Source: Candidatus Spyradenecus sp. (GTDB lineage Bacteria; Verrucomicrobiota; Kiritimatiellia; RFP12; DVOR01). From it: a stretch of 64,000 nucleotides of DNA. The DNA lies in NCBI GenBank assembly GCA_045613865.1, contig JAZLBT010000013.1, forward strand, positions 26,846 through 90,845. Reading direction: 5' to 3'. Made by a program: the position numbers and the translations under genes. This document shows, piece by piece, positions 1 to 64,000 of this stretch (position 1 is the stretch's first letter; the number at the start of each line of letters is the position of its first letter). Below the pieces are notes generated by a model. The model had not been told where the DNA came from, made no database searches, and was given only the letters and a program-made list of their open reading frames with translations.

Positions 1-2
1 AT

Positions 3-770
3 GATGATGGAAACTTCCCTACATTCCCCATTGATGAGGGTGAAGACTTCATTGAAACATCCATCACCTCCGTTGATGACGATTCTCTTACCTCCATCAA
101 TCAATCCCCTCGCTCATTTGACATTACAGCGGACCAAAATCTTAACGACGCCCTTTGTGAGCTCCTCGTCCATTATTTTACCGACACCGCTGTCATGACG
201 TGCCTTGTGCAACATCTTCCCCCGAGCTTCGTTCACCACCCCTACACAGCTAAGCTCTACGACCTTGCCATCGAAGCCACACTTGCCAAGCGTGCGAATT
301 TATCTCCTTCTCGAGATGACCAAGCATTTGTTGACTTTCTCACGCACTGCTTTGCAATGCCCGATCGCATCCTTGCAAATAATGACGATATTACCCCTCT
401 TGCCTTCGCACAAGATCTCATTAAAAAATTCTGGCTTTCTGAATTTATCCTTCGCGAGCAACGTCTCGATCCAAACTCTGATGCGGCTTTTGAAATGGCC
501 CTTTCGCGAAAGCGCCTACAATCCTTGCCATGGGAGAATGCTGCGCCATTTATGAACGCTCTTGATCCGAAGCTTTCAGCGCCCGCGCCAGAAATCCTTG
601 CGCCAACCACACCACCAACGCGAAAAGACCCCCAACCCCTTGCGCTTGAGGATTCTCACGTCCCTCCTACTACGCAAACCACGCAAGAAGATCTCCAATC
701 TCCGTTAAGCGAAGACGACATTCTTGAAGACGTTCCCTATGAAAACTTTGACATCTATGCAATCCTCTAA
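3..770 (+). CDS. Hypothetical acidic protein, 5'-partial. The frame is open from the window edge and the track's 195 start is only the first internal Met.
   Basis: Frame 3 has no stop from position 3 to 770. The translation looks coding (acidic, Pro-rich C-terminus). The frame-1 ORF 1..198 reads as low-complexity and is probably spurious. Confidence 0.45.
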   Translation, partial: DDGNFPTFPIDEGEDFIETSITSVDDDSLTSINQSPRSFDITADQNLNDALCELLVHYFTDTAVMTCLVQHLPPSFVHHPYTAKLYDLAIEATLAKRANLSPSRDDQAFVDFLTHCFAMPDRILANNDDITPLAFAQDLIKKFWLSEFILREQRLDPNSDAAFEMALSRKRLQSLPWENAAPFMNALDPKLSAPAPEILAPTTPPTRKDPQPLALEDSHVPPTTQTTQEDLQSPLSEDDILEDVPYENFDIYAIL

Positions 771-1929
771 TGTAACTTCCCTTCAAAAAATTGAAAGCTG
801 GGCTCTTCAACGTTGTCCCCTTACACAAATTGAACGTCTTGAATCCATCGCCCAAGCGCTTACTCAATCCTTTACCCGAGAACGCCCCGATGCTTTTACC
901 CCCTACCTTAACACTCCTGACGCTCTTACCACCTATGCGCTTCTCTTTGCCCCCCAAACCTACGCTCGTGTAACAGCTGCGCTTGAGCAAATTTTCCAAC
1001 GGCTCCCTGATTTTCCGTCTCGCCCTTTGCGCATTCTTGACCTCGGTTGTGGCATTGGTTCTGCCGCACTTGCGGCCTATGATCTCCTTGAAGGAATGAC
1101 TGGCCATGCCCCCGAGTTAACAGGTGTTGACTGGTCAGAAGATGCTCTTCAAGCCTTTAAAACGATTCACCCAAAAGCAACAATTCTACGTTCAGATATT
1201 CGCGCATTCCAACCCACCTCGACCTACGATATTATTCTTTCTAGTTTTGCCTTTAACGAGGCACTTCCCGTCTTGCATGAAGCGCATGAAAAGCTCTATT
1301 CCCTTGCATCGGCTCTCACCGAAGATGCCCCTAGCTTTATTCTTTTACTTGAACCTGCAGATCGTATCGCTACTCCTCGACTGCTTGCGCTTCGCCCTCT
1401 TTTGACCCAACAAGGCTATCCACTTTACGCTCCCTGCCCCCATGCAGCTGCATGTCCCATGATAGCCTCCCAACATGGCATTTGCCATGACGTTCGAAAA
1501 TTTAAACCTCATCGTCCTGCCATCTTACTAACCCGACACTGCAAGAAAACGCTTGCAGAAATCAAATACACTCCCCTTGCCTTTGGTCGTAAAAATGGAC
1601 CTCATGCTAAAGGATTTTGCGACCCCGAATTTCTCCGTCTTGTGGGGCCCGTTGATCGTGGCAAGGGTGTACTTCAGGTTCGTGTTTGTATGGGCGATGG
1701 TACACTTCGTCGTCTAGAAATTCCCAATGCAGAGCTATCCTCCGATCGACGCCATAGCCTTCTCTCTCGCCAACGAGGAGACTGTGCTTGGCTTGATGGT
1801 CCAAATGACATTCGTAAACGTATTGAAAACGATACGGTTCAACGTACAGCAGACCTCTGTTTTATCGATGAAGATTCTCCCTCTCTCGACACTCTTGATG
1901 GTGAGGACTCTTTTACATTCTCCATCTAA
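724..1929 (+). CDS. Class I SAM-dependent methyltransferase, Rsm22-like, with a C-terminal Cys-rich region.
   Basis: SAM-binding motif LDLGCGIGSAALAAYDL. Downstream Cys cluster CPHAAACPM...CHDVRKF is typical of the Rsm22 family. Overlaps the upstream gene; alternative starts at 739 or 757. Confidence 0.55.
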   Translation: MKTFPMKTLTSMQSSNVTSLQKIESWALQRCPLTQIERLESIAQALTQSFTRERPDAFTPYLNTPDALTTYALLFAPQTYARVTAALEQIFQRLPDFPSRPLRILDLGCGIGSAALAAYDLLEGMTGHAPELTGVDWSEDALQAFKTIHPKATILRSDIRAFQPTSTYDIILSSFAFNEALPVLHEAHEKLYSLASALTEDAPSFILLLEPADRIATPRLLALRPLLTQQGYPLYAPCPHAAACPMIASQHGICHDVRKFKPHRPAILLTRHCKKTLAEIKYTPLAFGRKNGPHAKGFCDPEFLRLVGPVDRGKGVLQVRVCMGDGTLRRLEIPNAELSSDRRHSLLSRQRGDCAWLDGPNDIRKRIENDTVQRTADLCFIDEDSPSLDTLDGEDSFTFSI

Positions 1930-2105
1930 TTATGTATTTATTCTTCCCTTAACAAATGCATTTATTAAGGCGCTTTATATAACCTATGAGGCGCCTTAAT
2001 CGTCTATTTATATTTATAAAAAATCAATCTCGCAATTAGTTATCAGCTTACCTCAACGCAAATAACCTTTAGTATCTCGTCACACACTCATAGAGTTTTT
2101 TTCAT

Positions 2106-2132
2106 AAAAAAAGGCCCCGCTTTCGCGGAGCC
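2106..2132 (-). terminator. Rho-independent terminator downstream of the GH31 gene.
   Basis: On the minus strand, hairpin GGCTCCGC-GAAA-GCGGGGCC is followed by TTTTTTT, immediately after the stop at 2141. Confidence 0.7.
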
Positions 2133-2140
2133 ATTTTCAA

Positions 2141-5100
2141 TTACTTTGCCGAGCCCGCTCGGGAAAGTCGCATGTCAACCCAAACACCTGTAGCATCAGC
2201 ACTGCAATCTTCCGACTGCTTGACAAAGCTAAAGATAAGTTGCTTTGTACCAACAGGAATATCAACATTAACAAGTTGCTTCACATCTGTAGGCTTAATG
2301 CCAAGACGTTGGAAAATCTGCTTGCCATCAGCAAAAATGGTAAACGTTGAAGTACCTTCATTTGTATTTCCTGTTTCCATGCCGACGTGGCCAAGCACTT
2401 TCTCCCAAGTGCCATCAAGATCAATCGTCCATTGAGACCCTACGGTAACCTTGCGGCAACGCGGATATTCCTGGCCATCAACCAAACGTGTTTCATCGCA
2501 AATTGCCTTTGTTTCATCTGCGAGCGGTGCAGCGTTGATATCCTGATGGAAATCAATTTCTGCAGCAGAAGCATACTTTGCACCATTCTGCGAAGACGTA
2601 AAGACGAGACGAACGTAACGGCTCCATGTTGTATCAAAGTTAATCGTACGAGCTTCTGGCTTTTCAAAGGTTGCAAACTCACCTTCTGCAACCTTAATGT
2701 ACTGACCAGGGAAACGAGCAGTCCAAACTTCATAACCCTTCACTACACCATTACCAAGATTCTGGCGCGGAAGATACGAAACACCATTTAACGGATAGAG
2801 GCCATTCATATCCACATCAATCGCGTGCGGATAATCAACAGGAAGTTTACCATCCTCCTGCCAATAGGTATGCCACATCGTTTCATCCGTGCCATCAAAG
2901 GCATCCTTTGCCGGGCAGCTATTTGCCCAAGAAGAAGCCGAAACAAGGAATTCTGCCTTATCGAGTTCATTCGTGACTTCAGGCACAGGATATGGTTCCG
3001 TTGCTGCGATGGTGTCTGCGAGCGCGGGATTGACACGTACAAGCAAATCAACAGCTTCACTCGTCGAGCGACGATGCAACTTCACATGAAGCATACCATA
3101 GCGATCATCTGCATCATAATACCAGCCCTGACGTGCATTCTTATAAACCGATACATCGTCAAGCTGAAGCAGTTCCTGACCATCCACAAGCACCTTTAAC
3201 GGCTTTGTGCACATGTGAATTTCGAAAACATAGCAACGCTTTTGAAGCTTTCCTTCGAAGTCACCCACTGCAGGATTCAAATGCACCATAATATCGCCCG
3301 TGCCTTCAACTTCAGGAGCAGTACACTCAACAACCTGCTTCGAATATGCCCCCTCTTGATAAGCACGCGTTTCACCATCATCTTCGTAAACAACAAACGA
3401 TGCATAACCCTTTGGGTAAATATCAAACGTCAATGGATCTGGCGCCTTTTCACCCATGCTTATCATTTGCGGATACATCGGAAGAATCGAGCCTGCCTTC
3501 ACAAAAATCGGAAGCTTCGCCAAATCAATGGGATACGCTGCAATCGTTGTAGGCCCCACCACACGACGACCATCATTATAATCAATCCATGTGCCTTCAG
3601 GGAGATAGATTTCCTTCTTCCACCCCTTATTCAACTTCATCGAATTATAAACCGGTGCAATGAGCACTTCATTACCAACCATAAATTGATACTTTGTTGT
3701 TTCATCCCACGTATAACGATCATTCGGATAATTCCAAAAGAGCGGACGAATGATTGGTTCACCACAATCCCAAGCATTACGCATATACGCATAGAAGAAA
3801 GGCGTCATCCGCATCTTATGATAAAGCGCATCACGGAGCAACGAACGATACGGCTCATCATAACTCCACGGACCCTTATTCAAATGGCTCCACCCATTCA
3901 TTACATACATTGCCGGCGTCCAGCACTTCCACTGCATATCACGCAAATACGTTTCAGGGCTACCACCGAAAATACCATCAACATCTGTTGTTGCATATGC
4001 CTGACCACTCATTGCAGAACACGTCAACGTTGGAATATGATAGCGAATCAAATCCCATGAACCATACTGGTCACCCGTCCAACAAATACTATAACGTTGT
4101 GTACCTGCCCAACCCTGACACGTCCAAACAAATGCACGACCATCCGAATTCTTTTCAATTCCCTCTGCCGCCACACGGTTACACTCCAAGCCATGCTGAT
4201 AAGCTGGCCCCGACCATGCCACGTCAATCTTCTGCACACGCGTACCCGCTGTACCCACTTCCCAATCAATGAGATCAAGCGCACCTTCCGTCCAAAGACC
4301 CGTGCGGAAACCCAAATCCCAAAGTGTACTCACCGTATGAGCCAACTGCATGTGACCACTGCCATAGCCATCATTCACAAGCAACCAACCACCCGGCATA
4401 TCATGCTCACGATACTTCTTTGCCACCTCAATTGCTTGCTCATGTGTCACTTCCACATAAGTGCCATCAACATCCTGCTTAGGATCACGCGTATCCGGAT
4501 CACGCGTCATATAAGCATCCGCGTCACCGAGTTCAAGCCCCCACATCGGAATAAAATTCGGACGCCCCGTAAACAACGTATAAAGATCAATCGTCTTCTT
4601 AAAATCGCCGCCTATGAAATAAAACGCATCAAAGCGACGTTCACGATGAAACGTCTTCACAACGTCCTCACGCGAAAAATCATACGCCCCCACCGAGAAT
4701 GTATGACGAAGAACACCATAGCCCTTATTCGTGATATACCACGGAGCAGGATTAGGGTGCCCCCCTTCATCCCAATTGCAGTCCGCGACGATATCAATCT
4801 TACGGCCATTATGGCAAAGGTAACCATTCTGCTGGCCACCACCATAGAAGAACTCATCCTTCGCAAGTTTCAATGTCTGCACAGTCTCCACATCACCCAC
4901 ATCAATCGGTGCGGCCTCCTCGAAAATAACCTGCCCCAAATCATCCATCACCGAAATTGTTGCGTCCGCTTTCTTCAAGGTTACCGTGATATCTGGAGTT
5001 TCAAAGGTGTATGTCCCCGCCTCGCGATTATCACGAAACGTCACACGACTATTATCCTCCTTTGCAGCCTCAACGAGAATTTGCGCCTTTTCAGGATTAT

Positions 5101-5389
5101 TCAACGGATCCGTAAAGTCTGCCGTTGCATACGTCTTTACATTCCCATCCTTATCCTTGATAGGATTCCCTTGACGATCACGATACGGTGCCTGCGTTGT
5201 CGGTGCCGCGAGTAAACGGAAGACACGCGGAGTATAAAACTGTAAACGGAGCGTGATATTATTTTCCGTAATAATATCAAACGACTTTGACATTCCGCTT
5301 TGAGGAACCATCTTTAATACACGCCCAGGCACTATTGCAGACGCGCAAGCCGTCGCAAGCACCATCGCACCAAAAATCCATTGCTTCAT
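2141..5389 (-). CDS. Secreted glycoside hydrolase family 31 (alpha-glucosidase/alpha-xylosidase type) with a C-terminal F5/8 type C (discoidin) domain.
   Basis: N-terminal signal peptide. GH31 core motifs (…VNDGYGSG…, WTGDQYGSWDLIRYHIP, DVDGIFGG). C-terminal discoidin-like ~150 aa (WHTYWQ…YVRLVF…AAEIDF). Confidence 0.8.
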   Translation of the reverse strand: MKQWIFGAMVLATACASAIVPGRVLKMVPQSGMSKSFDIITENNITLRLQFYTPRVFRLLAAPTTQAPYRDRQGNPIKDKDGNVKTYATADFTDPLNNPEKAQILVEAAKEDNSRVTFRDNREAGTYTFETPDITVTLKKADATISVMDDLGQVIFEEAAPIDVGDVETVQTLKLAKDEFFYGGGQQNGYLCHNGRKIDIVADCNWDEGGHPNPAPWYITNKGYGVLRHTFSVGAYDFSREDVVKTFHRERRFDAFYFIGGDFKKTIDLYTLFTGRPNFIPMWGLELGDADAYMTRDPDTRDPKQDVDGTYVEVTHEQAIEVAKKYREHDMPGGWLLVNDGYGSGHMQLAHTVSTLWDLGFRTGLWTEGALDLIDWEVGTAGTRVQKIDVAWSGPAYQHGLECNRVAAEGIEKNSDGRAFVWTCQGWAGTQRYSICWTGDQYGSWDLIRYHIPTLTCSAMSGQAYATTDVDGIFGGSPETYLRDMQWKCWTPAMYVMNGWSHLNKGPWSYDEPYRSLLRDALYHKMRMTPFFYAYMRNAWDCGEPIIRPLFWNYPNDRYTWDETTKYQFMVGNEVLIAPVYNSMKLNKGWKKEIYLPEGTWIDYNDGRRVVGPTTIAAYPIDLAKLPIFVKAGSILPMYPQMISMGEKAPDPLTFDIYPKGYASFVVYEDDGETRAYQEGAYSKQVVECTAPEVEGTGDIMVHLNPAVGDFEGKLQKRCYVFEIHMCTKPLKVLVDGQELLQLDDVSVYKNARQGWYYDADDRYGMLHVKLHRRSTSEAVDLLVRVNPALADTIAATEPYPVPEVTNELDKAEFLVSASSWANSCPAKDAFDGTDETMWHTYWQEDGKLPVDYPHAIDVDMNGLYPLNGVSYLPRQNLGNGVVKGYEVWTARFPGQYIKVAEGEFATFEKPEARTINFDTTWSRYVRLVFTSSQNGAKYASAAEIDFHQDINAAPLADETKAICDETRLVDGQEYPRCRKVTVGSQWTIDLDGTWEKVLGHVGMETGNTNEGTSTFTIFADGKQIFQRLGIKPTDVKQLVNVDIPVGTKQLIFSFVKQSEDCSADATGVWVDMRLSRAGSAK

Positions 5390-5958
5390 AAAGACCTCAT
5401 CTCATAGAAGGAATAATAAACAAAATGAACACATCACCATATAATATACCATATATATTATAAAAAGAAAAGTAAGAATTAATAGCGAATGGAATATTGA
5501 ATATTGCACAATATAACCGCGGGGGTAAGAAGAGTACTTCTCAAAAGAAAGGATGTCAAAGAGGAAAGAAGAAGGATCATCAGCTTACGCCCCCGGGGGA
5601 CGGCGCGCCAAAATGAAAAATGTCAGCGAATCCGTTATAATGAAAGTTTCCAAACAAACCAAAATAAAGGACGCTGACATGGGCAATTATACCAAAAAAC
5701 GGGAGCATATTGACTACACAATGCGAAAAATTATTCAAAAACTTTGGAATTTTGATATTGATAGCCCAAAACACTGCTCAATCAAGTAACTTTCTGCTAT
5801 TTTGAGGATGCCGTATACAACGCATCGCGATGAAATTAAACAACACTCTACCACAATATCCCCATCAATAAAAATGTCGCCGCCAAGCGACATTTTCACT
5901 CTGTCACTAACCTTTATCTAATGCAAAATCAAACACGGAACGTTTGGCAATCAAACAT

Positions 5959-6050
5959 GGTGCGGTTTGAGCGTCATTCAGGTGCGGTTTGAACGTCGTT
6001 TAGGTGCGGTTTAAATGACACGTAAGTAAAGGTGCTTTAATCACGACATT
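5959..6050. repeat. Four tandem, progressively degenerate ~22-bp direct repeats (GGTGCGGTTTGARCGTCRTTYA). The last copy overlaps the 3' end of the 6037..7653 gene.
   Basis: Copies read directly: 5959-5980, 5981-6002, 6003-6024 and 6031-6050 (the last degenerate). Preceded by overlapping palindromes CAAAC-N7-GTTTG-N4-TCAAAC at about 5928-5956. Confidence 0.8.
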
Positions 6051-7653
6051 CACTCAGTGACATTTGATAATAAATCGTTCCCCGTGGAAATGTTATGAGA
6101 GGATATGCTGCTGGCATCTGAAGGTCGACCTGATAAATGCCACTTGCCTCCTCATCTCTGAAGATCACAGGGGCATCATAAACGACTTGTTGCGTTTCTC
6201 CAGAAGTTGCCCACACCGTCAAATGATAGGTTTTTTCTGCGTTAACAACGCTCTCCTCCGGTAAGATTATTTTAACCCTTACTAGTGGACCTTCTGCTTC
6301 AAGTAGAAAACGATCAAATCCTACATCAAAATCTAACGTACGAAATCCCTCTAATGTTGGTTCAAGTGGAAATTCAAACAATTCAAACGCATTTAACTCG
6401 TTTTCTACATCTTTTACACTCGAATCAAACTTCACCATTGCATCAGGCGCATTAACCACGATAATCTGTTCGTCATCAACTTCTACTCTTTCGGCAACAA
6501 GTGACGATGTAGGATTGGTAGGCGTTCCAGTAAAACACGCACAAAGCGTCGTCTCCATATCTACCACTCCCTCCGTATCAAGTGGGTAGCCATGCAGTTG
6601 TGTTTCTTTATTTAGACGTAAGATACCTCTTGTTATTTTTCCAGGTAAGACAAACAATTCATCTGGATAGGAAAAACTCGTATCATATGCTACACCTACC
6701 GATTTCATCGGCGTGTTGGAGATAGGCTTCCCCCCACGTGAGCGGATTTCTCCTCCATCCATTGTCACCGTTGTTGCACGGAATAACGAACATCGTTCCT
6801 TAACCCCCGACAGATCCTGTAATCGTAATCCTCCCGATGTCACAGAAGAGTCCACAACAACGTTCACTGTTGCTCCCTCAAGTCGAACAACTTTCGCCTC
6901 CGCAAGCGGACTAATAACAGGATTTGAATCCAACGTTCCGTCACTTGTTTTAAACAAAAGATTCCCAGATGCTAATGTTACCATTGCATCAATTACATAC
7001 TCTGTCCCATAGGACACTGGAAAATAGAGAGGTGCATAAGGTGTCGCAGGTTTTGCAACAAGACTTGTTCGCCCAACGAGCGTAAGCGAAGAAGATTTTT
7101 TATCTGCCCATGGTGCACGCGCGATATGAATCTCCACCTTAAGAGGATTCTCCTGCGTGAATCCCTTTGATGGAGCTGCTGTAATTGCGCTATGCCAAAC
7201 AGCTGCATATGATCCTACTTCTGAGCGTGCAATCAATGCGTTTTCACCCTCAAAAAGAATCTTTAAATTTGTCTTATATCCCTTGTTTTTTGGGCGGTCA
7301 ATAACGATTGGAGCAATGGTATAATGCGTATAATCAGAGTCGCTTGACGTTACAACTGATTGACTTGTTGGAGCAAGGTGACATTGATCAAGAATAAGCG
7401 TAACGTTTAAATCTTCTGTTGCATTATTTTTCATGACAATGCAAATTGAAGCATCTACAGGCTTCCCATTTGTTGTAATACGATATGTTCCAGACGTTTG
7501 AATTCTATAATTGTATTGTCGCACACCAGAGGCATTATTCAAGGGTAACTCCGATGTTCCCTGTGACAATGACCAACCGTTAAGAAAAGTTGCCACATCT
7601 GCTTTTAACATTGTTGCTAAAAGTCCAAGAAACACTAGGAGTGTATACTTCAC
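6037..7653 (-). CDS. Secreted hypothetical protein.
   Basis: N-terminal signal peptide MKYTLLVFLGLLATMLKA. No recognisable catalytic motifs. Last gene of the long minus-strand array. Confidence 0.5.
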   Translation of the reverse strand: MKYTLLVFLGLLATMLKADVATFLNGWSLSQGTSELPLNNASGVRQYNYRIQTSGTYRITTNGKPVDASICIVMKNNATEDLNVTLILDQCHLAPTSQSVVTSSDSDYTHYTIAPIVIDRPKNKGYKTNLKILFEGENALIARSEVGSYAAVWHSAITAAPSKGFTQENPLKVEIHIARAPWADKKSSSLTLVGRTSLVAKPATPYAPLYFPVSYGTEYVIDAMVTLASGNLLFKTSDGTLDSNPVISPLAEAKVVRLEGATVNVVVDSSVTSGGLRLQDLSGVKERCSLFRATTVTMDGGEIRSRGGKPISNTPMKSVGVAYDTSFSYPDELFVLPGKITRGILRLNKETQLHGYPLDTEGVVDMETTLCACFTGTPTNPTSSLVAERVEVDDEQIIVVNAPDAMVKFDSSVKDVENELNAFELFEFPLEPTLEGFRTLDFDVGFDRFLLEAEGPLVRVKIILPEESVVNAEKTYHLTVWATSGETQQVVYDAPVIFRDEEASGIYQVDLQMPAAYPLITFPRGTIYYQMSLSECRD

Positions 7654-7667
7654 TTCTACTCCTAACC

Positions 7668-8171
7668 TTATAAGGAGGTTGTCGTGCGAATTTTATAGTC
7701 AAAAAGAAGACTACGCACTTCCATAATAAGGTCTTCCTTAAATGTAAATTTATCAACTTTAATACCATTCACACGGCCCGCAAGAAGAACACGAGGAAAA
7801 AGCGGAGTATCTTCTGTAGCTTCTTCTAGATCAAAAAGCCCCGCATCCACAAGTATTTGGAGATGATATTTAATTTCTGACGGTGGCAAATGAAGGGTAT
7901 ATTTCTTAATATCACCATAAGTCGAGGTCTCATCAATACTAAACTGATCACTAACAGCAGCAGACATTCCTTCAATATAGGTAATATTACCATTCCCATT
8001 AATTTCACAATTAATTCGAGGTTTATCTTCTGCAAGTTGAAGTGTAATCTGCAAACGATTAAATTTAGAATCCGCAACATGTACATTATGATGTTCGCGA
8101 TACCAATACGGAGAACAACCATTCATTGTAAACGCAAAAAGAAAAAGTGTGATCATGAAAAAAATATGCAT
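7668..8171 (-). CDS. Hypothetical lipoprotein.
   Basis: Lipobox-like N-terminus (…FAFTMNGC). Sits 15 nt upstream of the secreted protein gene. Confidence 0.45.
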   Translation of the reverse strand: MHIFFMITLFLFAFTMNGCSPYWYREHHNVHVADSKFNRLQITLQLAEDKPRINCEINGNGNITYIEGMSAAVSDQFSIDETSTYGDIKKYTLHLPPSEIKYHLQILVDAGLFDLEEATEDTPLFPRVLLAGRVNGIKVDKFTFKEDLIMEVRSLLFDYKIRTTTSL

Positions 8172-8178
8172 ATCGAAA

Positions 8179-8793
8179 TTATCCTAAATGAGGTTGATAG
8201 ATATAAAGTGGCGCTTGAAACTCAAGGGTAATTTCACCTTGATCAAGCGTTCGATTAAGCGTTGCTTGCCAAAGATGCTCAAGCATAAGATTGCAAACCG
8301 GCCATTGTACTCCGCTAGCCGTAATTGTTTGACGCGTAAACGAAAGAAATGAAATCGGCGCATGAGTCTGAACTCTTACTGTTTGCAATTTTAATTCATT
8401 AGGCAAAATCAGTTGAAAGGTCCCACTTGGAGTGTGAATGGTCGCCGGCTTCGCCATCGCTGCAATAAGCGCAAGGTTGGCAAGCGTATGATCTTCTCGT
8501 TTACCTGTAACAGCAAAAAAATGCCAAATCGCCTTAGGGTAATGTTGTTGAGTCCAACGCATTGCCTTAGTGAGATCATTAGTATCTTGATCTTCATGAA
8601 GATCTGTAAGAAATTCCGCAGGGATAGCATCGCGACAGCTATCCATATCTCCTACAATTTGAAGGAGTGGAGGAGCCCCTGGAGGAGGAAGACGATCACA
8701 ACAAACACAACCATCACATTGTGCAAGTGCCGCTCGCGCATAAGGTGTATGCGCTTCTTCTCCATTAGCGATAATGGCAATAGTCTTGATCAT
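8179..8793 (-). CDS. thiN: Thiamine pyrophosphokinase.
   Basis: TPK motifs GDMDS (GDxDS), DQDTND (DQDTTD) and GKREDH, and about 200 aa in length. The start overlaps the upstream permease stop by 4 nt. Confidence 0.7.
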   Translation of the reverse strand: MIKTIAIIANGEEAHTPYARAALAQCDGCVCCDRLPPPGAPPLLQIVGDMDSCRDAIPAEFLTDLHEDQDTNDLTKAMRWTQQHYPKAIWHFFAVTGKREDHTLANLALIAAMAKPATIHTPSGTFQLILPNELKLQTVRVQTHAPISFLSFTRQTITASGVQWPVCNLMLEHLWQATLNRTLDQGEITLEFQAPLYIYQPHLG

Positions 8794-10034
8794 TGTTGGT
8801 CAACGAGGGTGAAACCAAGATCTTCAATATCTTTCGCAAGCGTTTCAGGGAGTAATCCTTGAACCGAAAAGGCATTAGGCGCGACTTGTTCCACTGACGT
8901 TACTGTAGGATAACTCTCAAGGAGACGTTTTGCAGCACCCCGACAGTGATCACACATCATACCTTTAATTGTAAGAATTTGACCGCTAGATGTTGTCATA
9001 GAGGAAGGACCTTTCATGAAACGTTTCATTAAATGATAACAAATGAGCATAACAAGTAAAATAGCAGATATGATAGAAATAAATGATGTCTCTACACACT
9101 TTGTACAAGCAGGTGTCGTCGCATGATATTGCGGAAGTATCTGCCATAGACTTTGTATAAAGTTTAATAGAAATGCTGCAATTACAGCAATACTACTAAG
9201 AACTGTAAGATGAATAAATAAACAAGTTTTACCAAGAAGACGCAGTAGCGTGGTGAGGCTTGCTCCATTAAGCGCAGGACCAACAATCAAGAAGATTAAT
9301 GCAGCTCCTGGCGAAAGGCCTTTGGCCATTAAGCTTAATGCAACTGGAATCGACGCCGTACTGCAAACGTACATTGGAATTCCTACAACAAGCATCAAAG
9401 GAAACGCAATCCAGTCATTCCCAAGTGTATTGGCCGTAAAGAGTGTTTCCGGTACAAAGACTGTAATACACGCGGAAAGCACAATACCTATGATTAAAGG
9501 CAATGTAACATTTCCAAGAAGCATTCCAAAACCATAAACGACTACTGCTTGAAGTTTAGAATAGATACCTCTTTGCGCCATACTTAGCGATTTAGCTGTG
9601 ACGGCCATAGGCAAAGGCTCTTGATCATAAAGATCTACTAAATGACCTCCTATAAGCCCTGTAAGAATTGCAACCAAAGGACGTGTTAGTGCATAGGCCC
9701 AACCAAGTAGAGAGCCAGTTGCGAAGAAGGAATCAAGCCCTGTTTGTGGCGTTGAAATAAGAAAAGCTGCAGTTGCACCTTTACTCGCCCCACTCTTTCG
9801 CAGGCCTACCGCTGCTGGAAGTACACCACATGAGCAAAGCGGAAGTGGCACACCAATAAGTACCGCTAGCCAAATAGCCTTACAACCCGCCTTTCTACCT
9901 AAAAAAGATTGAACGCGTTCTGGAGAAAAGCTAAGACTCAACACTCCTGCGGCAAGGAAACCAAAGAGAAGCCATGGTGCCATTGCGACAAGTGTACTCC
10001 AAATACCAACAAGAAGTGCAACTAAAATATCCAT
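8790..10034 (-). CDS. Predicted permease (DUF318/ArsP-like, CSC motif) fused to a C-terminal heavy-metal-associated (HMA) domain.
   Basis: Polytopic membrane protein with an LPLCSCGVLP motif. C-terminal ~70 aa carry GMMCDHC (HMA GMxCxxC). Translationally coupled to thiN. Confidence 0.55.
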   Translation of the reverse strand: MDILVALLVGIWSTLVAMAPWLLFGFLAAGVLSLSFSPERVQSFLGRKAGCKAIWLAVLIGVPLPLCSCGVLPAAVGLRKSGASKGATAAFLISTPQTGLDSFFATGSLLGWAYALTRPLVAILTGLIGGHLVDLYDQEPLPMAVTAKSLSMAQRGIYSKLQAVVVYGFGMLLGNVTLPLIIGIVLSACITVFVPETLFTANTLGNDWIAFPLMLVVGIPMYVCSTASIPVALSLMAKGLSPGAALIFLIVGPALNGASLTTLLRLLGKTCLFIHLTVLSSIAVIAAFLLNFIQSLWQILPQYHATTPACTKCVETSFISIISAILLVMLICYHLMKRFMKGPSSMTTSSGQILTIKGMMCDHCRGAAKRLLESYPTVTSVEQVAPNAFSVQGLLPETLAKDIEDLGFTLVDQQ

Positions 10035-10051
10035 GATTTATGTTCGTAAAA

Positions 10052-10750
10052 TTACTTTTTAGCTTTGCGCGCATCAACAAATGCCTCAAGTGCCGCACGT
10101 TGACGTTCCTCCGAAAGCATTTGTGTAAGACGTTCTTTAACCTCTTCAAAAAGTTGACGCTCTTCAGGAAGATGAGAGACTACACGAATAAGATGCCAAC
10201 CGAATTCAGTTTCGATAACATCAGAGATAGCACCTTCTTCAAGAGAGAACGCAACATTTTCAAAAGCCTCAACCATTACACCACGAGGGAAAAATCCAAG
10301 GTCACTTTGTTGCGGACAATGGGAGACCTCCGCGACAGCCGCCTCCCAAGTTTTCTTACCACCTAAAATTTCTGAGCGAAGATTTAAAAGTTGAGTATAG
10401 GCTACAGAAGCATTCGGGCTTTGATGACGATGGAGAACGATATGTTGGGCATGAACGCGTTCTGGTGCAATACATTGCTCGGGATGCGCTTTGTAATACG
10501 CTCGAACCTCATCAACAGTTACAACAGGCACTTCGTCAACAATGGATTGAAGCAAGCCATTTACATCCTTGCCTACACGTTTGGCTTCAGTCTCAAGGAT
10601 AATTTGCTCAACAATATTTTCCTCTGCCCATGCAAGAAGTTGTGCCTCATCGGGTTCGCCTCCTTGCGCCTTAATAAAAACTTCATAACGGGGACGTAAG
10701 CGATCCGCTTCTGTCTTAATCGCTTCTGGTGTAGGCATTGGATAGTTCAT
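10052..10750 (-). CDS. Parvulin-type peptidyl-prolyl cis-trans isomerase (PpiC/PrsA-like).
   Basis: C-terminal parvulin domain with FGWHLIRV and conserved His/Ser context. Overlaps the upstream gene by 4 nt. Confidence 0.65.
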
Positions 10751-11532
10751 TCAACCACCTCTATTGATTCATTATTCGCGGAAGGTTCGGAAGTCCTTTC
10801 ATCGAATACACCTGCTGCTTGAAGTTCCTGATCTTCTTCAGGGGTGAGTTCAATAGGTTTCGTAGGAGCAAGACCTTGCTTAATACGTTCAATTTGAACA
10901 CGACGTTCAGCTTTAGCACGTTCGGCCTCTGCTGTTTTGACGGCCGCTTCTGCCTTTCGTGTAGCGGCTTCCTTCTCTGCAGTTCGTTGAAGCAAACGAT
11001 CACGAAAAGAACCTTTTGCCGGTGGAATAGAACGCGCTATTTTGGCACTACGTTGTGGCTTAATCTCAACTTGCTCAATAGAAGGAGTTTTTGACTCCAC
11101 AAGTGTCTCCTCTTCAATCTCTGGAGGCTGATCAATTAAACCTCGCCCAAGCCCAAGTGTAAAGACAAGTCCGTCCTTCTCAAGTGTAGCATACTCTCGA
11201 TCGTAATCAGCTGCTACAAGGGTAAACCCATTATTTGACTCACCAATCGCCAGACTATAAAATTGAACATTTTTATTCGTTTCATCAACAAAAGCAATTT
11301 TACGCGAGCCATCAGGTAGATCTGTAATCATACACATACGAAACTTGCTCGCAATCTCCTCTTTTTGTTTCTGTTCTTCTAACAACTGCTGAGGAGAGGC
11401 TTTGTTGAGTGTACCCATTTCACCAAAGGGTTTCACATCAATAATTGGCTGATACACAGGCTTATCGCCCAATGCCGCAAGGGCAACGGTGTTTAAGCCA
11501 ACCATAAAAAGCATCATGAAGCACTTTTTCAT
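10747..11532 (-). CDS. Secreted charged/coiled-coil hypothetical protein.
   Basis: Signal peptide [21 protein letters not shown]-terminal half is Lys/Glu/Ala-rich and low complexity. Confidence 0.45.
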
Positions 11533-11535
11533 ATT

Positions 11536-13050
11536 TTAAATCTTCACTAGACCAGAAGTTGTAAGAAATACGAAGAGAATCCCAATAGGAGCAATCCAAC
11601 GGACAAGAAAACTCCACGTCGTTAAAAGCCAATTATAATCAGACGGGCGATCATCACAAGCAAGAAGCATCGGAGCAAGCTTCTTTGGATTCCATGCCCA
11701 ACCAACGAGCAAGACCGTTAAGAAGGCAACAAAGGGTAGACACCAATTTGAAGCAAAATTATCAACCGTATCAAACCATGTGCCCTGTGTAAGATCTCCC
11801 ATAAACCAACGCGTCCCCGCCTCAACACAAGGAATATTACTCCAATCTGCTGTTGAAGCAACCGTTAAAAGACCTAAGAGTGTACAGCCAATAAAGCCAA
11901 AAAGAACCGCCTTAGAGCGTGGCGTGCGACGACGACTAAAACGAACGCGTTCAATCACAACGGTTGCGCCACATTCAAGAAGTGAAGCCGAACTCGTTAC
12001 TGCAGCAAACAGAAGCATGATAAAGAAACATGTTGCCCAAATAGGTCCTAAGAACATTGCGTCAAAGACATTCGGCAAAACACCAAAGATCAACCCAGGA
12101 CCCGCTGCAACTTCCGCACCTGTTGCAAAAACTGCAGGGAAGATAGCAAGCCCCGCAAGAAGCGCTGCAAGGGTATCCAAAATTCCCACACAACCTGCGG
12201 CCTTAAGAACATTTTGCTCACGCTTCATATAAGAGCCATAAGTCACCGCAATTGCCATTCCAAGCGAAAGCGAGAAGAAGGCTTGTCCAAGTGCCATTAA
12301 GAAGACCTTCGGTGTAAATGCCGCCATGGTCGGCTTGAAAAGAAATTTCACGCCCTCCATCGCTCCAGGAAGGGTTAAACTACGACCAATCACCACGAGC
12401 AAAAGAATAAAGAGAGATGGCATAAGAATCTTATTGGCAAGTTCAATACCCTTTTGAATGCCACCCCAGACAACAACGCCCGTTAAACCCATGAAAAGAA
12501 GAAAACATGGCAAAACGCGCCATGGCGTTGCGATATACTCCCCAAAGGATGTACCCGTTGTAAGTGTATTAGATAATGATCGCCAAATATATTCAATAAT
12601 CCATGCGCCCACTACTGCATAGTAAGAAAGAATTACAAGCGCAACAATCGTGCAAATCCAACCAGCAATCGCAAAACCTTTTTTGGCAAAAGCCCAAATT
12701 CCTAAAAGGCAAAGGATTGTTAAACCAAACGCATTGACAGAAAAAAATGTCCCCGCAAGCGCAGCAATTAATCCACAGAGAATAAAACGCACCTTGGGAC
12801 GACGTGAAAGCTGTTCAAGTTTACCCATCGCGTTAATGACGTTACGGCGCATCGAACGACCGATAAGCATTTCCGAACACATTACTGGCAAACCAATAAA
12901 AAAGACGCAAAAAAGGTAAACCATCACAAATGAACCCCCGCCATTTTGTCCAACCATGTACGGGAACTTCCAAATATTACCCAAACCAATTGCTGACCCT
13001 GCTGCCGCTAAAATAAACCCAAGGGATGATCCCCATTTTTCACGTGCCAT
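11536..13050 (-). CDS. Neurotransmitter:sodium symporter (NSS/SNF) family transporter.
   Basis: Canonical NSS N-terminus (WGSSLGFILAAAGSAIGLGNIWKFPYMVGQNGGGSF). About 12 transmembrane segments. Confidence 0.85.
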   Translation of the reverse strand: MAREKWGSSLGFILAAAGSAIGLGNIWKFPYMVGQNGGGSFVMVYLFCVFFIGLPVMCSEMLIGRSMRRNVINAMGKLEQLSRRPKVRFILCGLIAALAGTFFSVNAFGLTILCLLGIWAFAKKGFAIAGWICTIVALVILSYYAVVGAWIIEYIWRSLSNTLTTGTSFGEYIATPWRVLPCFLLFMGLTGVVVWGGIQKGIELANKILMPSLFILLLVVIGRSLTLPGAMEGVKFLFKPTMAAFTPKVFLMALGQAFFSLSLGMAIAVTYGSYMKREQNVLKAAGCVGILDTLAALLAGLAIFPAVFATGAEVAAGPGLIFGVLPNVFDAMFLGPIWATCFFIMLLFAAVTSSASLLECGATVVIERVRFSRRRTPRSKAVLFGFIGCTLLGLLTVASTADWSNIPCVEAGTRWFMGDLTQGTWFDTVDNFASNWCLPFVAFLTVLLVGWAWNPKKLAPMLLACDDRPSDYNWLLTTWSFLVRWIAPIGILFVFLTTSGLVKI

Positions 13051-13175
13051 TGTTTTTCCTCGTGCGTTAATGATGACGCTAATACTACAGCTATCATATC
13101 TCTACATATGAAATAAGTATAGCATATTTTATTTCCTTAACCAAACAAAAAGTGAATATTAAATTGATTCGCTGT

Positions 13176-13216
13176 ATAAAAAAGAACGTACCATAGAAAT
13201 CCCTATGGTACGTTCA
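13176..13216 (-). terminator. Rho-independent terminator after the GH2-like gene.
   Basis: 13-bp perfect stem (GAACGTACCATAG…CTATGGTACGTTC). It is followed on the minus strand by a T-run. Confidence 0.7.
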
Positions 13217-13234
13217 AATATTACACTCTCTTAA

Positions 13235-16200
13235 TTAGTTTGGCATAATGATAATGCGATCAATCATAACATTTGCGCCAGTCGCCTTACGAATCATAAG
13301 ACGAAGTTTCCCATCAAGAAAATCCTCCATATCTACTGGTAGCGTTAACCAATAGATTCCTTGTTCATTTGCTTCGTGTAACGGAATATCAAAGGGGCGG
13401 TTATGTTCAAACTGTCCTGTCGCAGTACGATGTCCTTTGTCCGGATCACGGAAACGTATAAGTAATTTCCCACGAACGTTTGTAATGTCTGAAAGTGTGA
13501 GATATAACTCATCCCCTACCCAATATTGACCAAGGTTATCACTCCACGTACGAACATTCTTACCCGTAAGTGCATAACTGCCAGTAAGAAGCTCTGCGCG
13601 ATCTCGTTTCTTGTTATAAGTCACATCTTGAAATTTTTCATTAAGAGCAGCTGCACACTCAATATAGACAACGGCAGAAGCAAATTCCTCTGGGCGCGGA
13701 GCAAATTCTACCTTTGGCGGTTGAAGAAGATCCTTAAACCATTCCTCTGTGACCTCTTCACTAGGTGCAAAATCTGATGATGCAACATATGCAAGCAAAG
13801 AACGTTTGAGCTGACGTGCTTCGGGGCGATTCATTTCTAAATCAAAGCCCGAAACCAACACACGTCCAGCTCCCACCTTAACCTCAAAGAGCATTGCTGC
13901 TAATTGTGGTTTATGAAAATCCACCACGGGTAAAGCAAGAGGAGTAAAAGATTCACTCACATTGTCCAACTTAAAAGTCTTACCACGATTCACAAGATAA
14001 TACCACTGCCAATCTTGCCAATCTTCAGTAGGAAAGGCTTGAAATGCAGCGCTTTTCTCTTGAATTAACATACCCAACGTTGTCGCGCGCTGTCCAGGGA
14101 ACCATGTTGTACTCCAATAGACAGGTTTGAACGATGAATGAATAAGCTTCTTTGGATTACCCGCATCCGATGCATTAAAGAGTACCGGCTGCCCAACACG
14201 TACGGCCTCAAGTGCGGTCTCCACATCTGTTGCATAAACCACACCATCTGGAATTGGCGTCTCCACTCCATCAGGATAAACCCAAATATTCCAACGATTC
14301 TTACCAAAAGTTAAAACCTGCTTTGAGGGAACAGGAAGCTTATTCAAAGGGAATGTCAGCGTTTCAACCTTGACAAGAGACCCCGTAGCACCCTCGGCCG
14401 TCACAACACCAGATTGTCCTGCAAAGGACCACGGAATTTCACCCTTGTACATTGGACCATAGTTATAGAGATAAAGGTCTACAGTGAAGACTTCATTGGA
14501 AGACCAAATATCCTTATTGAAACGTGCAAGACAGACCATATCATTGAAGAAATCCTTTGCATGGACCATCTCTTCAATCCCAGGTTTCACATCGTAGAAA
14601 CTATCCAACCACCCAATTAAAGCCTCACCCTGACCAGAATAATCTTGAATTCCTAAAAGCGAAATGCCTGCACAAGATGGGGTGCGAAGGAAGCTCTCAA
14701 TTTCTGCTTTATATACAAGTCGATTTGTTTTAAGAGAAACACGCGCAAAGTCTGGAACAAAACGCAAGACTCCGGCCTTCTCACTTGCCTCTCGCAACTT
14801 CTCCAAGTTCCATGGGCGTAAAATCCCTGTATACTTTGGAATCTCAACATCAAAATTAGGATAAACAGGCCATTGACCAATCTCATGTGCAATAGTCGGC
14901 AATTGCGTCCGAGAAAAAGCACCTTCATAATCCCAATTCGTTCCAGGTTGAAGCACTTCGCGAATCATACCAATCCCTGGATAAGCATGCGTAACAAGAA
15001 AGTCATCTGCAGCCGTAATTTGACGTGCCGTGGACGCAGCATAGAGTCGACGATTATCGTAGTCTTTGCATGCCTGCATCCACTCTCCCATAAACTTAAA
15101 ATTAGAGCTGCCAAGCTCATTACCTATCGAGAGCGAAAGGAAAGAAGGGGCATTACCATACGCATCAAGAATACGACGTAATTCAAGTTGAACAAAGATG
15201 TCAACCGATGCAGGGCCCATACCAAGCCCTTGCAAATAAGGAAAATCCTTTGTCATCCATCCATCAATCCAAATACCGGCTTCAGGAGAAAGCATCATTC
15301 CCACTTCATCGGCAGCATCAAAAGCAGCTTGTGGTGGACACCACGTATGGAATCGCAACTGATTTGCCCCCTCATCCTTTTGAGCTTGAATGATTTTCTT
15401 CCATCCCTCTTTATCCATTACAGGATAACCTGTAAGTGGAAAGTGACAGTTTTCAAGATTTCCGCGAACAAAGAAGGGCTCTCCATTGAGGTAAAACTTA
15501 TTCCCCTTTGCCTCTAAGGTACGAAACCCGAAACGGAACTCCTTTTCATAACCTTGAGCCTCAAGTTTCAACCTATAAAGATTAGGATTTGACGGGGACC
15601 ACGGAGAAACCGATGAGACAACCTTAACCACACACTTCACTGTTTCGCCCGAAGATTGTGACCAACCCACTTGTTCAAGAACAAGCCCATCAAGACCTGT
15701 TACAACAAGGTCTTTTTGAAGAGTCTTCTTCACTTCAACAAAGAAACACTGATCTTGCAATGGCCATGGAGTAAAGAGGCGCGCCGAACGTAAAGGATTC
15801 TGAGGACGAATTTCAAGCTTCCCAAGAAGACCATTCCAACGCGTTTGCATCGCATCTCCATAACTATGTGCTTTTTCGCCAATAGGATGGATTAAACGAT
15901 TATCAACCGTGATTGAAAGTGTATGCTCTCCCACTGTTAAAGGAGGTAATGGATAAACATGTGGCGTTGCCAAAGAATCACATGTGTCAACAAGATTACC
16001 ATCAACAAGAACCGTTGTCTTCCAAAGCGCGCGCTCAAGAAAAAGCTCTAATGGTTGACTTGCCATTTCTTCATCAATCGTAAACGTACGCGTATAGGTT
16101 GCCTTACCCACAAATTGGTGTTTTGGTGTAAGCGCACCATAAACAGCCTCCTGTGCAGCAAGTCCAAGTTGTGCATCTCCCAACGTCGCGGGAAGTTGAA

Positions 16201-16315
16201 TCGCCATAGAAGAGGCGTCATCAAGTTTCACCTGCCATTCTCCCGCGATTGAGAATGCCCAAAGGGATTTTACCAGTGTTGCCATGAATAAAAATAGAGA
16301 TGTTCTCATTATCAT
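13235..16315 (-). CDS. Secreted glycoside hydrolase family 2-like enzyme (beta-galactosidase/beta-mannosidase superfamily).
   Basis: Signal peptide. GH2 sugar-binding N-domain pattern. FRTLEAKGNKFYLNGEPFFVRGNLE, then SIGNELG (acid/base-like) and TIAHEIGQW (nucleophile-like). Family assignment is by motif only. Confidence 0.55.
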   Translation of the reverse strand: MIMRTSLFLFMATLVKSLWAFSIAGEWQVKLDDASSMAIQLPATLGDAQLGLAAQEAVYGALTPKHQFVGKATYTRTFTIDEEMASQPLELFLERALWKTTVLVDGNLVDTCDSLATPHVYPLPPLTVGEHTLSITVDNRLIHPIGEKAHSYGDAMQTRWNGLLGKLEIRPQNPLRSARLFTPWPLQDQCFFVEVKKTLQKDLVVTGLDGLVLEQVGWSQSSGETVKCVVKVVSSVSPWSPSNPNLYRLKLEAQGYEKEFRFGFRTLEAKGNKFYLNGEPFFVRGNLENCHFPLTGYPVMDKEGWKKIIQAQKDEGANQLRFHTWCPPQAAFDAADEVGMMLSPEAGIWIDGWMTKDFPYLQGLGMGPASVDIFVQLELRRILDAYGNAPSFLSLSIGNELGSSNFKFMGEWMQACKDYDNRRLYAASTARQITAADDFLVTHAYPGIGMIREVLQPGTNWDYEGAFSRTQLPTIAHEIGQWPVYPNFDVEIPKYTGILRPWNLEKLREASEKAGVLRFVPDFARVSLKTNRLVYKAEIESFLRTPSCAGISLLGIQDYSGQGEALIGWLDSFYDVKPGIEEMVHAKDFFNDMVCLARFNKDIWSSNEVFTVDLYLYNYGPMYKGEIPWSFAGQSGVVTAEGATGSLVKVETLTFPLNKLPVPSKQVLTFGKNRWNIWVYPDGVETPIPDGVVYATDVETALEAVRVGQPVLFNASDAGNPKKLIHSSFKPVYWSTTWFPGQRATTLGMLIQEKSAAFQAFPTEDWQDWQWYYLVNRGKTFKLDNVSESFTPLALPVVDFHKPQLAAMLFEVKVGAGRVLVSGFDLEMNRPEARQLKRSLLAYVASSDFAPSEEVTEEWFKDLLQPPKVEFAPRPEEFASAVVYIECAAALNEKFQDVTYNKKRDRAELLTGSYALTGKNVRTWSDNLGQYWVGDELYLTLSDITNVRGKLLIRFRDPDKGHRTATGQFEHNRPFDIPLHEANEQGIYWLTLPVDMEDFLDGKLRLMIRKATGANVMIDRIIIMPN

Positions 16316-16331
16316 TTCTCTCTTTCGTGGT

Positions 16332-16362
16332 TAAAAAAGGGTAGCGAGTTTCCCCCTACCCT
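16332..16362 (-). terminator. Rho-independent terminator after the 16390..17925 gene.
   Basis: On the minus strand, hairpin GGGTAGGGGG…CTACCC is followed by TTTTTT. Confidence 0.6.
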
Positions 16363-16389
16363 CCGACATGCAATCTTTGTTAATAGAAC

Positions 16390-17925
16390 TTATTCAACAG
16401 CTCGCAACTCGACTTTAACAAAAGGCATTTCCTCATCATTGTCATTCGTACGAGGCAATGTTACAATAACACTCCCACCCTCATAACCTATTGAAGCATT
16501 AGGAATCTGATCTAGTGCAACATAGTCAGCCGTAGCGAGGGTGGCGATTGTTGTTGCACGCGAAATATAAAGTCGACCTGCACGTTTGGTCGCATTTGAC
16601 AAATTAGAGGATGCAGGACCTTCAATCGTTAAGACCATCTTATGTGCTTTTGGAGCAATTGCCTTAACATAAAGCTTTTGTTGCTCACCAAGCGTAGGAT
16701 CCATATCTAACAAAAAGGCGTTAAAAGTTTTTTCGGTAAGCTCTAAACCATTGGACAGTGCCATTGACCGTAATGTTGTCTTAGCGCTAAGATTTTCCGT
16801 TAAATCAACATTATAACGCGATACCCAATCAGCAAAGAGCGTGTAATTCGGAGAGCTTAAATCCAAGAATGATTCAAAACCACCAACATTCAAACTTGTA
16901 AGCGAAAGAGATTGCAACGTTACAATTTTTTCTCGCTCTTTAATTTGTGCACTATAAAGACCGCCAGCATCAGCAGAGAAACCAATTGCATTCCAAGAAG
17001 TAAATGCAGTCGTATCAGCTTCAAATTCGGTTGCATCAATAGCATAGAGCCACTTTCGTGCCGCTTTAGATATTTCCTCGTTATCAATGGATTTAAAATC
17101 CATACGATAACCACCACTTGTACTATCCATTTCCCATGTATAGCCGAGTCCTTCTGTTAGACACAACCAATCATCGGATTCAGGATTAGAATATTTTCGC
17201 ACATAAATAGCATAGGCTGTCGTACCTTCTGGGACAATATCCTCATGGCCACTTGCTCGATAGGTGTAAGATTCTATCTTAACATCAACACGACCACTCC
17301 CTACATCCCTATAGGAAATAGGAGATTTAATCCACACATATTCATTTGGATCATCAATTGTTGCTGCAGCTTTTACTCGAGCCACATAGAAATAGTCATC
17401 TTCTCCAACATAAACACCAAGCTTTGCTGCAAGCGGAGTTTTCATTTGAATACGGTCATCCGCGGTTCTATAGAGCTTACGTATTACATCGATCTGTTGT
17501 CTCGAGGTTGGCGTAAAACGCATTGAGAGAAGGATTTCTCGCGGAAAAACATAGTTTGATTCTTTTGGTGCAAGCGAATAAGGCGTATAAGTGCCATTTT
17601 CCGTCTTGCCGATTTTAAAGCACATAAAGGTTGTCTCTGAAAGTGTATTTCCTTCAAAGCCAAGATAAGAGGAGCCATTATCATCGCCCTTCACACTAAA
17701 GGAGCTCTCTTCTTCTCCCTGCTGCGGATTTAAAATAAACCAAGAATCAGGTAACTCTACGGGATTCCCAACCGTTAAACCCGTAAAATCATAAGCATTA
17801 CTTGTGCTCAAAGGAGCATTCAATTCTTGAGCCTTACACAGTTGTGTTGCGAAAAACGTCAACACTAGGCACCCTAATTGTATGCCTAGCATCCAGATTC
17901 GCTGAAGGGGGGTAAATACTTTCAT
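16390..17925 (-). CDS. Secreted hypothetical protein.
   Basis: Signal peptide with hydrophobic core. No identifiable motifs. Confidence 0.45.
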   Translation of the reverse strand: MKVFTPLQRIWMLGIQLGCLVLTFFATQLCKAQELNAPLSTSNAYDFTGLTVGNPVELPDSWFILNPQQGEEESSFSVKGDDNGSSYLGFEGNTLSETTFMCFKIGKTENGTYTPYSLAPKESNYVFPREILLSMRFTPTSRQQIDVIRKLYRTADDRIQMKTPLAAKLGVYVGEDDYFYVARVKAAATIDDPNEYVWIKSPISYRDVGSGRVDVKIESYTYRASGHEDIVPEGTTAYAIYVRKYSNPESDDWLCLTEGLGYTWEMDSTSGGYRMDFKSIDNEEISKAARKWLYAIDATEFEADTTAFTSWNAIGFSADAGGLYSAQIKEREKIVTLQSLSLTSLNVGGFESFLDLSSPNYTLFADWVSRYNVDLTENLSAKTTLRSMALSNGLELTEKTFNAFLLDMDPTLGEQQKLYVKAIAPKAHKMVLTIEGPASSNLSNATKRAGRLYISRATTIATLATADYVALDQIPNASIGYEGGSVIVTLPRTNDNDEEMPFVKVELRAVE

Positions 17926-18006
17926 AAAGCTATCCTCTCACTCCCTATAGCATATCTTATTTTCTTCTCTTACGCAAGCAAAAAGATATACTTTGGATGT
18001 GTTTAA

Positions 18007-19191
18007 CTAACGTTGTGCAAGAATAATCGTATATCCACGGCGAGAGAAGGTATTCAATAGAGTGAATCCCGCCTCTTCAAGGAGTGTCGTTGGTTTCCCT
18101 TCGCGTTTAGATACAAACGCGATAAGACCACCTTTTTTCAATAAACGTGCAGCCGTTTTAACAAAAAATTCAGCAATTCTCCAATCCCCAAAGTAAGGCG
18201 GATTTGCAAGGAAGAGATCATAAGAGCGCTCACACCCCTCGCCATCCGCAGAGAAAAATACACGACTTTTATGTGGATATTTTGCGAGATTTTCTTGGGT
18301 TGAAAGAATCGCTGCGATGTTCGAATCTTGATAATCGACCTGCAACTTCTTATCTGCGAAGGCCGTTGCGAGAAGAATCCCATCCATACCACATCCACAT
18401 CCCATATCCATGATGCGATCATTCTTTTCAAAGGAGACGTGTTCTGCAACGACTTCAGTTAAAGCAAGTCCTCCCATGTCTGCACGACGATGGCAGAAAC
18501 AACCTGGATAGGTAATGAGCGAAATAGGATTGTATCCCTTTAAAGAAACCTCAAATGTAGCACGACGCGATGCTCGATCATGTGCTTCAAGGGGGGATGT
18601 AACAGTACCAATTAACAAGGTTACCGTTCCCTCTCGACGAATCATAACACGTGAGCAATGCTTCTTAAAACGCTTAAGAAAAGTTTCATTGACGTCATCT
18701 GATGCGATAAGAAGTTGGCGATGTCCAACAGTTGAAGGACACAACAAACGCTCTAACGTATCAAGGTCGCGTTCAGCTGTGCCATCCCCCTTGGTCATTT
18801 GCCAAAAGACAAGATTACTTTCCTCAGCAAGAGCTTCAACACCCATTCGCGTCTCTACTTTAAAGAGATCATTGAGAGCATGATTATCCGAAAGGTTCCG
18901 CTCAAGAACTTTCTTTGTATGTGCATCAAAGGTATGCACATGAAAACATCCCTTTACATCTTTACCGCGTGTTAACCAAAGAGCCATTGCTAACGCACCT
19001 GTGCGCCCACCAAAAAAAAGTGGCGAAGCAAAAGATGTTGTGACATTCGTTTGAACTGTAGGCAACAACTGAATAAGAGCAAGTTCAGTTGGATTTAAAC
19101 CACTGCGCGAAACAACTCGAAGTGTCTTCCCAAGAAGGAGCTCTTTACGTGCGTGCGGATGATGAGTAAGTGAAATTGTTAACATAAGCAA
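18007..19191 (-). CDS. rRNA (guanine-N2)-methyltransferase, RsmC/RlmG family.
   Basis: Two-domain architecture. SAM motif VDMGCGCGMDG. NPPY-type catalytic motif LANPPYFGD. Confidence 0.65.
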   Translation of the reverse strand: MLMLTISLTHHPHARKELLLGKTLRVVSRSGLNPTELALIQLLPTVQTNVTTSFASPLFFGGRTGALAMALWLTRGKDVKGCFHVHTFDAHTKKVLERNLSDNHALNDLFKVETRMGVEALAEESNLVFWQMTKGDGTAERDLDTLERLLCPSTVGHRQLLIASDDVNETFLKRFKKHCSRVMIRREGTVTLLIGTVTSPLEAHDRASRRATFEVSLKGYNPISLITYPGCFCHRRADMGGLALTEVVAEHVSFEKNDRIMDMGCGCGMDGILLATAFADKKLQVDYQDSNIAAILSTQENLAKYPHKSRVFFSADGEGCERSYDLFLANPPYFGDWRIAEFFVKTAARLLKKGGLIAFVSKREGKPTTLLEEAGFTLLNTFSRRGYTIILAQR

Positions 19192-19194
19192 CCA

Positions 19195-19953
19195 TTAATG
19201 TAGAGGAGAGAAAAAGAGATTGGCGAGTTGCACAAACGTATCGGTCAAGTCATCAAGGCGAAGGATTGCTTTACGATCAAGCGCCGTTGGTGTGTCATTA
19301 ACGATGACCACGCGTGCACCACATCGATAAGCTTCTTCTGGTAATGCAGCAGCTGGATAAACAGTAAGCGAACTTCCAAGCACAAGACATAAATCTGCGC
19401 GCTGACAAGCCTCCACGGCTTGAGAAAAAACATCTTCGGGTAGGTTTTCCCCATAGAAAACAATATCAGGTTTTAAAATTCCACCGCATGAACATGTGGG
19501 AACCTCATCTGCACGTACTCGCGGAGCAACCTCATCGTATGTGTAAACTTTTCGACATTGCATGCAGTGATGAAGCGAGGGTGAACCATGAACCTCTAAG
19601 ACTTTTTTAGATCCCGCGAGAGTGTGAAGTCGATCAATATTTTGCGTAATTACCGACTTAACAAGACCGGCCTCTTCTAAACGTGCAAGTACCTTATGAA
19701 CAGTGCATGGTTGAAAGGCATCTAACCCATAAACAAAATCTTTTGACCATGCATAAAAGATAGAAGGATCATTACGAAAAAGGTCAATACCAAAGAGTTC
19801 CTCTACGTGAAATCCTCGAAAGGTATCATTATAAATACCATCCTTTCCACGAAAATCACGAATACCACTAGCAGTAGAAACTCCCGCTCCCGTAAAAACA
19901 ACCGTATTGGTTGACGAGAGAATCATATCGTGTAATTCACCCACAAGATTCAT
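19195..19953 (-). CDS. cobB: NAD-dependent protein deacylase (sirtuin, CobB-like).
   Basis: GAGVSTASGIRDFRG, QNIDRLH, Zn-ribbon CxxC…CxxC, and a catalytic His context. Confidence 0.85.
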   Translation of the reverse strand: MNLVGELHDMILSSTNTVVFTGAGVSTASGIRDFRGKDGIYNDTFRGFHVEELFGIDLFRNDPSIFYAWSKDFVYGLDAFQPCTVHKVLARLEEAGLVKSVITQNIDRLHTLAGSKKVLEVHGSPSLHHCMQCRKVYTYDEVAPRVRADEVPTCSCGGILKPDIVFYGENLPEDVFSQAVEACQRADLCLVLGSSLTVYPAAALPEEAYRCGARVVIVNDTPTALDRKAILRLDDLTDTFVQLANLFFSPLH

Positions 19954-19957
19954 GTTA

Positions 19958-20659
19958 TCACCTCATGATTACGCGTTGAAGGGATTCGTACACTGTTGCG
20001 TAGGTCCAAGCGTAGGCTTGATTTGTTGCCATCACCGTGCGACGATATTGATTCTTTAACGTACATGTATCATTATCTATAATCGCAATTGCAAACGATG
20101 CGACCACAAGATTCACCAAAAGAATTAATCCATACGAAAAAAAACGCCCATAGGCTCGAACATCTGTTTGCCCCACGGAAAGTAAAGTGTCTAACGTAAA
20201 GAAGATATGGTGTCCCGTACAGATTCCATAAAGAATAACCCATAGAACACTTGCTTGTGTACTTGGCCAAAAGCTAGCAAAGAGCGCATGAACACCCATT
20301 GTGACAAGCACATAAAAAGGAATAAAGTAAGGCGCCAACGTAATAACAATATTCGTTTTAGAAAGTTCAACCGATCCACCCGATTTCGTAACACGAAAAC
20401 TGTAAGGTCGCGCAAAAAAACAAAGTCCCACAAGCAAATGCGTCATCTCATGCGCAAAGACATAGGAAATTAATAATCGTTGACGAAGACAAAAATAAAA
20501 AAGTCCCATCACGCCAAGTGATACAAAGTAGATAATGGTTGTTGTTGTAGGTGCAACACTTGAAGAAAAAATCGACGCACACCCCTCAAGCAAGGCGTGT
20601 GCGAGACCCACTATCAATGGAAGCCAACATAGGGCGATGCACCAACGCAAAAATCCCAT
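19958..20659 (-). CDS. Polytopic membrane protein with an HExxH motif (putative intramembrane zinc metallopeptidase, M50/DUF3267-like).
   Basis: FAHEMTHLLVG sits within a transmembrane helix. There are 5–6 hydrophobic segments. Confidence 0.4.
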   Translation of the reverse strand: MGFLRWCIALCWLPLIVGLAHALLEGCASIFSSSVAPTTTTIIYFVSLGVMGLFYFCLRQRLLISYVFAHEMTHLLVGLCFFARPYSFRVTKSGGSVELSKTNIVITLAPYFIPFYVLVTMGVHALFASFWPSTQASVLWVILYGICTGHHIFFTLDTLLSVGQTDVRAYGRFFSYGLILLVNLVVASFAIAIIDNDTCTLKNQYRRTVMATNQAYAWTYATVYESLQRVIMR

Positions 20660-20664
20660 TCTAT

Positions 20665-23097
20665 TTATTCCTCGTCACTTTCTGTGGCATCTTCTGTATC
20701 CTCTTCTTCTGCAGAAGCTTCAGCTTGTTCCACGTCAAAAGGAATATTGAGACTTGGCAACATATCCGTTGTCTTCTTTAAACGTTGAGCATGTTCAATC
20801 AAACGTGCATAAAGATTTTTACCAGCAGCAGACTTTTCAATGGCATCCGCAAGATAGGTGTGAAGCACCATGGCTGCTCCAAGTGCAAGTTCCGAACGCA
20901 ATGATGGTTGAAGGGCAATTGCCTTAAGCGTAATATCATTTGCAATTGCCTGCTCAATCACGGGGATAATACGCGTACGTTCCGTTTCAAAGAACTTATT
21001 CCAACGCATTTCTCGGCCCTTGTAGACAATACTATCCTTATTTGCGACAGTAATGCCAAAATCTCGACGAACATGCTTCTGCAACTTCGCAAGATTCCCA
21101 TTGCTTACCCATTCAATCAACCATGTTTTAAAAGTATTTAAGACCGTAATACGCGTAGCATAAGCCTCTGCTGCAACTTTAGCCTCATTACTCTTTAAAC
21201 GTTGGAGAACCTTTTGATACTCAACTGTTGCATCTTCAGGCATAAAATCCTTTAATTCCTTCTCCACACGTGTCATACGGCTAGGAATTGATGCAACTTC
21301 TTCTTCGATACGCTTTTGTTCATCGCGAAGTGCTTCTTCCTTCGCACGTTGTTCTGCTTCTGCACGCTGAGCATTAACAATTTCTTGTTCCACGGAACGA
21401 CGATGTGCAAACGCAGTGCGCTTCATGGTATTAAGATTTTTCTCGTATCCTAGCAACTTAGATTTGATTGCCATTACCGTCTTTAGATTAGTTATTGTAA
21501 GCGTGTTTTCCAATGCTTCAAGAGCATCAATACTATCCATTTCCTCTAACGAAGCGAGAGCCTTTTCAATTGCTTCTGTTTCCGTTCGGATCTGCGTTGC
21601 TTGCGCTGTTAAAGAGGAAATATCTTCATTTGCTGTGCGAAGAACACGCAACAATTCCGTAGGAGCAGTTTCACCTTCGTATGTAGCCGAAAGATCAAGC
21701 CACTTCGCTTCCTTCTCATGCGTTGCCTCGTTCGCCGCTTTTTGAAGACGATCAAAAATGCTTTCACACGTACGAACATCAGCTTCAACTGTTGCAAGAT
21801 TTTGTTTAACAGTCTTTGCTTTTTCCTCAAGCGCTTTTTTTATCTTTACTTTTGCAGCACTCAACTGTTGTTGTGACTTTGTGCGTGCGGCTTGTTCCTG
21901 TTGCATAGCAATATCTGCTGCAGAGGTCTCTGTATTTGGTTGAGACTTATCTCCACCCATCATTAAAATTGCCACAACCGTTGCAATCACCAAACAAGCA
22001 ACACCTGCAATAATTCCAATAACAAGTGGCTTTTTGCTCTTCGTCGTTGGCACAAGAGGTGCATTAAAATTTGTCACCGTTGGCATCGGCATTGAAATAG
22101 GCCCCGTAACCGACTTGCCCTTAATCGTAATACGTTTACCCGACCCTATTGTAGACTTTAAGGGTGCAAGGGCCTTATCCATATCCTTGATAAGTGATTC
22201 ATAGTTTGGATAACGTCGATTCGGTTCAGCCTCAAGCATACGCATCACAATCTTATTGATGCTCTCAGGGCAATCGGGGCGCACTTCAATCAATGGACGT
22301 GCAGGACCAAGCAATCGCGCCTTAATCACCTCAACTGCATCTGCGCCTTCAAAAGGTGGAACACCTGCAATAGCATGATACAACGTACCACCGAGCGAAT
22401 AAATATCCGCGCGACAATCAACTTTTTGTTTACGTAATGTTTCTGGAGCAATGTAGTATGGCGTTCCCCACACATCATTGCTAGAAGATGCTCCCGCACC
22501 CGCAAGTGCAGCAATACCAAAATCTGCAAGCTTTGCTTCATGCGCTTCATTGATGAGAATATTTTCAGGTTTCACATCCCCGTGAACAAGACCATGTTCA
22601 CTTGCAGCGCGAAGACCATGAGCAGTTTGCAAACAATAATTCAATGCTGCAGCTGGCATCATCGGTCCTGCTGCCATCAGTTTGTCTAATGCATCTGGAA
22701 GCACCAACTCCATCACCAAATATGGCTGACCATCAACATCACCGAAAGCATAAATAGAAACAATATTCTGTGAATTCAAACGTGCTGCAGCTTGCGCTTC
22801 CTTGCGGAAAGAGTCAATAAAGGAGGGATCTTCTGCTGCCTTTTCACGAAGAATTACTTTGACTGCAATTTTACGCGCAAGACCATCGTCATATCCTTCA
22901 TAGACAGCGCCCATACCGCCTGCACCAATTAAACGCGTCAAACGATATTGCTGCCCCAAACGTCCAGGAACCATAATCTTCTGCGAACAATTCGGGCATT
23001 CAATTTCAGACAAAGGCGTTGCCGTTGTCGGCAATGCCGCATTGCAATTTGGGCAAGTCGGATTTTCAACTGGTTGAGCAATAATACCTACGGACAT
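20665..23097 (-). CDS. Ser/Thr protein kinase with N-terminal double zinc-ribbon, single TM and long coiled-coil C-terminal region.
   Basis: CPNC…CPNC N-terminus. Hanks kinase motifs GAGGMGAVY, HGDVKPENILI, DFG and APE. Transmembrane helix PLVIGIIAGVACLVIATVVAIL. C-terminal heptad-rich segment with an acidic tail. Confidence 0.85.
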   Translation of the reverse strand: MSVGIIAQPVENPTCPNCNAALPTTATPLSEIECPNCSQKIMVPGRLGQQYRLTRLIGAGGMGAVYEGYDDGLARKIAVKVILREKAAEDPSFIDSFRKEAQAAARLNSQNIVSIYAFGDVDGQPYLVMELVLPDALDKLMAAGPMMPAAALNYCLQTAHGLRAASEHGLVHGDVKPENILINEAHEAKLADFGIAALAGAGASSSNDVWGTPYYIAPETLRKQKVDCRADIYSLGGTLYHAIAGVPPFEGADAVEVIKARLLGPARPLIEVRPDCPESINKIVMRMLEAEPNRRYPNYESLIKDMDKALAPLKSTIGSGKRITIKGKSVTGPISMPMPTVTNFNAPLVPTTKSKKPLVIGIIAGVACLVIATVVAILMMGGDKSQPNTETSAADIAMQQEQAARTKSQQQLSAAKVKIKKALEEKAKTVKQNLATVEADVRTCESIFDRLQKAANEATHEKEAKWLDLSATYEGETAPTELLRVLRTANEDISSLTAQATQIRTETEAIEKALASLEEMDSIDALEALENTLTITNLKTVMAIKSKLLGYEKNLNTMKRTAFAHRRSVEQEIVNAQRAEAEQRAKEEALRDEQKRIEEEVASIPSRMTRVEKELKDFMPEDATVEYQKVLQRLKSNEAKVAAEAYATRITVLNTFKTWLIEWVSNGNLAKLQKHVRRDFGITVANKDSIVYKGREMRWNKFFETERTRIIPVIEQAIANDITLKAIALQPSLRSELALGAAMVLHTYLADAIEKSAAGKNLYARLIEHAQRLKKTTDMLPSLNIPFDVEQAEASAEEEDTEDATESDEE

Positions 23098-23117
23098 AAC
23101 TCAATTCCTCTCTTCAC

Positions 23118-24281
23118 TCAAGCATGACGTTCTTGCAACAAAGCAACCGAGCGTTCAATCAAACGCTCATTCATCTCATGAACTTCAATCTTTTGTCCCA
23201 AACCATTGGGCAACGTAACGCACAAATCGCCACCAAGATGTTCCTTGAATTGACGAAGCCCTTCAAGGATGGTTAATCGGTCATCTGTACCGCGTAAAGC
23301 AAGTTCATCACACCATACGCGTAACCCACAGCTCTTCAACAATGCAATAACACGCGCGGCCTCTACAGGAGTGATAAGATCCAACAAAGAAGCATACATC
23401 ACATCCAATGCAATTCCAATTGCGACTGCCTCTCCATGAGACATTTGATAACACGTCATCGCTTCCAAACGATGCGCACACCAATGACCAAAATCGAGCG
23501 GACGCGCAGTTCCACGTTCAAAAGGATCGCCACCAGCCGCAATGTGCGTAAGATGGAGTTGCGCTGTTCGATAGACCATTTCCTCCATCACAGGCAATTC
23601 GCGTGCAAGAAGTGCTGAGGCATTTTCTTGCAACCACTCAAGGAAGGCGACATCCTTAATGACTGCAACTTTCACCGCTTCTGAAATGCCATTACGCCAA
23701 TCCTTATCCGACAGCGTCGGCAAAAAAAGGCTATCATTCACAACGGCCGCGGGCGGGGCAAAGGTACCCAAGAAATTCTTACAGGATCCATAATCAACAC
23801 CATTTTTAACACCAACACCTGCATCTGCCTGTGAGAGTGTTGTTGTGTTAACACGAATCACACGACAACCACGATGAACAACCGATGCTGCATAACCAAC
23901 AACATCTTGTACAGACCCGCCACCAATAACAATGAACGTATCTTTACGCCCAATGTGTGTCTGATAAGCGAGCTTAACAAGGCGCTCTGTAACGCCATCA
24001 TGTTTCTTCACAAATTCATTACCGGGTAAAAACTCAATTGGCATTGCCAATTCAACCTTATCCTGACGTGCTGTAATCCATGCGGTAATCTTTTGTACAA
24101 GCTGAGGATGTGCACATTCTACCCCGCGATCAATCACGACAACAATACGATACGGCTTAGGCGCCATCTCATCACGGGCAAGCAAATCAATCAAGACATC
24201 ATTCTGCAGATCAAAGAGATCATGACAGAAAATGACAGGATAAGTATAAGTTACAGCAAAGCGTTGCTCAATCGTTTTCAT
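23118..24281 (-). CDS. 3-dehydroquinate synthase family protein (AroB-like sugar-phosphate cyclase).
   Basis: DHQS glycine-rich and metal-binding regions (VIGGGSVQDVVGYAA…RVNTTTLSQADAGVGVKNGV…). 387 aa. Confidence 0.6.
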   Translation of the reverse strand: MKTIEQRFAVTYTYPVIFCHDLFDLQNDVLIDLLARDEMAPKPYRIVVVIDRGVECAHPQLVQKITAWITARQDKVELAMPIEFLPGNEFVKKHDGVTERLVKLAYQTHIGRKDTFIVIGGGSVQDVVGYAASVVHRGCRVIRVNTTTLSQADAGVGVKNGVDYGSCKNFLGTFAPPAAVVNDSLFLPTLSDKDWRNGISEAVKVAVIKDVAFLEWLQENASALLARELPVMEEMVYRTAQLHLTHIAAGGDPFERGTARPLDFGHWCAHRLEAMTCYQMSHGEAVAIGIALDVMYASLLDLITPVEAARVIALLKSCGLRVWCDELALRGTDDRLTILEGLRQFKEHLGGDLCVTLPNGLGQKIEVHEMNERLIERSVALLQERHA

Positions 24282-24362
24282 ATTATAAGTATAACATACT
24301 TTTTCTTACCACGAAAGTGAAAAAATAAAATTATACCCATCACAGCATAGAAAATGCACCTT

Positions 24363-24389
24363 GCGCGAAATACACATAAACTTTCGCGC
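24363..24389. other. Perfect 8-bp stem-loop (GCGCGAAA-N11-TTTCGCGC) in the 143-nt gap between the radical SAM gene and the AroB-like gene.
   Basis: Read directly. There is no flanking U-tract in the transcribed orientation, so it is not a classical terminator. It could be a processing or attenuation element. Confidence 0.5.
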
Positions 24390-24424
24390 GACAAAAATCA
24401 ACAATCAGATGATAAAAATCACGC

Positions 24425-25420
24425 TTACGCTTCTTGAGGTGACAATCCAAGAGCGTCAAAATCTGCGTATAAAGCATCCATTGCATCAAGCTGAGGTGCC
24501 GCAACACAAATTTTACCAGGATAAATGCGATAACCTTCACGCACATCCACGGGGGTAAGATTGGGCATAAAGACATTCGCCCCAGAAGACAACCCCCGCA
24601 AACGTCCTTGATGTGGGTCGAGTGTTGATAGTGCTGTCGTTGAGGGAATATTCGCGTTAGGCAAAAGATGACGAACCAACGCATAACAACGGCATGTAAA
24701 GTCGACAGATACAGGCACTTCAGAGCGTTCTTTACACTGACCAAGCGGTGTTTGTGGATCTACAAGATAAGGTCCTAAACCAACCATATCAAGATTTAAT
24801 TCAGCAATTAATTGTAAATCCTCTACAACCGACTTTAAGGTCTGTCGTGGCAATCCAAGCATCATGCCACTCCCCACCTCATATCCCATCTCTCGTAACC
24901 GTTGGAGATACTCGATTCGCGCATGTACTGTGGACTTTTCAGCACCAGGATGAATCCACTTGAACAAGGCAATATCAGATGTTTCAAAACGTAAGAGATA
25001 ACGATCTGCACCAGCTTCTCGCCATGCTTCATAATCCCCAACATCACGCTCACCAAGCGAAAGTGTAATCTTTTGCCCCGTTTCTCCTTTAATGCGACGA
25101 ATAAGTTCACAAACCCGTTCTCGCGTCCACAAAGATGCACATTCTCCCGCTTGGAGAACAACGGTCCCAAAACGTTGCTTTTGAGCGAGTTTTGCACATG
25201 CAAGAATTGTCTCATCATTCAATACATAACGATGTGCTTGAGAGTTGGAATGACGCATTCCACAATAAAGACAATCACGATCACAAACACTCGCAAGCTC
25301 AATTAATCCTCGCAAGTAAACTCGATTTCCTTTGGTACGTTGACGAATCTCACGCGCAGCAGCAAAAAGCGCCTCGGCATGAGGTTGTGTAAGTGCTTGA
25401 AGGAGTTCTTCGCCTGTCAT
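24425..25420 (-). CDS. hydE: Radical SAM enzyme of the HydE / biotin-synthase-like subfamily (a [FeFe]-hydrogenase maturase HydE homologue).
   Basis: CDRDCLYCGMRHSN (Cx3Cx2C). LSLGE…AGADRYLLRFETSD. GYEVGSGMMLGLPRQT. NIPSTTAL…GANVFMPNLTP…YPGKICV. These recalled HydE landmarks line up along the whole length. Confidence 0.65.
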   Translation of the reverse strand: MTGEELLQALTQPHAEALFAAAREIRQRTKGNRVYLRGLIELASVCDRDCLYCGMRHSNSQAHRYVLNDETILACAKLAQKQRFGTVVLQAGECASLWTRERVCELIRRIKGETGQKITLSLGERDVGDYEAWREAGADRYLLRFETSDIALFKWIHPGAEKSTVHARIEYLQRLREMGYEVGSGMMLGLPRQTLKSVVEDLQLIAELNLDMVGLGPYLVDPQTPLGQCKERSEVPVSVDFTCRCYALVRHLLPNANIPSTTALSTLDPHQGRLRGLSSGANVFMPNLTPVDVREGYRIYPGKICVAAPQLDAMDALYADFDALGLSPQEA

Positions 25421-25425
25421 TCCCC

Positions 25426-25917
25426 CTAGCCTTTCTGCGGAATCACGGTTGCGACAGCCATCGCGGAAATTCCTTCACGACGACCAATCGCGCCAAGTCC
25501 TTCAACCGTTGTCGCTTTCACAGAAACCGCATCTATAGGAATTTGCATTGCATCTGCAAGACACTGTCGCATCGCGGGAATATGGGGCATTAATTTAGGT
25601 CGTTCTGCAAGCAGCGTTGCATCAACGTTAGAGATACTCCATCCCTTCGTATGAAGCCTTGCCACGACTGCACGCAAAAGCGCGATACTATTTGCACCTT
25701 TCCACTGTGGATCAGTATCAGGGAAGTGTTGCCCAATATCTCCATCTGCGATAGCGCCTAAAAGTGCGTCCATAATAGCGTGAGTTAACACATCCGCATC
25801 TGAATGGCCTAAGAGTCCATGCGTGTGTTCAATCTCAACACCACCTAAAATCAATTTACGTTCGGTGACCAAACGATGAGTATCAAAACCAATTCCAGTA
25901 CGCATCTCTACCTCCAT
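25426..25917 (-). CDS. ispF: 2-C-methyl-D-erythritol 2,4-cyclodiphosphate synthase.
   Basis: GIGFDTHRL, GHSDADVL, and about 160 aa. Confidence 0.9.
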   Translation of the reverse strand: MEVEMRTGIGFDTHRLVTERKLILGGVEIEHTHGLLGHSDADVLTHAIMDALLGAIADGDIGQHFPDTDPQWKGANSIALLRAVVARLHTKGWSISNVDATLLAERPKLMPHIPAMRQCLADAMQIPIDAVSVKATTVEGLGAIGRREGISAMAVATVIPQKG

Positions 25918-26711
25918 TAAATCTCAAAACATCTTCCTGTGGCAAGCGGCTCTAAATGTTCTCCGAGAATTTCTTTTAGAATAGCATATTGCTCATCACC
26001 TGTACAATGGCCCGTATAATAAATTGTTCCCGCCGTCTTCAACTGTTGTGCCAAGGTGCGTAATCGTTGACGATCTTCTTGCGTCTCTAATGACCACTTC
26101 GAGAGATGAAATCCCCCAATAAAAACATCTGGTTTCAACGCATTAACCCAATTCAAAATTCCCCAATGAGCACAACCACTCACAACAATATGTCGCCCTT
26201 TATCACGAAAAGACAAAACCATTTCATGGCGAAAATCGTCAGCCTTAAACATCCCCTTCTCATAACGCATGAGTCCACCTGCGTCAATAGGAACGCATTG
26301 CTTCTCCTTTGGGAAAGTACACACACATGCATCTGCAGACAATGCGTATCGCTCCGAAACGAAGTGAAGATCTGTAGCGCCTTTCAAATCAACATCAAGC
26401 CCAATACGCTTTCCTCGGCTATTGTAATAGTCATCAAAGGCATGTTCACTGAGGTAAATTGGAATATGAAGCCCCAACTGCAAGAGAGCCTCAAGTCCAC
26501 CGCCATGATCATAGTGCCCATGCGATAAAATCACACCATCAACTGTCGATAACGAAATCCCAAGTTGTTGAGCCGTTTCCAAAAAGAGACGCCCTTGTCC
26601 TAAATCAAAAATCCAATGGCGTCCCTCACTTTGAAGCGAAAGGCTTAAACCATGTTCACAGCCAAACGCTGCATTATCCGCATGATTCTCTGCTAAAACA
26701 GCACATTTCAC
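25917..26711 (-). CDS. MBL-fold metallo-hydrolase.
   Basis: HGHYDHGGG motif (HxHxDH) plus downstream His/Asp ligands. Confidence 0.7.
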   Translation of the reverse strand: MKCAVLAENHADNAAFGCEHGLSLSLQSEGRHWIFDLGQGRLFLETAQQLGISLSTVDGVILSHGHYDHGGGLEALLQLGLHIPIYLSEHAFDDYYNSRGKRIGLDVDLKGATDLHFVSERYALSADACVCTFPKEKQCVPIDAGGLMRYEKGMFKADDFRHEMVLSFRDKGRHIVVSGCAHWGILNWVNALKPDVFIGGFHLSKWSLETQEDRQRLRTLAQQLKTAGTIYYTGHCTGDEQYAILKEILGEHLEPLATGRCFEI

Positions 26712-27949
26712 GACAACAACTCCTCATAAAACGCACCATTATGATAGGCTTTAGGAACAATGATACGAGGTTCTCCTCGTGTCGCAGGCGCCTTTAATTT
26801 ACAACGCAAACGCTCTGCTGACCAGCCTTCCCAATAACCTGCCTTCTCTTGTTCTGGAATCACCTCAAGTGTACGTCCAAGATAACGCGGCATTAATGCC
26901 TCACGTTTAGCATTCGCAAGCGCAGTCAACGTTTGAACACGCGCATACTGAAGGTGTTGTGGAACTTGTTGAGGAAATGTTGCAGCAGGCGTCCCCGGGC
27001 GTCGTGAATAAGGAAAAATGTGCGCACCAGTGAAAGGATAATCTTGCACCAACTGCGCAGTGGCTTGTGCATCTGCATCCCTTTCTCCCGGAAGCCCTAC
27101 AATCCAATCTGCACCGAGTCCAGCATAAGGTAACGTTGTTGCAATCTTATCAAGTAACATGCGTATTTGACGCACCGTATATTTTCGTCCCATTGCTTTC
27201 AAAAGTGCATCTGACCCTGTTTGTAAAGGCAAATGCAAAAACTCGCAAACACGTCCACCTGACCTTGCAATAAAATCAACCAATGCCTGATCATCCAAAA
27301 GTCCCGGTTCTAGCGAACTAATACGAAATCGCCCTTCTCCCGCGCGTTCACACAAACGTTGAAGCAAGGTAAGAAAATCTACACCAGTTTCTGGATCTTG
27401 ATAAAGCGCCAAATGACACCCTGTGAGTACAATCTCACGATATCCCTCTTCAAAAAGACAATCCACCGATGCAATCAATTTCGACATCGGTTCTGAAACG
27501 GGTTTCCCACGCATATAAGGCACAATGCAATAGGCACAAAATTGATCACACCCATCTTGAATAATCAATGATGCTCGCGTTTTAAGCCGTGACGTCGTGA
27601 CGGGAACAGTAGATTCCGTAGAAGATGTCTCGAAAAAAGCAGACACATGTTGCAACCAAGCCGACTTCGCCTCATGCGGCAAACGCAACGTACATAACTG
27701 TTCAGGAAGTAGTGTTGCCGCACACCCACTCACAACAATCTTTAATTGAGGAAATTTACGATGATATGCACGTAACGCTTTTTCAATCTCATGCACTGCA
27801 GGTTCAGTCACCGCACACGAATGAACAAAAAGAACCTCTGCTTTTTCAACATCAACCGCATGCCATCCCTTTGCTTCAAGCGCTGTACGCCATCCTGCCG
27901 CCTCTGCTTGATTTAATCGACATCCATAAACTTGAAAAGTAAATCGCAT
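26708..27949 (-). CDS. MiaB-family radical SAM methylthiotransferase (MtaB/RimO/MiaB-like).
   Basis: N-terminal MTTase domain (QVYGCRLNQAEA). Radical SAM motif GCDQFCAYC. C-terminal TRAM-like region. 413 aa. Confidence 0.75.
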   Translation of the reverse strand: MRFTFQVYGCRLNQAEAAGWRTALEAKGWHAVDVEKAEVLFVHSCAVTEPAVHEIEKALRAYHRKFPQLKIVVSGCAATLLPEQLCTLRLPHEAKSAWLQHVSAFFETSSTESTVPVTTSRLKTRASLIIQDGCDQFCAYCIVPYMRGKPVSEPMSKLIASVDCLFEEGYREIVLTGCHLALYQDPETGVDFLTLLQRLCERAGEGRFRISSLEPGLLDDQALVDFIARSGGRVCEFLHLPLQTGSDALLKAMGRKYTVRQIRMLLDKIATTLPYAGLGADWIVGLPGERDADAQATAQLVQDYPFTGAHIFPYSRRPGTPAATFPQQVPQHLQYARVQTLTALANAKREALMPRYLGRTLEVIPEQEKAGYWEGWSAERLRCKLKAPATRGEPRIIVPKAYHNGAFYEELLS

Positions 27950-27963
27950 GCTACACCCTGTGA

Positions 27964-29085
27964 TTAGTAATCGTACTTATCCGTTGAGATTGGCACGAAC
28001 TGACGAGGATTCATCACACGACGAAGAATACGCTTTGCATAAGCCTCTGCATACGAAACACCTTCCATACGATCCGAAGTGCGGCCATTATAACGTTGCA
28101 ACGCCACGCGCCAAGAATCAAAGTAAGCCTTCGGTCGTTGTTCCAAGCCTGTACCCGAAACACCATATCCCTTACGCGCAAGAAACGCAATCCCCGCGCG
28201 AATATTTTGTTCAAGCGACCCCTCGTTACGCGAAGAAGGTTTCTTCAGGCCAAGTGCCTTTTTAGCATTTGACCAATCCCCTGGCACATTCACTTGCATG
28301 GGATCTTTTTTCCAAGCGCGCGTTGAGCGTGGACCATTACCACCCGTCTCTTCAATCATCATGGCTTTAATCAATGCAGGATCAAGCAATGGCAAATCGA
28401 GGACCGTCCCCTCTGCTGCACCCAATGCCTTCTCGGGATGATCATTAAACTCTTTTACCAACTTTAAAATCAATGCGTCATGCGCCTGATAACGCGCATC
28501 TTCAAACCCTGCAAAAACAGGCAAAGATGACACCTGCTTTAAAGGACTTTTCAAAAGCACCGCATCAGGGTGATTTGAAATCGATGTCTGGCTATAATAC
28601 GAACGGAAGAAAACCTCCAACCGCGAAACAATCTCATGCTCTTCATTATACACATGGCGACGATCAATAATGAATGCCCCCCATGCGTCAAATGCATACT
28701 CACGCCCTTGCCACACAATCGTATAATGAACAAACTCTTTCCAATTACTAGGATAAACCTGCGTTTCTGCCGTTGTTAATGGTGGCGGATCTCCTTTTGA
28801 GCGATGTTCTACACTAACGCGCAATGCATCCACCTTAAGAAAGAGATTCAAAACCCCATGGAGCGACTCCTCTCCCAATTGGAATTGTACACGTGCGTAT
28901 GGCTCACAAATCTGATAATCCCCAAGATGATAAACATGCACCTCTGGCATCTCCGCCGCGCGAGCACACATAACCGAGGCAAAAAAGAAAAATAATGCAA
29001 CAAACACACGGCGACAAAAGCCCCCCTGTGTTCCTTTCATTTGCGTCTTCTTCTCTGTCATAAATCGCACTGCACTCCCTCTCAA
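27964..29085 (-). CDS. Secreted or membrane-anchored protein with a C-terminal lytic-transglycosylase (SLT)-like domain.
   Basis: Signal/anchor at residues ~20–45 (probable true start near 29040). The C-terminus, MMIEETGG…NIRAGIAFLARK…ALQRYNG…YAEAYAKRIL, resembles the SLT catalytic region. Confidence 0.45.
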   Translation of the reverse strand: MRGSAVRFMTEKKTQMKGTQGGFCRRVFVALFFFFASVMCARAAEMPEVHVYHLGDYQICEPYARVQFQLGEESLHGVLNLFLKVDALRVSVEHRSKGDPPPLTTAETQVYPSNWKEFVHYTIVWQGREYAFDAWGAFIIDRRHVYNEEHEIVSRLEVFFRSYYSQTSISNHPDAVLLKSPLKQVSSLPVFAGFEDARYQAHDALILKLVKEFNDHPEKALGAAEGTVLDLPLLDPALIKAMMIEETGGNGPRSTRAWKKDPMQVNVPGDWSNAKKALGLKKPSSRNEGSLEQNIRAGIAFLARKGYGVSGTGLEQRPKAYFDSWRVALQRYNGRTSDRMEGVSYAEAYAKRILRRVMNPRQFVPISTDKYDY

Positions 29086-29117
29086 TCGAGATTTAACACA
29101 CGTGCTAAAACAATCGC

Positions 29118-30518
29118 CTACTTACTTGTTCCCAAGATTGTTGCAATTCGTTGAGGACTTGGCCGCCAATAAAGCTTCTTCGGCGTATGAATAACAGCAT
29201 TGCTCTCACGATGATAGAGCACGCCATCCTTAGAGTAAAACATTGGATTCGATTGATGACACGTAATATACATCAAATTCGGGAACTGCTCGAAAAATCC
29301 ATTTGGAATCACGGTAACATGTGCTGGCAAAACAATTGCTGTTACCCCTGGCACCTCTACCTCGGGTGTAATCAACGATGCCTCATCATCATAAACAACA
29401 ACCCCTTGATGATACGGAGAAAGAGTCTTAACAGTGGAATGATTTTGAATCGACTCCCACTGCCATTTTGCTTGATAATCCGCAACCACTTGCTTCGTTG
29501 ACGAAACGAGATAATACCCAACACCCGCCAACGCAACAAGTGCCGAAGCAAGTCCCATTGCCTTGACAGCCACTCCCATTCGACGGCGACGCGCCACTTT
29601 CTTCGCATAGGCAGGCAAGTTCAAAATCCACAAGATGATTTCGCGCATCGATTGCCAACGTTCCTCTGGATTCTTACGAATGCAACGTTCAATCAAAATA
29701 TCCCATCCTGGATTTAACCCCATGCTTGAAGGTCGCTTCCACATTCCAACAGGAAACGTTCCCGTCAACATACGACACATCATCACACCAAAAGCGTAAA
29801 TATCCACAGCAGGAGTGAGAACGGCCTTCGGATCCCACTGTTCGGGCGCCATATAATCCGGCGTTCCACGAACCGCATCATCGGTTAATGTCGAATCAAT
29901 TGCTGCAGCCGCACGTGCGATACCAAAGTCCGTCACAACGGCATGGCCATCGTCTCGAATCAACACATTTCCCGGCTTCAAGTCACAGTGAACAATTGCC
30001 CCGTCAACAAAGGTGTGTGCATAGAAAAGTGCACGTGCAACGTCAGAAGCTAGCGTTTGCACAATACGTTCATCTATGCGCCCCTGCTTCGCAAGCACAT
30101 CTTCAAGCGTGAGCGAAATACGCGAAGAGGTTTCTTCCACATTCGTCGTTACACGCGAGAACCAATTCCGTCCCGACAAAACATCTTTATAGCGATCACG
30201 CGGCAAACCCACGTAGTCCATGATAAAGTAAAGACGACCTGTTTCCGGCATTACACCCATTGTGTGTAGCGTCACAATGTTATTATGGCGCAAACGAACG
30301 GTTGTACGGGCTTCTTCAATAAAGTTTTCAATCGCTTCACTTGTATCTGCGCGTTGAATGTCCTCGCGCAAAACCTTCATTGCGAAAAATTCACGCAACA
30401 ATGGATTCACGACTTCATAAACATCACCCATGCCACCTGACGCAAAGTGCTTCACAACGCGATAGTCACCGACAAGCGTCTGAGAGGGAATAATTGAGCT
30501 ATTCTTCGTCTTATTCAT
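29118..30518 (-). CDS. Membrane-anchored Ser/Thr protein kinase.
   Basis: Hanks motifs GGMGDVYEV, HCDLKPGNVLI, DFG and APE. Transmembrane segment near residue ~330. Short extracytoplasmic C-terminus. Confidence 0.85.
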   Translation of the reverse strand: MNKTKNSSIIPSQTLVGDYRVVKHFASGGMGDVYEVVNPLLREFFAMKVLREDIQRADTSEAIENFIEEARTTVRLRHNNIVTLHTMGVMPETGRLYFIMDYVGLPRDRYKDVLSGRNWFSRVTTNVEETSSRISLTLEDVLAKQGRIDERIVQTLASDVARALFYAHTFVDGAIVHCDLKPGNVLIRDDGHAVVTDFGIARAAAAIDSTLTDDAVRGTPDYMAPEQWDPKAVLTPAVDIYAFGVMMCRMLTGTFPVGMWKRPSSMGLNPGWDILIERCIRKNPEERWQSMREIILWILNLPAYAKKVARRRRMGVAVKAMGLASALVALAGVGYYLVSSTKQVVADYQAKWQWESIQNHSTVKTLSPYHQGVVVYDDEASLITPEVEVPGVTAIVLPAHVTVIPNGFFEQFPNLMYITCHQSNPMFYSKDGVLYHRESNAVIHTPKKLYWRPSPQRIATILGTSK

Positions 30519-30537
30519 TCAACACCCGTTATCCCTC

Positions 30538-32583
30538 TTACAGCTTTCTACGAATACACTTTGTCGCGTTATCATATTCAAGCTGATATTTCTTGAGCCA
30601 TTCGGTCAAACGACTTGTCGCATAAGGGATTATTATCGCTTCAAGACGATTACGCTTAATCATTCCCTCAATGATTGTCGTTAAAAGAAACTTCTTATTT
30701 GTCTCTGAGAGCAATGAGGCCTCTTCAAAAACAAGACGCTTCATCTTTGTACACTTATCAAGGCAACCATCCAAAAATTCAACATTCATATTCATGATTT
30801 TTGTAGGCATCACAATCTCTTGCTCATCACTCTCATACTCGAAGAGATAGGCCGCCTTTTCTAAAATGCAAACCTTGGCGCCATCAACCTCTTCATAGGC
30901 CGCATTCCAATCGCGATCCCAGAAGCTTGGCAACTTCTTACCAAAGGCCGTACGCGGAATCAACCCACCCTCTGCGTTATACCAAACATCTGCAAGTTCA
31001 GTATCTCTAAACGCATTCCGTTCGTAGGTAATCGCAGTCGTATTCACATAGAGATTTTCAACCTTCATCCCCTTGAATGCTGTTGGTTTAACATTCAACG
31101 TATAACCTGCGATGTGCTGAATATAAATATCCGCATCCTTAGACGTACACTTCAAAAGGTGTAAACACTTTTCATCCGATGCATCAAGCTGCACGTCAAA
31201 AGACGACATCGGTTCATCAAGTTCAATCTGATGGGCAAGCAAGAATGAAGAAAGCGACTGAATAGGATTTGCAGGACGAACCTTCGGCACACTTTCCTTC
31301 TTTGATTTATCAATCAAAAGTGCTTGCATCACCTCAACAACCGCCTCACCAACATTCTCATCCGTTGCATTTGACAACGATGTGGTCGCAACAACTGATG
31401 TTGAGGTCTTCGCTTGCCGTCCAAAATAGGGGACATAACGGCCTTCTTCCGGCGAAGCAAGAGGTTTAAAGAGTGAAAGCGCCCACACGGCATAAAGAAG
31501 AATCGTCAACAAAAATGCACCCGCGCAAATAATACACTTTCGCACCAATGCACGCCAAGGCGTACGATAGCACGATTTCATTCGCATCAATGCGGTATGC
31601 AAATCACCCAATGTCCGATAACGATGCGTAGGATCTGAATCTAAACAGCAATGAAGAATCTTTTCCCACTTCTCATTCAACGGTGGCGTTGATGGCAAAA
31701 GAAATTCACCTGAGAAGATTTCACCCGTGAGCAATTGATACATCGTCACACCCAAGGCATAAAGATCCGTCTGCGGTGAAGGCGGCTCGCCCATACGCAA
31801 CTCAGGCGCCATGTAGTTAATCGTTCCCAACACAAGGTGATAGGCTTGACCATTCGTCTGCATACGCAAAGATAACGAACGATCCTGACCATTCATCATA
31901 CGCTTACGAAGCGAAGCATCGGCAACCTTTGCCACACCAAAATCTGCCACCATCGCATGCCCGTCAGGACGAATCAAAATGTTTGCAGGCTTAATATCAC
32001 GATGAATCACCCCGCTCCCATAATGGTGAGCATAATTCAAAGCCGCAGCAACGTCTGCCACAATTCGACGGACAAGCACTGGATGGATAAGACGATTTAT
32101 ACGATGACCATACGTCACCATGTCTTCAAGCGAAAGCGAAACACACCCACCACTAATCGTGGGCTCGGGAGTCTCGTCCCAACACTCCAAAGGATGTTCG
32201 CCAAATGCAGCATGGAGTAAAGCATTCTTGCGCTTACTCGACATTGCCACATAATCCATCACAAAGTAAAGCGTCTTTGTTGCGGCATCCTGCTCAAGGG
32301 TTTGCACCGAGACAATATTCTCATGACGCAACTGCGCAGTGATACGCGCTTCTTGCAAAAAGCGATCCGCACAATCCTGCCGTTCAATCTCCGTATCCCC
32401 CTGAACAAATAACGTCTTCAATGCAAAACGTTGATGAAGCATCGAATGCTCCACCTCATAAACCGCACCCATGCCACCAACACCAATTTTTCGCAATACG
32501 CGATAAGAGCCAAGCATCATCCCTGCGGTGAGCTCAACATGTTCGTGTAACTGATTAACATTGACGGTCGGTTCGTAACTCAA
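30538..32583 (-). CDS. Membrane-anchored Ser/Thr protein kinase with ~300-aa extracytoplasmic C-terminal domain.
   Basis: GVGGMGAVYEV, HRDIKPANILI, DFG and APE. Transmembrane helix AGAFLLTILLYAVWALSLF. Large C-terminal domain of unknown fold. Confidence 0.85.
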   Translation of the reverse strand: MSYEPTVNVNQLHEHVELTAGMMLGSYRVLRKIGVGGMGAVYEVEHSMLHQRFALKTLFVQGDTEIERQDCADRFLQEARITAQLRHENIVSVQTLEQDAATKTLYFVMDYVAMSSKRKNALLHAAFGEHPLECWDETPEPTISGGCVSLSLEDMVTYGHRINRLIHPVLVRRIVADVAAALNYAHHYGSGVIHRDIKPANILIRPDGHAMVADFGVAKVADASLRKRMMNGQDRSLSLRMQTNGQAYHLVLGTINYMAPELRMGEPPSPQTDLYALGVTMYQLLTGEIFSGEFLLPSTPPLNEKWEKILHCCLDSDPTHRYRTLGDLHTALMRMKSCYRTPWRALVRKCIICAGAFLLTILLYAVWALSLFKPLASPEEGRYVPYFGRQAKTSTSVVATTSLSNATDENVGEAVVEVMQALLIDKSKKESVPKVRPANPIQSLSSFLLAHQIELDEPMSSFDVQLDASDEKCLHLLKCTSKDADIYIQHIAGYTLNVKPTAFKGMKVENLYVNTTAITYERNAFRDTELADVWYNAEGGLIPRTAFGKKLPSFWDRDWNAAYEEVDGAKVCILEKAAYLFEYESDEQEIVMPTKIMNMNVEFLDGCLDKCTKMKRLVFEEASLLSETNKKFLLTTIIEGMIKRNRLEAIIIPYATSRLTEWLKKYQLEYDNATKCIRRKL

Positions 32584-34275
32584 AATCGAAATTCCTTAAT
32601 GGGGGATTGGAAACAACATAATATTATCATAATATATATATTAATGTCCAACGTTTTTTCATATATATCAGTCTCCAACGTTTTTCACATAGACATAGAC
32701 GTAACATAGAGAAAGAAAAATCTTCCAAAGCCCTCATTCATTCTCCAAAAAATCCCATCCAAAAAGAGGAAAATACTCCTTCATCCTTTACTCTTTTACC
32801 CCTACTTTTAACACAGTTTTGAACGCTAAGAAAAAAGCAACACTCTACGACGCATAGGAATACATTAACCTATTCAACTTAAATGAGATAACGTAAATTA
32901 AAGAAGCCCTTTCTCTACTACCGCTTCATCTTGTTGATAACTTGTTCATAAACCTCCATTTCAATCCCTATTGTATCAGTTTAACGAGTTTTATACTATG
33001 AGGTTTTAGGCGGAATCATTTTTTTGTAGGACATTTTTTACGAGTGCGAAATAGTACATTCTGAATAAGTTTGTACTATTCTTTTTTATGGTGAATAAAT
33101 TGTTGAAATAAAGTATTGCTAGTCGAATCTTTGCGGCACGATTGGTGGTAGTACAAATGGTTGAAAAATTGATACCTATTGATTTGAAGATCAAAGCAAT
33201 AGGGTTTGACGCTCAAACCAAAGGGTTTGACCTTCAAATCAATAGGTATTAATTCTTCATTATTCCGCACTATATTTGCCGAGCCATAACTTATACATTT
33301 ATAATAACTTATCTTGAGTATTTTATGGCCAGCAATTTTAAGCTTAAAATCAGTACAATTTTTTTGGGGGCCAACACTTTTAAGGGGAAAATGACAAGCG
33401 GGGAAAATTCTTAAATAGTACAATTTTTGGGCGGGGACTTTTTAGACCTGTTTAGAAAATTCTAGAAAATAGTACAAAGCCCTGAAGAACTGAAACAATA
33501 GGGTTTGATTTTACCTCCTAACACGTCTCTCTATAGATCTCACAACAGATTGTAAAATAAAGAACTTATTCCATGTGTTAATAATTATTCAAAAAAAGCA
33601 GTCTTACGCCTCCCAATCTCAATCTAGCCAACGAAATAAATGATAATTTCCCCTTTCTCCCACGACAAATCTTCCAAGGAAATTAGAATAAAGATAACTT
33701 TTTTATCCATTCATTTCTCATCTCCATCCATTATGACACATCGTCACTTTTCCTAAACAAATATTACAGAACATTTTATGCAACGAAATATTTTTTAAGA
33801 ACTGTAAGAATTTCTCTTGACTCTCTTTCGCTCAATTTGATACCATGCGTCTACCTTTTACCCAATCGACAGGAATAGTACCCGGCAGGGCCGCGTTTTT
33901 ACGCAAACCCGTAAGGCCCGGCGAAGCATCCTTATGAGTGTCGTTTTGATGCGCACGAGTTCGACTAAGGTAAAAGGTTATTTTTTTCTACGCACTTCTT
34001 CTGCGTTATTTCACCTATTGAATTGCCCAATTGTAATTCACCCCTTCCCCCTCATACTCCAAACAATACAGTTTCTAACGCGTTGATATTTCTAGCGTAA
34101 GAAAATTCCTCCGCATTGTTTTGCGACTTTTGCGATTTAAATTTTCAATTATGGCCATTTAAGGTTGTAGAGGGGCAACTTTCTTATTTGCGTGTTGTTT
34201 ATATTTATGGTATAATTTAAAGCAATTTGAATATGAAGGAGATTGCATTGGCGTCTCTTTGAAGGAGTATTATTT
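32584..34275. promoter_or_regulatory. 1.7-kb AT-rich ORF-free intergenic island carrying several short-repeat families. Candidate divergent regulatory region, replication origin or ncRNA locus.
   Basis: The six-frame track shows no ORF longer than 60 aa. It lies between a 14-gene minus-strand array and a >13-gene plus-strand array. The repeats are detailed in the findings. Confidence 0.6.
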
Positions 34276-36699
34276 ATGCGCGTAGCATTAAGTTGGTTAA
34301 ACGAATTTGTTGATTTACATGACCAAACCGTTCAGAGCGTTTCGGATTTATTGACGTTTTCTGGTGTTGAAGTTGAAGCAATTGAGAATACTGGCACGGT
34401 TTTAGATGAATATTTTGTCGTTGGCGAAGTGCTCGAATGTGATGCGCATCCTGATTCGGATCACTTGCATGTGTGCAAGGTTTCTGATGGTAAAGATGTT
34501 TTACAGGTTGTGTGTGGTGCACCGAATGTTCGCGTGGGTGTCAAGGCTCCGCTTGCACGTATTGGCGCAGTAATGCCTGGGCCGGAAGGTTTTAAGATTA
34601 AGAAGGGCAAACTCCGTGGCGTTGAGAGCTTTGGCATGCTTTGCTCGAAGGATGAGCTTGGTCTCGGTGGCGCACATGATGGCATTTGGGAATTGCCGGA
34701 AGAGGCAAAGGCTGGCGAAAGCGTTCAGCAGTTCATGCCTGAGGCCGATACGATTTATGATTTAGAAATTACGTGGAATCGTCCGGACTGTTTGTCGGTG
34801 GTGGGTATTGCACGTGAATTGGCGGCATTGTTGGATCGTCCGCTCAAGTTGCCTGAAGTTGACTTTAACGAAGAAGGTCCGAGCGTCAAGGATGAAGCAC
34901 GTGTAATCGTTGAAGATTCGGAACTTTGCCCGCGTTACACAGCACGTGTTTTGAAGCAGCTTGACCCGAAGGCGCCTACACCGGATTGGATGGCGCGTCG
35001 CCTTGAACAGTGTGGCATGCGTAGTCTTGGCCTCGCGGTTGACGTGACGAATTATGTGATGTTGGAATTGGGCCAACCGTTGCATGCGTTTGACCATACA
35101 ACGTTGACGGATTCGACGATTATCGTTCGCCGTGCAAAGGATGGCGAAGAGATGCGTACGTTGGATGGCGTTGATCGTACACTTGATGAGTCGATGCTCG
35201 TGATTGCAGATTCTACGCGCGCTACGGCGATTGCGGGTATCATGGGTGGCGAAGAGACTGAAATTGCAGATGGTGCAACTGGTACGATTTTGTTGGAATC
35301 GGCATTGTTTGATGCAGCATCGGTGAAGTTCACTGCGACAAAGTTGGGGATTTCTTCGGAATCTTCGTATCGTTATGCTCGTGGTGTTGATCGCGATTTG
35401 GCAGATTTTGCAAGCCGTCGCGCTGCCTCGTTGCTCGCTCAGTATGGCGGAGCGGTTGTTTGCCGTGGCGTGATTGACGCTGATGCACGTGATACGCGTC
35501 CGATTGACGTGAAGTTAGAATATAAGCGTGTGAGCGATGTGATTGGCGTTGAAGTTGCGCCAAAGCGTGTTGATGCAATTTTGACATCGCTCGGCATCAA
35601 GAAGGTTTCGAGCCATGACACGTATGCAACATTCCGTAGCCCGTCTTGGCGTTATGATATTTCGTTGCCGGCAGATTTGATTGAAGAAGTGACGCGTATG
35701 AATGGCTTGGATGCTATTCCGACGCAGCTCCCGACGTTGGCCGCAGTCTCGCAGTTGCCGGAAGATTCCTTCCGCACGAAGAAGGCGGTTCGCCACGCAT
35801 TGTTGGCATTGGGCTTCACTGAAGCTATGCACTATTCGTTCCTCTCAAAGGCCGAATTGGATGCGTTTGATCCAACGGTCACCAATCGTCTTGTGATTCC
35901 TAATCCTGTTTCGGCAGATTATGGCATTTTGCGTGATAGCTTATTGCCGCAGATGATTGGTTCGTTGGGTCGTAATGCTGCACGTCAGATTGAATGTTGC
36001 GCACTTTTCGAAATTGGTCGCGTTTTCGCAGTTGATGCAAAGACGAACGCACCGACGGAATCGGATCGTGTTTCGTTTGGTATTATGGGTCCGTTTGGTC
36101 GTGATGCGCTTTCGCGCCGCAAGCCGTTGCGTGACGAAGAGGCTATGCTTTGGTTGAAGGGCGCCGTGGAATCGTTGTGCGAACGTCTTCATGCGCCGCG
36201 TTTTTCCTTCTATCCCATTCAGCACCCCGCGTTTGCAAAGGGTTATGCTGCGGAAATTTGCATCGGCCGTAAGCGCGTTGGTTTGATTGGTGCTGCAAGT
36301 GCAGAGATTCGCCATCGTTATCGTTTGAATACGCCGATGGTGGTGGCAGAAATTGATGTTGAGCAGTTGACGAAGGGCTTGGATGCGTTGCCTCGTTTAA
36401 AGCCGGTGCCGCAGTTCCCCGCAAGCCGTAAGGATATTGCCTTTATCGCGCCCTCCACGTTGACGCACGAAACAATTGTCAAGACCATTCGTAAGCATGC
36501 CCCAGCTGAGTTGAGTGATGTTGCACTCTTTGACATCTTCACCTCTAAGCAAATGGCCGATGGCACGCGCTCGATGGGTTATACATTAGAATTCCGCTCT
36601 GCAGAACGCACGTTGAAGGATGCAGAAGTGAATGCTGCTTTCGCAAAGATTGTTGCCGCGCTTCATGACGAGCTCGGCGTCGAGATTCGCGAAGCATAA
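34276..36699 (+). CDS. pheT: Phenylalanine--tRNA ligase beta subunit.
   Basis: Canonical N-terminus MRVALSWLNEF with AGGAG RBS 8 nt upstream (the track start at 34243 is too early). tRNA-binding, B3/4, B5 and C-terminal FDX-ACB regions are recognisable. Confidence 0.9.
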   Translation: MRVALSWLNEFVDLHDQTVQSVSDLLTFSGVEVEAIENTGTVLDEYFVVGEVLECDAHPDSDHLHVCKVSDGKDVLQVVCGAPNVRVGVKAPLARIGAVMPGPEGFKIKKGKLRGVESFGMLCSKDELGLGGAHDGIWELPEEAKAGESVQQFMPEADTIYDLEITWNRPDCLSVVGIARELAALLDRPLKLPEVDFNEEGPSVKDEARVIVEDSELCPRYTARVLKQLDPKAPTPDWMARRLEQCGMRSLGLAVDVTNYVMLELGQPLHAFDHTTLTDSTIIVRRAKDGEEMRTLDGVDRTLDESMLVIADSTRATAIAGIMGGEETEIADGATGTILLESALFDAASVKFTATKLGISSESSYRYARGVDRDLADFASRRAASLLAQYGGAVVCRGVIDADARDTRPIDVKLEYKRVSDVIGVEVAPKRVDAILTSLGIKKVSSHDTYATFRSPSWRYDISLPADLIEEVTRMNGLDAIPTQLPTLAAVSQLPEDSFRTKKAVRHALLALGFTEAMHYSFLSKAELDAFDPTVTNRLVIPNPVSADYGILRDSLLPQMIGSLGRNAARQIECCALFEIGRVFAVDAKTNAPTESDRVSFGIMGPFGRDALSRRKPLRDEEAMLWLKGAVESLCERLHAPRFSFYPIQHPAFAKGYAAEICIGRKRVGLIGAASAEIRHRYRLNTPMVVAEIDVEQLTKGLDALPRLKPVPQFPASRKDIAFIAPSTLTHETIVKTIRKHAPAELSDVALFDIFTSKQMADGTRSMGYTLEFRSAERTLKDAEVNAAFAKIVAALHDELGVEIREA

Positions 36700-36955
36700 T
36701 TGTAAAGGATTTGCGACACTGTCGCATCAGGAAGTGGACCCTGTCCTAAACGCGAATGGGCTGAATTTTCTCGAGCCTACGATTTTTTAGGATGGACCGA
36801 CTCGCCTTAAACAATTGGCACGCATATGCGTTGCGTACCGGCGGATGAGGCTTAGGACTGTCACTTGGACGCTTAGGGCTCCGAGGAACATGCAATACGT
36901 CTGGATGGGGTTTTTATTTTAGGTTTGAGCTTGGCTTAAGAGAGAGAGGTTAAGA

Positions 36956-37939
36956 ATGAAAAACTGGATGATGAGTCTTCTTCTCGTATGTCTTACCACT
37001 GCACTGCATGCAGCGGGAGCAAGTGATGTCGCCAAAAATATCTTTGGCAGTCGTGAGGCTGAGAAAAAGAACATTGAAAAGGGTGCAATCTTTATTGATG
37101 GCAACTTTATTCCTGCTCCTTATACACTCAAGCGTGAGGGCAACCTCATTCTTGTAAATGACAGGGTTGCTGCACGTTTCTTGGTTGATGACAAGGAAGA
37201 TGAGGCAGAAGGTGAAGATTCGCCCGAACTTCAAGATTCTGCCACACCCGCACGTCGTCAGTCTGCACGTGATGCTGAACAAGAGAAGCGTCTTAAGGCC
37301 GAAGAATTCCGCAAGAAGGGAATGAAGGGTGGCTCTCTCGCAGACAAGGCAAAGGCAAGAGAAAAAGCAAAGGCACCCAAGCCAAAGGCTGAATTCAATC
37401 GTGAAGCCTCTTCTTCGGGTGGTAATGGTCTCTTTGAAGAAGCCGATTATACTTATACCCCACCTTCCAAGCCTGAACCAAAGGCTGTTCCTTACATTCG
37501 CCCTGCAGCAAAGAAGTCGTTGAAGGAAATCGTTGCAGAACGTGATGCTATTGACGCAGCAAAGCGTGTCGATACCGCCGCTCTTGCTGCAGATGAAGCC
37601 TTTAAGGCCTTGGATGAAGAAGAAGTCGCACGTTATCGTAAGTCCTTGGATGCACGTTTAGCCAAAATTGAAGAAGCACTCCAAAAGGATGCTCTCGTCT
37701 TCTTCATTTCAACGAACATGAATATGAAGCTTGAAGGTCGCAAAACAATGTATAAGTTTGTTGCCAACTTTGAAAAGGATGCGAAGGGTAAGGCTGACGC
37801 ATTTGTAAAGGAATGGCCGGATCTTCCCAAGGCTTACTTAAAGCGCATCCACACCAATCGTTCGACAAATCTCAAGCAGATGAAGACCTTGATTGCGCGT
37901 GTCACGCGCGAATTAAAGGCTGCGAAGAAGGATGAGTAA
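36956..37939 (+). CDS. Secreted Lys/Ala/Glu-rich hypothetical protein, first gene of the Mla-like operon.
   Basis: Signal peptide MKNWMMSLLLVCLTTALHAAGA. Low-complexity charged protein. Stop lies 5 nt before the next gene. Confidence 0.5.
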   Translation: MKNWMMSLLLVCLTTALHAAGASDVAKNIFGSREAEKKNIEKGAIFIDGNFIPAPYTLKREGNLILVNDRVAARFLVDDKEDEAEGEDSPELQDSATPARRQSARDAEQEKRLKAEEFRKKGMKGGSLADKAKAREKAKAPKPKAEFNREASSSGGNGLFEEADYTYTPPSKPEPKAVPYIRPAAKKSLKEIVAERDAIDAAKRVDTAALAADEAFKALDEEEVARYRKSLDARLAKIEEALQKDALVFFISTNMNMKLEGRKTMYKFVANFEKDAKGKADAFVKEWPDLPKAYLKRIHTNRSTNLKQMKTLIARVTRELKAAKKDE

Positions 37940-37944
37940 TCACC

Positions 37945-39048
37945 TTGGAGGTCATTAACGTGGCAACGCGTACCGATCTACAGCTACCTGCGCTTCTCAC
38001 ACAGGCGCAGGTAGTATTGTTTTATAAAGACGCGTTAAAAGCGATTTCTAAAAGTGATGTAAAAGACATTTATCTCGACGCGTCAAGTGTTGAACAGGCC
38101 GATGGCACGGGGATTGCATTTTTGGGATATCTCCGCGCATTTGCGCGTCGCCATGAGAAAAATTGTCACATTCTTTCCCTCGCAGCGCATCATCAGCGAC
38201 AGCTCGATCTTTATGAAGCGGCACAAGCCACACATTCAGAAGAAAGTAAGACCAAGGACAAATCAAATTGTATCGTACGTATAGGTTCTGCGATTTGTCA
38301 AATTCTTGATCAGCTTTGTCGCATCATTGCTTATGTTGGCGAATTAATTTATGATCTCGCCACCCTTTATGCAGGCCATTTTCGTTGGCGAGAATGTAAG
38401 GAAGCCTTCTATCGCGCGGGGGTACAAGCTGTACCAGTTGTAATGTTAATTGGTTTTTTGCTTGGTCTTATTCTCGCGTTTCAGTCTGCGATGCCACTTA
38501 AGATGTTTGGCGCAGAAGGTTTTGTCGGCGGACTTGTTGGCATTGCTCTTGTACGTGAGTTAGGTCTCATCATTACAGCAATTTTAATGGCAGGACGAAG
38601 CGGTTCTGCCTTTGCCGCTGAACTCGGCACAATGAAGGTGAATGAAGAAATTGATGCGCTCTCAACAATGGGATTAAGACCTGTGCGCTTTTTAGCATTG
38701 CCACGCGTTCTTGCAGGTACGTTAGCGCTTCCCCTACTCTCGCTTTTTGCTTCTTTTGCAGGGCTTATCGGCGGCTGGGTTGTTATGCATATTCTCGGCT
38801 TTTCAACAACGTATTACCTTGACCAATTGACAGCATTTGTTAGCTTTGGAGATCTTGTTGGTAGTCTTTGCAAAGCTATTGTTTTCGGATTTACTGTCTC
38901 TGCGGTTGGATGTCGTTGTGGGCTTCAAGCCGGAAGTGATGCTGGCGCTGTTGGAACCGCCACAACGTCCGCAGTCGTAACAAGTATTATTCTTGTTGCA
39001 GCACTTGAGGGCATCTTCTCTGTTCTCTTCTATGCGATGGGGTGGTAA
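37945..39048 (+). CDS. mlaE: STAS (MlaB-like) domain fused to an MlaE-type ABC transporter permease.
   Basis: N-terminal ~100 aa have an anti-sigma-antagonist/STAS pattern. The remainder is a 5-TM MlaE-like permease. The probable real start is GTG 37960, after GGAGG. Confidence 0.7.
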   Translation: MEVINVATRTDLQLPALLTQAQVVLFYKDALKAISKSDVKDIYLDASSVEQADGTGIAFLGYLRAFARRHEKNCHILSLAAHHQRQLDLYEAAQATHSEESKTKDKSNCIVRIGSAICQILDQLCRIIAYVGELIYDLATLYAGHFRWRECKEAFYRAGVQAVPVVMLIGFLLGLILAFQSAMPLKMFGAEGFVGGLVGIALVRELGLIITAILMAGRSGSAFAAELGTMKVNEEIDALSTMGLRPVRFLALPRVLAGTLALPLLSLFASFAGLIGGWVVMHILGFSTTYYLDQLTAFVSFGDLVGSLCKAIVFGFTVSAVGCRCGLQAGSDAGAVGTATTSAVVTSIILVAALEGIFSVLFYAMGW

Positions 39049-39830
39049 CAATGAAGCGACCTCCCGCCATTCGCTGTGAACATGTCGCAACAGGTTATCT
39101 TGACCGTCCATTGATGGGAGATGTCAATTTCGATATCCACGCAGGTGAAATCGCTTTTATCCTCGGCAGTTCTGGCTGTGGGAAGTCGACACTCGTTAAA
39201 CATATCATTGGACAGCAGCCTCTTCTTGGTGGAGAGATTTATATTCACGGCGAAGCGCTCTCCACTGCCAGTGGTGATTCGCTTGAGCGTATTTTACGTT
39301 CTTTTGGTGTGATGTATCAAAGTGGTGCACTTTTTGGAAATTTAACATTGCTTGAGAATGTTATGTTGCCGCTAGAGGAGTTTTCGGGGCTCCCTCAAGA
39401 TCTATGCAAGGCAACCGCTCAACTTAAATTACGCCAAGTGGGGCTCTTAGATTATTGCAATGCTATGCCAGCGGATATTTCTGGAGGCATGAAAAAACGT
39501 GCAGCAATCGCACGTGCAATGGCACTTGAGCCAAGCATTCTCTTCCTTGACGAACCAAGCGCAGGGCTTGACCCCATTACCTCGGCAAATATTGATGCGC
39601 TTATTTATCAGCTCTCTCGCGAGCTTGGGATGACAATTGTTATTGTTTCACACGAGCTTGCAAGCATTGAAGCGATTGCAGATCGCGCCATCTTTCTTGA
39701 TCGCAAGGCAAATGGTGTGCTCGCGCAAGGAACGCCGAACGAATTAAAACAACTTTCCCAACTCCCACTTATTTATAACTTCTTTAATCGCTGTGCAAGC
39801 GAACATGAGAAAGGACTCCCTCATGCGTAA
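39042..39830 (+). CDS. mlaF: ABC transporter ATP-binding protein, MlaF-like.
   Basis: Walker A GSSGCGKST, signature LSGGMKKR, Walker B LFLDEPSAGLD, and H-loop. Alternative start at 39051. Confidence 0.85.
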   Translation: MVTMKRPPAIRCEHVATGYLDRPLMGDVNFDIHAGEIAFILGSSGCGKSTLVKHIIGQQPLLGGEIYIHGEALSTASGDSLERILRSFGVMYQSGALFGNLTLLENVMLPLEEFSGLPQDLCKATAQLKLRQVGLLDYCNAMPADISGGMKKRAAIARAMALEPSILFLDEPSAGLDPITSANIDALIYQLSRELGMTIVIVSHELASIEAIADRAIFLDRKANGVLAQGTPNELKQLSQLPLIYNFFNRCASEHEKGLPHA

Positions 39831-40866
39831 AGAAAAACGATATTTTGCAATTGGTGCATTTGTGCTCTCGAGCTTAATGCTTTTAATTCTTGCTGGTATA
39901 CTCTTTGGTGGAGGCGACTTATTCCCCAAAAAATGTTATTTTGAAACCTATTTCAACACCTCTATTCAAGGGTTGGATGTTGGGAGCGCTGTGAAGTTTC
40001 GAGGCGTTTCTGTCGGCAAGGTTGAGTCCATTTCCTTTACACAGCAAATCTATCCTAATCAAACGCTTGATTTCTCAAATACAGAAGCATGTCTATCGTG
40101 TTCCTATGTGCGTATTCTCTGTTCTCTTGACCTCAAAAAATTCCCCAATCTTACGCAAGAACAACTTGAGATGATGAAAACGTTAGGTCTCTCTACAACG
40201 TTATCTATGCAAGGCATTACTGGAGGTATGCTCATCAATCTTGATTTCTTCTCTGAACCCGCGCCACAGCTTTCCTTTGATTGGACACCTGAAGAAGTTT
40301 ATATCCCCTCTCGCCCTACACAACTTGAAAACTTCATCAATGTCGCTGAAAAAATTGCAACGAATATTGAAAAGATTGACTTTTCAAGTACAATTGATTC
40401 AATCACAAAACTCACAGATCAAATTTCATTGTCTATCGAGAAGTCCAATATTCCGCATTTAACAGAATCTTGTCTTTCGCTTGTTACCTCGCTCAATAAT
40501 ATCGCTCAACAAATTAACAATTATATGAATGATGACAATGTAAAAGATATTATTGTCAATCTCAAAGACATTACACAGCATATCGCGAGTATAACATCAA
40601 CTGTCGATAATGAATTACCTACATTCGCCCAATCATCGACGGCAACCATTGTCACTATGCAGGAAAGTCTTTCAAAGCTTAATGAAACCTTAACAACAAT
40701 CTCTACTCTTTTAAAGACTGTTGCAACCGAGGTGGATTTTGGCGATATCTCAAATGAGGTCTCCTCGTCTGTCGGTCACCTCTCTCGTACGCTTTCCGCA
40801 CTTGAAGCATTAATCCATCAAATTCGTGAACGACCTTCACGTTTGCTCATTGATGACAAAGAATAA
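39793..40866 (+). CDS. mlaD: MCE-domain substrate-binding protein, MlaD-like, with extended C-terminal region.
   Basis: Transmembrane anchor, then MCE domain (VKFRGVSVGKVESI). 357 aa against ~180 for canonical MlaD. The start may be 39805 or 39823. Confidence 0.7.
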   Translation: MQANMRKDSLMRKEKRYFAIGAFVLSSLMLLILAGILFGGGDLFPKKCYFETYFNTSIQGLDVGSAVKFRGVSVGKVESISFTQQIYPNQTLDFSNTEACLSCSYVRILCSLDLKKFPNLTQEQLEMMKTLGLSTTLSMQGITGGMLINLDFFSEPAPQLSFDWTPEEVYIPSRPTQLENFINVAEKIATNIEKIDFSSTIDSITKLTDQISLSIEKSNIPHLTESCLSLVTSLNNIAQQINNYMNDDNVKDIIVNLKDITQHIASITSTVDNELPTFAQSSTATIVTMQESLSKLNETLTTISTLLKTVATEVDFGDISNEVSSSVGHLSRTLSALEALIHQIRERPSRLLIDDKE

Positions 40867-40880
40867 AGAAAGGGTTCCCC

Positions 40881-41444
40881 ATGAAAAAGCTTCCTCTCTT
40901 ATTACTTGCATTAACATGCTTCACAGGTTGTTTTTCAAGACCCGAAGCGAAACCTCATTATAGTGTTGGCCTAGAAGAAATCCGCGCACAGGATATTGAA
41001 TTCCCTCAATTTAAAACATTGAAGCTTACCCTTGAAAATGACATTCAGGCGATGTATGCGCCCTATGTATTCCACAACGATGGTCGCGTAACACTCTATA
41101 CTGCGCTCACCTATTATGCTCCGCTTCCTATCGCATTAGAACGCGCAATCAAGGATAATATCGTTCCGACAGCAACCATTGGAGAAGTCCCCCATCTAAA
41201 GCTCACGCTTACAGATTATGCTATCGACTTACGAAAAGAAAAGCCATTTGTTTTTGTTGGTATTAGAAGTAATGCCGCCTATATCACGCATGAAGATGGT
41301 CGCCGAACCCTTCAAACAAAAATTCCAGAGGGTTTACAAACGCTGGTAATAGCTACTGTTGAGCTCCCGATTCACTACACTCCTCAAGATGTGCGTCAAG
41401 CATTTGCACGTGCACTTCTTATCGTTTGCGATTCGCTCTATTAA
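40881..41444 (+). CDS. Lipoprotein, probable ABC-transport auxiliary component (MlaC/PqiC-like position).
   Basis: Lipobox LALTCFTGC. 187 aa. Immediately follows the MCE gene. Confidence 0.45.
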   Translation: MKKLPLLLLALTCFTGCFSRPEAKPHYSVGLEEIRAQDIEFPQFKTLKLTLENDIQAMYAPYVFHNDGRVTLYTALTYYAPLPIALERAIKDNIVPTATIGEVPHLKLTLTDYAIDLRKEKPFVFVGIRSNAAYITHEDGRRTLQTKIPEGLQTLVIATVELPIHYTPQDVRQAFARALLIVCDSLY

Positions 41445-41631
41445 AGTCAATCGTAAACAATATTTCTTCGCACGTATATCGTTTAAATTCACAAGAATTC
41501 AGTTATCCAATCGAATTCTTAAAAGAATGTTTAGAAATTTAGAAATTTTACAAAAAAAGTCTTTTCTTTTTAGATTCTTTTTTGTATAATACGCGCATTA
41601 CAACATTTTTGAGATTATTCAAAAAAAATGC

Positions 41632-41660
41632 TTGTAATGCGAGTGACTCTTTGCTATACT
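41632..41660 (+). promoter_or_regulatory. Sigma70-like promoter for the tRNA cluster.
   Basis: -35 TTGTAA (41632-41637), a 17-nt spacer, -10 TATACT (41655-41660). The tRNA 5' end is at 41675. Confidence 0.5.
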
Positions 41661-41674
41661 ATATTCCACTTTTT

Positions 41675-41748
41675 GCGGGTGTAGCTCAATGGCAGAGCTC
41701 CAGCCTTCCAAGCTGGCTACGAGGGTTCGATTCCCTTCACCCGCTCCA
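41675..41748 (+). tRNA. tRNA-Gly (anticodon UCC).
   Basis: Cloverleaf folded by hand: acceptor GCGGGTG/CACCCGC, anticodon loop CTTCCAA, T-loop TTCGATT, CCA encoded. Confidence 0.85.
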
Positions 41749-41757
41749 TCCATTCCT

Positions 41758-41842
41758 GCCGGAGTGGTGAAATGGCAGACACAGCAGACTCAAAATCTGC
41801 CGCCCCTAAAGCGTGTGGGTTCGACTCCCACCTCCGGCACCA
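41758..41842 (+). tRNA. tRNA-Leu (anticodon CAA), with long variable arm.
   Basis: Acceptor GCCGGAG/CTCCGGC, anticodon loop CTCAAAA, long variable arm, T-loop TTCGACT, CCA encoded. Confidence 0.85.
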
Positions 41843-41866
41843 TTAATCCCTAGGATGGGGGAGTTC

Positions 41867-41943
41867 GGGCGGTTAACTCAGTTGGTTAGAGTTCCTGATT
41901 TACACTCAGGCTGTCGGTGGTTCGAGTCCGCCACCGCCCACCA
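41867..41943 (+). tRNA. tRNA-Val (anticodon UAC).
   Basis: Acceptor GGGCGGT/ACCGCCC, anticodon loop TTTACAC, T-loop TTCGAGT, CCA encoded. Confidence 0.85.
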
Positions 41944-41961
41944 AATAAAATGATTGATTGG

Positions 41962-41985
41962 CAGCGCATATGCGCTGTTTTTTTG
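41962..41985 (+). terminator. Rho-independent terminator after the tRNA cluster.
   Basis: Palindrome CAGCGCATATGCGCTG followed by TTTTTTT. Confidence 0.75.
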
Positions 41986-42121
41986 TTTTAAGACCTCGTT
42001 TATTTAGTGTCAATGCATTATCGTCTCTAATAAAAAAATGCTAAAAAGTCTTTTGCTATTTTCATTTGTATAAAGTATAATATATAAATACAAAAGATTT
42101 CACGTAAGGAGTCGCCCAAAA

Positions 42122-43114
42122 ATGACAAAGACGAATATTCCAACAAATGAAACAATCAAACATTGTATTTCTATCCTCTCTGCAATTCGTACAGAAGTCA
42201 ATAAAACGCTTATCGGACAAGAGCGTCTTGTTAACGCGCTTCTTATTGCACTCTTAACTGGTGGACATATTTTGTTGGAAGGCGTTCCTGGTTTGGCCAA
42301 AACAACCGCAGTGCGAGCACTTGCCGCAGCATTGGGGCTTGATACAAAACGCATTTCTTTTACTCCAGACTTGCTCCCCGCGGATGTTATTGGTAATTTG
42401 ATTTACAATCAAAAAGATGGCACCTTTACGCCTCACAAAGGACCTGTTTTCTCTAACTTACTCATTGCCGACGAAATTAACCGTGCACCAGCCAAGGTTC
42501 AGTCTGCATTACTCGAAGCCATGCAAGAACGACAAGTCACGCTTGGCGATACGACTTATCAGCTTCCTAAGCCCTTCCTTGTTATGGCAACCCAAAACCC
42601 AATTGAACAAGAAGGCACCTACCCTTTGCCAGAAGCACAAACAGATCGTTTTATGTTAAAGTGTGTCGTTCGCCATCCCTCAATGGATGAAGAACGTCGC
42701 ATTATGGAACGTTTCACACAACCCGTTTTAGTAACGCCTGAATGCTGTGTTACGGCGGAGGAACTAAAGACTTTAACCACGGCAATTCAATCGGTTTACT
42801 GCGATAGTAAAATACAAGACTACATCCTTGCCATTGTATTTGCAACGCGTGAACCCGAAAAAACACCCGCATTAGTTTCTTTAAAGAATGCAATTGCCCT
42901 CGGGGCATCTCCTCGCGCATCCCTTTGTCTTAATCTTGCGGCACGTGCAAATGCGCTTCTTAAAGGTCGCGATTATGCTACACCACAAGACGTTAAAGAT
43001 GTCGCACACGAAGTCTTACGTCACCGCATTCTTCTCACCTATGAAGCAGAAGCAGAAGAACTCACAAGTGAAGAGGTCATCAACAAAATCCTTGACGAGA
43101 TTCCCGTTCCTTAA
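42122..43114 (+). CDS. MoxR-family AAA+ ATPase.
   Basis: Walker A GVPGLAKT, Walker B LIADEINRA, and a MoxR-specific C-terminal region. Confidence 0.85.
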   Translation: MTKTNIPTNETIKHCISILSAIRTEVNKTLIGQERLVNALLIALLTGGHILLEGVPGLAKTTAVRALAAALGLDTKRISFTPDLLPADVIGNLIYNQKDGTFTPHKGPVFSNLLIADEINRAPAKVQSALLEAMQERQVTLGDTTYQLPKPFLVMATQNPIEQEGTYPLPEAQTDRFMLKCVVRHPSMDEERRIMERFTQPVLVTPECCVTAEELKTLTTAIQSVYCDSKIQDYILAIVFATREPEKTPALVSLKNAIALGASPRASLCLNLAARANALLKGRDYATPQDVKDVAHEVLRHRILLTYEAEAEELTSEEVINKILDEIPVP

Positions 43115-43129
43115 GCGTAAAGTTTACCA

Positions 43130-44014
43130 ATGGCAATTGATACGACCGAATTAATGAAGGAAGTAGGACGCATTCGCATCCTCACGCGGCGTCTTCTTGA
43201 TGATCAACTCAGCGGTGATTATCATTCCGTATTCAAAGGTCAAGGTGTTGAATTTGATGAGTCGCGCCCTTATCAACCAGGCGATGACGTTCGCAAGATT
43301 GACTGGAATGTCACCGCACGTACAGGCATCCCTCACGTCAAACGATTTAATGAAGAGCGAGAATTAACAATTCTCTTTGTTGTAGACGTTTCAGGAAGCC
43401 ATAGTTTTGGTACTGGCGGCCACTCAAAAGCAATGCGTGCAGCAGAAATTACAGCACTTCTTGCAATGACTGCCTTACAAAACCAAGACAAGGTTGGGCT
43501 CGTTCTTTTTTCCGATAGGATTGTCAAGACTCTACCTCCAAGAAAAGGAAGAACTGCGGTACAGCGCTTGGTCCGCGAAGTGCTTGCGACGGAAGAAACA
43601 CGTGAAGGGACAAATATCAAAGAAGCGATTCGTTATCTCTCCGCAACACTTCACCGTAAGGCGATCATTTTCTTTGTTTCAGACTTCCGTGATCAAAACT
43701 TTGAACGAGAACTTACCGTGCTCGCTCGACGTCATGACGTAATTGCTTGCCGCATTTTTGATCCTGCAGAGAATCAACTCCCCAATGTCGGGCTTGTTGA
43801 ACTTCTTGATCCTGAAACACATCAAACTATTCTTGTTGACACCTCAAGTCGTTTTGTACGAGATTCCTTTGCAAAAGCTGAGACGGAACGTATTGAACGC
43901 CTTCATAAAACATTTCTCCGCATTGGTGCAGACGTACTTGACGTTTCCACCCAAGCCCCTTATATTAAGGATGTTCGCGACCTCTTTCGCCGTCGTGCTT
44001 TAAGGAGACATTAG
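43130..44014 (+). CDS. DUF58 (vWA-like) protein, MoxR partner.
   Basis: DUF58 pattern (…KGQGVEFDESRPYQPGDD…IDWN…) immediately downstream of moxR. Confidence 0.7.
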   Translation: MAIDTTELMKEVGRIRILTRRLLDDQLSGDYHSVFKGQGVEFDESRPYQPGDDVRKIDWNVTARTGIPHVKRFNEERELTILFVVDVSGSHSFGTGGHSKAMRAAEITALLAMTALQNQDKVGLVLFSDRIVKTLPPRKGRTAVQRLVREVLATEETREGTNIKEAIRYLSATLHRKAIIFFVSDFRDQNFERELTVLARRHDVIACRIFDPAENQLPNVGLVELLDPETHQTILVDTSSRFVRDSFAKAETERIERLHKTFLRIGADVLDVSTQAPYIKDVRDLFRRRALRRH

Positions 44015-44017
44015 TAT

Positions 44018-45241
44018 ATGGATTCTGTTATTGACATTTTCAAAATCGGCATTGGTCCCTCAAGTTCACATACCATGGGCCCTCGACGCGCCGCAGAAAA
44101 GTTCTTACTCAAAGCGCCTCAAGCTGTGCGTTTTCGTGTCACACTCTTTGGGTCTCTTGCCGCCACTGGAAAAGGTCACTTAACAGATAAAGCCATCCTT
44201 GATATCCTCGGAGCTGATCGTACCGAAATCCTCTGGGAACCCTATACTATTCTCCCCTTCCATCCTAATGGCATGCTCTTTGAAGGATTAACGGAGGCGG
44301 GAACATCCTTTATTCAGTGGGAAGTCTATAGTATTGGCGGAGGCTTTTTAAGTGAAGGTCCCGATCAAGAGAAAAAGCCCTCCGTTCACTATCCCTACAC
44401 GACAATGGATGGCGTCTTAAAGTGGTATGGTGAAACAGGTCGCATCTTTTGGGAATATGTCCTCGAATACGAAGGTCAGAGTGTTTTTGAACATCTTCGT
44501 GAAGTTTGGCGCGTGATGCGAGAATCCGTAGAGAGAGGTCTTGAAGCAGAGGGTGTTCTTCCTGGAGGTTTAGGTCTTCAACGCAAGGCAAGTGCATACT
44601 ATCGACGCGCGGTTGGCATGCGCGAAGGTCTTCGTGGACGAGGCCTCCTTTTTGCGTACGCACTTGCTGTATCAGAAGAGAATGCCGCTGGAACGGGCTT
44701 AATTGTTACTGCTCCAACATGTGGTAGCGCGGGTGTCTTGCCTGCCGTCTTATACTACCTTTATCGCCATCATGATGTTCCAGAAAAACGTATAATCCGA
44801 GCACTCGCAACTGCAGGATTAATCGGCGCAATTGTTAAAGAAAATGCTTCCATCAGCGGCGCAGAAGTTGGTTGCCAAGGAGAAATCGGGGTTGCTTGTG
44901 CAATGGCTGCAGCAGCCGTTAACCAAATTTTTGGAGGTTCTCCCAATCAAATCGAATATGCAGCCGAAATGGGACTTGAGCACCATCTCGGTTTAACCTG
45001 TGACCCAGTATGCGGACTTGTTCAAATTCCTTGTATCGAGCGTAATGCGTTTGCTGCTGCTCGTGCAATGGATGCCAATATGTATGCATGTCTCTCTGAT
45101 GGTCGCCACAATATATCCTTTGATAAGGTCGTTCGAACAATGTTAGAAACGGGGCACGATCTTCCAAATCTCTATAAAGAAACCTCTACTGGTGGACTTG
45201 CACGTTTCACACATGAAAACGTATTCGACAAGTTAACCTAA
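44018..45241 (+). CDS. sdaA: L-serine dehydratase, iron-sulfur dependent (single chain).
   Basis: The N-terminus MDSVIDIFKIGIGPSSSHTMGP is diagnostic. Conserved Cys residues further in. Confidence 0.8.
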   Translation: MDSVIDIFKIGIGPSSSHTMGPRRAAEKFLLKAPQAVRFRVTLFGSLAATGKGHLTDKAILDILGADRTEILWEPYTILPFHPNGMLFEGLTEAGTSFIQWEVYSIGGGFLSEGPDQEKKPSVHYPYTTMDGVLKWYGETGRIFWEYVLEYEGQSVFEHLREVWRVMRESVERGLEAEGVLPGGLGLQRKASAYYRRAVGMREGLRGRGLLFAYALAVSEENAAGTGLIVTAPTCGSAGVLPAVLYYLYRHHDVPEKRIIRALATAGLIGAIVKENASISGAEVGCQGEIGVACAMAAAAVNQIFGGSPNQIEYAAEMGLEHHLGLTCDPVCGLVQIPCIERNAFAAARAMDANMYACLSDGRHNISFDKVVRTMLETGHDLPNLYKETSTGGLARFTHENVFDKLT

Positions 45242-45308
45242 TTATGTTATACTTCACTTAATGTTTTTCGACAAAACTTTTTAATACTTCGTAAGAAAGG
45301 TTCTACTC

Positions 45309-45884
45309 ATGACAGACAATGATGTTCTTGATATCTTCAAGGAAACAAAGGCACTTCTTGAAGGACATTTTGAGTTACGCTCAAAGCTTCACTCTAATCG
45401 CTACTTCCAATGCGCAGAAGTTCTTCGCTGGCCACATCATGCACAAACTCTTTGTACAGAGCTCGTCCAACGTATGAAGGCAACGGAAGACATCGGAGAA
45501 ATCGAAGGTGTTATTTCTCCCGCGCTCGGCGGTATTATTGTGGGTCATGAAGTTGCTAAAGCTCTTAATACCCAATGCATCTTTGCTGAAAAGAATGCAG
45601 AAGGTATGCTTGTCATGCGTCGCTTCAAGATTATCCCTGGCAAGCGCTATGTTGTCGCAGAGGACGTAATTACACGTGGTGGCCGCGTACAGGAAACCAT
45701 CGACATCGTCAAGGCTGCAGGAGCAGAGGTTGCTGCAGTTCTCGTGCTTGTTGATCGTTCTGGTGGAAAAGCCAAGTTTGATTATCCAACCCACGCACTT
45801 CTTCATATTGAACCACAAGTTTGGGAACCTTGCGATTGTCCTATGTGTAAGGCTGAAGAGCCCTTCGTACACCCAGGCTCGTAA
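45309..45884 (+). CDS. pyrE: Orotate phosphoribosyltransferase.
   Basis: GHFELRSKLHSNRYFQ (PRPP/orotate loop) and PRTase motif YVVAEDVITRGG. 191 aa. Confidence 0.7.
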   Translation: MTDNDVLDIFKETKALLEGHFELRSKLHSNRYFQCAEVLRWPHHAQTLCTELVQRMKATEDIGEIEGVISPALGGIIVGHEVAKALNTQCIFAEKNAEGMLVMRRFKIIPGKRYVVAEDVITRGGRVQETIDIVKAAGAEVAAVLVLVDRSGGKAKFDYPTHALLHIEPQVWEPCDCPMCKAEEPFVHPGS

Positions 45885-45901
45885 AACACATACATCTAGC
45901 A

Positions 45902-45937
45902 AGAGAGAGGCAAGACTTTGCCTCTCTCTTTGTTTTA
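45902..45937 (+). terminator. Rho-independent terminator after pyrE.
   Basis: 12-bp perfect stem AGAGAGAGGCAA-GACT-TTGCCTCTCTCT followed by a T-rich tract. Confidence 0.7.
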
Positions 45938-46064
45938 TCCGTGTCGATCTGTGCACAAAAGAATACATCTACAATCACCTCATTCAAGGACCTCCACAAA
46001 TATACAAAAATATACTATACTATAGGTATGTAAAAAATACAAAACCAATAAAGGAGGATTAACT

Positions 46065-46496
46065 ATGAACAAGAAAATAATCATACTCACACTTGCAAGT
46101 GTCCTTTTAATTACACCCCCAGCACAGGCAAGTGTTGGCAAAATTGCCGCAGCTGCAGGCGTTACACTTATTGGAGGACTTATTGCATATGACCTTCTAA
46201 CCGATGACGATGCTTCATGTCATGCATCATGCTATGTATGTGGAGAACGTCTTCAACACCACGAAATCGCGCATTGGGCCCATCGTAGAGATTATCATTA
46301 CTCAGACTTTTGCCCACATGGCGTACGTTGCTGTTACGAACAACGTCCAATTGTAGTTAATCACGTTGTCGTTAAACACCCCAAACCACATAAGCCAACG
46401 ATCAAACCCAAGAGAGAGCCTTCACGAAAAGCTCCACCAGCAAAGAAGGGACCTCCCAAACACAATAAGCCAGCAAAGAAAAAACCGCGTCATTAA
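46065..46496 (+). CDS. Small secreted Cys/His-rich protein with Lys/Pro-rich basic tail.
   Basis: Signal peptide. Cluster CHASCYVCGERLQHHEIAHWAHRRDYHYSDFCPHGVRCCYEQ. C-terminal KP-rich tail. Confidence 0.4.
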   Translation: MNKKIIILTLASVLLITPPAQASVGKIAAAAGVTLIGGLIAYDLLTDDDASCHASCYVCGERLQHHEIAHWAHRRDYHYSDFCPHGVRCCYEQRPIVVNHVVVKHPKPHKPTIKPKREPSRKAPPAKKGPPKHNKPAKKKPRH

Positions 46497-46532
46497 AAAA
46501 GAAGAGGATAGGTAAATGCCTATCCTCTTTTT
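46495..46532. terminator. Bidirectional rho-independent terminator between convergent genes.
   Basis: 9-bp stem GAGGATAGG-TAAATG-CCTATCCTC, flanked by an A-run upstream and a T-run downstream. Confidence 0.7.
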
Positions 46533-46538
46533 ATACCA

Positions 46539-47531
46539 CTACTTCCTTGCACACGCAAGCATATGCGGCATTGGTGGTGGCACCGGCCCAATCATAAACT
46601 CCTTAAACCCTGCCTCCGCACACCATTGTGAAAGCTCAACATCCGAAAACACCCAACCATGTTCCGTTGTTAATGCCATATTCACAGCGAACAACGCAGA
46701 GAAGGTTGGTGTTGTATGATCCGCGCCTGTCATCATATCAAGAATATAAACACACCCGCCTACGCGTATCGCACGATAAGCCCGCTTAAGAATATCAACA
46801 ATCATCGCTGGTGACTCTTGATGCAAACAACCAAAAAGTGTTACTACATCATACATCTCTTCTGGCCATTGATCAACATGATAATCCCCTGCATGACATG
46901 TAATTTGACGAGCATGTGAAGCCGTCATTTCCGTTGCAATCGCAGATATTGCAGGCAAGTCATAAGTATCACACGTTAGCGTTTCATCCGCCTTTGCCAT
47001 CAATAGCGCATAAGCTCCAGGTCCACCTGCGAGGTCAAGCACTCGCGCGCCCTTCGGCAACTTTAAATGTGGCACTATTGCCTGCCCAATTGCCATTGCT
47101 CGACCATACATTGACAATGCGAAACGACGTGTTCGTTCTGCATCTTCACCCAAATGAATCTCTGGCTTTTCTACAGGTTTACCTGTCTGTACAAATTGTG
47201 TTAATTTTCCCCATGCTTGATATACATCTCGATTATACGCGATAGCACAAGTAAGGTCATGTGACGCCTGTTTAACTAACGTCAAGGCTGTTGCTGGTGT
47301 CAAAGCATAACGGCCATCGCTCTTCGTTAACAGACCAATGGAAACCGCAGCATCAAGCAATAACGTTATCCCACGTTGCGAACAGTGGCAATGAACCGCG
47401 AGTTTCTCTGCTGTTGGATCATCACACTCTTTGATCATCGTAAAAAGATCTAAATCAAGCGCAGAAAAAAGAACTGATGACCCGTAGAAGGCGCTCGCTA
47501 AATCAATAATTTGAGGAACCTGCAATTCCAT
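46539..47531 (-). CDS. Class I SAM-dependent O-methyltransferase (COMT/PF00891-like with N-terminal dimerisation domain).
   Basis: SAM motif VLDLAGGPGAYA plus the downstream acidic and catalytic His region. Start overlaps the upstream gene's stop by 1 nt. Confidence 0.7.
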   Translation of the reverse strand: MELQVPQIIDLASAFYGSSVLFSALDLDLFTMIKECDDPTAEKLAVHCHCSQRGITLLLDAAVSIGLLTKSDGRYALTPATALTLVKQASHDLTCAIAYNRDVYQAWGKLTQFVQTGKPVEKPEIHLGEDAERTRRFALSMYGRAMAIGQAIVPHLKLPKGARVLDLAGGPGAYALLMAKADETLTCDTYDLPAISAIATEMTASHARQITCHAGDYHVDQWPEEMYDVVTLFGCLHQESPAMIVDILKRAYRAIRVGGCVYILDMMTGADHTTPTFSALFAVNMALTTEHGWVFSDVELSQWCAEAGFKEFMIGPVPPPMPHMLACARK

Positions 47532-50500
47532 TAATACAACTTCTTTCCATAAATCATCATCTTACGCAAATGTAAGAAGGTTTTATTCGCACCCGTGCAA
47601 CGTACACGAACATATTGACCTTTCACAGGAGGGAATGTATACGTATAATCACGTTTGGCAGTAGCTTCCTCTACTACCGTTTGCCACTTCTTCCCATCCT
47701 CAGAAACTTCAACCACAAAAGGCACCAATCGCGCTATATTTCCCGTTGTATTCTTAAGGAAGACTCGCGAGACCTCAGAAGGTCCTGCCAATTCTACTTC
47801 TGCCCAAGGACCGACCTCTTCCCGTGTATGGAATGCATCCGTTTCAACCTTATCATCAATCACATGACGATAAGCAGATGGATGATCCCATTGAGACGTT
47901 GAAGAGATGCGAAGCAATCCATTCGCGGAACACAAATACCCCCACTGTTTTGCCTCTTCTTCATTAAACAATACAGCACGATCCACCGGTTTCAAACGAT
48001 CTTGCAAATCACAAAGAGACTGAAATGCCGCTATATTTTGCGCATTACTAGCGCCAATAATCGCATCCCTAACGTACTTGCCAAGCACATCTCCCGCACC
48101 ATCCTCCTTATCAAGTATTTCATTTAGTGCAGCGATATAACGCGAAGCATAATCTTTATCTTCAAGAAAGCGTCCGCTCCCCCAACGAATCACGCGTCCA
48201 AATGCATCTCTTGTTCCAAACTGTGCAGTTAATACTGCGTTAAATAAATCAAATACTTGAGACTTCCCAGAAAGACGTTTCTCATGATCATTAAGGATTC
48301 GCTCATAATCACAAAATTCCGCAGTTTCATGTTCTCCCTGCTTCATTAGTCGATGTAAATCTATAAGAATCTTTGCAACTTCTTCCTTCTTTAAAAGTTG
48401 CTCAATCGTTGGCAAAATTTCACGATGAATTAAATCCCATACTGGTTCAAGGTGATGTCCCATGCCCCTTGCGGTCAGCTTAGCAAAGCGCACCCACTCT
48501 GCACGCGCATCCTTAAACGTGCCACACTTCTTAAGATAGTTCGCATATGCTCGCCAAGTGTGGAGGTTTACGGGACAAAGTTTACCGCTCAAACGATAAA
48601 GTCCAAGAACCTTCTTATTCACCTTCTCAACAGGCTCAACCGAAACTTCAAGTCCTGCCCCATAATTAAAATTGAAATACCGCAATTCAAAACGATGTAC
48701 ACCCTTCTTCAATTTTAGCGTCTTTGACGTTCCACGCATCGCATGAACCCCATCCTCGCCTGCAACAGGTTTACCATCTATCCAAAGTCTTGCGCCATCA
48801 TCCGAGCGAACGTCCACCATTACCTCACCCGTCTGAGGCATCGTCAAAGTCCCCTTCCAAACATAACACACATAATCCTTTTGGACACGATTAATTGCAA
48901 AATTCTCAACAGCCTCCCACCTTCCAAGCACTTCAAGCAAGGCGAGGCTTTTCGGCAATTCCTTTCCTTGCCATGCATAAGCTACACACTTCATTGGAGA
49001 GAGTTTTGGCGTAGCCGTCAATTGACCGCGTAGAATCTCTGCCGTCCAAAGAGCTCGCATGGAATCACGATACTTAGAATGAGCAAACAACTCATTTTGT
49101 AAGTCCAACATAGAAAACGAATAAACGTTCTTCCACGGCAAGAAATGTGCACCTGTATACGGATTTACATTATAGTCAATTTCCCAACGTAACATCCGAG
49201 GTTGCCATAAGTTATACGCACAATGCGCAGGCTGTCCTCCTGTTGTTGCTGGTAATCCGTGTGCACGTGCAGCCATACAACCATAATGACTCAATGACCC
49301 ACACACACCTCCTATCTTGCGGGCCGTCTCATGACGTACATAAACATGATCCCATGGTCGATAATAAATCGGACCATGAATTGAATCACCAAAGAAATTA
49401 TGTACACGATATGCCGCAAACCAACACACCCCTGCATAATCACTTGGCGAAACATGATGTTGCTTTACAATCCATGCCATTGATGCCGCATCACCCTGAC
49501 TTGTTGCAAAAACAAAGCGCATTTGATCTACGCGTAAATCATCCATTCCCTTTATTAGCAACAACTCCTTACGCGTCTGCAATAATACTTGTAACGCATA
49601 GAAAACATCCGATGGATCTTCCTGTGCATTTAATGCAGCAGCAGTTGCCCATCGTAAATCAGCATCCGTCGGCATTGTTTCCTTAAATGAATGATAATAA
49701 ATCGCATCCAAAGCAAGTAATGCATTATCCCATGTTGTTGAAGGATCACCCGAGGCAAAAAAATCCTCCATCCATACTTGATTGTCAAAAAAAGCCTTTA
49801 AAAAAGATGCTCCACCTTCACGTGCAAGAATTTTTTCAAACGTGCTTTCTTTTAAAACGGTCCATGCATATCGCTTCACAATGGGGTCGCGGGGTTTTAT
49901 TTGATATGGTTTTAAATCCACCTTCTCTTCAAGAACCTCTCTCAAAGGCATCACCCGACGAATTGTAATTGCGCCCTCATTCTCCGTAGGATTCTCAACA
50001 TCGAGTATAAAATTCAACATTGGCCCTTCAAGAGTTGTCTCGAAAATAATATCCTTTCCCTCATGAAGGACAAGATCAACTGGCTTCTCAAACGAGGTTT
50101 CAAGAGAAAGACAGTTGCCCGTCAAAGAGACAAGCGACATTTTCCCCGAGCCCTTCGTTCGCTTAATATTGATTGCGTAACGCCCAGGACCTGATATATA
50201 ACGCTTTATCCCCGTTGACACCGTCCATTTATTCGTCCCAGTAGACACATGCTTTGCACGCCAACCATATGGAACAGCCACAGGCCCCTCACCCCACATA
50301 CATAGATAACCTAAAGCACCAGCTCCAAAATGCGTCTCCGTACCCATTGCCACGACCTGTTTCAGTACTTCTACACATGCCTCACGCTTTGCTGGCACAT
50401 CCTTATAAAGCACAAATGGCAACAATGCAATTGCTTGACGTTGATTTAATGTCAATTGTTCTTGCGGTTTTGCCTTAATCTCAGCAATTCGCGCCTCCCC

Positions 50501-51109
50501 CTCCTCAAACTTCTTTTCCGTTGCGAATTTTTGAATTTCATAACATACTCCATCCGTAGGGAAAAACGTAAGAGCAAAATGCCACCCACTCTTATCCTCA
50601 GGATCGAGCGCCTGTATTTTCTTTAAAATATCTCCTGTGAAAACAGGTGCTTTTGCACGCCACTCTCCCACATTCTCCTGCAACACACGATACATCTGCC
50701 CAAGAGAATCGACTGTATTTGTTGCGAGATAAGAATCAAAAAGCTTCTCTCGCATTCGCCCCTCTGCAATTGCAATCTTCAAATCTTCCTTCGTTGTTGT
50801 AGCAGACAATCCCTCAACAAGATAAACACAACGCCCAGCAGAATTAAAATACCCCACCGCTGGCAATCGTTCCACCGAAATCCGAAATTTATCTAACGTC
50901 GCATCTTTCTTCGTTCCCTTAGGTTGCACATCTGGCATATCCACAATTACTGTTGAAACACCTACTGTCTTTTGGAAATCTGCATCTTGCCACAAAGTTT
51001 GTACGTGAGGCGAAATTTGACACCAATCACTCCCCGTATAAAGCACTGCATGTTGCGCAAAAAGTGGAAGAGTGAAACAGCTCACCAAAAGTAAGAAAAA
51101 AATCTTCAT
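47531..51109 (-). CDS. Large secreted multidomain protein: transglutaminase-like cysteine-protease core + PA14 domain + C-terminal F5/8 discoidin domain.
   Basis: Signal peptide MKIFFLLLVSCFTLPLFA (start taken at 51109). Transglutaminase-like Cys/His core (GGVCGSLSHYG…RAHGLPATTGG…AHCAY). PA14 (VDVRSDDGARLWIDGKPV…RFELRYFNFNYGAGLEV). Discoidin-like C-terminus. Confidence 0.6.
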   Translation of the reverse strand: MKIFFLLLVSCFTLPLFAQHAVLYTGSDWCQISPHVQTLWQDADFQKTVGVSTVIVDMPDVQPKGTKKDATLDKFRISVERLPAVGYFNSAGRCVYLVEGLSATTTKEDLKIAIAEGRMREKLFDSYLATNTVDSLGQMYRVLQENVGEWRAKAPVFTGDILKKIQALDPEDKSGWHFALTFFPTDGVCYEIQKFATEKKFEEGEARIAEIKAKPQEQLTLNQRQAIALLPFVLYKDVPAKREACVEVLKQVVAMGTETHFGAGALGYLCMWGEGPVAVPYGWRAKHVSTGTNKWTVSTGIKRYISGPGRYAINIKRTKGSGKMSLVSLTGNCLSLETSFEKPVDLVLHEGKDIIFETTLEGPMLNFILDVENPTENEGAITIRRVMPLREVLEEKVDLKPYQIKPRDPIVKRYAWTVLKESTFEKILAREGGASFLKAFFDNQVWMEDFFASGDPSTTWDNALLALDAIYYHSFKETMPTDADLRWATAAALNAQEDPSDVFYALQVLLQTRKELLLIKGMDDLRVDQMRFVFATSQGDAASMAWIVKQHHVSPSDYAGVCWFAAYRVHNFFGDSIHGPIYYRPWDHVYVRHETARKIGGVCGSLSHYGCMAARAHGLPATTGGQPAHCAYNLWQPRMLRWEIDYNVNPYTGAHFLPWKNVYSFSMLDLQNELFAHSKYRDSMRALWTAEILRGQLTATPKLSPMKCVAYAWQGKELPKSLALLEVLGRWEAVENFAINRVQKDYVCYVWKGTLTMPQTGEVMVDVRSDDGARLWIDGKPVAGEDGVHAMRGTSKTLKLKKGVHRFELRYFNFNYGAGLEVSVEPVEKVNKKVLGLYRLSGKLCPVNLHTWRAYANYLKKCGTFKDARAEWVRFAKLTARGMGHHLEPVWDLIHREILPTIEQLLKKEEVAKILIDLHRLMKQGEHETAEFCDYERILNDHEKRLSGKSQVFDLFNAVLTAQFGTRDAFGRVIRWGSGRFLEDKDYASRYIAALNEILDKEDGAGDVLGKYVRDAIIGASNAQNIAAFQSLCDLQDRLKPVDRAVLFNEEEAKQWGYLCSANGLLRISSTSQWDHPSAYRHVIDDKVETDAFHTREEVGPWAEVELAGPSEVSRVFLKNTTGNIARLVPFVVEVSEDGKKWQTVVEEATAKRDYTYTFPPVKGQYVRVRCTGANKTFLHLRKMMIYGKKLY

Positions 51110-51113
51110 CCCA

Positions 51114-51959
51114 TTACTCCACATTAATACGGACTTGAACCTCATAATTACGAGACTTCAAATACGTGGTTGAGATACCGCTAATTGAGCGCACCTGGCG
51201 ACACGCAGCTAAAACTTCGTTATCATGTGTTGCGTTTCCCGATGATGACGCGAGGGAAATCGATGCAATCATACCAGGTGACCCACCCTTACGAAAAAGA
51301 ACCTTCACAACAGGCGCACGCCCCCCTACTGGCTCAATTCCAGCCTCTTGGCAACGACGTTTAAACTCTGCCTGAATAAGTCCTGCGACACGCGATGCTT
51401 CATTTGGTGGAATTTGATTCTTATTCCCAACCTTTGCACCTGCACCTAAGAGTTTTTGGACCTCTTCATCCGACAACTTTTTCTGCGTTGCAACCTTTGT
51501 TACATCCTTTTTACCTGTTGTGATTGGTCCCACACGCTTCCCAATTTGAATTTTGGGCTTCGGTTTATCTTTAGGCTTATTTACCGGTTTCGGCTTTTCC
51601 TTTGGAGGTTCAACCTTTTTCTCTTTTGGTTTCTCTTGAGGCGGCTTTGGAGGTTCAATTCGCACCTCTTCCACAGGATCAGGTAATGGAGGTGGCGGAG
51701 GAACAACCTCCTCAATTTTTGGCTCCGGTTTTGGCTCTGGTTCCGGTTCTGGTTCTGGCTCTACAATATCATTTGGCTCCTCCGCCAAGACATCTGCAGC
51801 ATTTTCCTCCATAACCACAAGAAACTCCATTGGAACAATCTTCTCCTCTGACGTTGAAGAACATCCATTTCCCGTTCCAATAAACAACCAAGCAAAAAGG
51901 AGGAAATTAATCCCCACAGACAAACCATAATATAGCTTATTATCTTTACTTTCCATCAT
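51114..51959 (-). CDS. tonB: TonB family energy-transducer protein.
   Basis: N-terminal TM anchor, (EP)n/(KP)n proline-rich spacer, and a C-terminal TonB domain pattern (…VVKVLFRKGGSPGMIASISLASSSGNATHDNEVLAACRQV…). Confidence 0.75.
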   Translation of the reverse strand: MMESKDNKLYYGLSVGINFLLFAWLFIGTGNGCSSTSEEKIVPMEFLVVMEENAADVLAEEPNDIVEPEPEPEPEPKPEPKIEEVVPPPPPLPDPVEEVRIEPPKPPQEKPKEKKVEPPKEKPKPVNKPKDKPKPKIQIGKRVGPITTGKKDVTKVATQKKLSDEEVQKLLGAGAKVGNKNQIPPNEASRVAGLIQAEFKRRCQEAGIEPVGGRAPVVKVLFRKGGSPGMIASISLASSSGNATHDNEVLAACRQVRSISGISTTYLKSRNYEVQVRINVE

Positions 51960-52291
51960 AGGACTATTATACCATGAATCTTTTCCAAATAAAATAGCTT
52001 TTTTTACTAGTAAAAGATGGGACTTATATTAGACGATCATACGCATTTGATATGTTAACATGATAAAAATATATTCCGTACGTCTTTCAAAAAAGCACCC
52101 TTTAATAGACAAAAAAATACACAACCTATTACATCTAAAATCTTCGCTAACAACCAATGAATCGTATACTTTTCTCTTCTTTTTATTCAAAAAAAAGAAA
52201 ATGGAGAAAGATTTGTAAAAATATTTCATCTAGAAGCCTCTTTTTTTTGGTAAAATAGATACCAAGTAAGCGATGGTACTGGAGCAGTATA

Positions 52292-53812
52292 ATGAGACCA
52301 ATCGGTTTTGATAATGAATTATATTTAAAACATCAAGCAGAAGGCTTGATGGAACGTGCAAAGACATTTGGCAATAAGCTCTATCTTGAATTTGGTGGTA
52401 AGCTAATGTATGACTACCACGCAGCACGTGTTCTCCCTGGATATGACCCGAATGTTAAGTTACGATTATTACGTTCTCTCGGTAATAATGCTGAGATTAT
52501 TCTTTGCGTTTACGCAGAAGATATTGAACGTAAAAAAATGCGCGCAGACTTTGGCATTTCATACGATGATGATGCACTGAAGCTTATTGATAGCCTACGT
52601 GCATGGGACATTCATGTGTGTGCTGTTGTCATCACACGTTTTGAAGGTCAACCTGCGGCATTACAATTTCGCAACAAGCTTGAAGCGCGTGGTATAACAG
52701 TAAAATTACATCGCGCTGTCCCAGGATATCCATCGAATCTTGATCTTGTCGTCTCTGACGATGGTTATGGCGCGAACGAATATGTACAGACAACACGTCC
52801 TATTGTTGTCGTCACAGGACCTGGGCCAGGTTCTGGAAAATTGGCGACATGTTTAACAATGTTGTATCACGATCGTATGCAAGGACGTGCTGCGGGGTAT
52901 GCAAAGTTTGAAACATTTCCTGTTTGGGATTTACCATTAAAACATCCTGTAAACCTTGCTTATGAAGCTGCAACAGCAGATCTCGGCGATATTAACATGA
53001 TTGACCCCTTCCATCTTGAGGCATATGGGGAAATTTCTGTTAATTACAATCGCGATGTAGACGCATTTCCGCTTTTGCGTGAAATTTGGACGCGTTTGGA
53101 TGCAAGTGGCCAGTGTCCTTATAAAAGCCCCACGGACATGGGGGTTAATTGCATTAGTAAAGGCATTATCGATGAAACGGTTTGTGTCGAAGCTGCGAAG
53201 CAAGAAGTTATTCGTCGTTACTTCCGCTATTTGTCTGATGCCGTTGCCAAGGGGTCTTCAGACAAACGTCCTGTTGAAATTATGCAAAACCTTATGCAAC
53301 AGCTTAGTCTCACACCTGAATGCCGACCTACGGTTATCCCCGCACGTCAGGCTGCGAATGAAGCCTCTGAGCGTCATACCCTTGAAGGTGTAAGCTGTGG
53401 TGCTGCAATGTCATTACCAGACGGAACTATTATTCGTGGACGCAACTCTTCGTGTTTACATGCCGCAGCATCTACGGTACTCAATGCTGCGAAAACACTT
53501 GCTGGTATTGATCATGACAAACACTTACTTGCACCAGAAACAATTAACAGCGTAATGCATATGAAGCAAGGCATCCTCAAGGGTAAATATGGCTCACTCA
53601 ATCTTGATGAGACCCTTGTTGCACTTGCCATTTGTGCGGCTTCTGACGAACATGCAAAATTAGCACTTGAGCAACTCGTTCATTTGCGCGATTGTGAAAT
53701 GCACCTCTCGCATATGTTGACACCAGGTGATGAAGCGGGCCTTCGTCGTCTCGGAATTCGCGCAACGAACGACCCTCTTTTCGCAACAGCGGAACTTTTT
53801 GTTGATGCCTAA
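52292..53812 (+). CDS. UPF0371 / DUF1846 family protein.
   Basis: Family-typical N-terminus (…KLYLEFGGKLMYDYHAARVLPGYDPNVK…). About 500 aa. Confidence 0.55.
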   Translation: MRPIGFDNELYLKHQAEGLMERAKTFGNKLYLEFGGKLMYDYHAARVLPGYDPNVKLRLLRSLGNNAEIILCVYAEDIERKKMRADFGISYDDDALKLIDSLRAWDIHVCAVVITRFEGQPAALQFRNKLEARGITVKLHRAVPGYPSNLDLVVSDDGYGANEYVQTTRPIVVVTGPGPGSGKLATCLTMLYHDRMQGRAAGYAKFETFPVWDLPLKHPVNLAYEAATADLGDINMIDPFHLEAYGEISVNYNRDVDAFPLLREIWTRLDASGQCPYKSPTDMGVNCISKGIIDETVCVEAAKQEVIRRYFRYLSDAVAKGSSDKRPVEIMQNLMQQLSLTPECRPTVIPARQAANEASERHTLEGVSCGAAMSLPDGTIIRGRNSSCLHAAASTVLNAAKTLAGIDHDKHLLAPETINSVMHMKQGILKGKYGSLNLDETLVALAICAASDEHAKLALEQLVHLRDCEMHLSHMLTPGDEAGLRRLGIRATNDPLFATAELFVDA

Positions 53813-53840
53813 ATATTCTAACACACGAAAGGAATTCAAC

Positions 53841-54425
53841 ATGAAAAAATCCACCCTCCTTGCTTTAGTTGCACTACTCGGTGTTTCTATTGCGTCTACA
53901 AATGCGTTTGCAGATAATGATTGTGCCGTTTGCAAGGCAGCAAAGAATCATCCAAATGCACCCGTAGCACCAAAAAACATCTCTCTCACACCTACAGCAA
54001 GAAAAACGCTTGAAGCAAATCTTTTACCCGCTGATCCAGCTCTTTGGGTAAAAGGTGCTCCAATCCAACAATGGGAACCCAATACACTTTATCTTTTAGA
54101 ATTTTGGGCCTCATGGTGTCGTCCCTGTCGTGAAGCTATCCCACATATACAACAGTTAAATGAAGCTATGCAGGGAAAAGGCTTTAAAATTATTGGTGTC
54201 AATCTTGATCACGGCTATACACCTGAAAAAGCACGCGACTTCCTCATTCGCCAACCCATTCAACCCTCTTATGATTTAGTGCTCGGCATTAACTCAGGAC
54301 TTGTTCAAGCTGTTCAGCCCCGAGGGATTCCACATGGTGTAATCGTTAAGAATGGTGAAATCATTTGGGCAGGTCACCCCGTATCTCTTACAGTTGATAA
54401 GATTAAAGAACTTCAAAACAAATAA
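53841..54425 (+). CDS. Secreted TlpA/ResA-like thiol:disulfide oxidoreductase (thioredoxin fold).
   Basis: Start moved to MKKSTLL, which has an AGGAA RBS. Signal peptide. WASWCRPC active site. Confidence 0.75.
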   Translation: MKKSTLLALVALLGVSIASTNAFADNDCAVCKAAKNHPNAPVAPKNISLTPTARKTLEANLLPADPALWVKGAPIQQWEPNTLYLLEFWASWCRPCREAIPHIQQLNEAMQGKGFKIIGVNLDHGYTPEKARDFLIRQPIQPSYDLVLGINSGLVQAVQPRGIPHGVIVKNGEIIWAGHPVSLTVDKIKELQNK

Positions 54426-54441
54426 TTAAGGAGTATATCTC

Positions 54442-54975
54442 ATGGAATTAAAAGGTAGCAAGACAGAAAAGAACTTGTGGGATGCCTTTGCTGGCGAATC
54501 ACAAGCACGTAACAAGTATTCTTATTTTGCATCTGTAGCAAAAAAAGAAGGCTATGTTCAAATCTCTAAGATTTTTGAAGAGACTGCCAACAACGAAAAA
54601 GAACATGCTAAATTATGGTTTAAGCACCTTCAGGGCATTGGTTCCACAATTGAAAACTTGAAGTGCGCTGCCGCTGGCGAAAATTATGAATGGACGGATA
54701 TGTACAAGCGCATGGCCGAAGAAGCCGAAGAAGAAGGCTTTAAGGAAATCGCTGCACAAATGCGCGCTGTAGCTGCTGTTGAAGCACGTCATGAAGAACG
54801 TTATAACGCTTTGGCAAAGAATATTGAAACCGGCGAAGTTTTCGTTCGCTCTGGTAAGAATCGTTGGGAATGCTTGAACTGCGGTGCTATCGTTATCAGT
54901 GAAAAAGCTCCTGAAATGTGCCCCGTTTGTAAGCATCCTAAGGCTTACTTCGCACTTGAAGCTCAAAACTATTAA
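54442..54975 (+). CDS. rbr: Rubrerythrin.
   Basis: Ferritin-like diiron domain (E…EH…E…EARH) plus C-terminal rubredoxin-like CxxC…CxxC. Confidence 0.85.
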
Positions 54976-55041
54976 GCTTTGTAGTTCTTACACGGATGAA
55001 GCTCTTTCGTGTAAAACCTAAAAGCCGTTTGCGCTTATCTC

Positions 55042-55069
55042 TTGAGGCACGCTGAAAGGCGTGCCTCAA
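55042..55069. other. Perfect 11-bp stem-loop (TTGAGGCACGC-TGAAAG-GCGTGCCTCAA) downstream of rubrerythrin, without a U-tract.
   Basis: Read directly. A weaker 7-bp hairpin lies at 54988-55014. Confidence 0.5.
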
Positions 55070-55091
55070 ATAGCAAAAGAGGAGACACCCC

Positions 55092-56693
55092 ATGTTTGAT
55101 ACTATTTATCGCCAAGCGACCATCTATGATGGTTCAGGACAAATACCTTTTGTTGCAGACGTTGGAATTAAAGGTGATAAAATTCATACTATAGGTGACC
55201 TCTCACAAACACACGCACACCTTGAACGAGACGCTCGTGGACTTTGGCTTACACCAGGCTTTATTGATGCGCACACACATTCAGACGCCTTTCTACTGAT
55301 TGAACCCTACGCACCAAGTAAACTTACACAGGGTGTTACAACGGAAGTCTGTGGTCAATGCGGAGGAAGTGCTGCGCCTCGTCTCAATGGAGCAAAATTG
55401 CCTTCTGATTGGGAAGCACTCACCTACCCCGAACGACAAGGACGTGAAACACAAGGCCCCAACTGGGACACCGTTGCAGATTATCGTTCCTGCCTTGAAC
55501 GCGCCCGCCCCGCCGTTAACATCCTTCTTTTTGCAGGACATAACACACTCCGTAAAGGTGTAATGGGAAATGCGCCTCGTGCAGCAACCAATGATGAATG
55601 CCGGCAAATGATTTACAACCTTGAACAAGCACTTGATGAGGGTGCTTGGGGGTTAACAACAGGCCTTGTTTATCATCCTGGCATCCATAGCACACGTGAA
55701 GAAGTTTTACAACTCACACAAGCATGCGCCCGCCGTGGAGGGATGTATGCGACCCATATGCGAAGCGAGGGAGACAAACTTCTTGAAGCAATAGATGAAG
55801 TTTTTGATCTCGTCAAAGAAACAGGGATTCATACTGAAATCTCGCACTTAAAAACTTCGGGTAAAGAAAATTGGAAGAAACTCCCCGAGGTCTTAAATAA
55901 AATAGAATCCATGCGTGAAGCGGGTTATCATATCTATGCAGATCGTTATCCCTATCTTTCCGCAGGAACCGATCTTGATATTCTTCTTCCCGATTGGGCA
56001 GCAGCAGGCGGCCAACCCGCAATTCTCGCTCGACTTAAAAATACGACCGACACAACGAAAATCATAGAAGAATTAAATAAAACAACCGCACATCGTGCAG
56101 CGGATATTATGGTTGGTGGAACCTGGCACGAAACAACAAAACCTCTTTCAGGAAAAACAATTAAAGAAATCATGGCATTGTGGTCCTGTTCTTTTGGAGA
56201 AGCCATTATTCGTATTCTCCAAGCAGACCAATCACGCACTGGCGGTTTCTTCTTTGGAATGAGTGAAAGCAACTTACATACGATTCTTTCGCAGCCATGG
56301 GTTATGCCTGGATCTGACGCATCCCTTCGTGCACCATGGGGACCATTAGGAAAAGATTGGCCTCATCCCCGCGCGTATGGTACAATGCCACGCTTCTTCC
56401 ATCTTTTAACAACACAATTAAAGTATACTCCACAAGAAGCCATTCGACGTATGACTGCTTTACCTGCAGAAGCCTTTGGTATTAAAAAGCGTGGCAAAAT
56501 TAAAGAAGGTTATTACGCAGACCTTGTTTTACTTACCCCCGAAACATGGAAAGACCGTTCCACCTACGATAATCCTCATCAATTCTCTACCGGTGTTGAT
56601 ACTGTTATGGTTAATGGGGCTCCCGTTTTCATGCATGGGAAAATCAATAATGCTACACAACGCAATGGACGATTCCTCTCTCGTGTAGATTAA
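55092..56693 (+). CDS. N-acyl-D-amino-acid deacylase (D-aminoacylase) family amidohydrolase.
   Basis: GFIDAHTHSD metal-binding motif. 533 aa. D-aminoacylase-like C-terminal beta-barrel region. Confidence 0.7.
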   Translation: MFDTIYRQATIYDGSGQIPFVADVGIKGDKIHTIGDLSQTHAHLERDARGLWLTPGFIDAHTHSDAFLLIEPYAPSKLTQGVTTEVCGQCGGSAAPRLNGAKLPSDWEALTYPERQGRETQGPNWDTVADYRSCLERARPAVNILLFAGHNTLRKGVMGNAPRAATNDECRQMIYNLEQALDEGAWGLTTGLVYHPGIHSTREEVLQLTQACARRGGMYATHMRSEGDKLLEAIDEVFDLVKETGIHTEISHLKTSGKENWKKLPEVLNKIESMREAGYHIYADRYPYLSAGTDLDILLPDWAAAGGQPAILARLKNTTDTTKIIEELNKTTAHRAADIMVGGTWHETTKPLSGKTIKEIMALWSCSFGEAIIRILQADQSRTGGFFFGMSESNLHTILSQPWVMPGSDASLRAPWGPLGKDWPHPRAYGTMPRFFHLLTTQLKYTPQEAIRRMTALPAEAFGIKKRGKIKEGYYADLVLLTPETWKDRSTYDNPHQFSTGVDTVMVNGAPVFMHGKINNATQRNGRFLSRVD

Positions 56694-56731
56694 ATATAAA
56701 TTGCACAATTACTCCTGCAGTCATAACATCT

Positions 56732-56764
56732 AAAAAAAAGGCGCCCCGAAGGACGCCTTTTTTG
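56732..56764. terminator. Bidirectional terminator between convergent genes.
   Basis: The hairpin AGGCG…CGCCT is flanked by an A8 run on one side and a T7 run on the other. Confidence 0.65.
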
Positions 56765-56783
56765 TTGATTGAGTTTGGGAAGA

Positions 56784-58706
56784 TTAAAGATCGCCAAGAC
56801 CTTCAATCTCAACACCGCCTTCGTCCTGCACCTGGACCTTGACTTCTTCTTCAATCTTCGTCAAAGCACCCTTTGCAAGAGGCGAGTAGCGATAGTATGC
56901 CATCAACTGCAATGCGGTGAAGCAACCACCGAGCACACGGTTATCACCGTCGCCATCTTGGTTAATCCACGAGCTGTGCGAGGCCATGTCGACGTTGAGC
57001 AACTTCTCGACAGGGATGCCATTACGCTTACCATCCTTGGTTGCCTTATCCTTCATGAGACGATCCTTGTCGGACATCTTCTTGCCGCCAAAGGTGGTTG
57101 CACCTTCAGCAAGGCCCCAATAGGTAATATACTGCGGTTTACCGTTGTGATCTTTATAACCCGACTCTTCTGCAGGGATGTTAATCGCTGCAGCGGTGTA
57201 GAGACGCTGTTGCTTCACGTGCCAATCATTCCAAGCCTTAGACTTTTCACCCTGATTATAGCGCACCTGCGAGAGGTAATAGCAATAATACTGAGGCGAG
57301 TTACCCGCTTGCTTCTTTGCGCCAGAACCAGCGCCCGTCGGCATATGATCCTTTTCGAATGCAGGCTCCCACCCGTTCATATAAGTAAGCGCCTTTTTGC
57401 AGTCGGGGTGATCTGCCTGGTCAAGCATCTGAAGGATAAGTGCACAAGCCGCCGTCAAACCGGGATACTGATTCTTACGCGTATTCACATAACCGAAAGA
57501 GCCATCCTGATTCATCACTTGACGAATACCCTTTGTGGACTTCTTCAATGCTTCAACCACGCGATCCCTACCATCCGGTCCAGGCACATGAATCTTTGCA
57601 AGCTTTGCAGCCTTCAACGCCTGAACAGCCCAACTTGTGAAGGAGGAGTCTTCCTGGTCCTTGCCGGGATATTTCGGGAAGAAGTTGTAGTACCAACCAC
57701 CATTCGGCGTCTGACCATCCAAGATTGGAGGAAGTGCGAGAAGCACCGCCTGCTTCACTTCAGGAATATTGGTCATTGCATACGCTTCAGCGAGTGCATA
57801 CACGGCCACCATCTGGTCATAGTTCGTCTTACAGCGATGACGGAAGTAACCCACTTGGTCGTCACGCATGTCATGATAACCTTCAGGCTTGTTGCCACCC
57901 TTTTGCTTCTGACACTGACTCTTGTCGGTGATTTGATCCTTTAAGAGACCTTCGATTGCACGACGAACAACGTCATCGAATTCACCTGTTTCACTCATAC
58001 CCGGAACTTCACCGTGTGCGAGGAAGCAGAGAAGTGCAATTGCAGAAGTACCTGTGCTCTTATCCCAAAGACCCGTATTCTTGTCTTGACGCAACGCCAA
58101 GAAGCGCAAGAAGCCAACAACATACTGTTCCGAGCGAACACCTTTGAGGCTACCGAGCTTTTCACCACGCACACCAGGATTACGTGAGGTTGGCACGTTA
58201 ATCTTCACGAGCGAAGGAGTTTCAAGCACAGAGTCAAATGGTGCAGGTTGAGGCGACTGTTCGACAGAGGTCGTTGGCGGTGCTTCAATATCAATTTCCA
58301 CATCAACTTCAACAGGCTCTTCGAGCTCAGGCATCTCTTCCGGTGGTTCCGGCGGTTCTTCCTCGAGCTCTTCTGGCGGAACTTCTTCAATCACCTTGGT
58401 TTCAAACTTTGCCACCTTTTCTGGCGGTTGAAATTTGACCACAAGCATTGCGAGAATTGCGAGACCCACAATTGCAATAGCTGCGATAGGAGCACCCAAA
58501 CGTTGCAATTCAATCATTGCCTTTTTACGTTCGAGCGAATCCTTCGGTGCCTTAAAGCCCTTAATCATATCAATGATACGACGAAGATACGAGCGTTCCG
58601 TTTCTTCAAAGAGCTTCAGCAATTCGTCTTTATTATCGATATCTGCCATAACAACACCTCTTACATTGTCATGATGGCCAAGTTTGTCATGCCATATTTG
58701 CTGCAA
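56784..58706 (-). CDS. TonB-like N-terminal module (TM anchor + Glu/Pro-rich spacer) fused to a prenyltransferase/terpene-cyclase-like (alpha/alpha-toroid QW-repeat) domain. Last gene of the exbBD operon.
   Basis: Transmembrane helix IAAIAIVGLAILAMLVV, then the EEVPPEELEEEPPEPPEEMPELEEP spacer. C-terminal ~450 aa carry repeated QxxDG(S/G)(F/W) motifs (QTPNGGWYY, NQDGSFGY). The probable start is internal, near 58649. Confidence 0.5.
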   Translation of the reverse strand: MQQIWHDKLGHHDNVRGVVMADIDNKDELLKLFEETERSYLRRIIDMIKGFKAPKDSLERKKAMIELQRLGAPIAAIAIVGLAILAMLVVKFQPPEKVAKFETKVIEEVPPEELEEEPPEPPEEMPELEEPVEVDVEIDIEAPPTTSVEQSPQPAPFDSVLETPSLVKINVPTSRNPGVRGEKLGSLKGVRSEQYVVGFLRFLALRQDKNTGLWDKSTGTSAIALLCFLAHGEVPGMSETGEFDDVVRRAIEGLLKDQITDKSQCQKQKGGNKPEGYHDMRDDQVGYFRHRCKTNYDQMVAVYALAEAYAMTNIPEVKQAVLLALPPILDGQTPNGGWYYNFFPKYPGKDQEDSSFTSWAVQALKAAKLAKIHVPGPDGRDRVVEALKKSTKGIRQVMNQDGSFGYVNTRKNQYPGLTAACALILQMLDQADHPDCKKALTYMNGWEPAFEKDHMPTGAGSGAKKQAGNSPQYYCYYLSQVRYNQGEKSKAWNDWHVKQQRLYTAAAINIPAEESGYKDHNGKPQYITYWGLAEGATTFGGKKMSDKDRLMKDKATKDGKRNGIPVEKLLNVDMASHSSWINQDGDGDNRVLGGCFTALQLMAYYRYSPLAKGALTKIEEEVKVQVQDEGGVEIEGLGDL

Positions 58707-59092
58707 CTGTTAAGCACTTGAATTAACGTTTCATGCTTTGAGTCACGCGAACACTTGATGACAACATTGGATTTTTTGTTGTTACGAGCAACACGTTCAA
58801 ACGCAGCATCAAATTGAGCAAGCGAAGCGAAGGGGCGCTTATTTAACATAATACCGCAGCCCGGTTGCGTCTTCTTGTTGTAAACAACAATATCGATGCT
58901 TTCAATTTGTTCTGTCGAGGAAGAGGAGCTATTACCCGAGGGTGCAAGTGCATCAAGGTAAGCGAGTACGTCTTCCTGTTTGAGCGTCACGACGAAGAAG
59001 ATGATGAGCTGGAACACAACGTCAATCATTGGCGTCATGTCGAGTGCGACATCTTCAGAAGGTTTACGTCTACTTTTTTTAGCCATCGTCAA
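58661..59092 (-). CDS. exbD: Biopolymer transport protein ExbD/TolR (copy 2).
   Basis: DMTPMIDVVFQLIIFFVV N-terminal transmembrane motif. About 140 aa. Confidence 0.8.
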   Translation of the reverse strand: MTMAKKSRRKPSEDVALDMTPMIDVVFQLIIFFVVTLKQEDVLAYLDALAPSGNSSSSSTEQIESIDIVVYNKKTQPGCGIMLNKRPFASLAQFDAAFERVARNNKKSNVVIKCSRDSKHETLIQVLNSCSKYGMTNLAIMTM

Positions 59093-59098
59093 CCTCCC

Positions 59099-59587
59099 TT
59101 ACTTCTTATTTTTGCTACGCGACTCAGCCGATTCCTTCATACCAAAGAAGGAAAACTTCCAAAGTCGTTGCATTTGGCAGATATCCATCAAGCGACGCAC
59201 ATCCTTGTGGTCGGTATTTTTATCTGCACGGATCATAACAGGGACATTATTGCCGCGGCGCTTAACGATTTGCTGAAGGATCGCCGCCAATTGGCTATCG
59301 CTAACGACAGCACCATTGACAGAAATACAGCATCCCTTACCAGTGAAGAACTCGGTTGCCTTGCTATAGGTCATGACTTCGAGGACGACAGGCGCATTAT
59401 CCTTATACTCATCCTGCTTGAATTCGGGACCATCCTTAGCATCGGCGAGCACGATATCAGGGTTGACTGATTCAGCCGTCTTAAGCGTCACGACGAAGAA
59501 GATAATGAGCTGGAACACAACGTCAATCATTGGCGTCATATCCAAATTCGCACTATCATTTTGTCGTTTAGATTTTTTCTTTGCCAT
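59099..59587 (-). CDS. exbD: Biopolymer transport protein ExbD/TolR (copy 1).
   Basis: Same N-terminal motif. The first ~55 nt of the ExbD core are almost identical to copy 2. Confidence 0.8.
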   Translation of the reverse strand: MAKKKSKRQNDSANLDMTPMIDVVFQLIIFFVVTLKTAESVNPDIVLADAKDGPEFKQDEYKDNAPVVLEVMTYSKATEFFTGKGCCISVNGAVVSDSQLAAILQQIVKRRGNNVPVMIRADKNTDHKDVRRLMDICQMQRLWKFSFFGMKESAESRSKNKK

Positions 59588-59674
59588 AGGAGAATCTCCA
59601 GATGAAATGGTTTACCGTAGAAACTACGAGTACAACGAGATGCACCGCATTTAGCGATGCCTCTTCATCACGGA

Positions 59675-60478
59675 TTATTCTTCGACAATTTCGATGCCAC
59701 GGAGGTTCTTCACCAAATCACCGGTGACCACCTGCATGCGCAAAACAAGGCGATTTGCACTGTTACGCAAAGCATAGAAGAAGGTCACAGCAGGAATTGC
59801 GACAACGAGACCACCTGCCGTCGTATAGAGTGCCTGCGAAATGGTCAATGCGAGGGAGCTAATTTCAACACCGGTCTGTGCGATCGAGGCGAAGGTCATG
59901 ATCATGCCCTGCACCGTACCCAAGAGGCCCAACATCGGTGCGAGAGAGCCGCACACAGAAATCCAGTTCAAACGCTGCATCATCTGTTCGATTTCGAGGT
60001 CACCAGCGGCACCGATTGCTTCGTCAATCACATCAAAGCCTTCTTCAACGTGAGAGAAGCCTGCCTTCAAGATCTTTGCCATGGAGGAAGGATCATTATC
60101 GCAGATTTCGAGCGCCTTCATCACATCGCCCTGATCCATTGCTTCCTTCACCTGGTCGATCAAGTTCTGAGGCATAATCTTTGCGGGGCGAACGAGAATG
60201 TAGCCGTCAACAATGAAGTAGGCAGCAAAGATACCCGAACCAAAGAGTGCGAACCAAAGGATAATACCGACCATACCCGAACCGAAGACAACGTCAAGGA
60301 AGCTTGTTCCTCCAGCTGCGGGATCTTCTGCAGGTGTCTGCATTGCACTTTCTGCAGCGGGTGCTTCATCTTGAGCATAGACTTGAGGAGCAACAACGGT
60401 GGCACCAAAGAACAATGTCACGATTGCTAAGAATTTCATCATCTTTTTCATGTTTGATTTCCTTGTTTGTTTAACCAA
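59675..60478 (-). CDS. exbB: MotA/TolQ/ExbB proton-channel protein with N-terminal signal peptide/periplasmic extension.
   Basis: Three transmembrane helices with the ExbB signature region (…GLLGTVQGMIMTFASIA…). Cleavable signal-peptide-like N-terminus. Confidence 0.8.
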   Translation of the reverse strand: MVKQTRKSNMKKMMKFLAIVTLFFGATVVAPQVYAQDEAPAAESAMQTPAEDPAAGGTSFLDVVFGSGMVGIILWFALFGSGIFAAYFIVDGYILVRPAKIMPQNLIDQVKEAMDQGDVMKALEICDNDPSSMAKILKAGFSHVEEGFDVIDEAIGAAGDLEIEQMMQRLNWISVCGSLAPMLGLLGTVQGMIMTFASIAQTGVEISSLALTISQALYTTAGGLVVAIPAVTFFYALRNSANRLVLRMQVVTGDLVKNLRGIEIVEE

Positions 60479-60516
60479 TTTAAAAAACGTTTAAGACATT
60501 CACATATAGGCTCAGA

Positions 60517-61317
60517 TTACTTCATCTTTGCCCACCGCGTTTTCGCGCAGTCTCTCTGAAGCAACGCACGCAATTCATTTGCGCGAGCACCATGCCCCAT
60601 ACCCGTGAAAGCCTTTGCGCCCTTGTAAAGGGCCTCTGCATAAGCATCATAGGAGGGGTCATTATAGAGAAGAATGACACGAAGATAACCGACAAGGAGG
60701 GCTTCCTTGTAATTTGCAGTATTTGCACCCTTTGCAAGTGAAGCATTACCACGTGCAACGTAGGCATCAGCAATCACTTCGGGGTTACCCGTTGCGATGG
60801 CTTGTTCTAACTGCTTTTCCAAATCCTTAATCTTGTTCTCAGCAATGAGCGCTTCCCAATAACGCTTTGCGAGGGGACCTTCATACTGCACCTCGGGTTT
60901 CAAACGCGCCTTTTCACGCACGAGTGTGAGGACATCTGCAGTTTTACCCTTCTTGATATAGATTTCTGCGAGCCATGCAGCGGCTTCAATATCATGGGTT
61001 AAATTGTTATACGTCTCAACAATTTCCTTAAGTACGGCCTCAGCGGTGAGATCACCAGCAAGCACTTGCTTAATGGCGGGATCTAATTCCTTCGGACGTT
61101 CGATTTCAAGCTTTTCAACATTGTCAGCTTCGCAGTTCGTAGACGAGCGACCACTCACGATATCGAAACGCTTTGAAGCATTACGCCAAGTGATTTCACC
61201 CTTCATTTCACCGCCATCGAGCGTATAGATAACGCCCTTAGGCTTGGAGATTGCCGCCATCATTGGCATAGCCATACAGGCGGCGAGAGCTAAAAGTGTA
61301 GTACGTGTCATTTTCAT
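60517..61317 (-). CDS. Secreted TPR-like repeat protein.
   Basis: Signal peptide MKMTRTTLLALAACMAMPMMAA. A/L/Y-rich helical repeats. Confidence 0.45.
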   Translation of the reverse strand: MKMTRTTLLALAACMAMPMMAAISKPKGVIYTLDGGEMKGEITWRNASKRFDIVSGRSSTNCEADNVEKLEIERPKELDPAIKQVLAGDLTAEAVLKEIVETYNNLTHDIEAAAWLAEIYIKKGKTADVLTLVREKARLKPEVQYEGPLAKRYWEALIAENKIKDLEKQLEQAIATGNPEVIADAYVARGNASLAKGANTANYKEALLVGYLRVILLYNDPSYDAYAEALYKGAKAFTGMGHGARANELRALLQRDCAKTRWAKMK

Positions 61318-61343
61318 TTTTATTCTCCTCGTCTAAAGGCGCC

Positions 61344-63977
61344 TTAGTTTGCGGTTGCCATAATTGCACGTACGCGCTGAGTGTAGGTGCCTTCGGGGAA
61401 GGTGTCGAGATAAGTCTGACCAATCGTCTTGATATCGGTTGCGAAGCTTGAGCGAGCGGTTGCATCCTTTTCATTATCCATACGATACTTTGCCAATTCC
61501 AAGTAGCCGAGATAAGCCTTTTGGATATAAGGCGAAACGCGAGGATCCTGTTCATTACCAACGAAACCTTCAACCATCATCGCACCGTCAAAGGCGTTCA
61601 TTGCAGAACCAGCAGAATCAAGACGTGTTTCCGAGCCTTCAGGTTCAGCCTCGAAGGTCTTCTGCGCCAATTGAGCCAAGGCGAGCTGAGTCTTTGCCGT
61701 CAATTCAGGATCAGCGATTTGCTTCGAGCCATCCGCATTCAAGGCAACCTTACCTGCAGCATCGCGAGCAACGTTGTTATTCTTAATGAAGGTTTCAGAC
61801 TTCTTTGCATTCGCGATAATCGCGTTACGTTCATCCAACGTTGTTGCATGACGCATTTCTGCAGCGGTGAGATCAATGATTAAGCAGTGTGCACCGAGTG
61901 CAAGCTTGGACTTGCCAAAGGTTGCAAGCATTTCATCTGCGCGCTTACGAGCAGCCGCGACGCTTGCCTTGTCCCCCTTCATCAAGAGCGCCTTGATGGC
62001 GAGTTCTGTACCTTCAAACTTCAATGTCTGAGAAAGATTCTTTGTTGCAAGAAGAGCTTGACATGCTTCAAGCGTCATGTCGGCATCCTTTGCTTCGAAG
62101 AGCTTCTTTGCTGCGTTCAAATACTGACTTGCAGTATATTGACCACCCGACTTGAACATTTCGCGATACTGACGCACCGATTCAGACTTCATACCCATCT
62201 GAGCGAGTGCATCTGCGAGCATCGGGATAGCATTCTGAGCTTCCGCGGAATTGGGGAACTTACGGCGCAAGGTATCCAATGTCTTCTGTGCATTTGCAAC
62301 GCCCTCTTCACCCTGAGTCGTCTGCAAGGTACCCATCTGGAGCAACACTGCAGGGGCGAACTTGCCATTGGGATATTCCTTGAGATAAGCTTCATAGAGA
62401 GCCAAGGTCTTTGCAGTAATCTTATCTGCAGCGGCCTTACCCTTTGCCGTTGCCGTCGAGGGCATCGTGCGTTGTGCGCAGAAGGCCGTCAAATACGTTG
62501 CGGCATCAGCCAAATCACGTCCCTTCTGACGTTCATCAGCGGCCGTAATATACTTACTTTCAGGCGCCTTCAAATCTGCAGCAAGCGCCTTAAAGACAGC
62601 TTCTGCAGCGGCATATGTCTTGCAAATTGTAGCATTCTTAGAACCATCGGTATCATCACGGCGGAGTTCTGTTGCCAATGCAACGAGTGCATTTGCCGTT
62701 TCGTGTTGCGCAACAGCGGCGTAATAACCAGGACGTGCAACGCCCTTGAAGTGATCAACAAGAGCCTTTGCTGCAGCCGTACGTTTCTTCGTATCTGCAC
62801 AAGGGCCCTTCTTGTAAGCTTCGAGAATCGAGAAGCGAGCAGACATACACAAATCGCGCTGCGATTCATCTGCCTTAATTTGTTCAATAATTGCTTCGAG
62901 ATCAGCAATTGCCTTTTCGATATCTTCCTTTGCCGTAGCCGTTTCAACAATGCTCTGAGCGCGCTTCAACTTACGTGCCAATGCGCCAGAGTGGTTGCCA
63001 TAATAACGGAAGAAGGCATTTTCCGATTCCTTCTGAAGATTCGTCAACTTCTTTTCTGCAAGGAAGTCTGCCAATTCACCCAATGCATTACCTGCTTGAG
63101 GTGCGAGCTTTTCATCCTTTGCAAAGGCTTCTGCGAAAGCATTGATGCGCTTGACAGCATCTTTATAACGATCTGCTGGAGCCATTTCCTTATTCGCGCT
63201 ATCAATATAGATGCTTGCCTTGATCATCTTCATCAAGGGGCCCATCATATCAAGTGTATAAGCGCCTTTTTCTGCATCGAGAATTGCCTGATAAGCGACC
63301 AATGCTTCATCAAACTTGTTCGAGTCAAAGAGCATATCCGCATTGATGAACTTCTGACGACGCACCTTTGCACGCGTTTCATCATTTGCTTTAACCGAAA
63401 TCTTCGTCGCGAACTGCTTATCAAGAATTTCCGTCACGCTATCAACAATCTTAATTGCGCCCTCAGCACTTTCCGATTCAGGATAGTTCATGAACACGTT
63501 CACGCAGTGGTGTAATGCACCCTGGTTGTTACGCTTCTTCGTCTTCGGATCGCGTTCACCTAAGAGATAGTCCAACACGAGTTTGCCGTTAGGATCATTC
63601 TTCGTCACCTTGCCACCAGCCTTAGCGATTTGTTCTTCAGCAAGGCGATAGAGCAAGCTACCGAGCAAGTAGCGGCACTTCGGCAACGGCGAAATACGCA
63701 ACAATGCGGGATCCTGTTCACGCAACTGTTCGTGAATCTTATTGAGCATTTCCAAGTAGTCGTCAATCAACAACTGAGCGCCCTTGACGTCGTTCTTCAA
63801 AATGCAAATGTGTGCTTTACCATTGATTGCATCACCGAAGTAAAGATCTTGCGACCAAAGCATTTCTTTGATCAACTTTTCGGCTTCAACAATGTTTGCA
63901 TCACGCTTCGCCTTATCGGTTGTGCGTTCGGCTTGTGCAAGCAAGGCGTTCAAATAATTTGCACGCATTGCCTTCAT
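61344..63977 (-). CDS. Large TPR-repeat protein. The N-terminus may lie beyond the window edge.
   Basis: Multiple Ala/Leu/Tyr-rich 34-residue-like repeats throughout. The track start at 63977 is the first Met, 23 nt from the window end. Confidence 0.5.
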   Translation of the reverse strand: MKAMRANYLNALLAQAERTTDKAKRDANIVEAEKLIKEMLWSQDLYFGDAINGKAHICILKNDVKGAQLLIDDYLEMLNKIHEQLREQDPALLRISPLPKCRYLLGSLLYRLAEEQIAKAGGKVTKNDPNGKLVLDYLLGERDPKTKKRNNQGALHHCVNVFMNYPESESAEGAIKIVDSVTEILDKQFATKISVKANDETRAKVRRQKFINADMLFDSNKFDEALVAYQAILDAEKGAYTLDMMGPLMKMIKASIYIDSANKEMAPADRYKDAVKRINAFAEAFAKDEKLAPQAGNALGELADFLAEKKLTNLQKESENAFFRYYGNHSGALARKLKRAQSIVETATAKEDIEKAIADLEAIIEQIKADESQRDLCMSARFSILEAYKKGPCADTKKRTAAAKALVDHFKGVARPGYYAAVAQHETANALVALATELRRDDTDGSKNATICKTYAAAEAVFKALAADLKAPESKYITAADERQKGRDLADAATYLTAFCAQRTMPSTATAKGKAAADKITAKTLALYEAYLKEYPNGKFAPAVLLQMGTLQTTQGEEGVANAQKTLDTLRRKFPNSAEAQNAIPMLADALAQMGMKSESVRQYREMFKSGGQYTASQYLNAAKKLFEAKDADMTLEACQALLATKNLSQTLKFEGTELAIKALLMKGDKASVAAARKRADEMLATFGKSKLALGAHCLIIDLTAAEMRHATTLDERNAIIANAKKSETFIKNNNVARDAAGKVALNADGSKQIADPELTAKTQLALAQLAQKTFEAEPEGSETRLDSAGSAMNAFDGAMMVEGFVGNEQDPRVSPYIQKAYLGYLELAKYRMDNEKDATARSSFATDIKTIGQTYLDTFPEGTYTQRVRAIMATAN

Positions 63978-64000
63978 TGCCTGTTCATTCGCGGCATTAG

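Follow-up and report, generated by a model that had tools for sequence, protein, structure and literature searches.

A six-gene operon of Candidatus Spyradenecus sp. may encode an energy-coupled envelope machine of a new kind. In it, genes for two TPR proteins, an ExbB and two different ExbDs are followed by the gene for a 621-aa protein composed of a membrane anchor, a disordered tether, a toroidal head and a short tail. The linkage of this last gene to exbB-exbD-exbD is conserved, its head is exchanged for a sugar-binding fold in sister proteins, and the co-encoded TPR proteins are remotely related to YbgF and, in one case, to Mul1B of Akkermansia. We tentatively favor a motor of the Ton/Tol type whose force transducer is particular to the lineage and bears a ligand-binding head, likely serving energy-dependent glycan capture or translocation, as a plausible though far from assured explanation of these observations.

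RESULTS

Organization of the operon

The window, that is, the whole stretch of 64,000 nt that was analysed, contains six ORFs on the minus strand with intergenic gaps of 6-87 nt, and their order is large TPR protein, 266-aa TPR protein, ExbB, two different ExbDs and 621-aa protein:

61344..64000, minus strand: large periplasmic TPR protein, cut by the window end (~880 of ~1030-1050 aa present)
60517..61317, minus strand: 266-aa secreted protein, beta-rich N-terminal domain followed by TPRs (signal peptide; BamD/YbgF matches)
59675..60478, minus strand: ExbB/TolQ-type proton-channel subunit (PF01618)
59099..59587, minus strand: ExbD/TolR paralog 1 (PF02472)
58661..59092, minus strand: ExbD/TolR paralog 2 (PF02472)
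58434..58649, minus strand: 621-aa protein, anchor module, residues 1-72 (conserved residues; model helices)
58152..58433, minus strand: 621-aa protein, disordered Glu/Pro-rich tether, residues 73-166 (composition; low pLDDT)
56889..58151, minus strand: 621-aa protein, single (alpha/alpha)6 toroid head, residues 167-587 (AF2, Foldseek, PF13243)
56784..56888, minus strand: 621-aa protein, disordered acidic C-terminal tail, residues 588-621 plus stop (pLDDT; conservation)

These ORFs, together with their Pfam and TPR-family matches, bear out the TPR-TPR-exbB-exbD-exbD operon with an anchored last gene that had been proposed in a sequence-only reading of this DNA, and two of the gene starts given there had to be corrected. 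The first TPR gene does not begin at 63977, as its frame runs without an in-frame stop to the window end, and its homologs are longer (1008-1123 aa) and carry Sec signal peptides. The last gene, previously read as 640 aa from TTG 58706, starts at ATG 58649, where an AAGAGG ribosome-binding site directly follows the ExbD stop, and its 621-aa product is identical to database protein P0001. A scan for promoters and terminators gave no signal above the shuffled expectation, and no outer-membrane component is encoded within the six genes. Elsewhere, the window also codes for a GH31 protein with F5/8C and NPCBM domains (glycan-degrading/-binding) and for a further protein carrying PA14 and F5/8C domains.

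Anchor, tether and tail of the 621-aa protein

The 621-aa protein has one hydrophobic helix only, LGAPIAAIAIVGLAILAMLVV, which is preceded by a conserved cytoplasmic segment of 50 aa. The anchor module consists of two short cytoplasmic helices, an invariant K-x-A-x-I-E-x-Q-R-L-x-A-P motif and the TM helix at residues 52-72, and the structure model places helices at residues 7-17, 21-32 and 39-72. It is the most constrained part of the family, with 10 invariant residues in 76, among them G31, K42, A44, E47, Q49, R50, A53 and P54, and its profile scores 65-118 bits in all family members, stand-alone paralogs included. The anchor is probably oriented N-in/C-out. The tether that follows is 93-95 aa long with 23% Glu and 19% Pro, has pLDDT values below 50 at residues 74-166 (AF2 model) and ends in a family-conserved QSPQP...D-x-V...SPV-x-M...R-x-P-G-x-R-G motif. 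The C-terminal tail, likewise with pLDDT below 50, ends in ...VEIEGLGDL and conforms to the consensus D-[VI]-x-[VI]-x-[VI/G]-[DG]-[IL]-COOH.

The N-terminus had been described as TonB-like, and this description is right about the architecture, a single TM anchor followed by a Glu/Pro spacer, but not about homology. Neither TonB_C nor TonB_2 of Pfam matches the protein up to E 10, the TM helix lacks a His and any Ser-His pattern of the S-x3-H (SHLS) type, and in the model the C-terminal 450 aa form an (alpha/alpha)6 toroid and a disordered tail, not a TonB domain. Against the PDB, the anchor profile obtained insignificant matches only, namely PsbH and PCNA (0.001, no passing stretch). With no similarity detectable in Pfam/NCBIfam or by profile against the PDB, we rejected the idea that the anchor is related to TonB or TolA.

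The 621-aa protein does share with TonB a single N-terminal TM anchor, presumed N-in, a long periplasmic spacer rich in Pro and Glu, and a gene position immediately following exbB-exbD, and in either case one motor seems to serve several paralogs per genome. It differs in its 50-aa cytoplasmic module with IELQRL-x-AP, which is absent from TonB, in a spacer that is acidic Glu-Pro only and has no Lys-Pro half, and in bearing a 420-aa toroid head and a conserved C-terminal tail. The separate gene at 51114-51959, previously called a canonical TonB, does encode a TM segment and an EP/KP-rich spacer, but its TonB_2 match is sub-threshold (E 0.025; 15 bits versus 22).

The gene order had been likened to that of Bacteroidetes clusters in which TPR genes accompany exbB-exbD-exbD and a genuine tonB closes the series. 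The present operon would resemble them in having two exbDs after exbB, then a gene for an anchored spacer protein, and TPR proteins nearby, but it opens with its TPR genes, and its last gene differs in both anchor and head. By profile, the closer relatives are TolQ/TolR, YbgF/CpoB and Akkermansia Mul1B.

A toroidal head without a conserved DxDD motif

Where the sequence-only reading had placed a cyclase-like repeat domain, structure prediction gave a confident (alpha/alpha)6 toroid of ~420 aa, with AF2 blocks mostly at pLDDT 85-97. All Foldseek matches of this head are (alpha/alpha)6 barrels (E ~2e-5, TM ~0.55), including squalene-hopene cyclases (SHC), and the best-ranked are sugar epimerases, SHC, GH76 and GH88. 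Such matches are generic (E ~1e-5, 13% identity), and the ligand is not readable from them. Among 45 family members, PF13243 (SQHop_cyclase_C) matches 33, though weakly (best E 1.4e-9), Pec_lyase matches nine and GH88 four, and the PF00432 Prenyltrans repeat model is matched by only one (3.9e-4). The window protein itself has no match in Pfam or NCBIfam, so its toroid assignment rests on homologs, profile and model. A thioester (TED) domain was rejected, being matched by 1/45 members at 0.005.

The protein shares the alpha/alpha toroid and QW-like Q-x(2-5)-G-x-W repeats with squalene-hopene cyclases and prenyltransferase beta subunits (PF13243, PF13249, PF00432), and the family profile matches SHC structures at 2e-8, confined to these repeats. 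The repeated QxxDG(G/S)(W/F) motifs reported earlier hold in part: two (Q188..W195 and Q313..W319) are conserved family-wide, but a third is partial and the fourth, NQDGDGD, falls inside a lineage-specific beta-rich insertion at ~residues 488-560. Class II terpene cyclases have two alpha/alpha barrels; the model shows one. A DxDD motif occurs in only 4/45 members, with no DxDD or DCTAE-type motif at a conserved toroid column. With one barrel, no conserved DxDD and matches limited to the repeats, a class II cyclase was rejected; what survives of the earlier assignment is the fold (AF2, Foldseek, profile), and an enzymatic identity as cyclase or prenyltransferase is not supported. In addition, the protein differs from terpene cyclases in being predicted to be periplasmic and tethered, and its toroid is equally similar to (alpha/alpha)6 sugar epimerases, GH76 and GH88. 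Because it lacks a TonB C-terminal domain, the SHLS motif and DxDD, the 621-aa protein is by membership neither a TonB nor a cyclase, while a proline-rich spacer and genetic association with ExbB-ExbD are the TonB-type features that it does have.

The possibility that the anchor and toroid belong to two separate genes, or that the toroid similarity is due to chance, is refuted by homolog coverage, conservation, the AF2 model and Foldseek, and we regard its probability as practically nil. The missing Pfam match of the window protein and the low complexity of the tether would speak for such an artefact, but the gene reads as one continuous ORF from ATG 58649, which has a ribosome-binding site, more than 100 homologs match the protein over 99-100% of its length, and the confident toroid model agrees with both profile and Foldseek matches. 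The earlier view that anchor, spacer and toroid are parts of one gene product therefore stands.

Conservation of the locus and exchange of the head

The anchored gene lies directly after exbB-exbD-exbD in the six-gene order in 67 of the 72 informative loci, a count made up of 56 loci with the full order, 10 that are ExbD-adjacent at a contig edge, and L080. The large TPR protein is encoded upstream in 56/80 loci. All six-gene loci are labelled Kiritimatiellota, Lentisphaerae or similar, and the named matches of the anchor module that were checked are Kiritimatiellota. Across loci, conserved neighbors outside the operon were limited to lolCE/lolD, found in one clade: in 31/81 loci, genes similar to lolCE (264 bits) and lolD follow directly on the same strand. 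One stand-alone paralog is located directly after a ribosomal-protein/secY cluster. Genomes with a stand-alone copy also hold an operon copy (L027/L028, L029/L064 and L075/L067), which parallels multiple TonBs sharing one motor, and tandem duplications of the anchored gene occur at L009, L031 and L033, where the paralogs are 70-85% identical and hence recent duplicates.

An exhaustive search of 1.84e9 proteins with a profile of the anchor only returned just 251 clusters, and these split into the toroid class and a class of 18 members that are 420-490 aa long and have no toroid. The latter keep the anchor, the SPV-x-M core of the tether motif and the tail consensus of the toroid class, and their head folds as a sugar-binding PA14 domain, with PA14/adhesin lectins making up all of the first 27 Foldseek matches (best 4.5e-7); Pfam PA14 matches are weak. 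P0162 of this class ends a TPR-238aa-ExbB-ExbD-ExbD-gene operon, and P0144 has an ExbD directly upstream. Anchor, tether and tail thus make up a conserved chassis on which the head can be exchanged, as would be predicted of a motor-coupled anchor that carries the head as its payload.

The head exchange bears on a different explanation, namely that the 621-aa protein works in the periplasm as an enzyme anchored to the membrane, either a terpenoid cyclase/prenyltransferase or an (alpha/alpha)6 enzyme acting on glycans (for example, an epimerase, unsaturated glucuronyl hydrolase or lyase), and that it is only co-transcribed with ExbBD and transmits no force. Database names for the family ('prenyltransferase/squalene oxidase repeat-containing protein', 'terpene cyclase/mutase family protein'), the PF13243, Pec_lyase and GH88 matches and the best Foldseek hits all point to enzymes, and the many invariant polar and aromatic residues of the toroid (H212, E214, E288, D334, K346, K349, R587 and a QYYCYY block) could form an active site. 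We nevertheless consider this improbable: a non-enzymatic PA14 lectin replaces the toroid on the same chassis and in the same operon position, a simple anchored enzyme needs no conserved cytoplasmic anchor, tether motif or tail, and the cyclase signatures are deficient as described above, with a single barrel instead of two, no conserved DxDD/DCTAE-type motif and cyclase-model matches confined to the QW-like repeats.

Motor subunits and TPR proteins

ExbB matches PF01618 at 6.6e-28 (97.5 bits; gathering cut-off 22.9) and carries a signal-peptide-like N-terminal extension. Among NCBIfam models it scores highest on TolQ (82.8 bits; cut-off 221), compared with 45-51 bits for the ExbB models, and its identity across loci is 48-77%, with ~75% among gut lineages. 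PF02472 (gathering cut-off 25.4) matches ExbD1 at 4.3e-19 (69.3 bits) and ExbD2 at 2.4e-20 (73.3 bits), and the best NCBIfam model of ExbD2 is TolR (6.6e-9, 36.5 bits; cut-off 127). Both ExbDs keep the TM motif MTPMIDVVFQLIIFF with its conserved, essential Asp. They form distinct orthologous groups in all loci, with ~30% cross-identity, and in the loci examined ExbD2 is always encoded directly upstream of the anchor protein.

YbgF/CpoB/BamD-like sequences are seen in both TPR proteins. The TPR block of the large protein matches TIGR02795 (YbgF) at 5.4e-10 (39.9 bits) in the window copy, the L027 ortholog reaches 82.4 bits against a cut-off of 90.1, and no Mul1A-type family was matched in NCBIfam. 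The 266-aa protein has a signal peptide in all orthologs and no conserved lipobox, and of 60 orthologs 48 match BamD/YfiO and 45 match YbgF. Ten of the 60 match NF052542 (Mul1B) with E values up to 0.01 (2.8e-6 at best), and for the window copy the score is 16.9 bits (E 0.0028); since all orthologs score below the curated cut-off of 75 bits, profile similarity indicates a remote relative of Akkermansia Mul1B, not a member of that family.

DISCUSSION

We propose that the six genes encode one Ton/Tol-type envelope machine that only Kiritimatiellota and Lentisphaerae possess. Its proton-driven stator in the inner membrane would be formed by ExbB together with ExbD1 and ExbD2 as a heteromeric pair, and it is the linkage of the genes that points to energization by the proton-motive force. 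The 621-aa protein would act as the dedicated force transducer, its cytoplasmic/TM anchor coupling to the stator and its acidic, proline-rich 95-aa tether spanning the periplasm to present a non-catalytic ligand-binding head, which would be the toroid here and the PA14 lectin in the sister proteins. The acidic, beta-strand-like tail may dock to a partner, most plausibly one of the co-encoded TPR proteins or an outer-membrane component. The ligand of the head would be a glycan, and by analogy with MUL1 the most likely task of the machine would be the energy-dependent capture or translocation of complex glycans at the periplasm or outer membrane, with a role in uptake.

The MUL1 locus of Akkermansia muciniphila is, to our knowledge, the only genetically validated glycan-uptake locus in the PVC group, and it reportedly includes a TPR protein (Mul1A), Mul1B and ExbB/ExbD genes (Davey et al. 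2023, as cited in PMC13174399, PMC12570417 and PMC12418764). Like MUL1, the present operon belongs to PVC-group gut bacteria and has genes for a large TPR protein and for a secreted protein of smaller size beside ExbB/ExbD-type genes, and the remote Mul1B relationship ties the two together. However, the Mul1B scores of the 266-aa family are far below the cut-off, and the large TPR protein matches no Mul1A-type family. MUL1 is described as a mucin transport system; mul1A (amuc_0544) is called a mucin transport gene (PMC12570417), the MUL genes are said to specify protein complexes of the periplasm that mucin products require in order to accumulate inside the cell (PMC12418764), and Amuc_0546 is given as a biopolymer (ExbD-type) transporter (PMC11480725).

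Physiologically, the operon could act in glycan uptake of the MUL1 type or in envelope maintenance of the Tol type. According to the latter explanation, the operon would serve envelope maintenance or cell division in the manner of Tol-Pal, with ExbB/ExbD1/ExbD2 as TolQ/TolR, the 621-aa protein as a TolA analogue, the TPR proteins in the role of CpoB/YbgF, and a head that binds peptidoglycan, an outer-membrane glycolipid or a protein; the energized tether would then maintain outer-membrane homeostasis and not import nutrients. The 621-aa gene indeed occupies the position after tolQ-tolR-like genes, ExbB and ExbD2 score best on TolQ and TolR, and YbgF/CpoB-type TPR proteins are co-encoded. In E. 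coli, the TPR domain of CpoB/YbgF mediates binding to TolA, and this interaction would fit the same scheme, as would the high conservation of ExbB, the lolCE- and lolD-like genes and the stand-alone paralog after the ribosomal-protein/secY cluster. Most of these points, namely the best matches to TolQ/TolR, the YbgF/CpoB/BamD-like TPRs, lolCE/lolD and the secY neighbor, count at the same time against glycan uptake.

Several features set the operon apart from Tol-Pal, and we judge the Tol-like role somewhat unlikely. No tolB or pal homolog is present in the operon or among the conserved neighbors of the loci, there are two different TolR/ExbD genes, the scores on the TolQ, TolR and YbgF models are all below the equivalog cut-offs, mostly far below, and the model of the 621-aa protein has neither the helical domain II nor domain III of TolA. 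The PA14 head swap, the tandem duplications and the stand-alone paralogs look more like substrate-related diversification, and a remote relationship links the small TPR protein to Mul1B, a component of mucin uptake.

A bolder form of the glycan-capture proposal, which we rate as rather less likely still, is that anchor, tether and tail represent an unrecognized class of transducer for 5:2 ExbBD motors, with swappable lectin-like heads (toroid or PA14) and a TonB-box-like beta-strand peptide at the C-terminus that plugs into a partner, either the Mul1B/YbgF-like TPR proteins or a protein of the outer membrane, while the motor reels bound polysaccharide through the envelope. This would amount to TonB- and SusC-independent 'selfish' uptake in the PVC group, evolutionarily linked to Akkermansia MUL1.

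Few transducers are known to be driven by ExbB-ExbD/TolQ-TolR motors; TonB and TolA are the main ones, alongside a small number of gliding-motility proteins. If the favored interpretation of the operon as a motor with its own force transducer holds, a third family of transducers, confined to one lineage and able to exchange its ligand-binding heads, would extend the known tasks of these motors. Kiritimatiellota and Lentisphaerae abound as glycan degraders in guts, rumen and sediments, and they are not known to use Sus-like systems; the operon would offer a testable candidate for how they take up or handle polymers. Literature searches on ExbBD in connection with squalene oxidase repeats or Kiritimatiellota, and on the MUL1 genes, returned nothing on the 621-aa family. 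The findings on its head also concern annotation, in that hundreds of 'terpene cyclase/mutase' and 'prenyltransferase repeat' entries in Kiritimatiellota and Lentisphaerae are probably mis-named.

Operon structure and gene boundaries

The operon that ends with the anchor protein, a 621-aa product, is real, conserved and uncharacterised, and pairs an ExbBD/TolQR motor with what would be a new family of transducers; a literature search for this family found no paper. The minus strand of the window carries six ORFs in head-to-tail order, with gaps of 6-87 nt, and the claimed row TPR-TPR-exbB-exbD-exbD-anchor is present, with PF01618 and PF02472 matches.

Genes of the operon in the window
61344 to beyond 64000, minus strand: large TPR protein, ORF cut by the window end
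60517-61317, minus strand: 266-aa TPR-type protein, ORF
59675-60478, minus strand: ExbB (PF01618, 6.6e-28)
59099-59587 and 58661-59092, minus strand: two ExbD genes (PF02472, about 1e-19 to 1e-20)
56784-58649, minus strand: anchor protein, the long last ORF, start ATG 58649, 621 aa

Two boundaries proposed by the sequence-only reading were revised. The TTG at 58706, taken as the start of the last gene, is merely the first possible start of the open frame; the gene starts at ATG 58649, which is preceded by AAGAGG and has the ExbD stop just upstream, and the resulting 621 aa are identical to a database protein. The first gene does not start at 63977, since its frame stays open upstream of that position and the gene is cut by the window end.

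Orthologs of the large TPR protein have 1008-1123 aa and Sec signal peptides, and prediction on orthologs indicates that both TPR proteins are secreted; no lipobox is conserved in either. ExbB opens with a signal-peptide-like segment (…FLAIVTLFFGATVVAPQVYAQDEAP…), followed by an Ala/Pro/Glu-rich stretch and the first TM helix, and its sequence assigns it to the 'long ExbB' type, in which the N-terminal extension is periplasmic (for comparison, PMC9008036). ExbD1 and ExbD2 form separate orthologous groups with about 30% cross-identity, and the TM Asp is kept in both, which suggests that the channel of ExbB holds a heteromeric pair of ExbDs.

Conservation and linkage

When one genome per GTDB species was scanned, 329 loci proved to encode relatives, and the 80 best of these were classified by tblastn with the six window proteins. 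The full order TPR - 266-aa - ExbB - ExbD1 - ExbD2 - anchor protein was found in 56 loci; ExbD2 was adjacent and the remainder cut by the contig edge in 10, one locus (L080) had one inserted gene, five held stand-alone copies and eight had no upstream sequence, such that operon linkage is supported in 67 of the 72 informative loci among these 80. Nearly all of the 80 are labelled Kiritimatiellae/Kiritimatiellota, Lentisphaeraceae, Candidatus Spyradenecus or unclassified gut and rumen MAGs, and within the reach of our searches the system occurs only in Kiritimatiellota and Lentisphaerae. Where a genome has a stand-alone copy, it holds an operon copy as well (locus pairs L027/L028, L029/L064 and L075/L067). 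Tandem duplicates of the anchor-toroid gene occur at L009:9941-13699 (two), L031:8320-13834 (two) and L033:6805-11854 (three copies); they are 70-85% identical overall and thus represent recent duplications. The stand-alone paralog L028:9938-11530 (genome OW818680.1) directly follows a ribosomal-protein L6/S5/L15-secY cluster and has an ECF sigma factor and zf-HC2 anti-sigma pair downstream.

Anatomy of the anchor protein and fold of its head

An alignment of 45 full-length homologs, together with an AlphaFold2 model (mean pLDDT 75.7), divides the protein into five parts.

Parts of the 621-aa protein
Residues 1-51: predicted cytoplasmic segment, two short helices and the invariant motif K42-x-A44-x-I-E47-x-Q49-R50-L-x-A53-P54
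Residues 52-72: TM helix, prolonging the third helix
Residues 73-166: disordered tether, 23% Glu and 19% Pro, ending in the conserved motif QSPQP...SPV-x-M...R-x-P-G-x-R-G
Residues 167-587: all-helical head, well modelled, with a beta-rich insertion that only the gut clade has
Residues 588-621: acidic tail, disordered, with VEIEGLGDL as its last residues

The protein is probably oriented N-in/C-out, judging by the positive charges that precede its TM helix and by its large C-terminal part. Its architecture and the position of its gene suggest that it works like TonB or TolA, and the TonB-like architecture claimed earlier stands as far as the TM anchor, the Glu/Pro-rich spacer and the gene position are concerned; membership of TonB itself was rejected, as the TonB_C domain and the SHLS motif are missing, and so was membership of TolA, whose domains are missing as well. 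The window protein matched no Pfam or NCBIfam model, the anchor has no significant similarity to solved structures, and the family's database names are 'hypothetical', 'prenyltransferase/squalene oxidase repeat-containing' and 'terpene cyclase/mutase family'.

The alpha/alpha-toroid predicted for the head was borne out by the AlphaFold2 model and by three further lines of evidence. Foldseek against the PDB returned only (alpha/alpha)6 barrels (glucose and cellobiose 2-epimerases, small squalene-hopene cyclases, YihS, GH76 and GH88; E about 2e-5 to 1e-3, target TM-score about 0.55, identity about 13%), PF13243 was matched by 33 of the 45 family members, and the family profile reached 2e-8 against SHC structures, solely through repeated Q-x-x-D-G-x-W segments. 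The QxxDG(G/S)(W/F) repeats first noticed hold in part: two QW-like motifs, Q188..W195 and Q313..W319, are kept family-wide, a third is partial, and the fourth lies within a lineage-specific insertion. The cyclase/prenyltransferase identity does not hold, because no DxDD motif is conserved among family members, the head is one barrel whereas cyclases have two, and the SHC matches are confined to the repeats; the fold is shared with the terpene-cyclase/prenyltransferase superfamily, but its defining catalytic and architectural features are missing. Many aromatic and polar residues are invariant in the head alignment, among them H212, E288, D334, W340, K346, K349, a QYYCYY block, W473, W476 and R587, and point to a putative binding site or interface that the family has conserved.

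Exchangeable heads

With a profile built on the first 76 residues, each family member from the genome loci scored 65-118 bits (49 bits for the fragment L076), and an exhaustive HMMER search with this profile matched only 251 clusters among 1.84 billion representative proteins. This figure overstates the number of distinct full-length proteins, since about 90 of the 150 listed matches are short or end in unrelated sequence (P0126, P0135 and many of 60-300 aa), most likely as contig-end fragments or frameshifted/chimeric gene calls in metagenome assemblies. Toroid proteins and numerous contig-end fragments aside, the matches comprise 18 clusters of 420-490 aa without a toroid, which have the anchor in common with the toroid class, as well as the tether motif SPV-x-M and, at the C-terminus, the tail D-[VI]-x-[VI]-x-[VI]-D-[IL]. 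Their central domain has weak Pfam PA14/GLEYA matches, and with an AlphaFold2 model (pLDDT 72) the top 27 Foldseek matches were PA14 sugar-binding and adhesin lectin domains (best 4.5e-7). At L085, a PA14-class gene ends the operon TPR(1143 aa) - 238 aa - ExbB - ExbD - ExbD - gene; a second has ExbD directly upstream, and two more stand alone. Thus, anchor, tether and tail are the conserved unit and the head is a cassette. Of all the evidence, this exchange argues most strongly that it is the anchor, rather than the toroid, that goes with ExbBD, and that the head serves as a binding module and is no enzyme; that the 621-aa protein is an anchored enzyme is quite improbable, as its catalytic motif is missing and its head is swapped for a lectin in sister proteins.

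Near one stand-alone PA14-class gene, a separate 388-aa protein (L086:10050-11216) with faint Prenyltrans/SQHop_cyclase_C matches directly follows an ECF sigma factor (L086:9388-9933); these genomes thus also encode toroid proteins that lack the anchor.

Proposed mechanism and physiological role

Beyond the observed anatomy, linkage and head exchange, we infer how the anchor protein is coupled to the motor, how it is oriented and docked, and what it binds. In a Ton/Tol-type machine, ExbB with ExbD1/ExbD2 would turn proton flow into movement and the anchor protein would be the transducer; its acidic Pro-rich tether would cross the periplasm, its head would bind the ligand, and its beta-strand-like tail, whose alternating pattern recalls that of a TonB box, may dock to the TPR proteins or an outer-membrane protein. 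TPR clamps bind acidic C-terminal peptides and CpoB binds TolA, which provide precedents.

The TPR partners have two sets of relatives. The large protein has a YbgF/CpoB-like block (up to 82 bits on TIGR02795, cut-off 90); the 60 orthologs of the small one matched BamD/YfiO (48/60), YbgF (45/60) and NCBIfam NF052542, the 'Mul1B family putative transporter subunit' (10/60), the last through an N-terminal beta-rich domain, at best with 2.8e-6 and always below the cut-off. Mul1A and Mul1B are parts of the MUL1 locus of Akkermansia, to which our operon is a remote relative through one protein and the general layout, and no member by curated thresholds. MUL1 is described as a mucin transport system (PMC12570417), is stated to be required for mucin products to accumulate inside the cell (PMC12418764) and has been compared to Sus (PMC13174399), and the ExbD-type 'biopolymer transporter' Amuc_0546 is given as encoded beside it (PMC11480725).

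We tentatively favour glycan capture or import as the physiological role, because the PA14 fold is that of a lectin and toroids are frequent among glycan-active proteins, because of the remote Mul1B link and the paralog expansion, and because the hosts are glycan degraders, with a GH31 and a secreted PA14 protein encoded in the window. The main rival, a Tol-like role in envelope maintenance, draws on TolQ, TolR and YbgF as best-matching families, on the stand-alone copy that adjoins secY, and on lolCE- and lolD-like genes after the operon in 31 of 81 loci, in a more distant clade, and we regard it as less likely. In this clade, of roughly 30% identity, the lolCE-like permease (TIGR02212, 254-272 bits) and lolD-like ATPase (230 bits) directly follow the six-gene module on the same strand (outside the window, for example, L030:11678-13577, L049:11641-12864 and L077:11689-12912), which may connect the module with the trafficking of outer-membrane lipoproteins and with envelope biogenesis.

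Other genes in the window

The 1082-aa GH31 glycosidase (2141-5389, minus strand) has C-terminal F5/8 type C and NPCBM carbohydrate-binding domains, consistent with a host-glycan-degrading lifestyle. The 281-aa protein at 51114-51959 (minus strand), previously called a canonical TonB, does not merit that name: its C-terminus reached only E 0.025 on TonB_2 and had no match in NCBIfam or the PDB. It is plausibly TonB/TolA-like, with a TM helix and a spacer rich in EPEPEPEPKPEPK/KPK that strikingly resembles the one in TonB. The last 32 nt of its gene overlap the start of the gene for a 1204-aa secreted protein (47531-51145, minus strand), which has PA14 and F5/8 type C domains, and the two genes probably form a single transcription unit. 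Within 12 kb of the minus strand there are three genes for eukaryotic-type Ser/Thr protein kinases (Pkinase, 1e-35 to 1e-46), at 20665-23097, 29118-30518 and 30538-32583.
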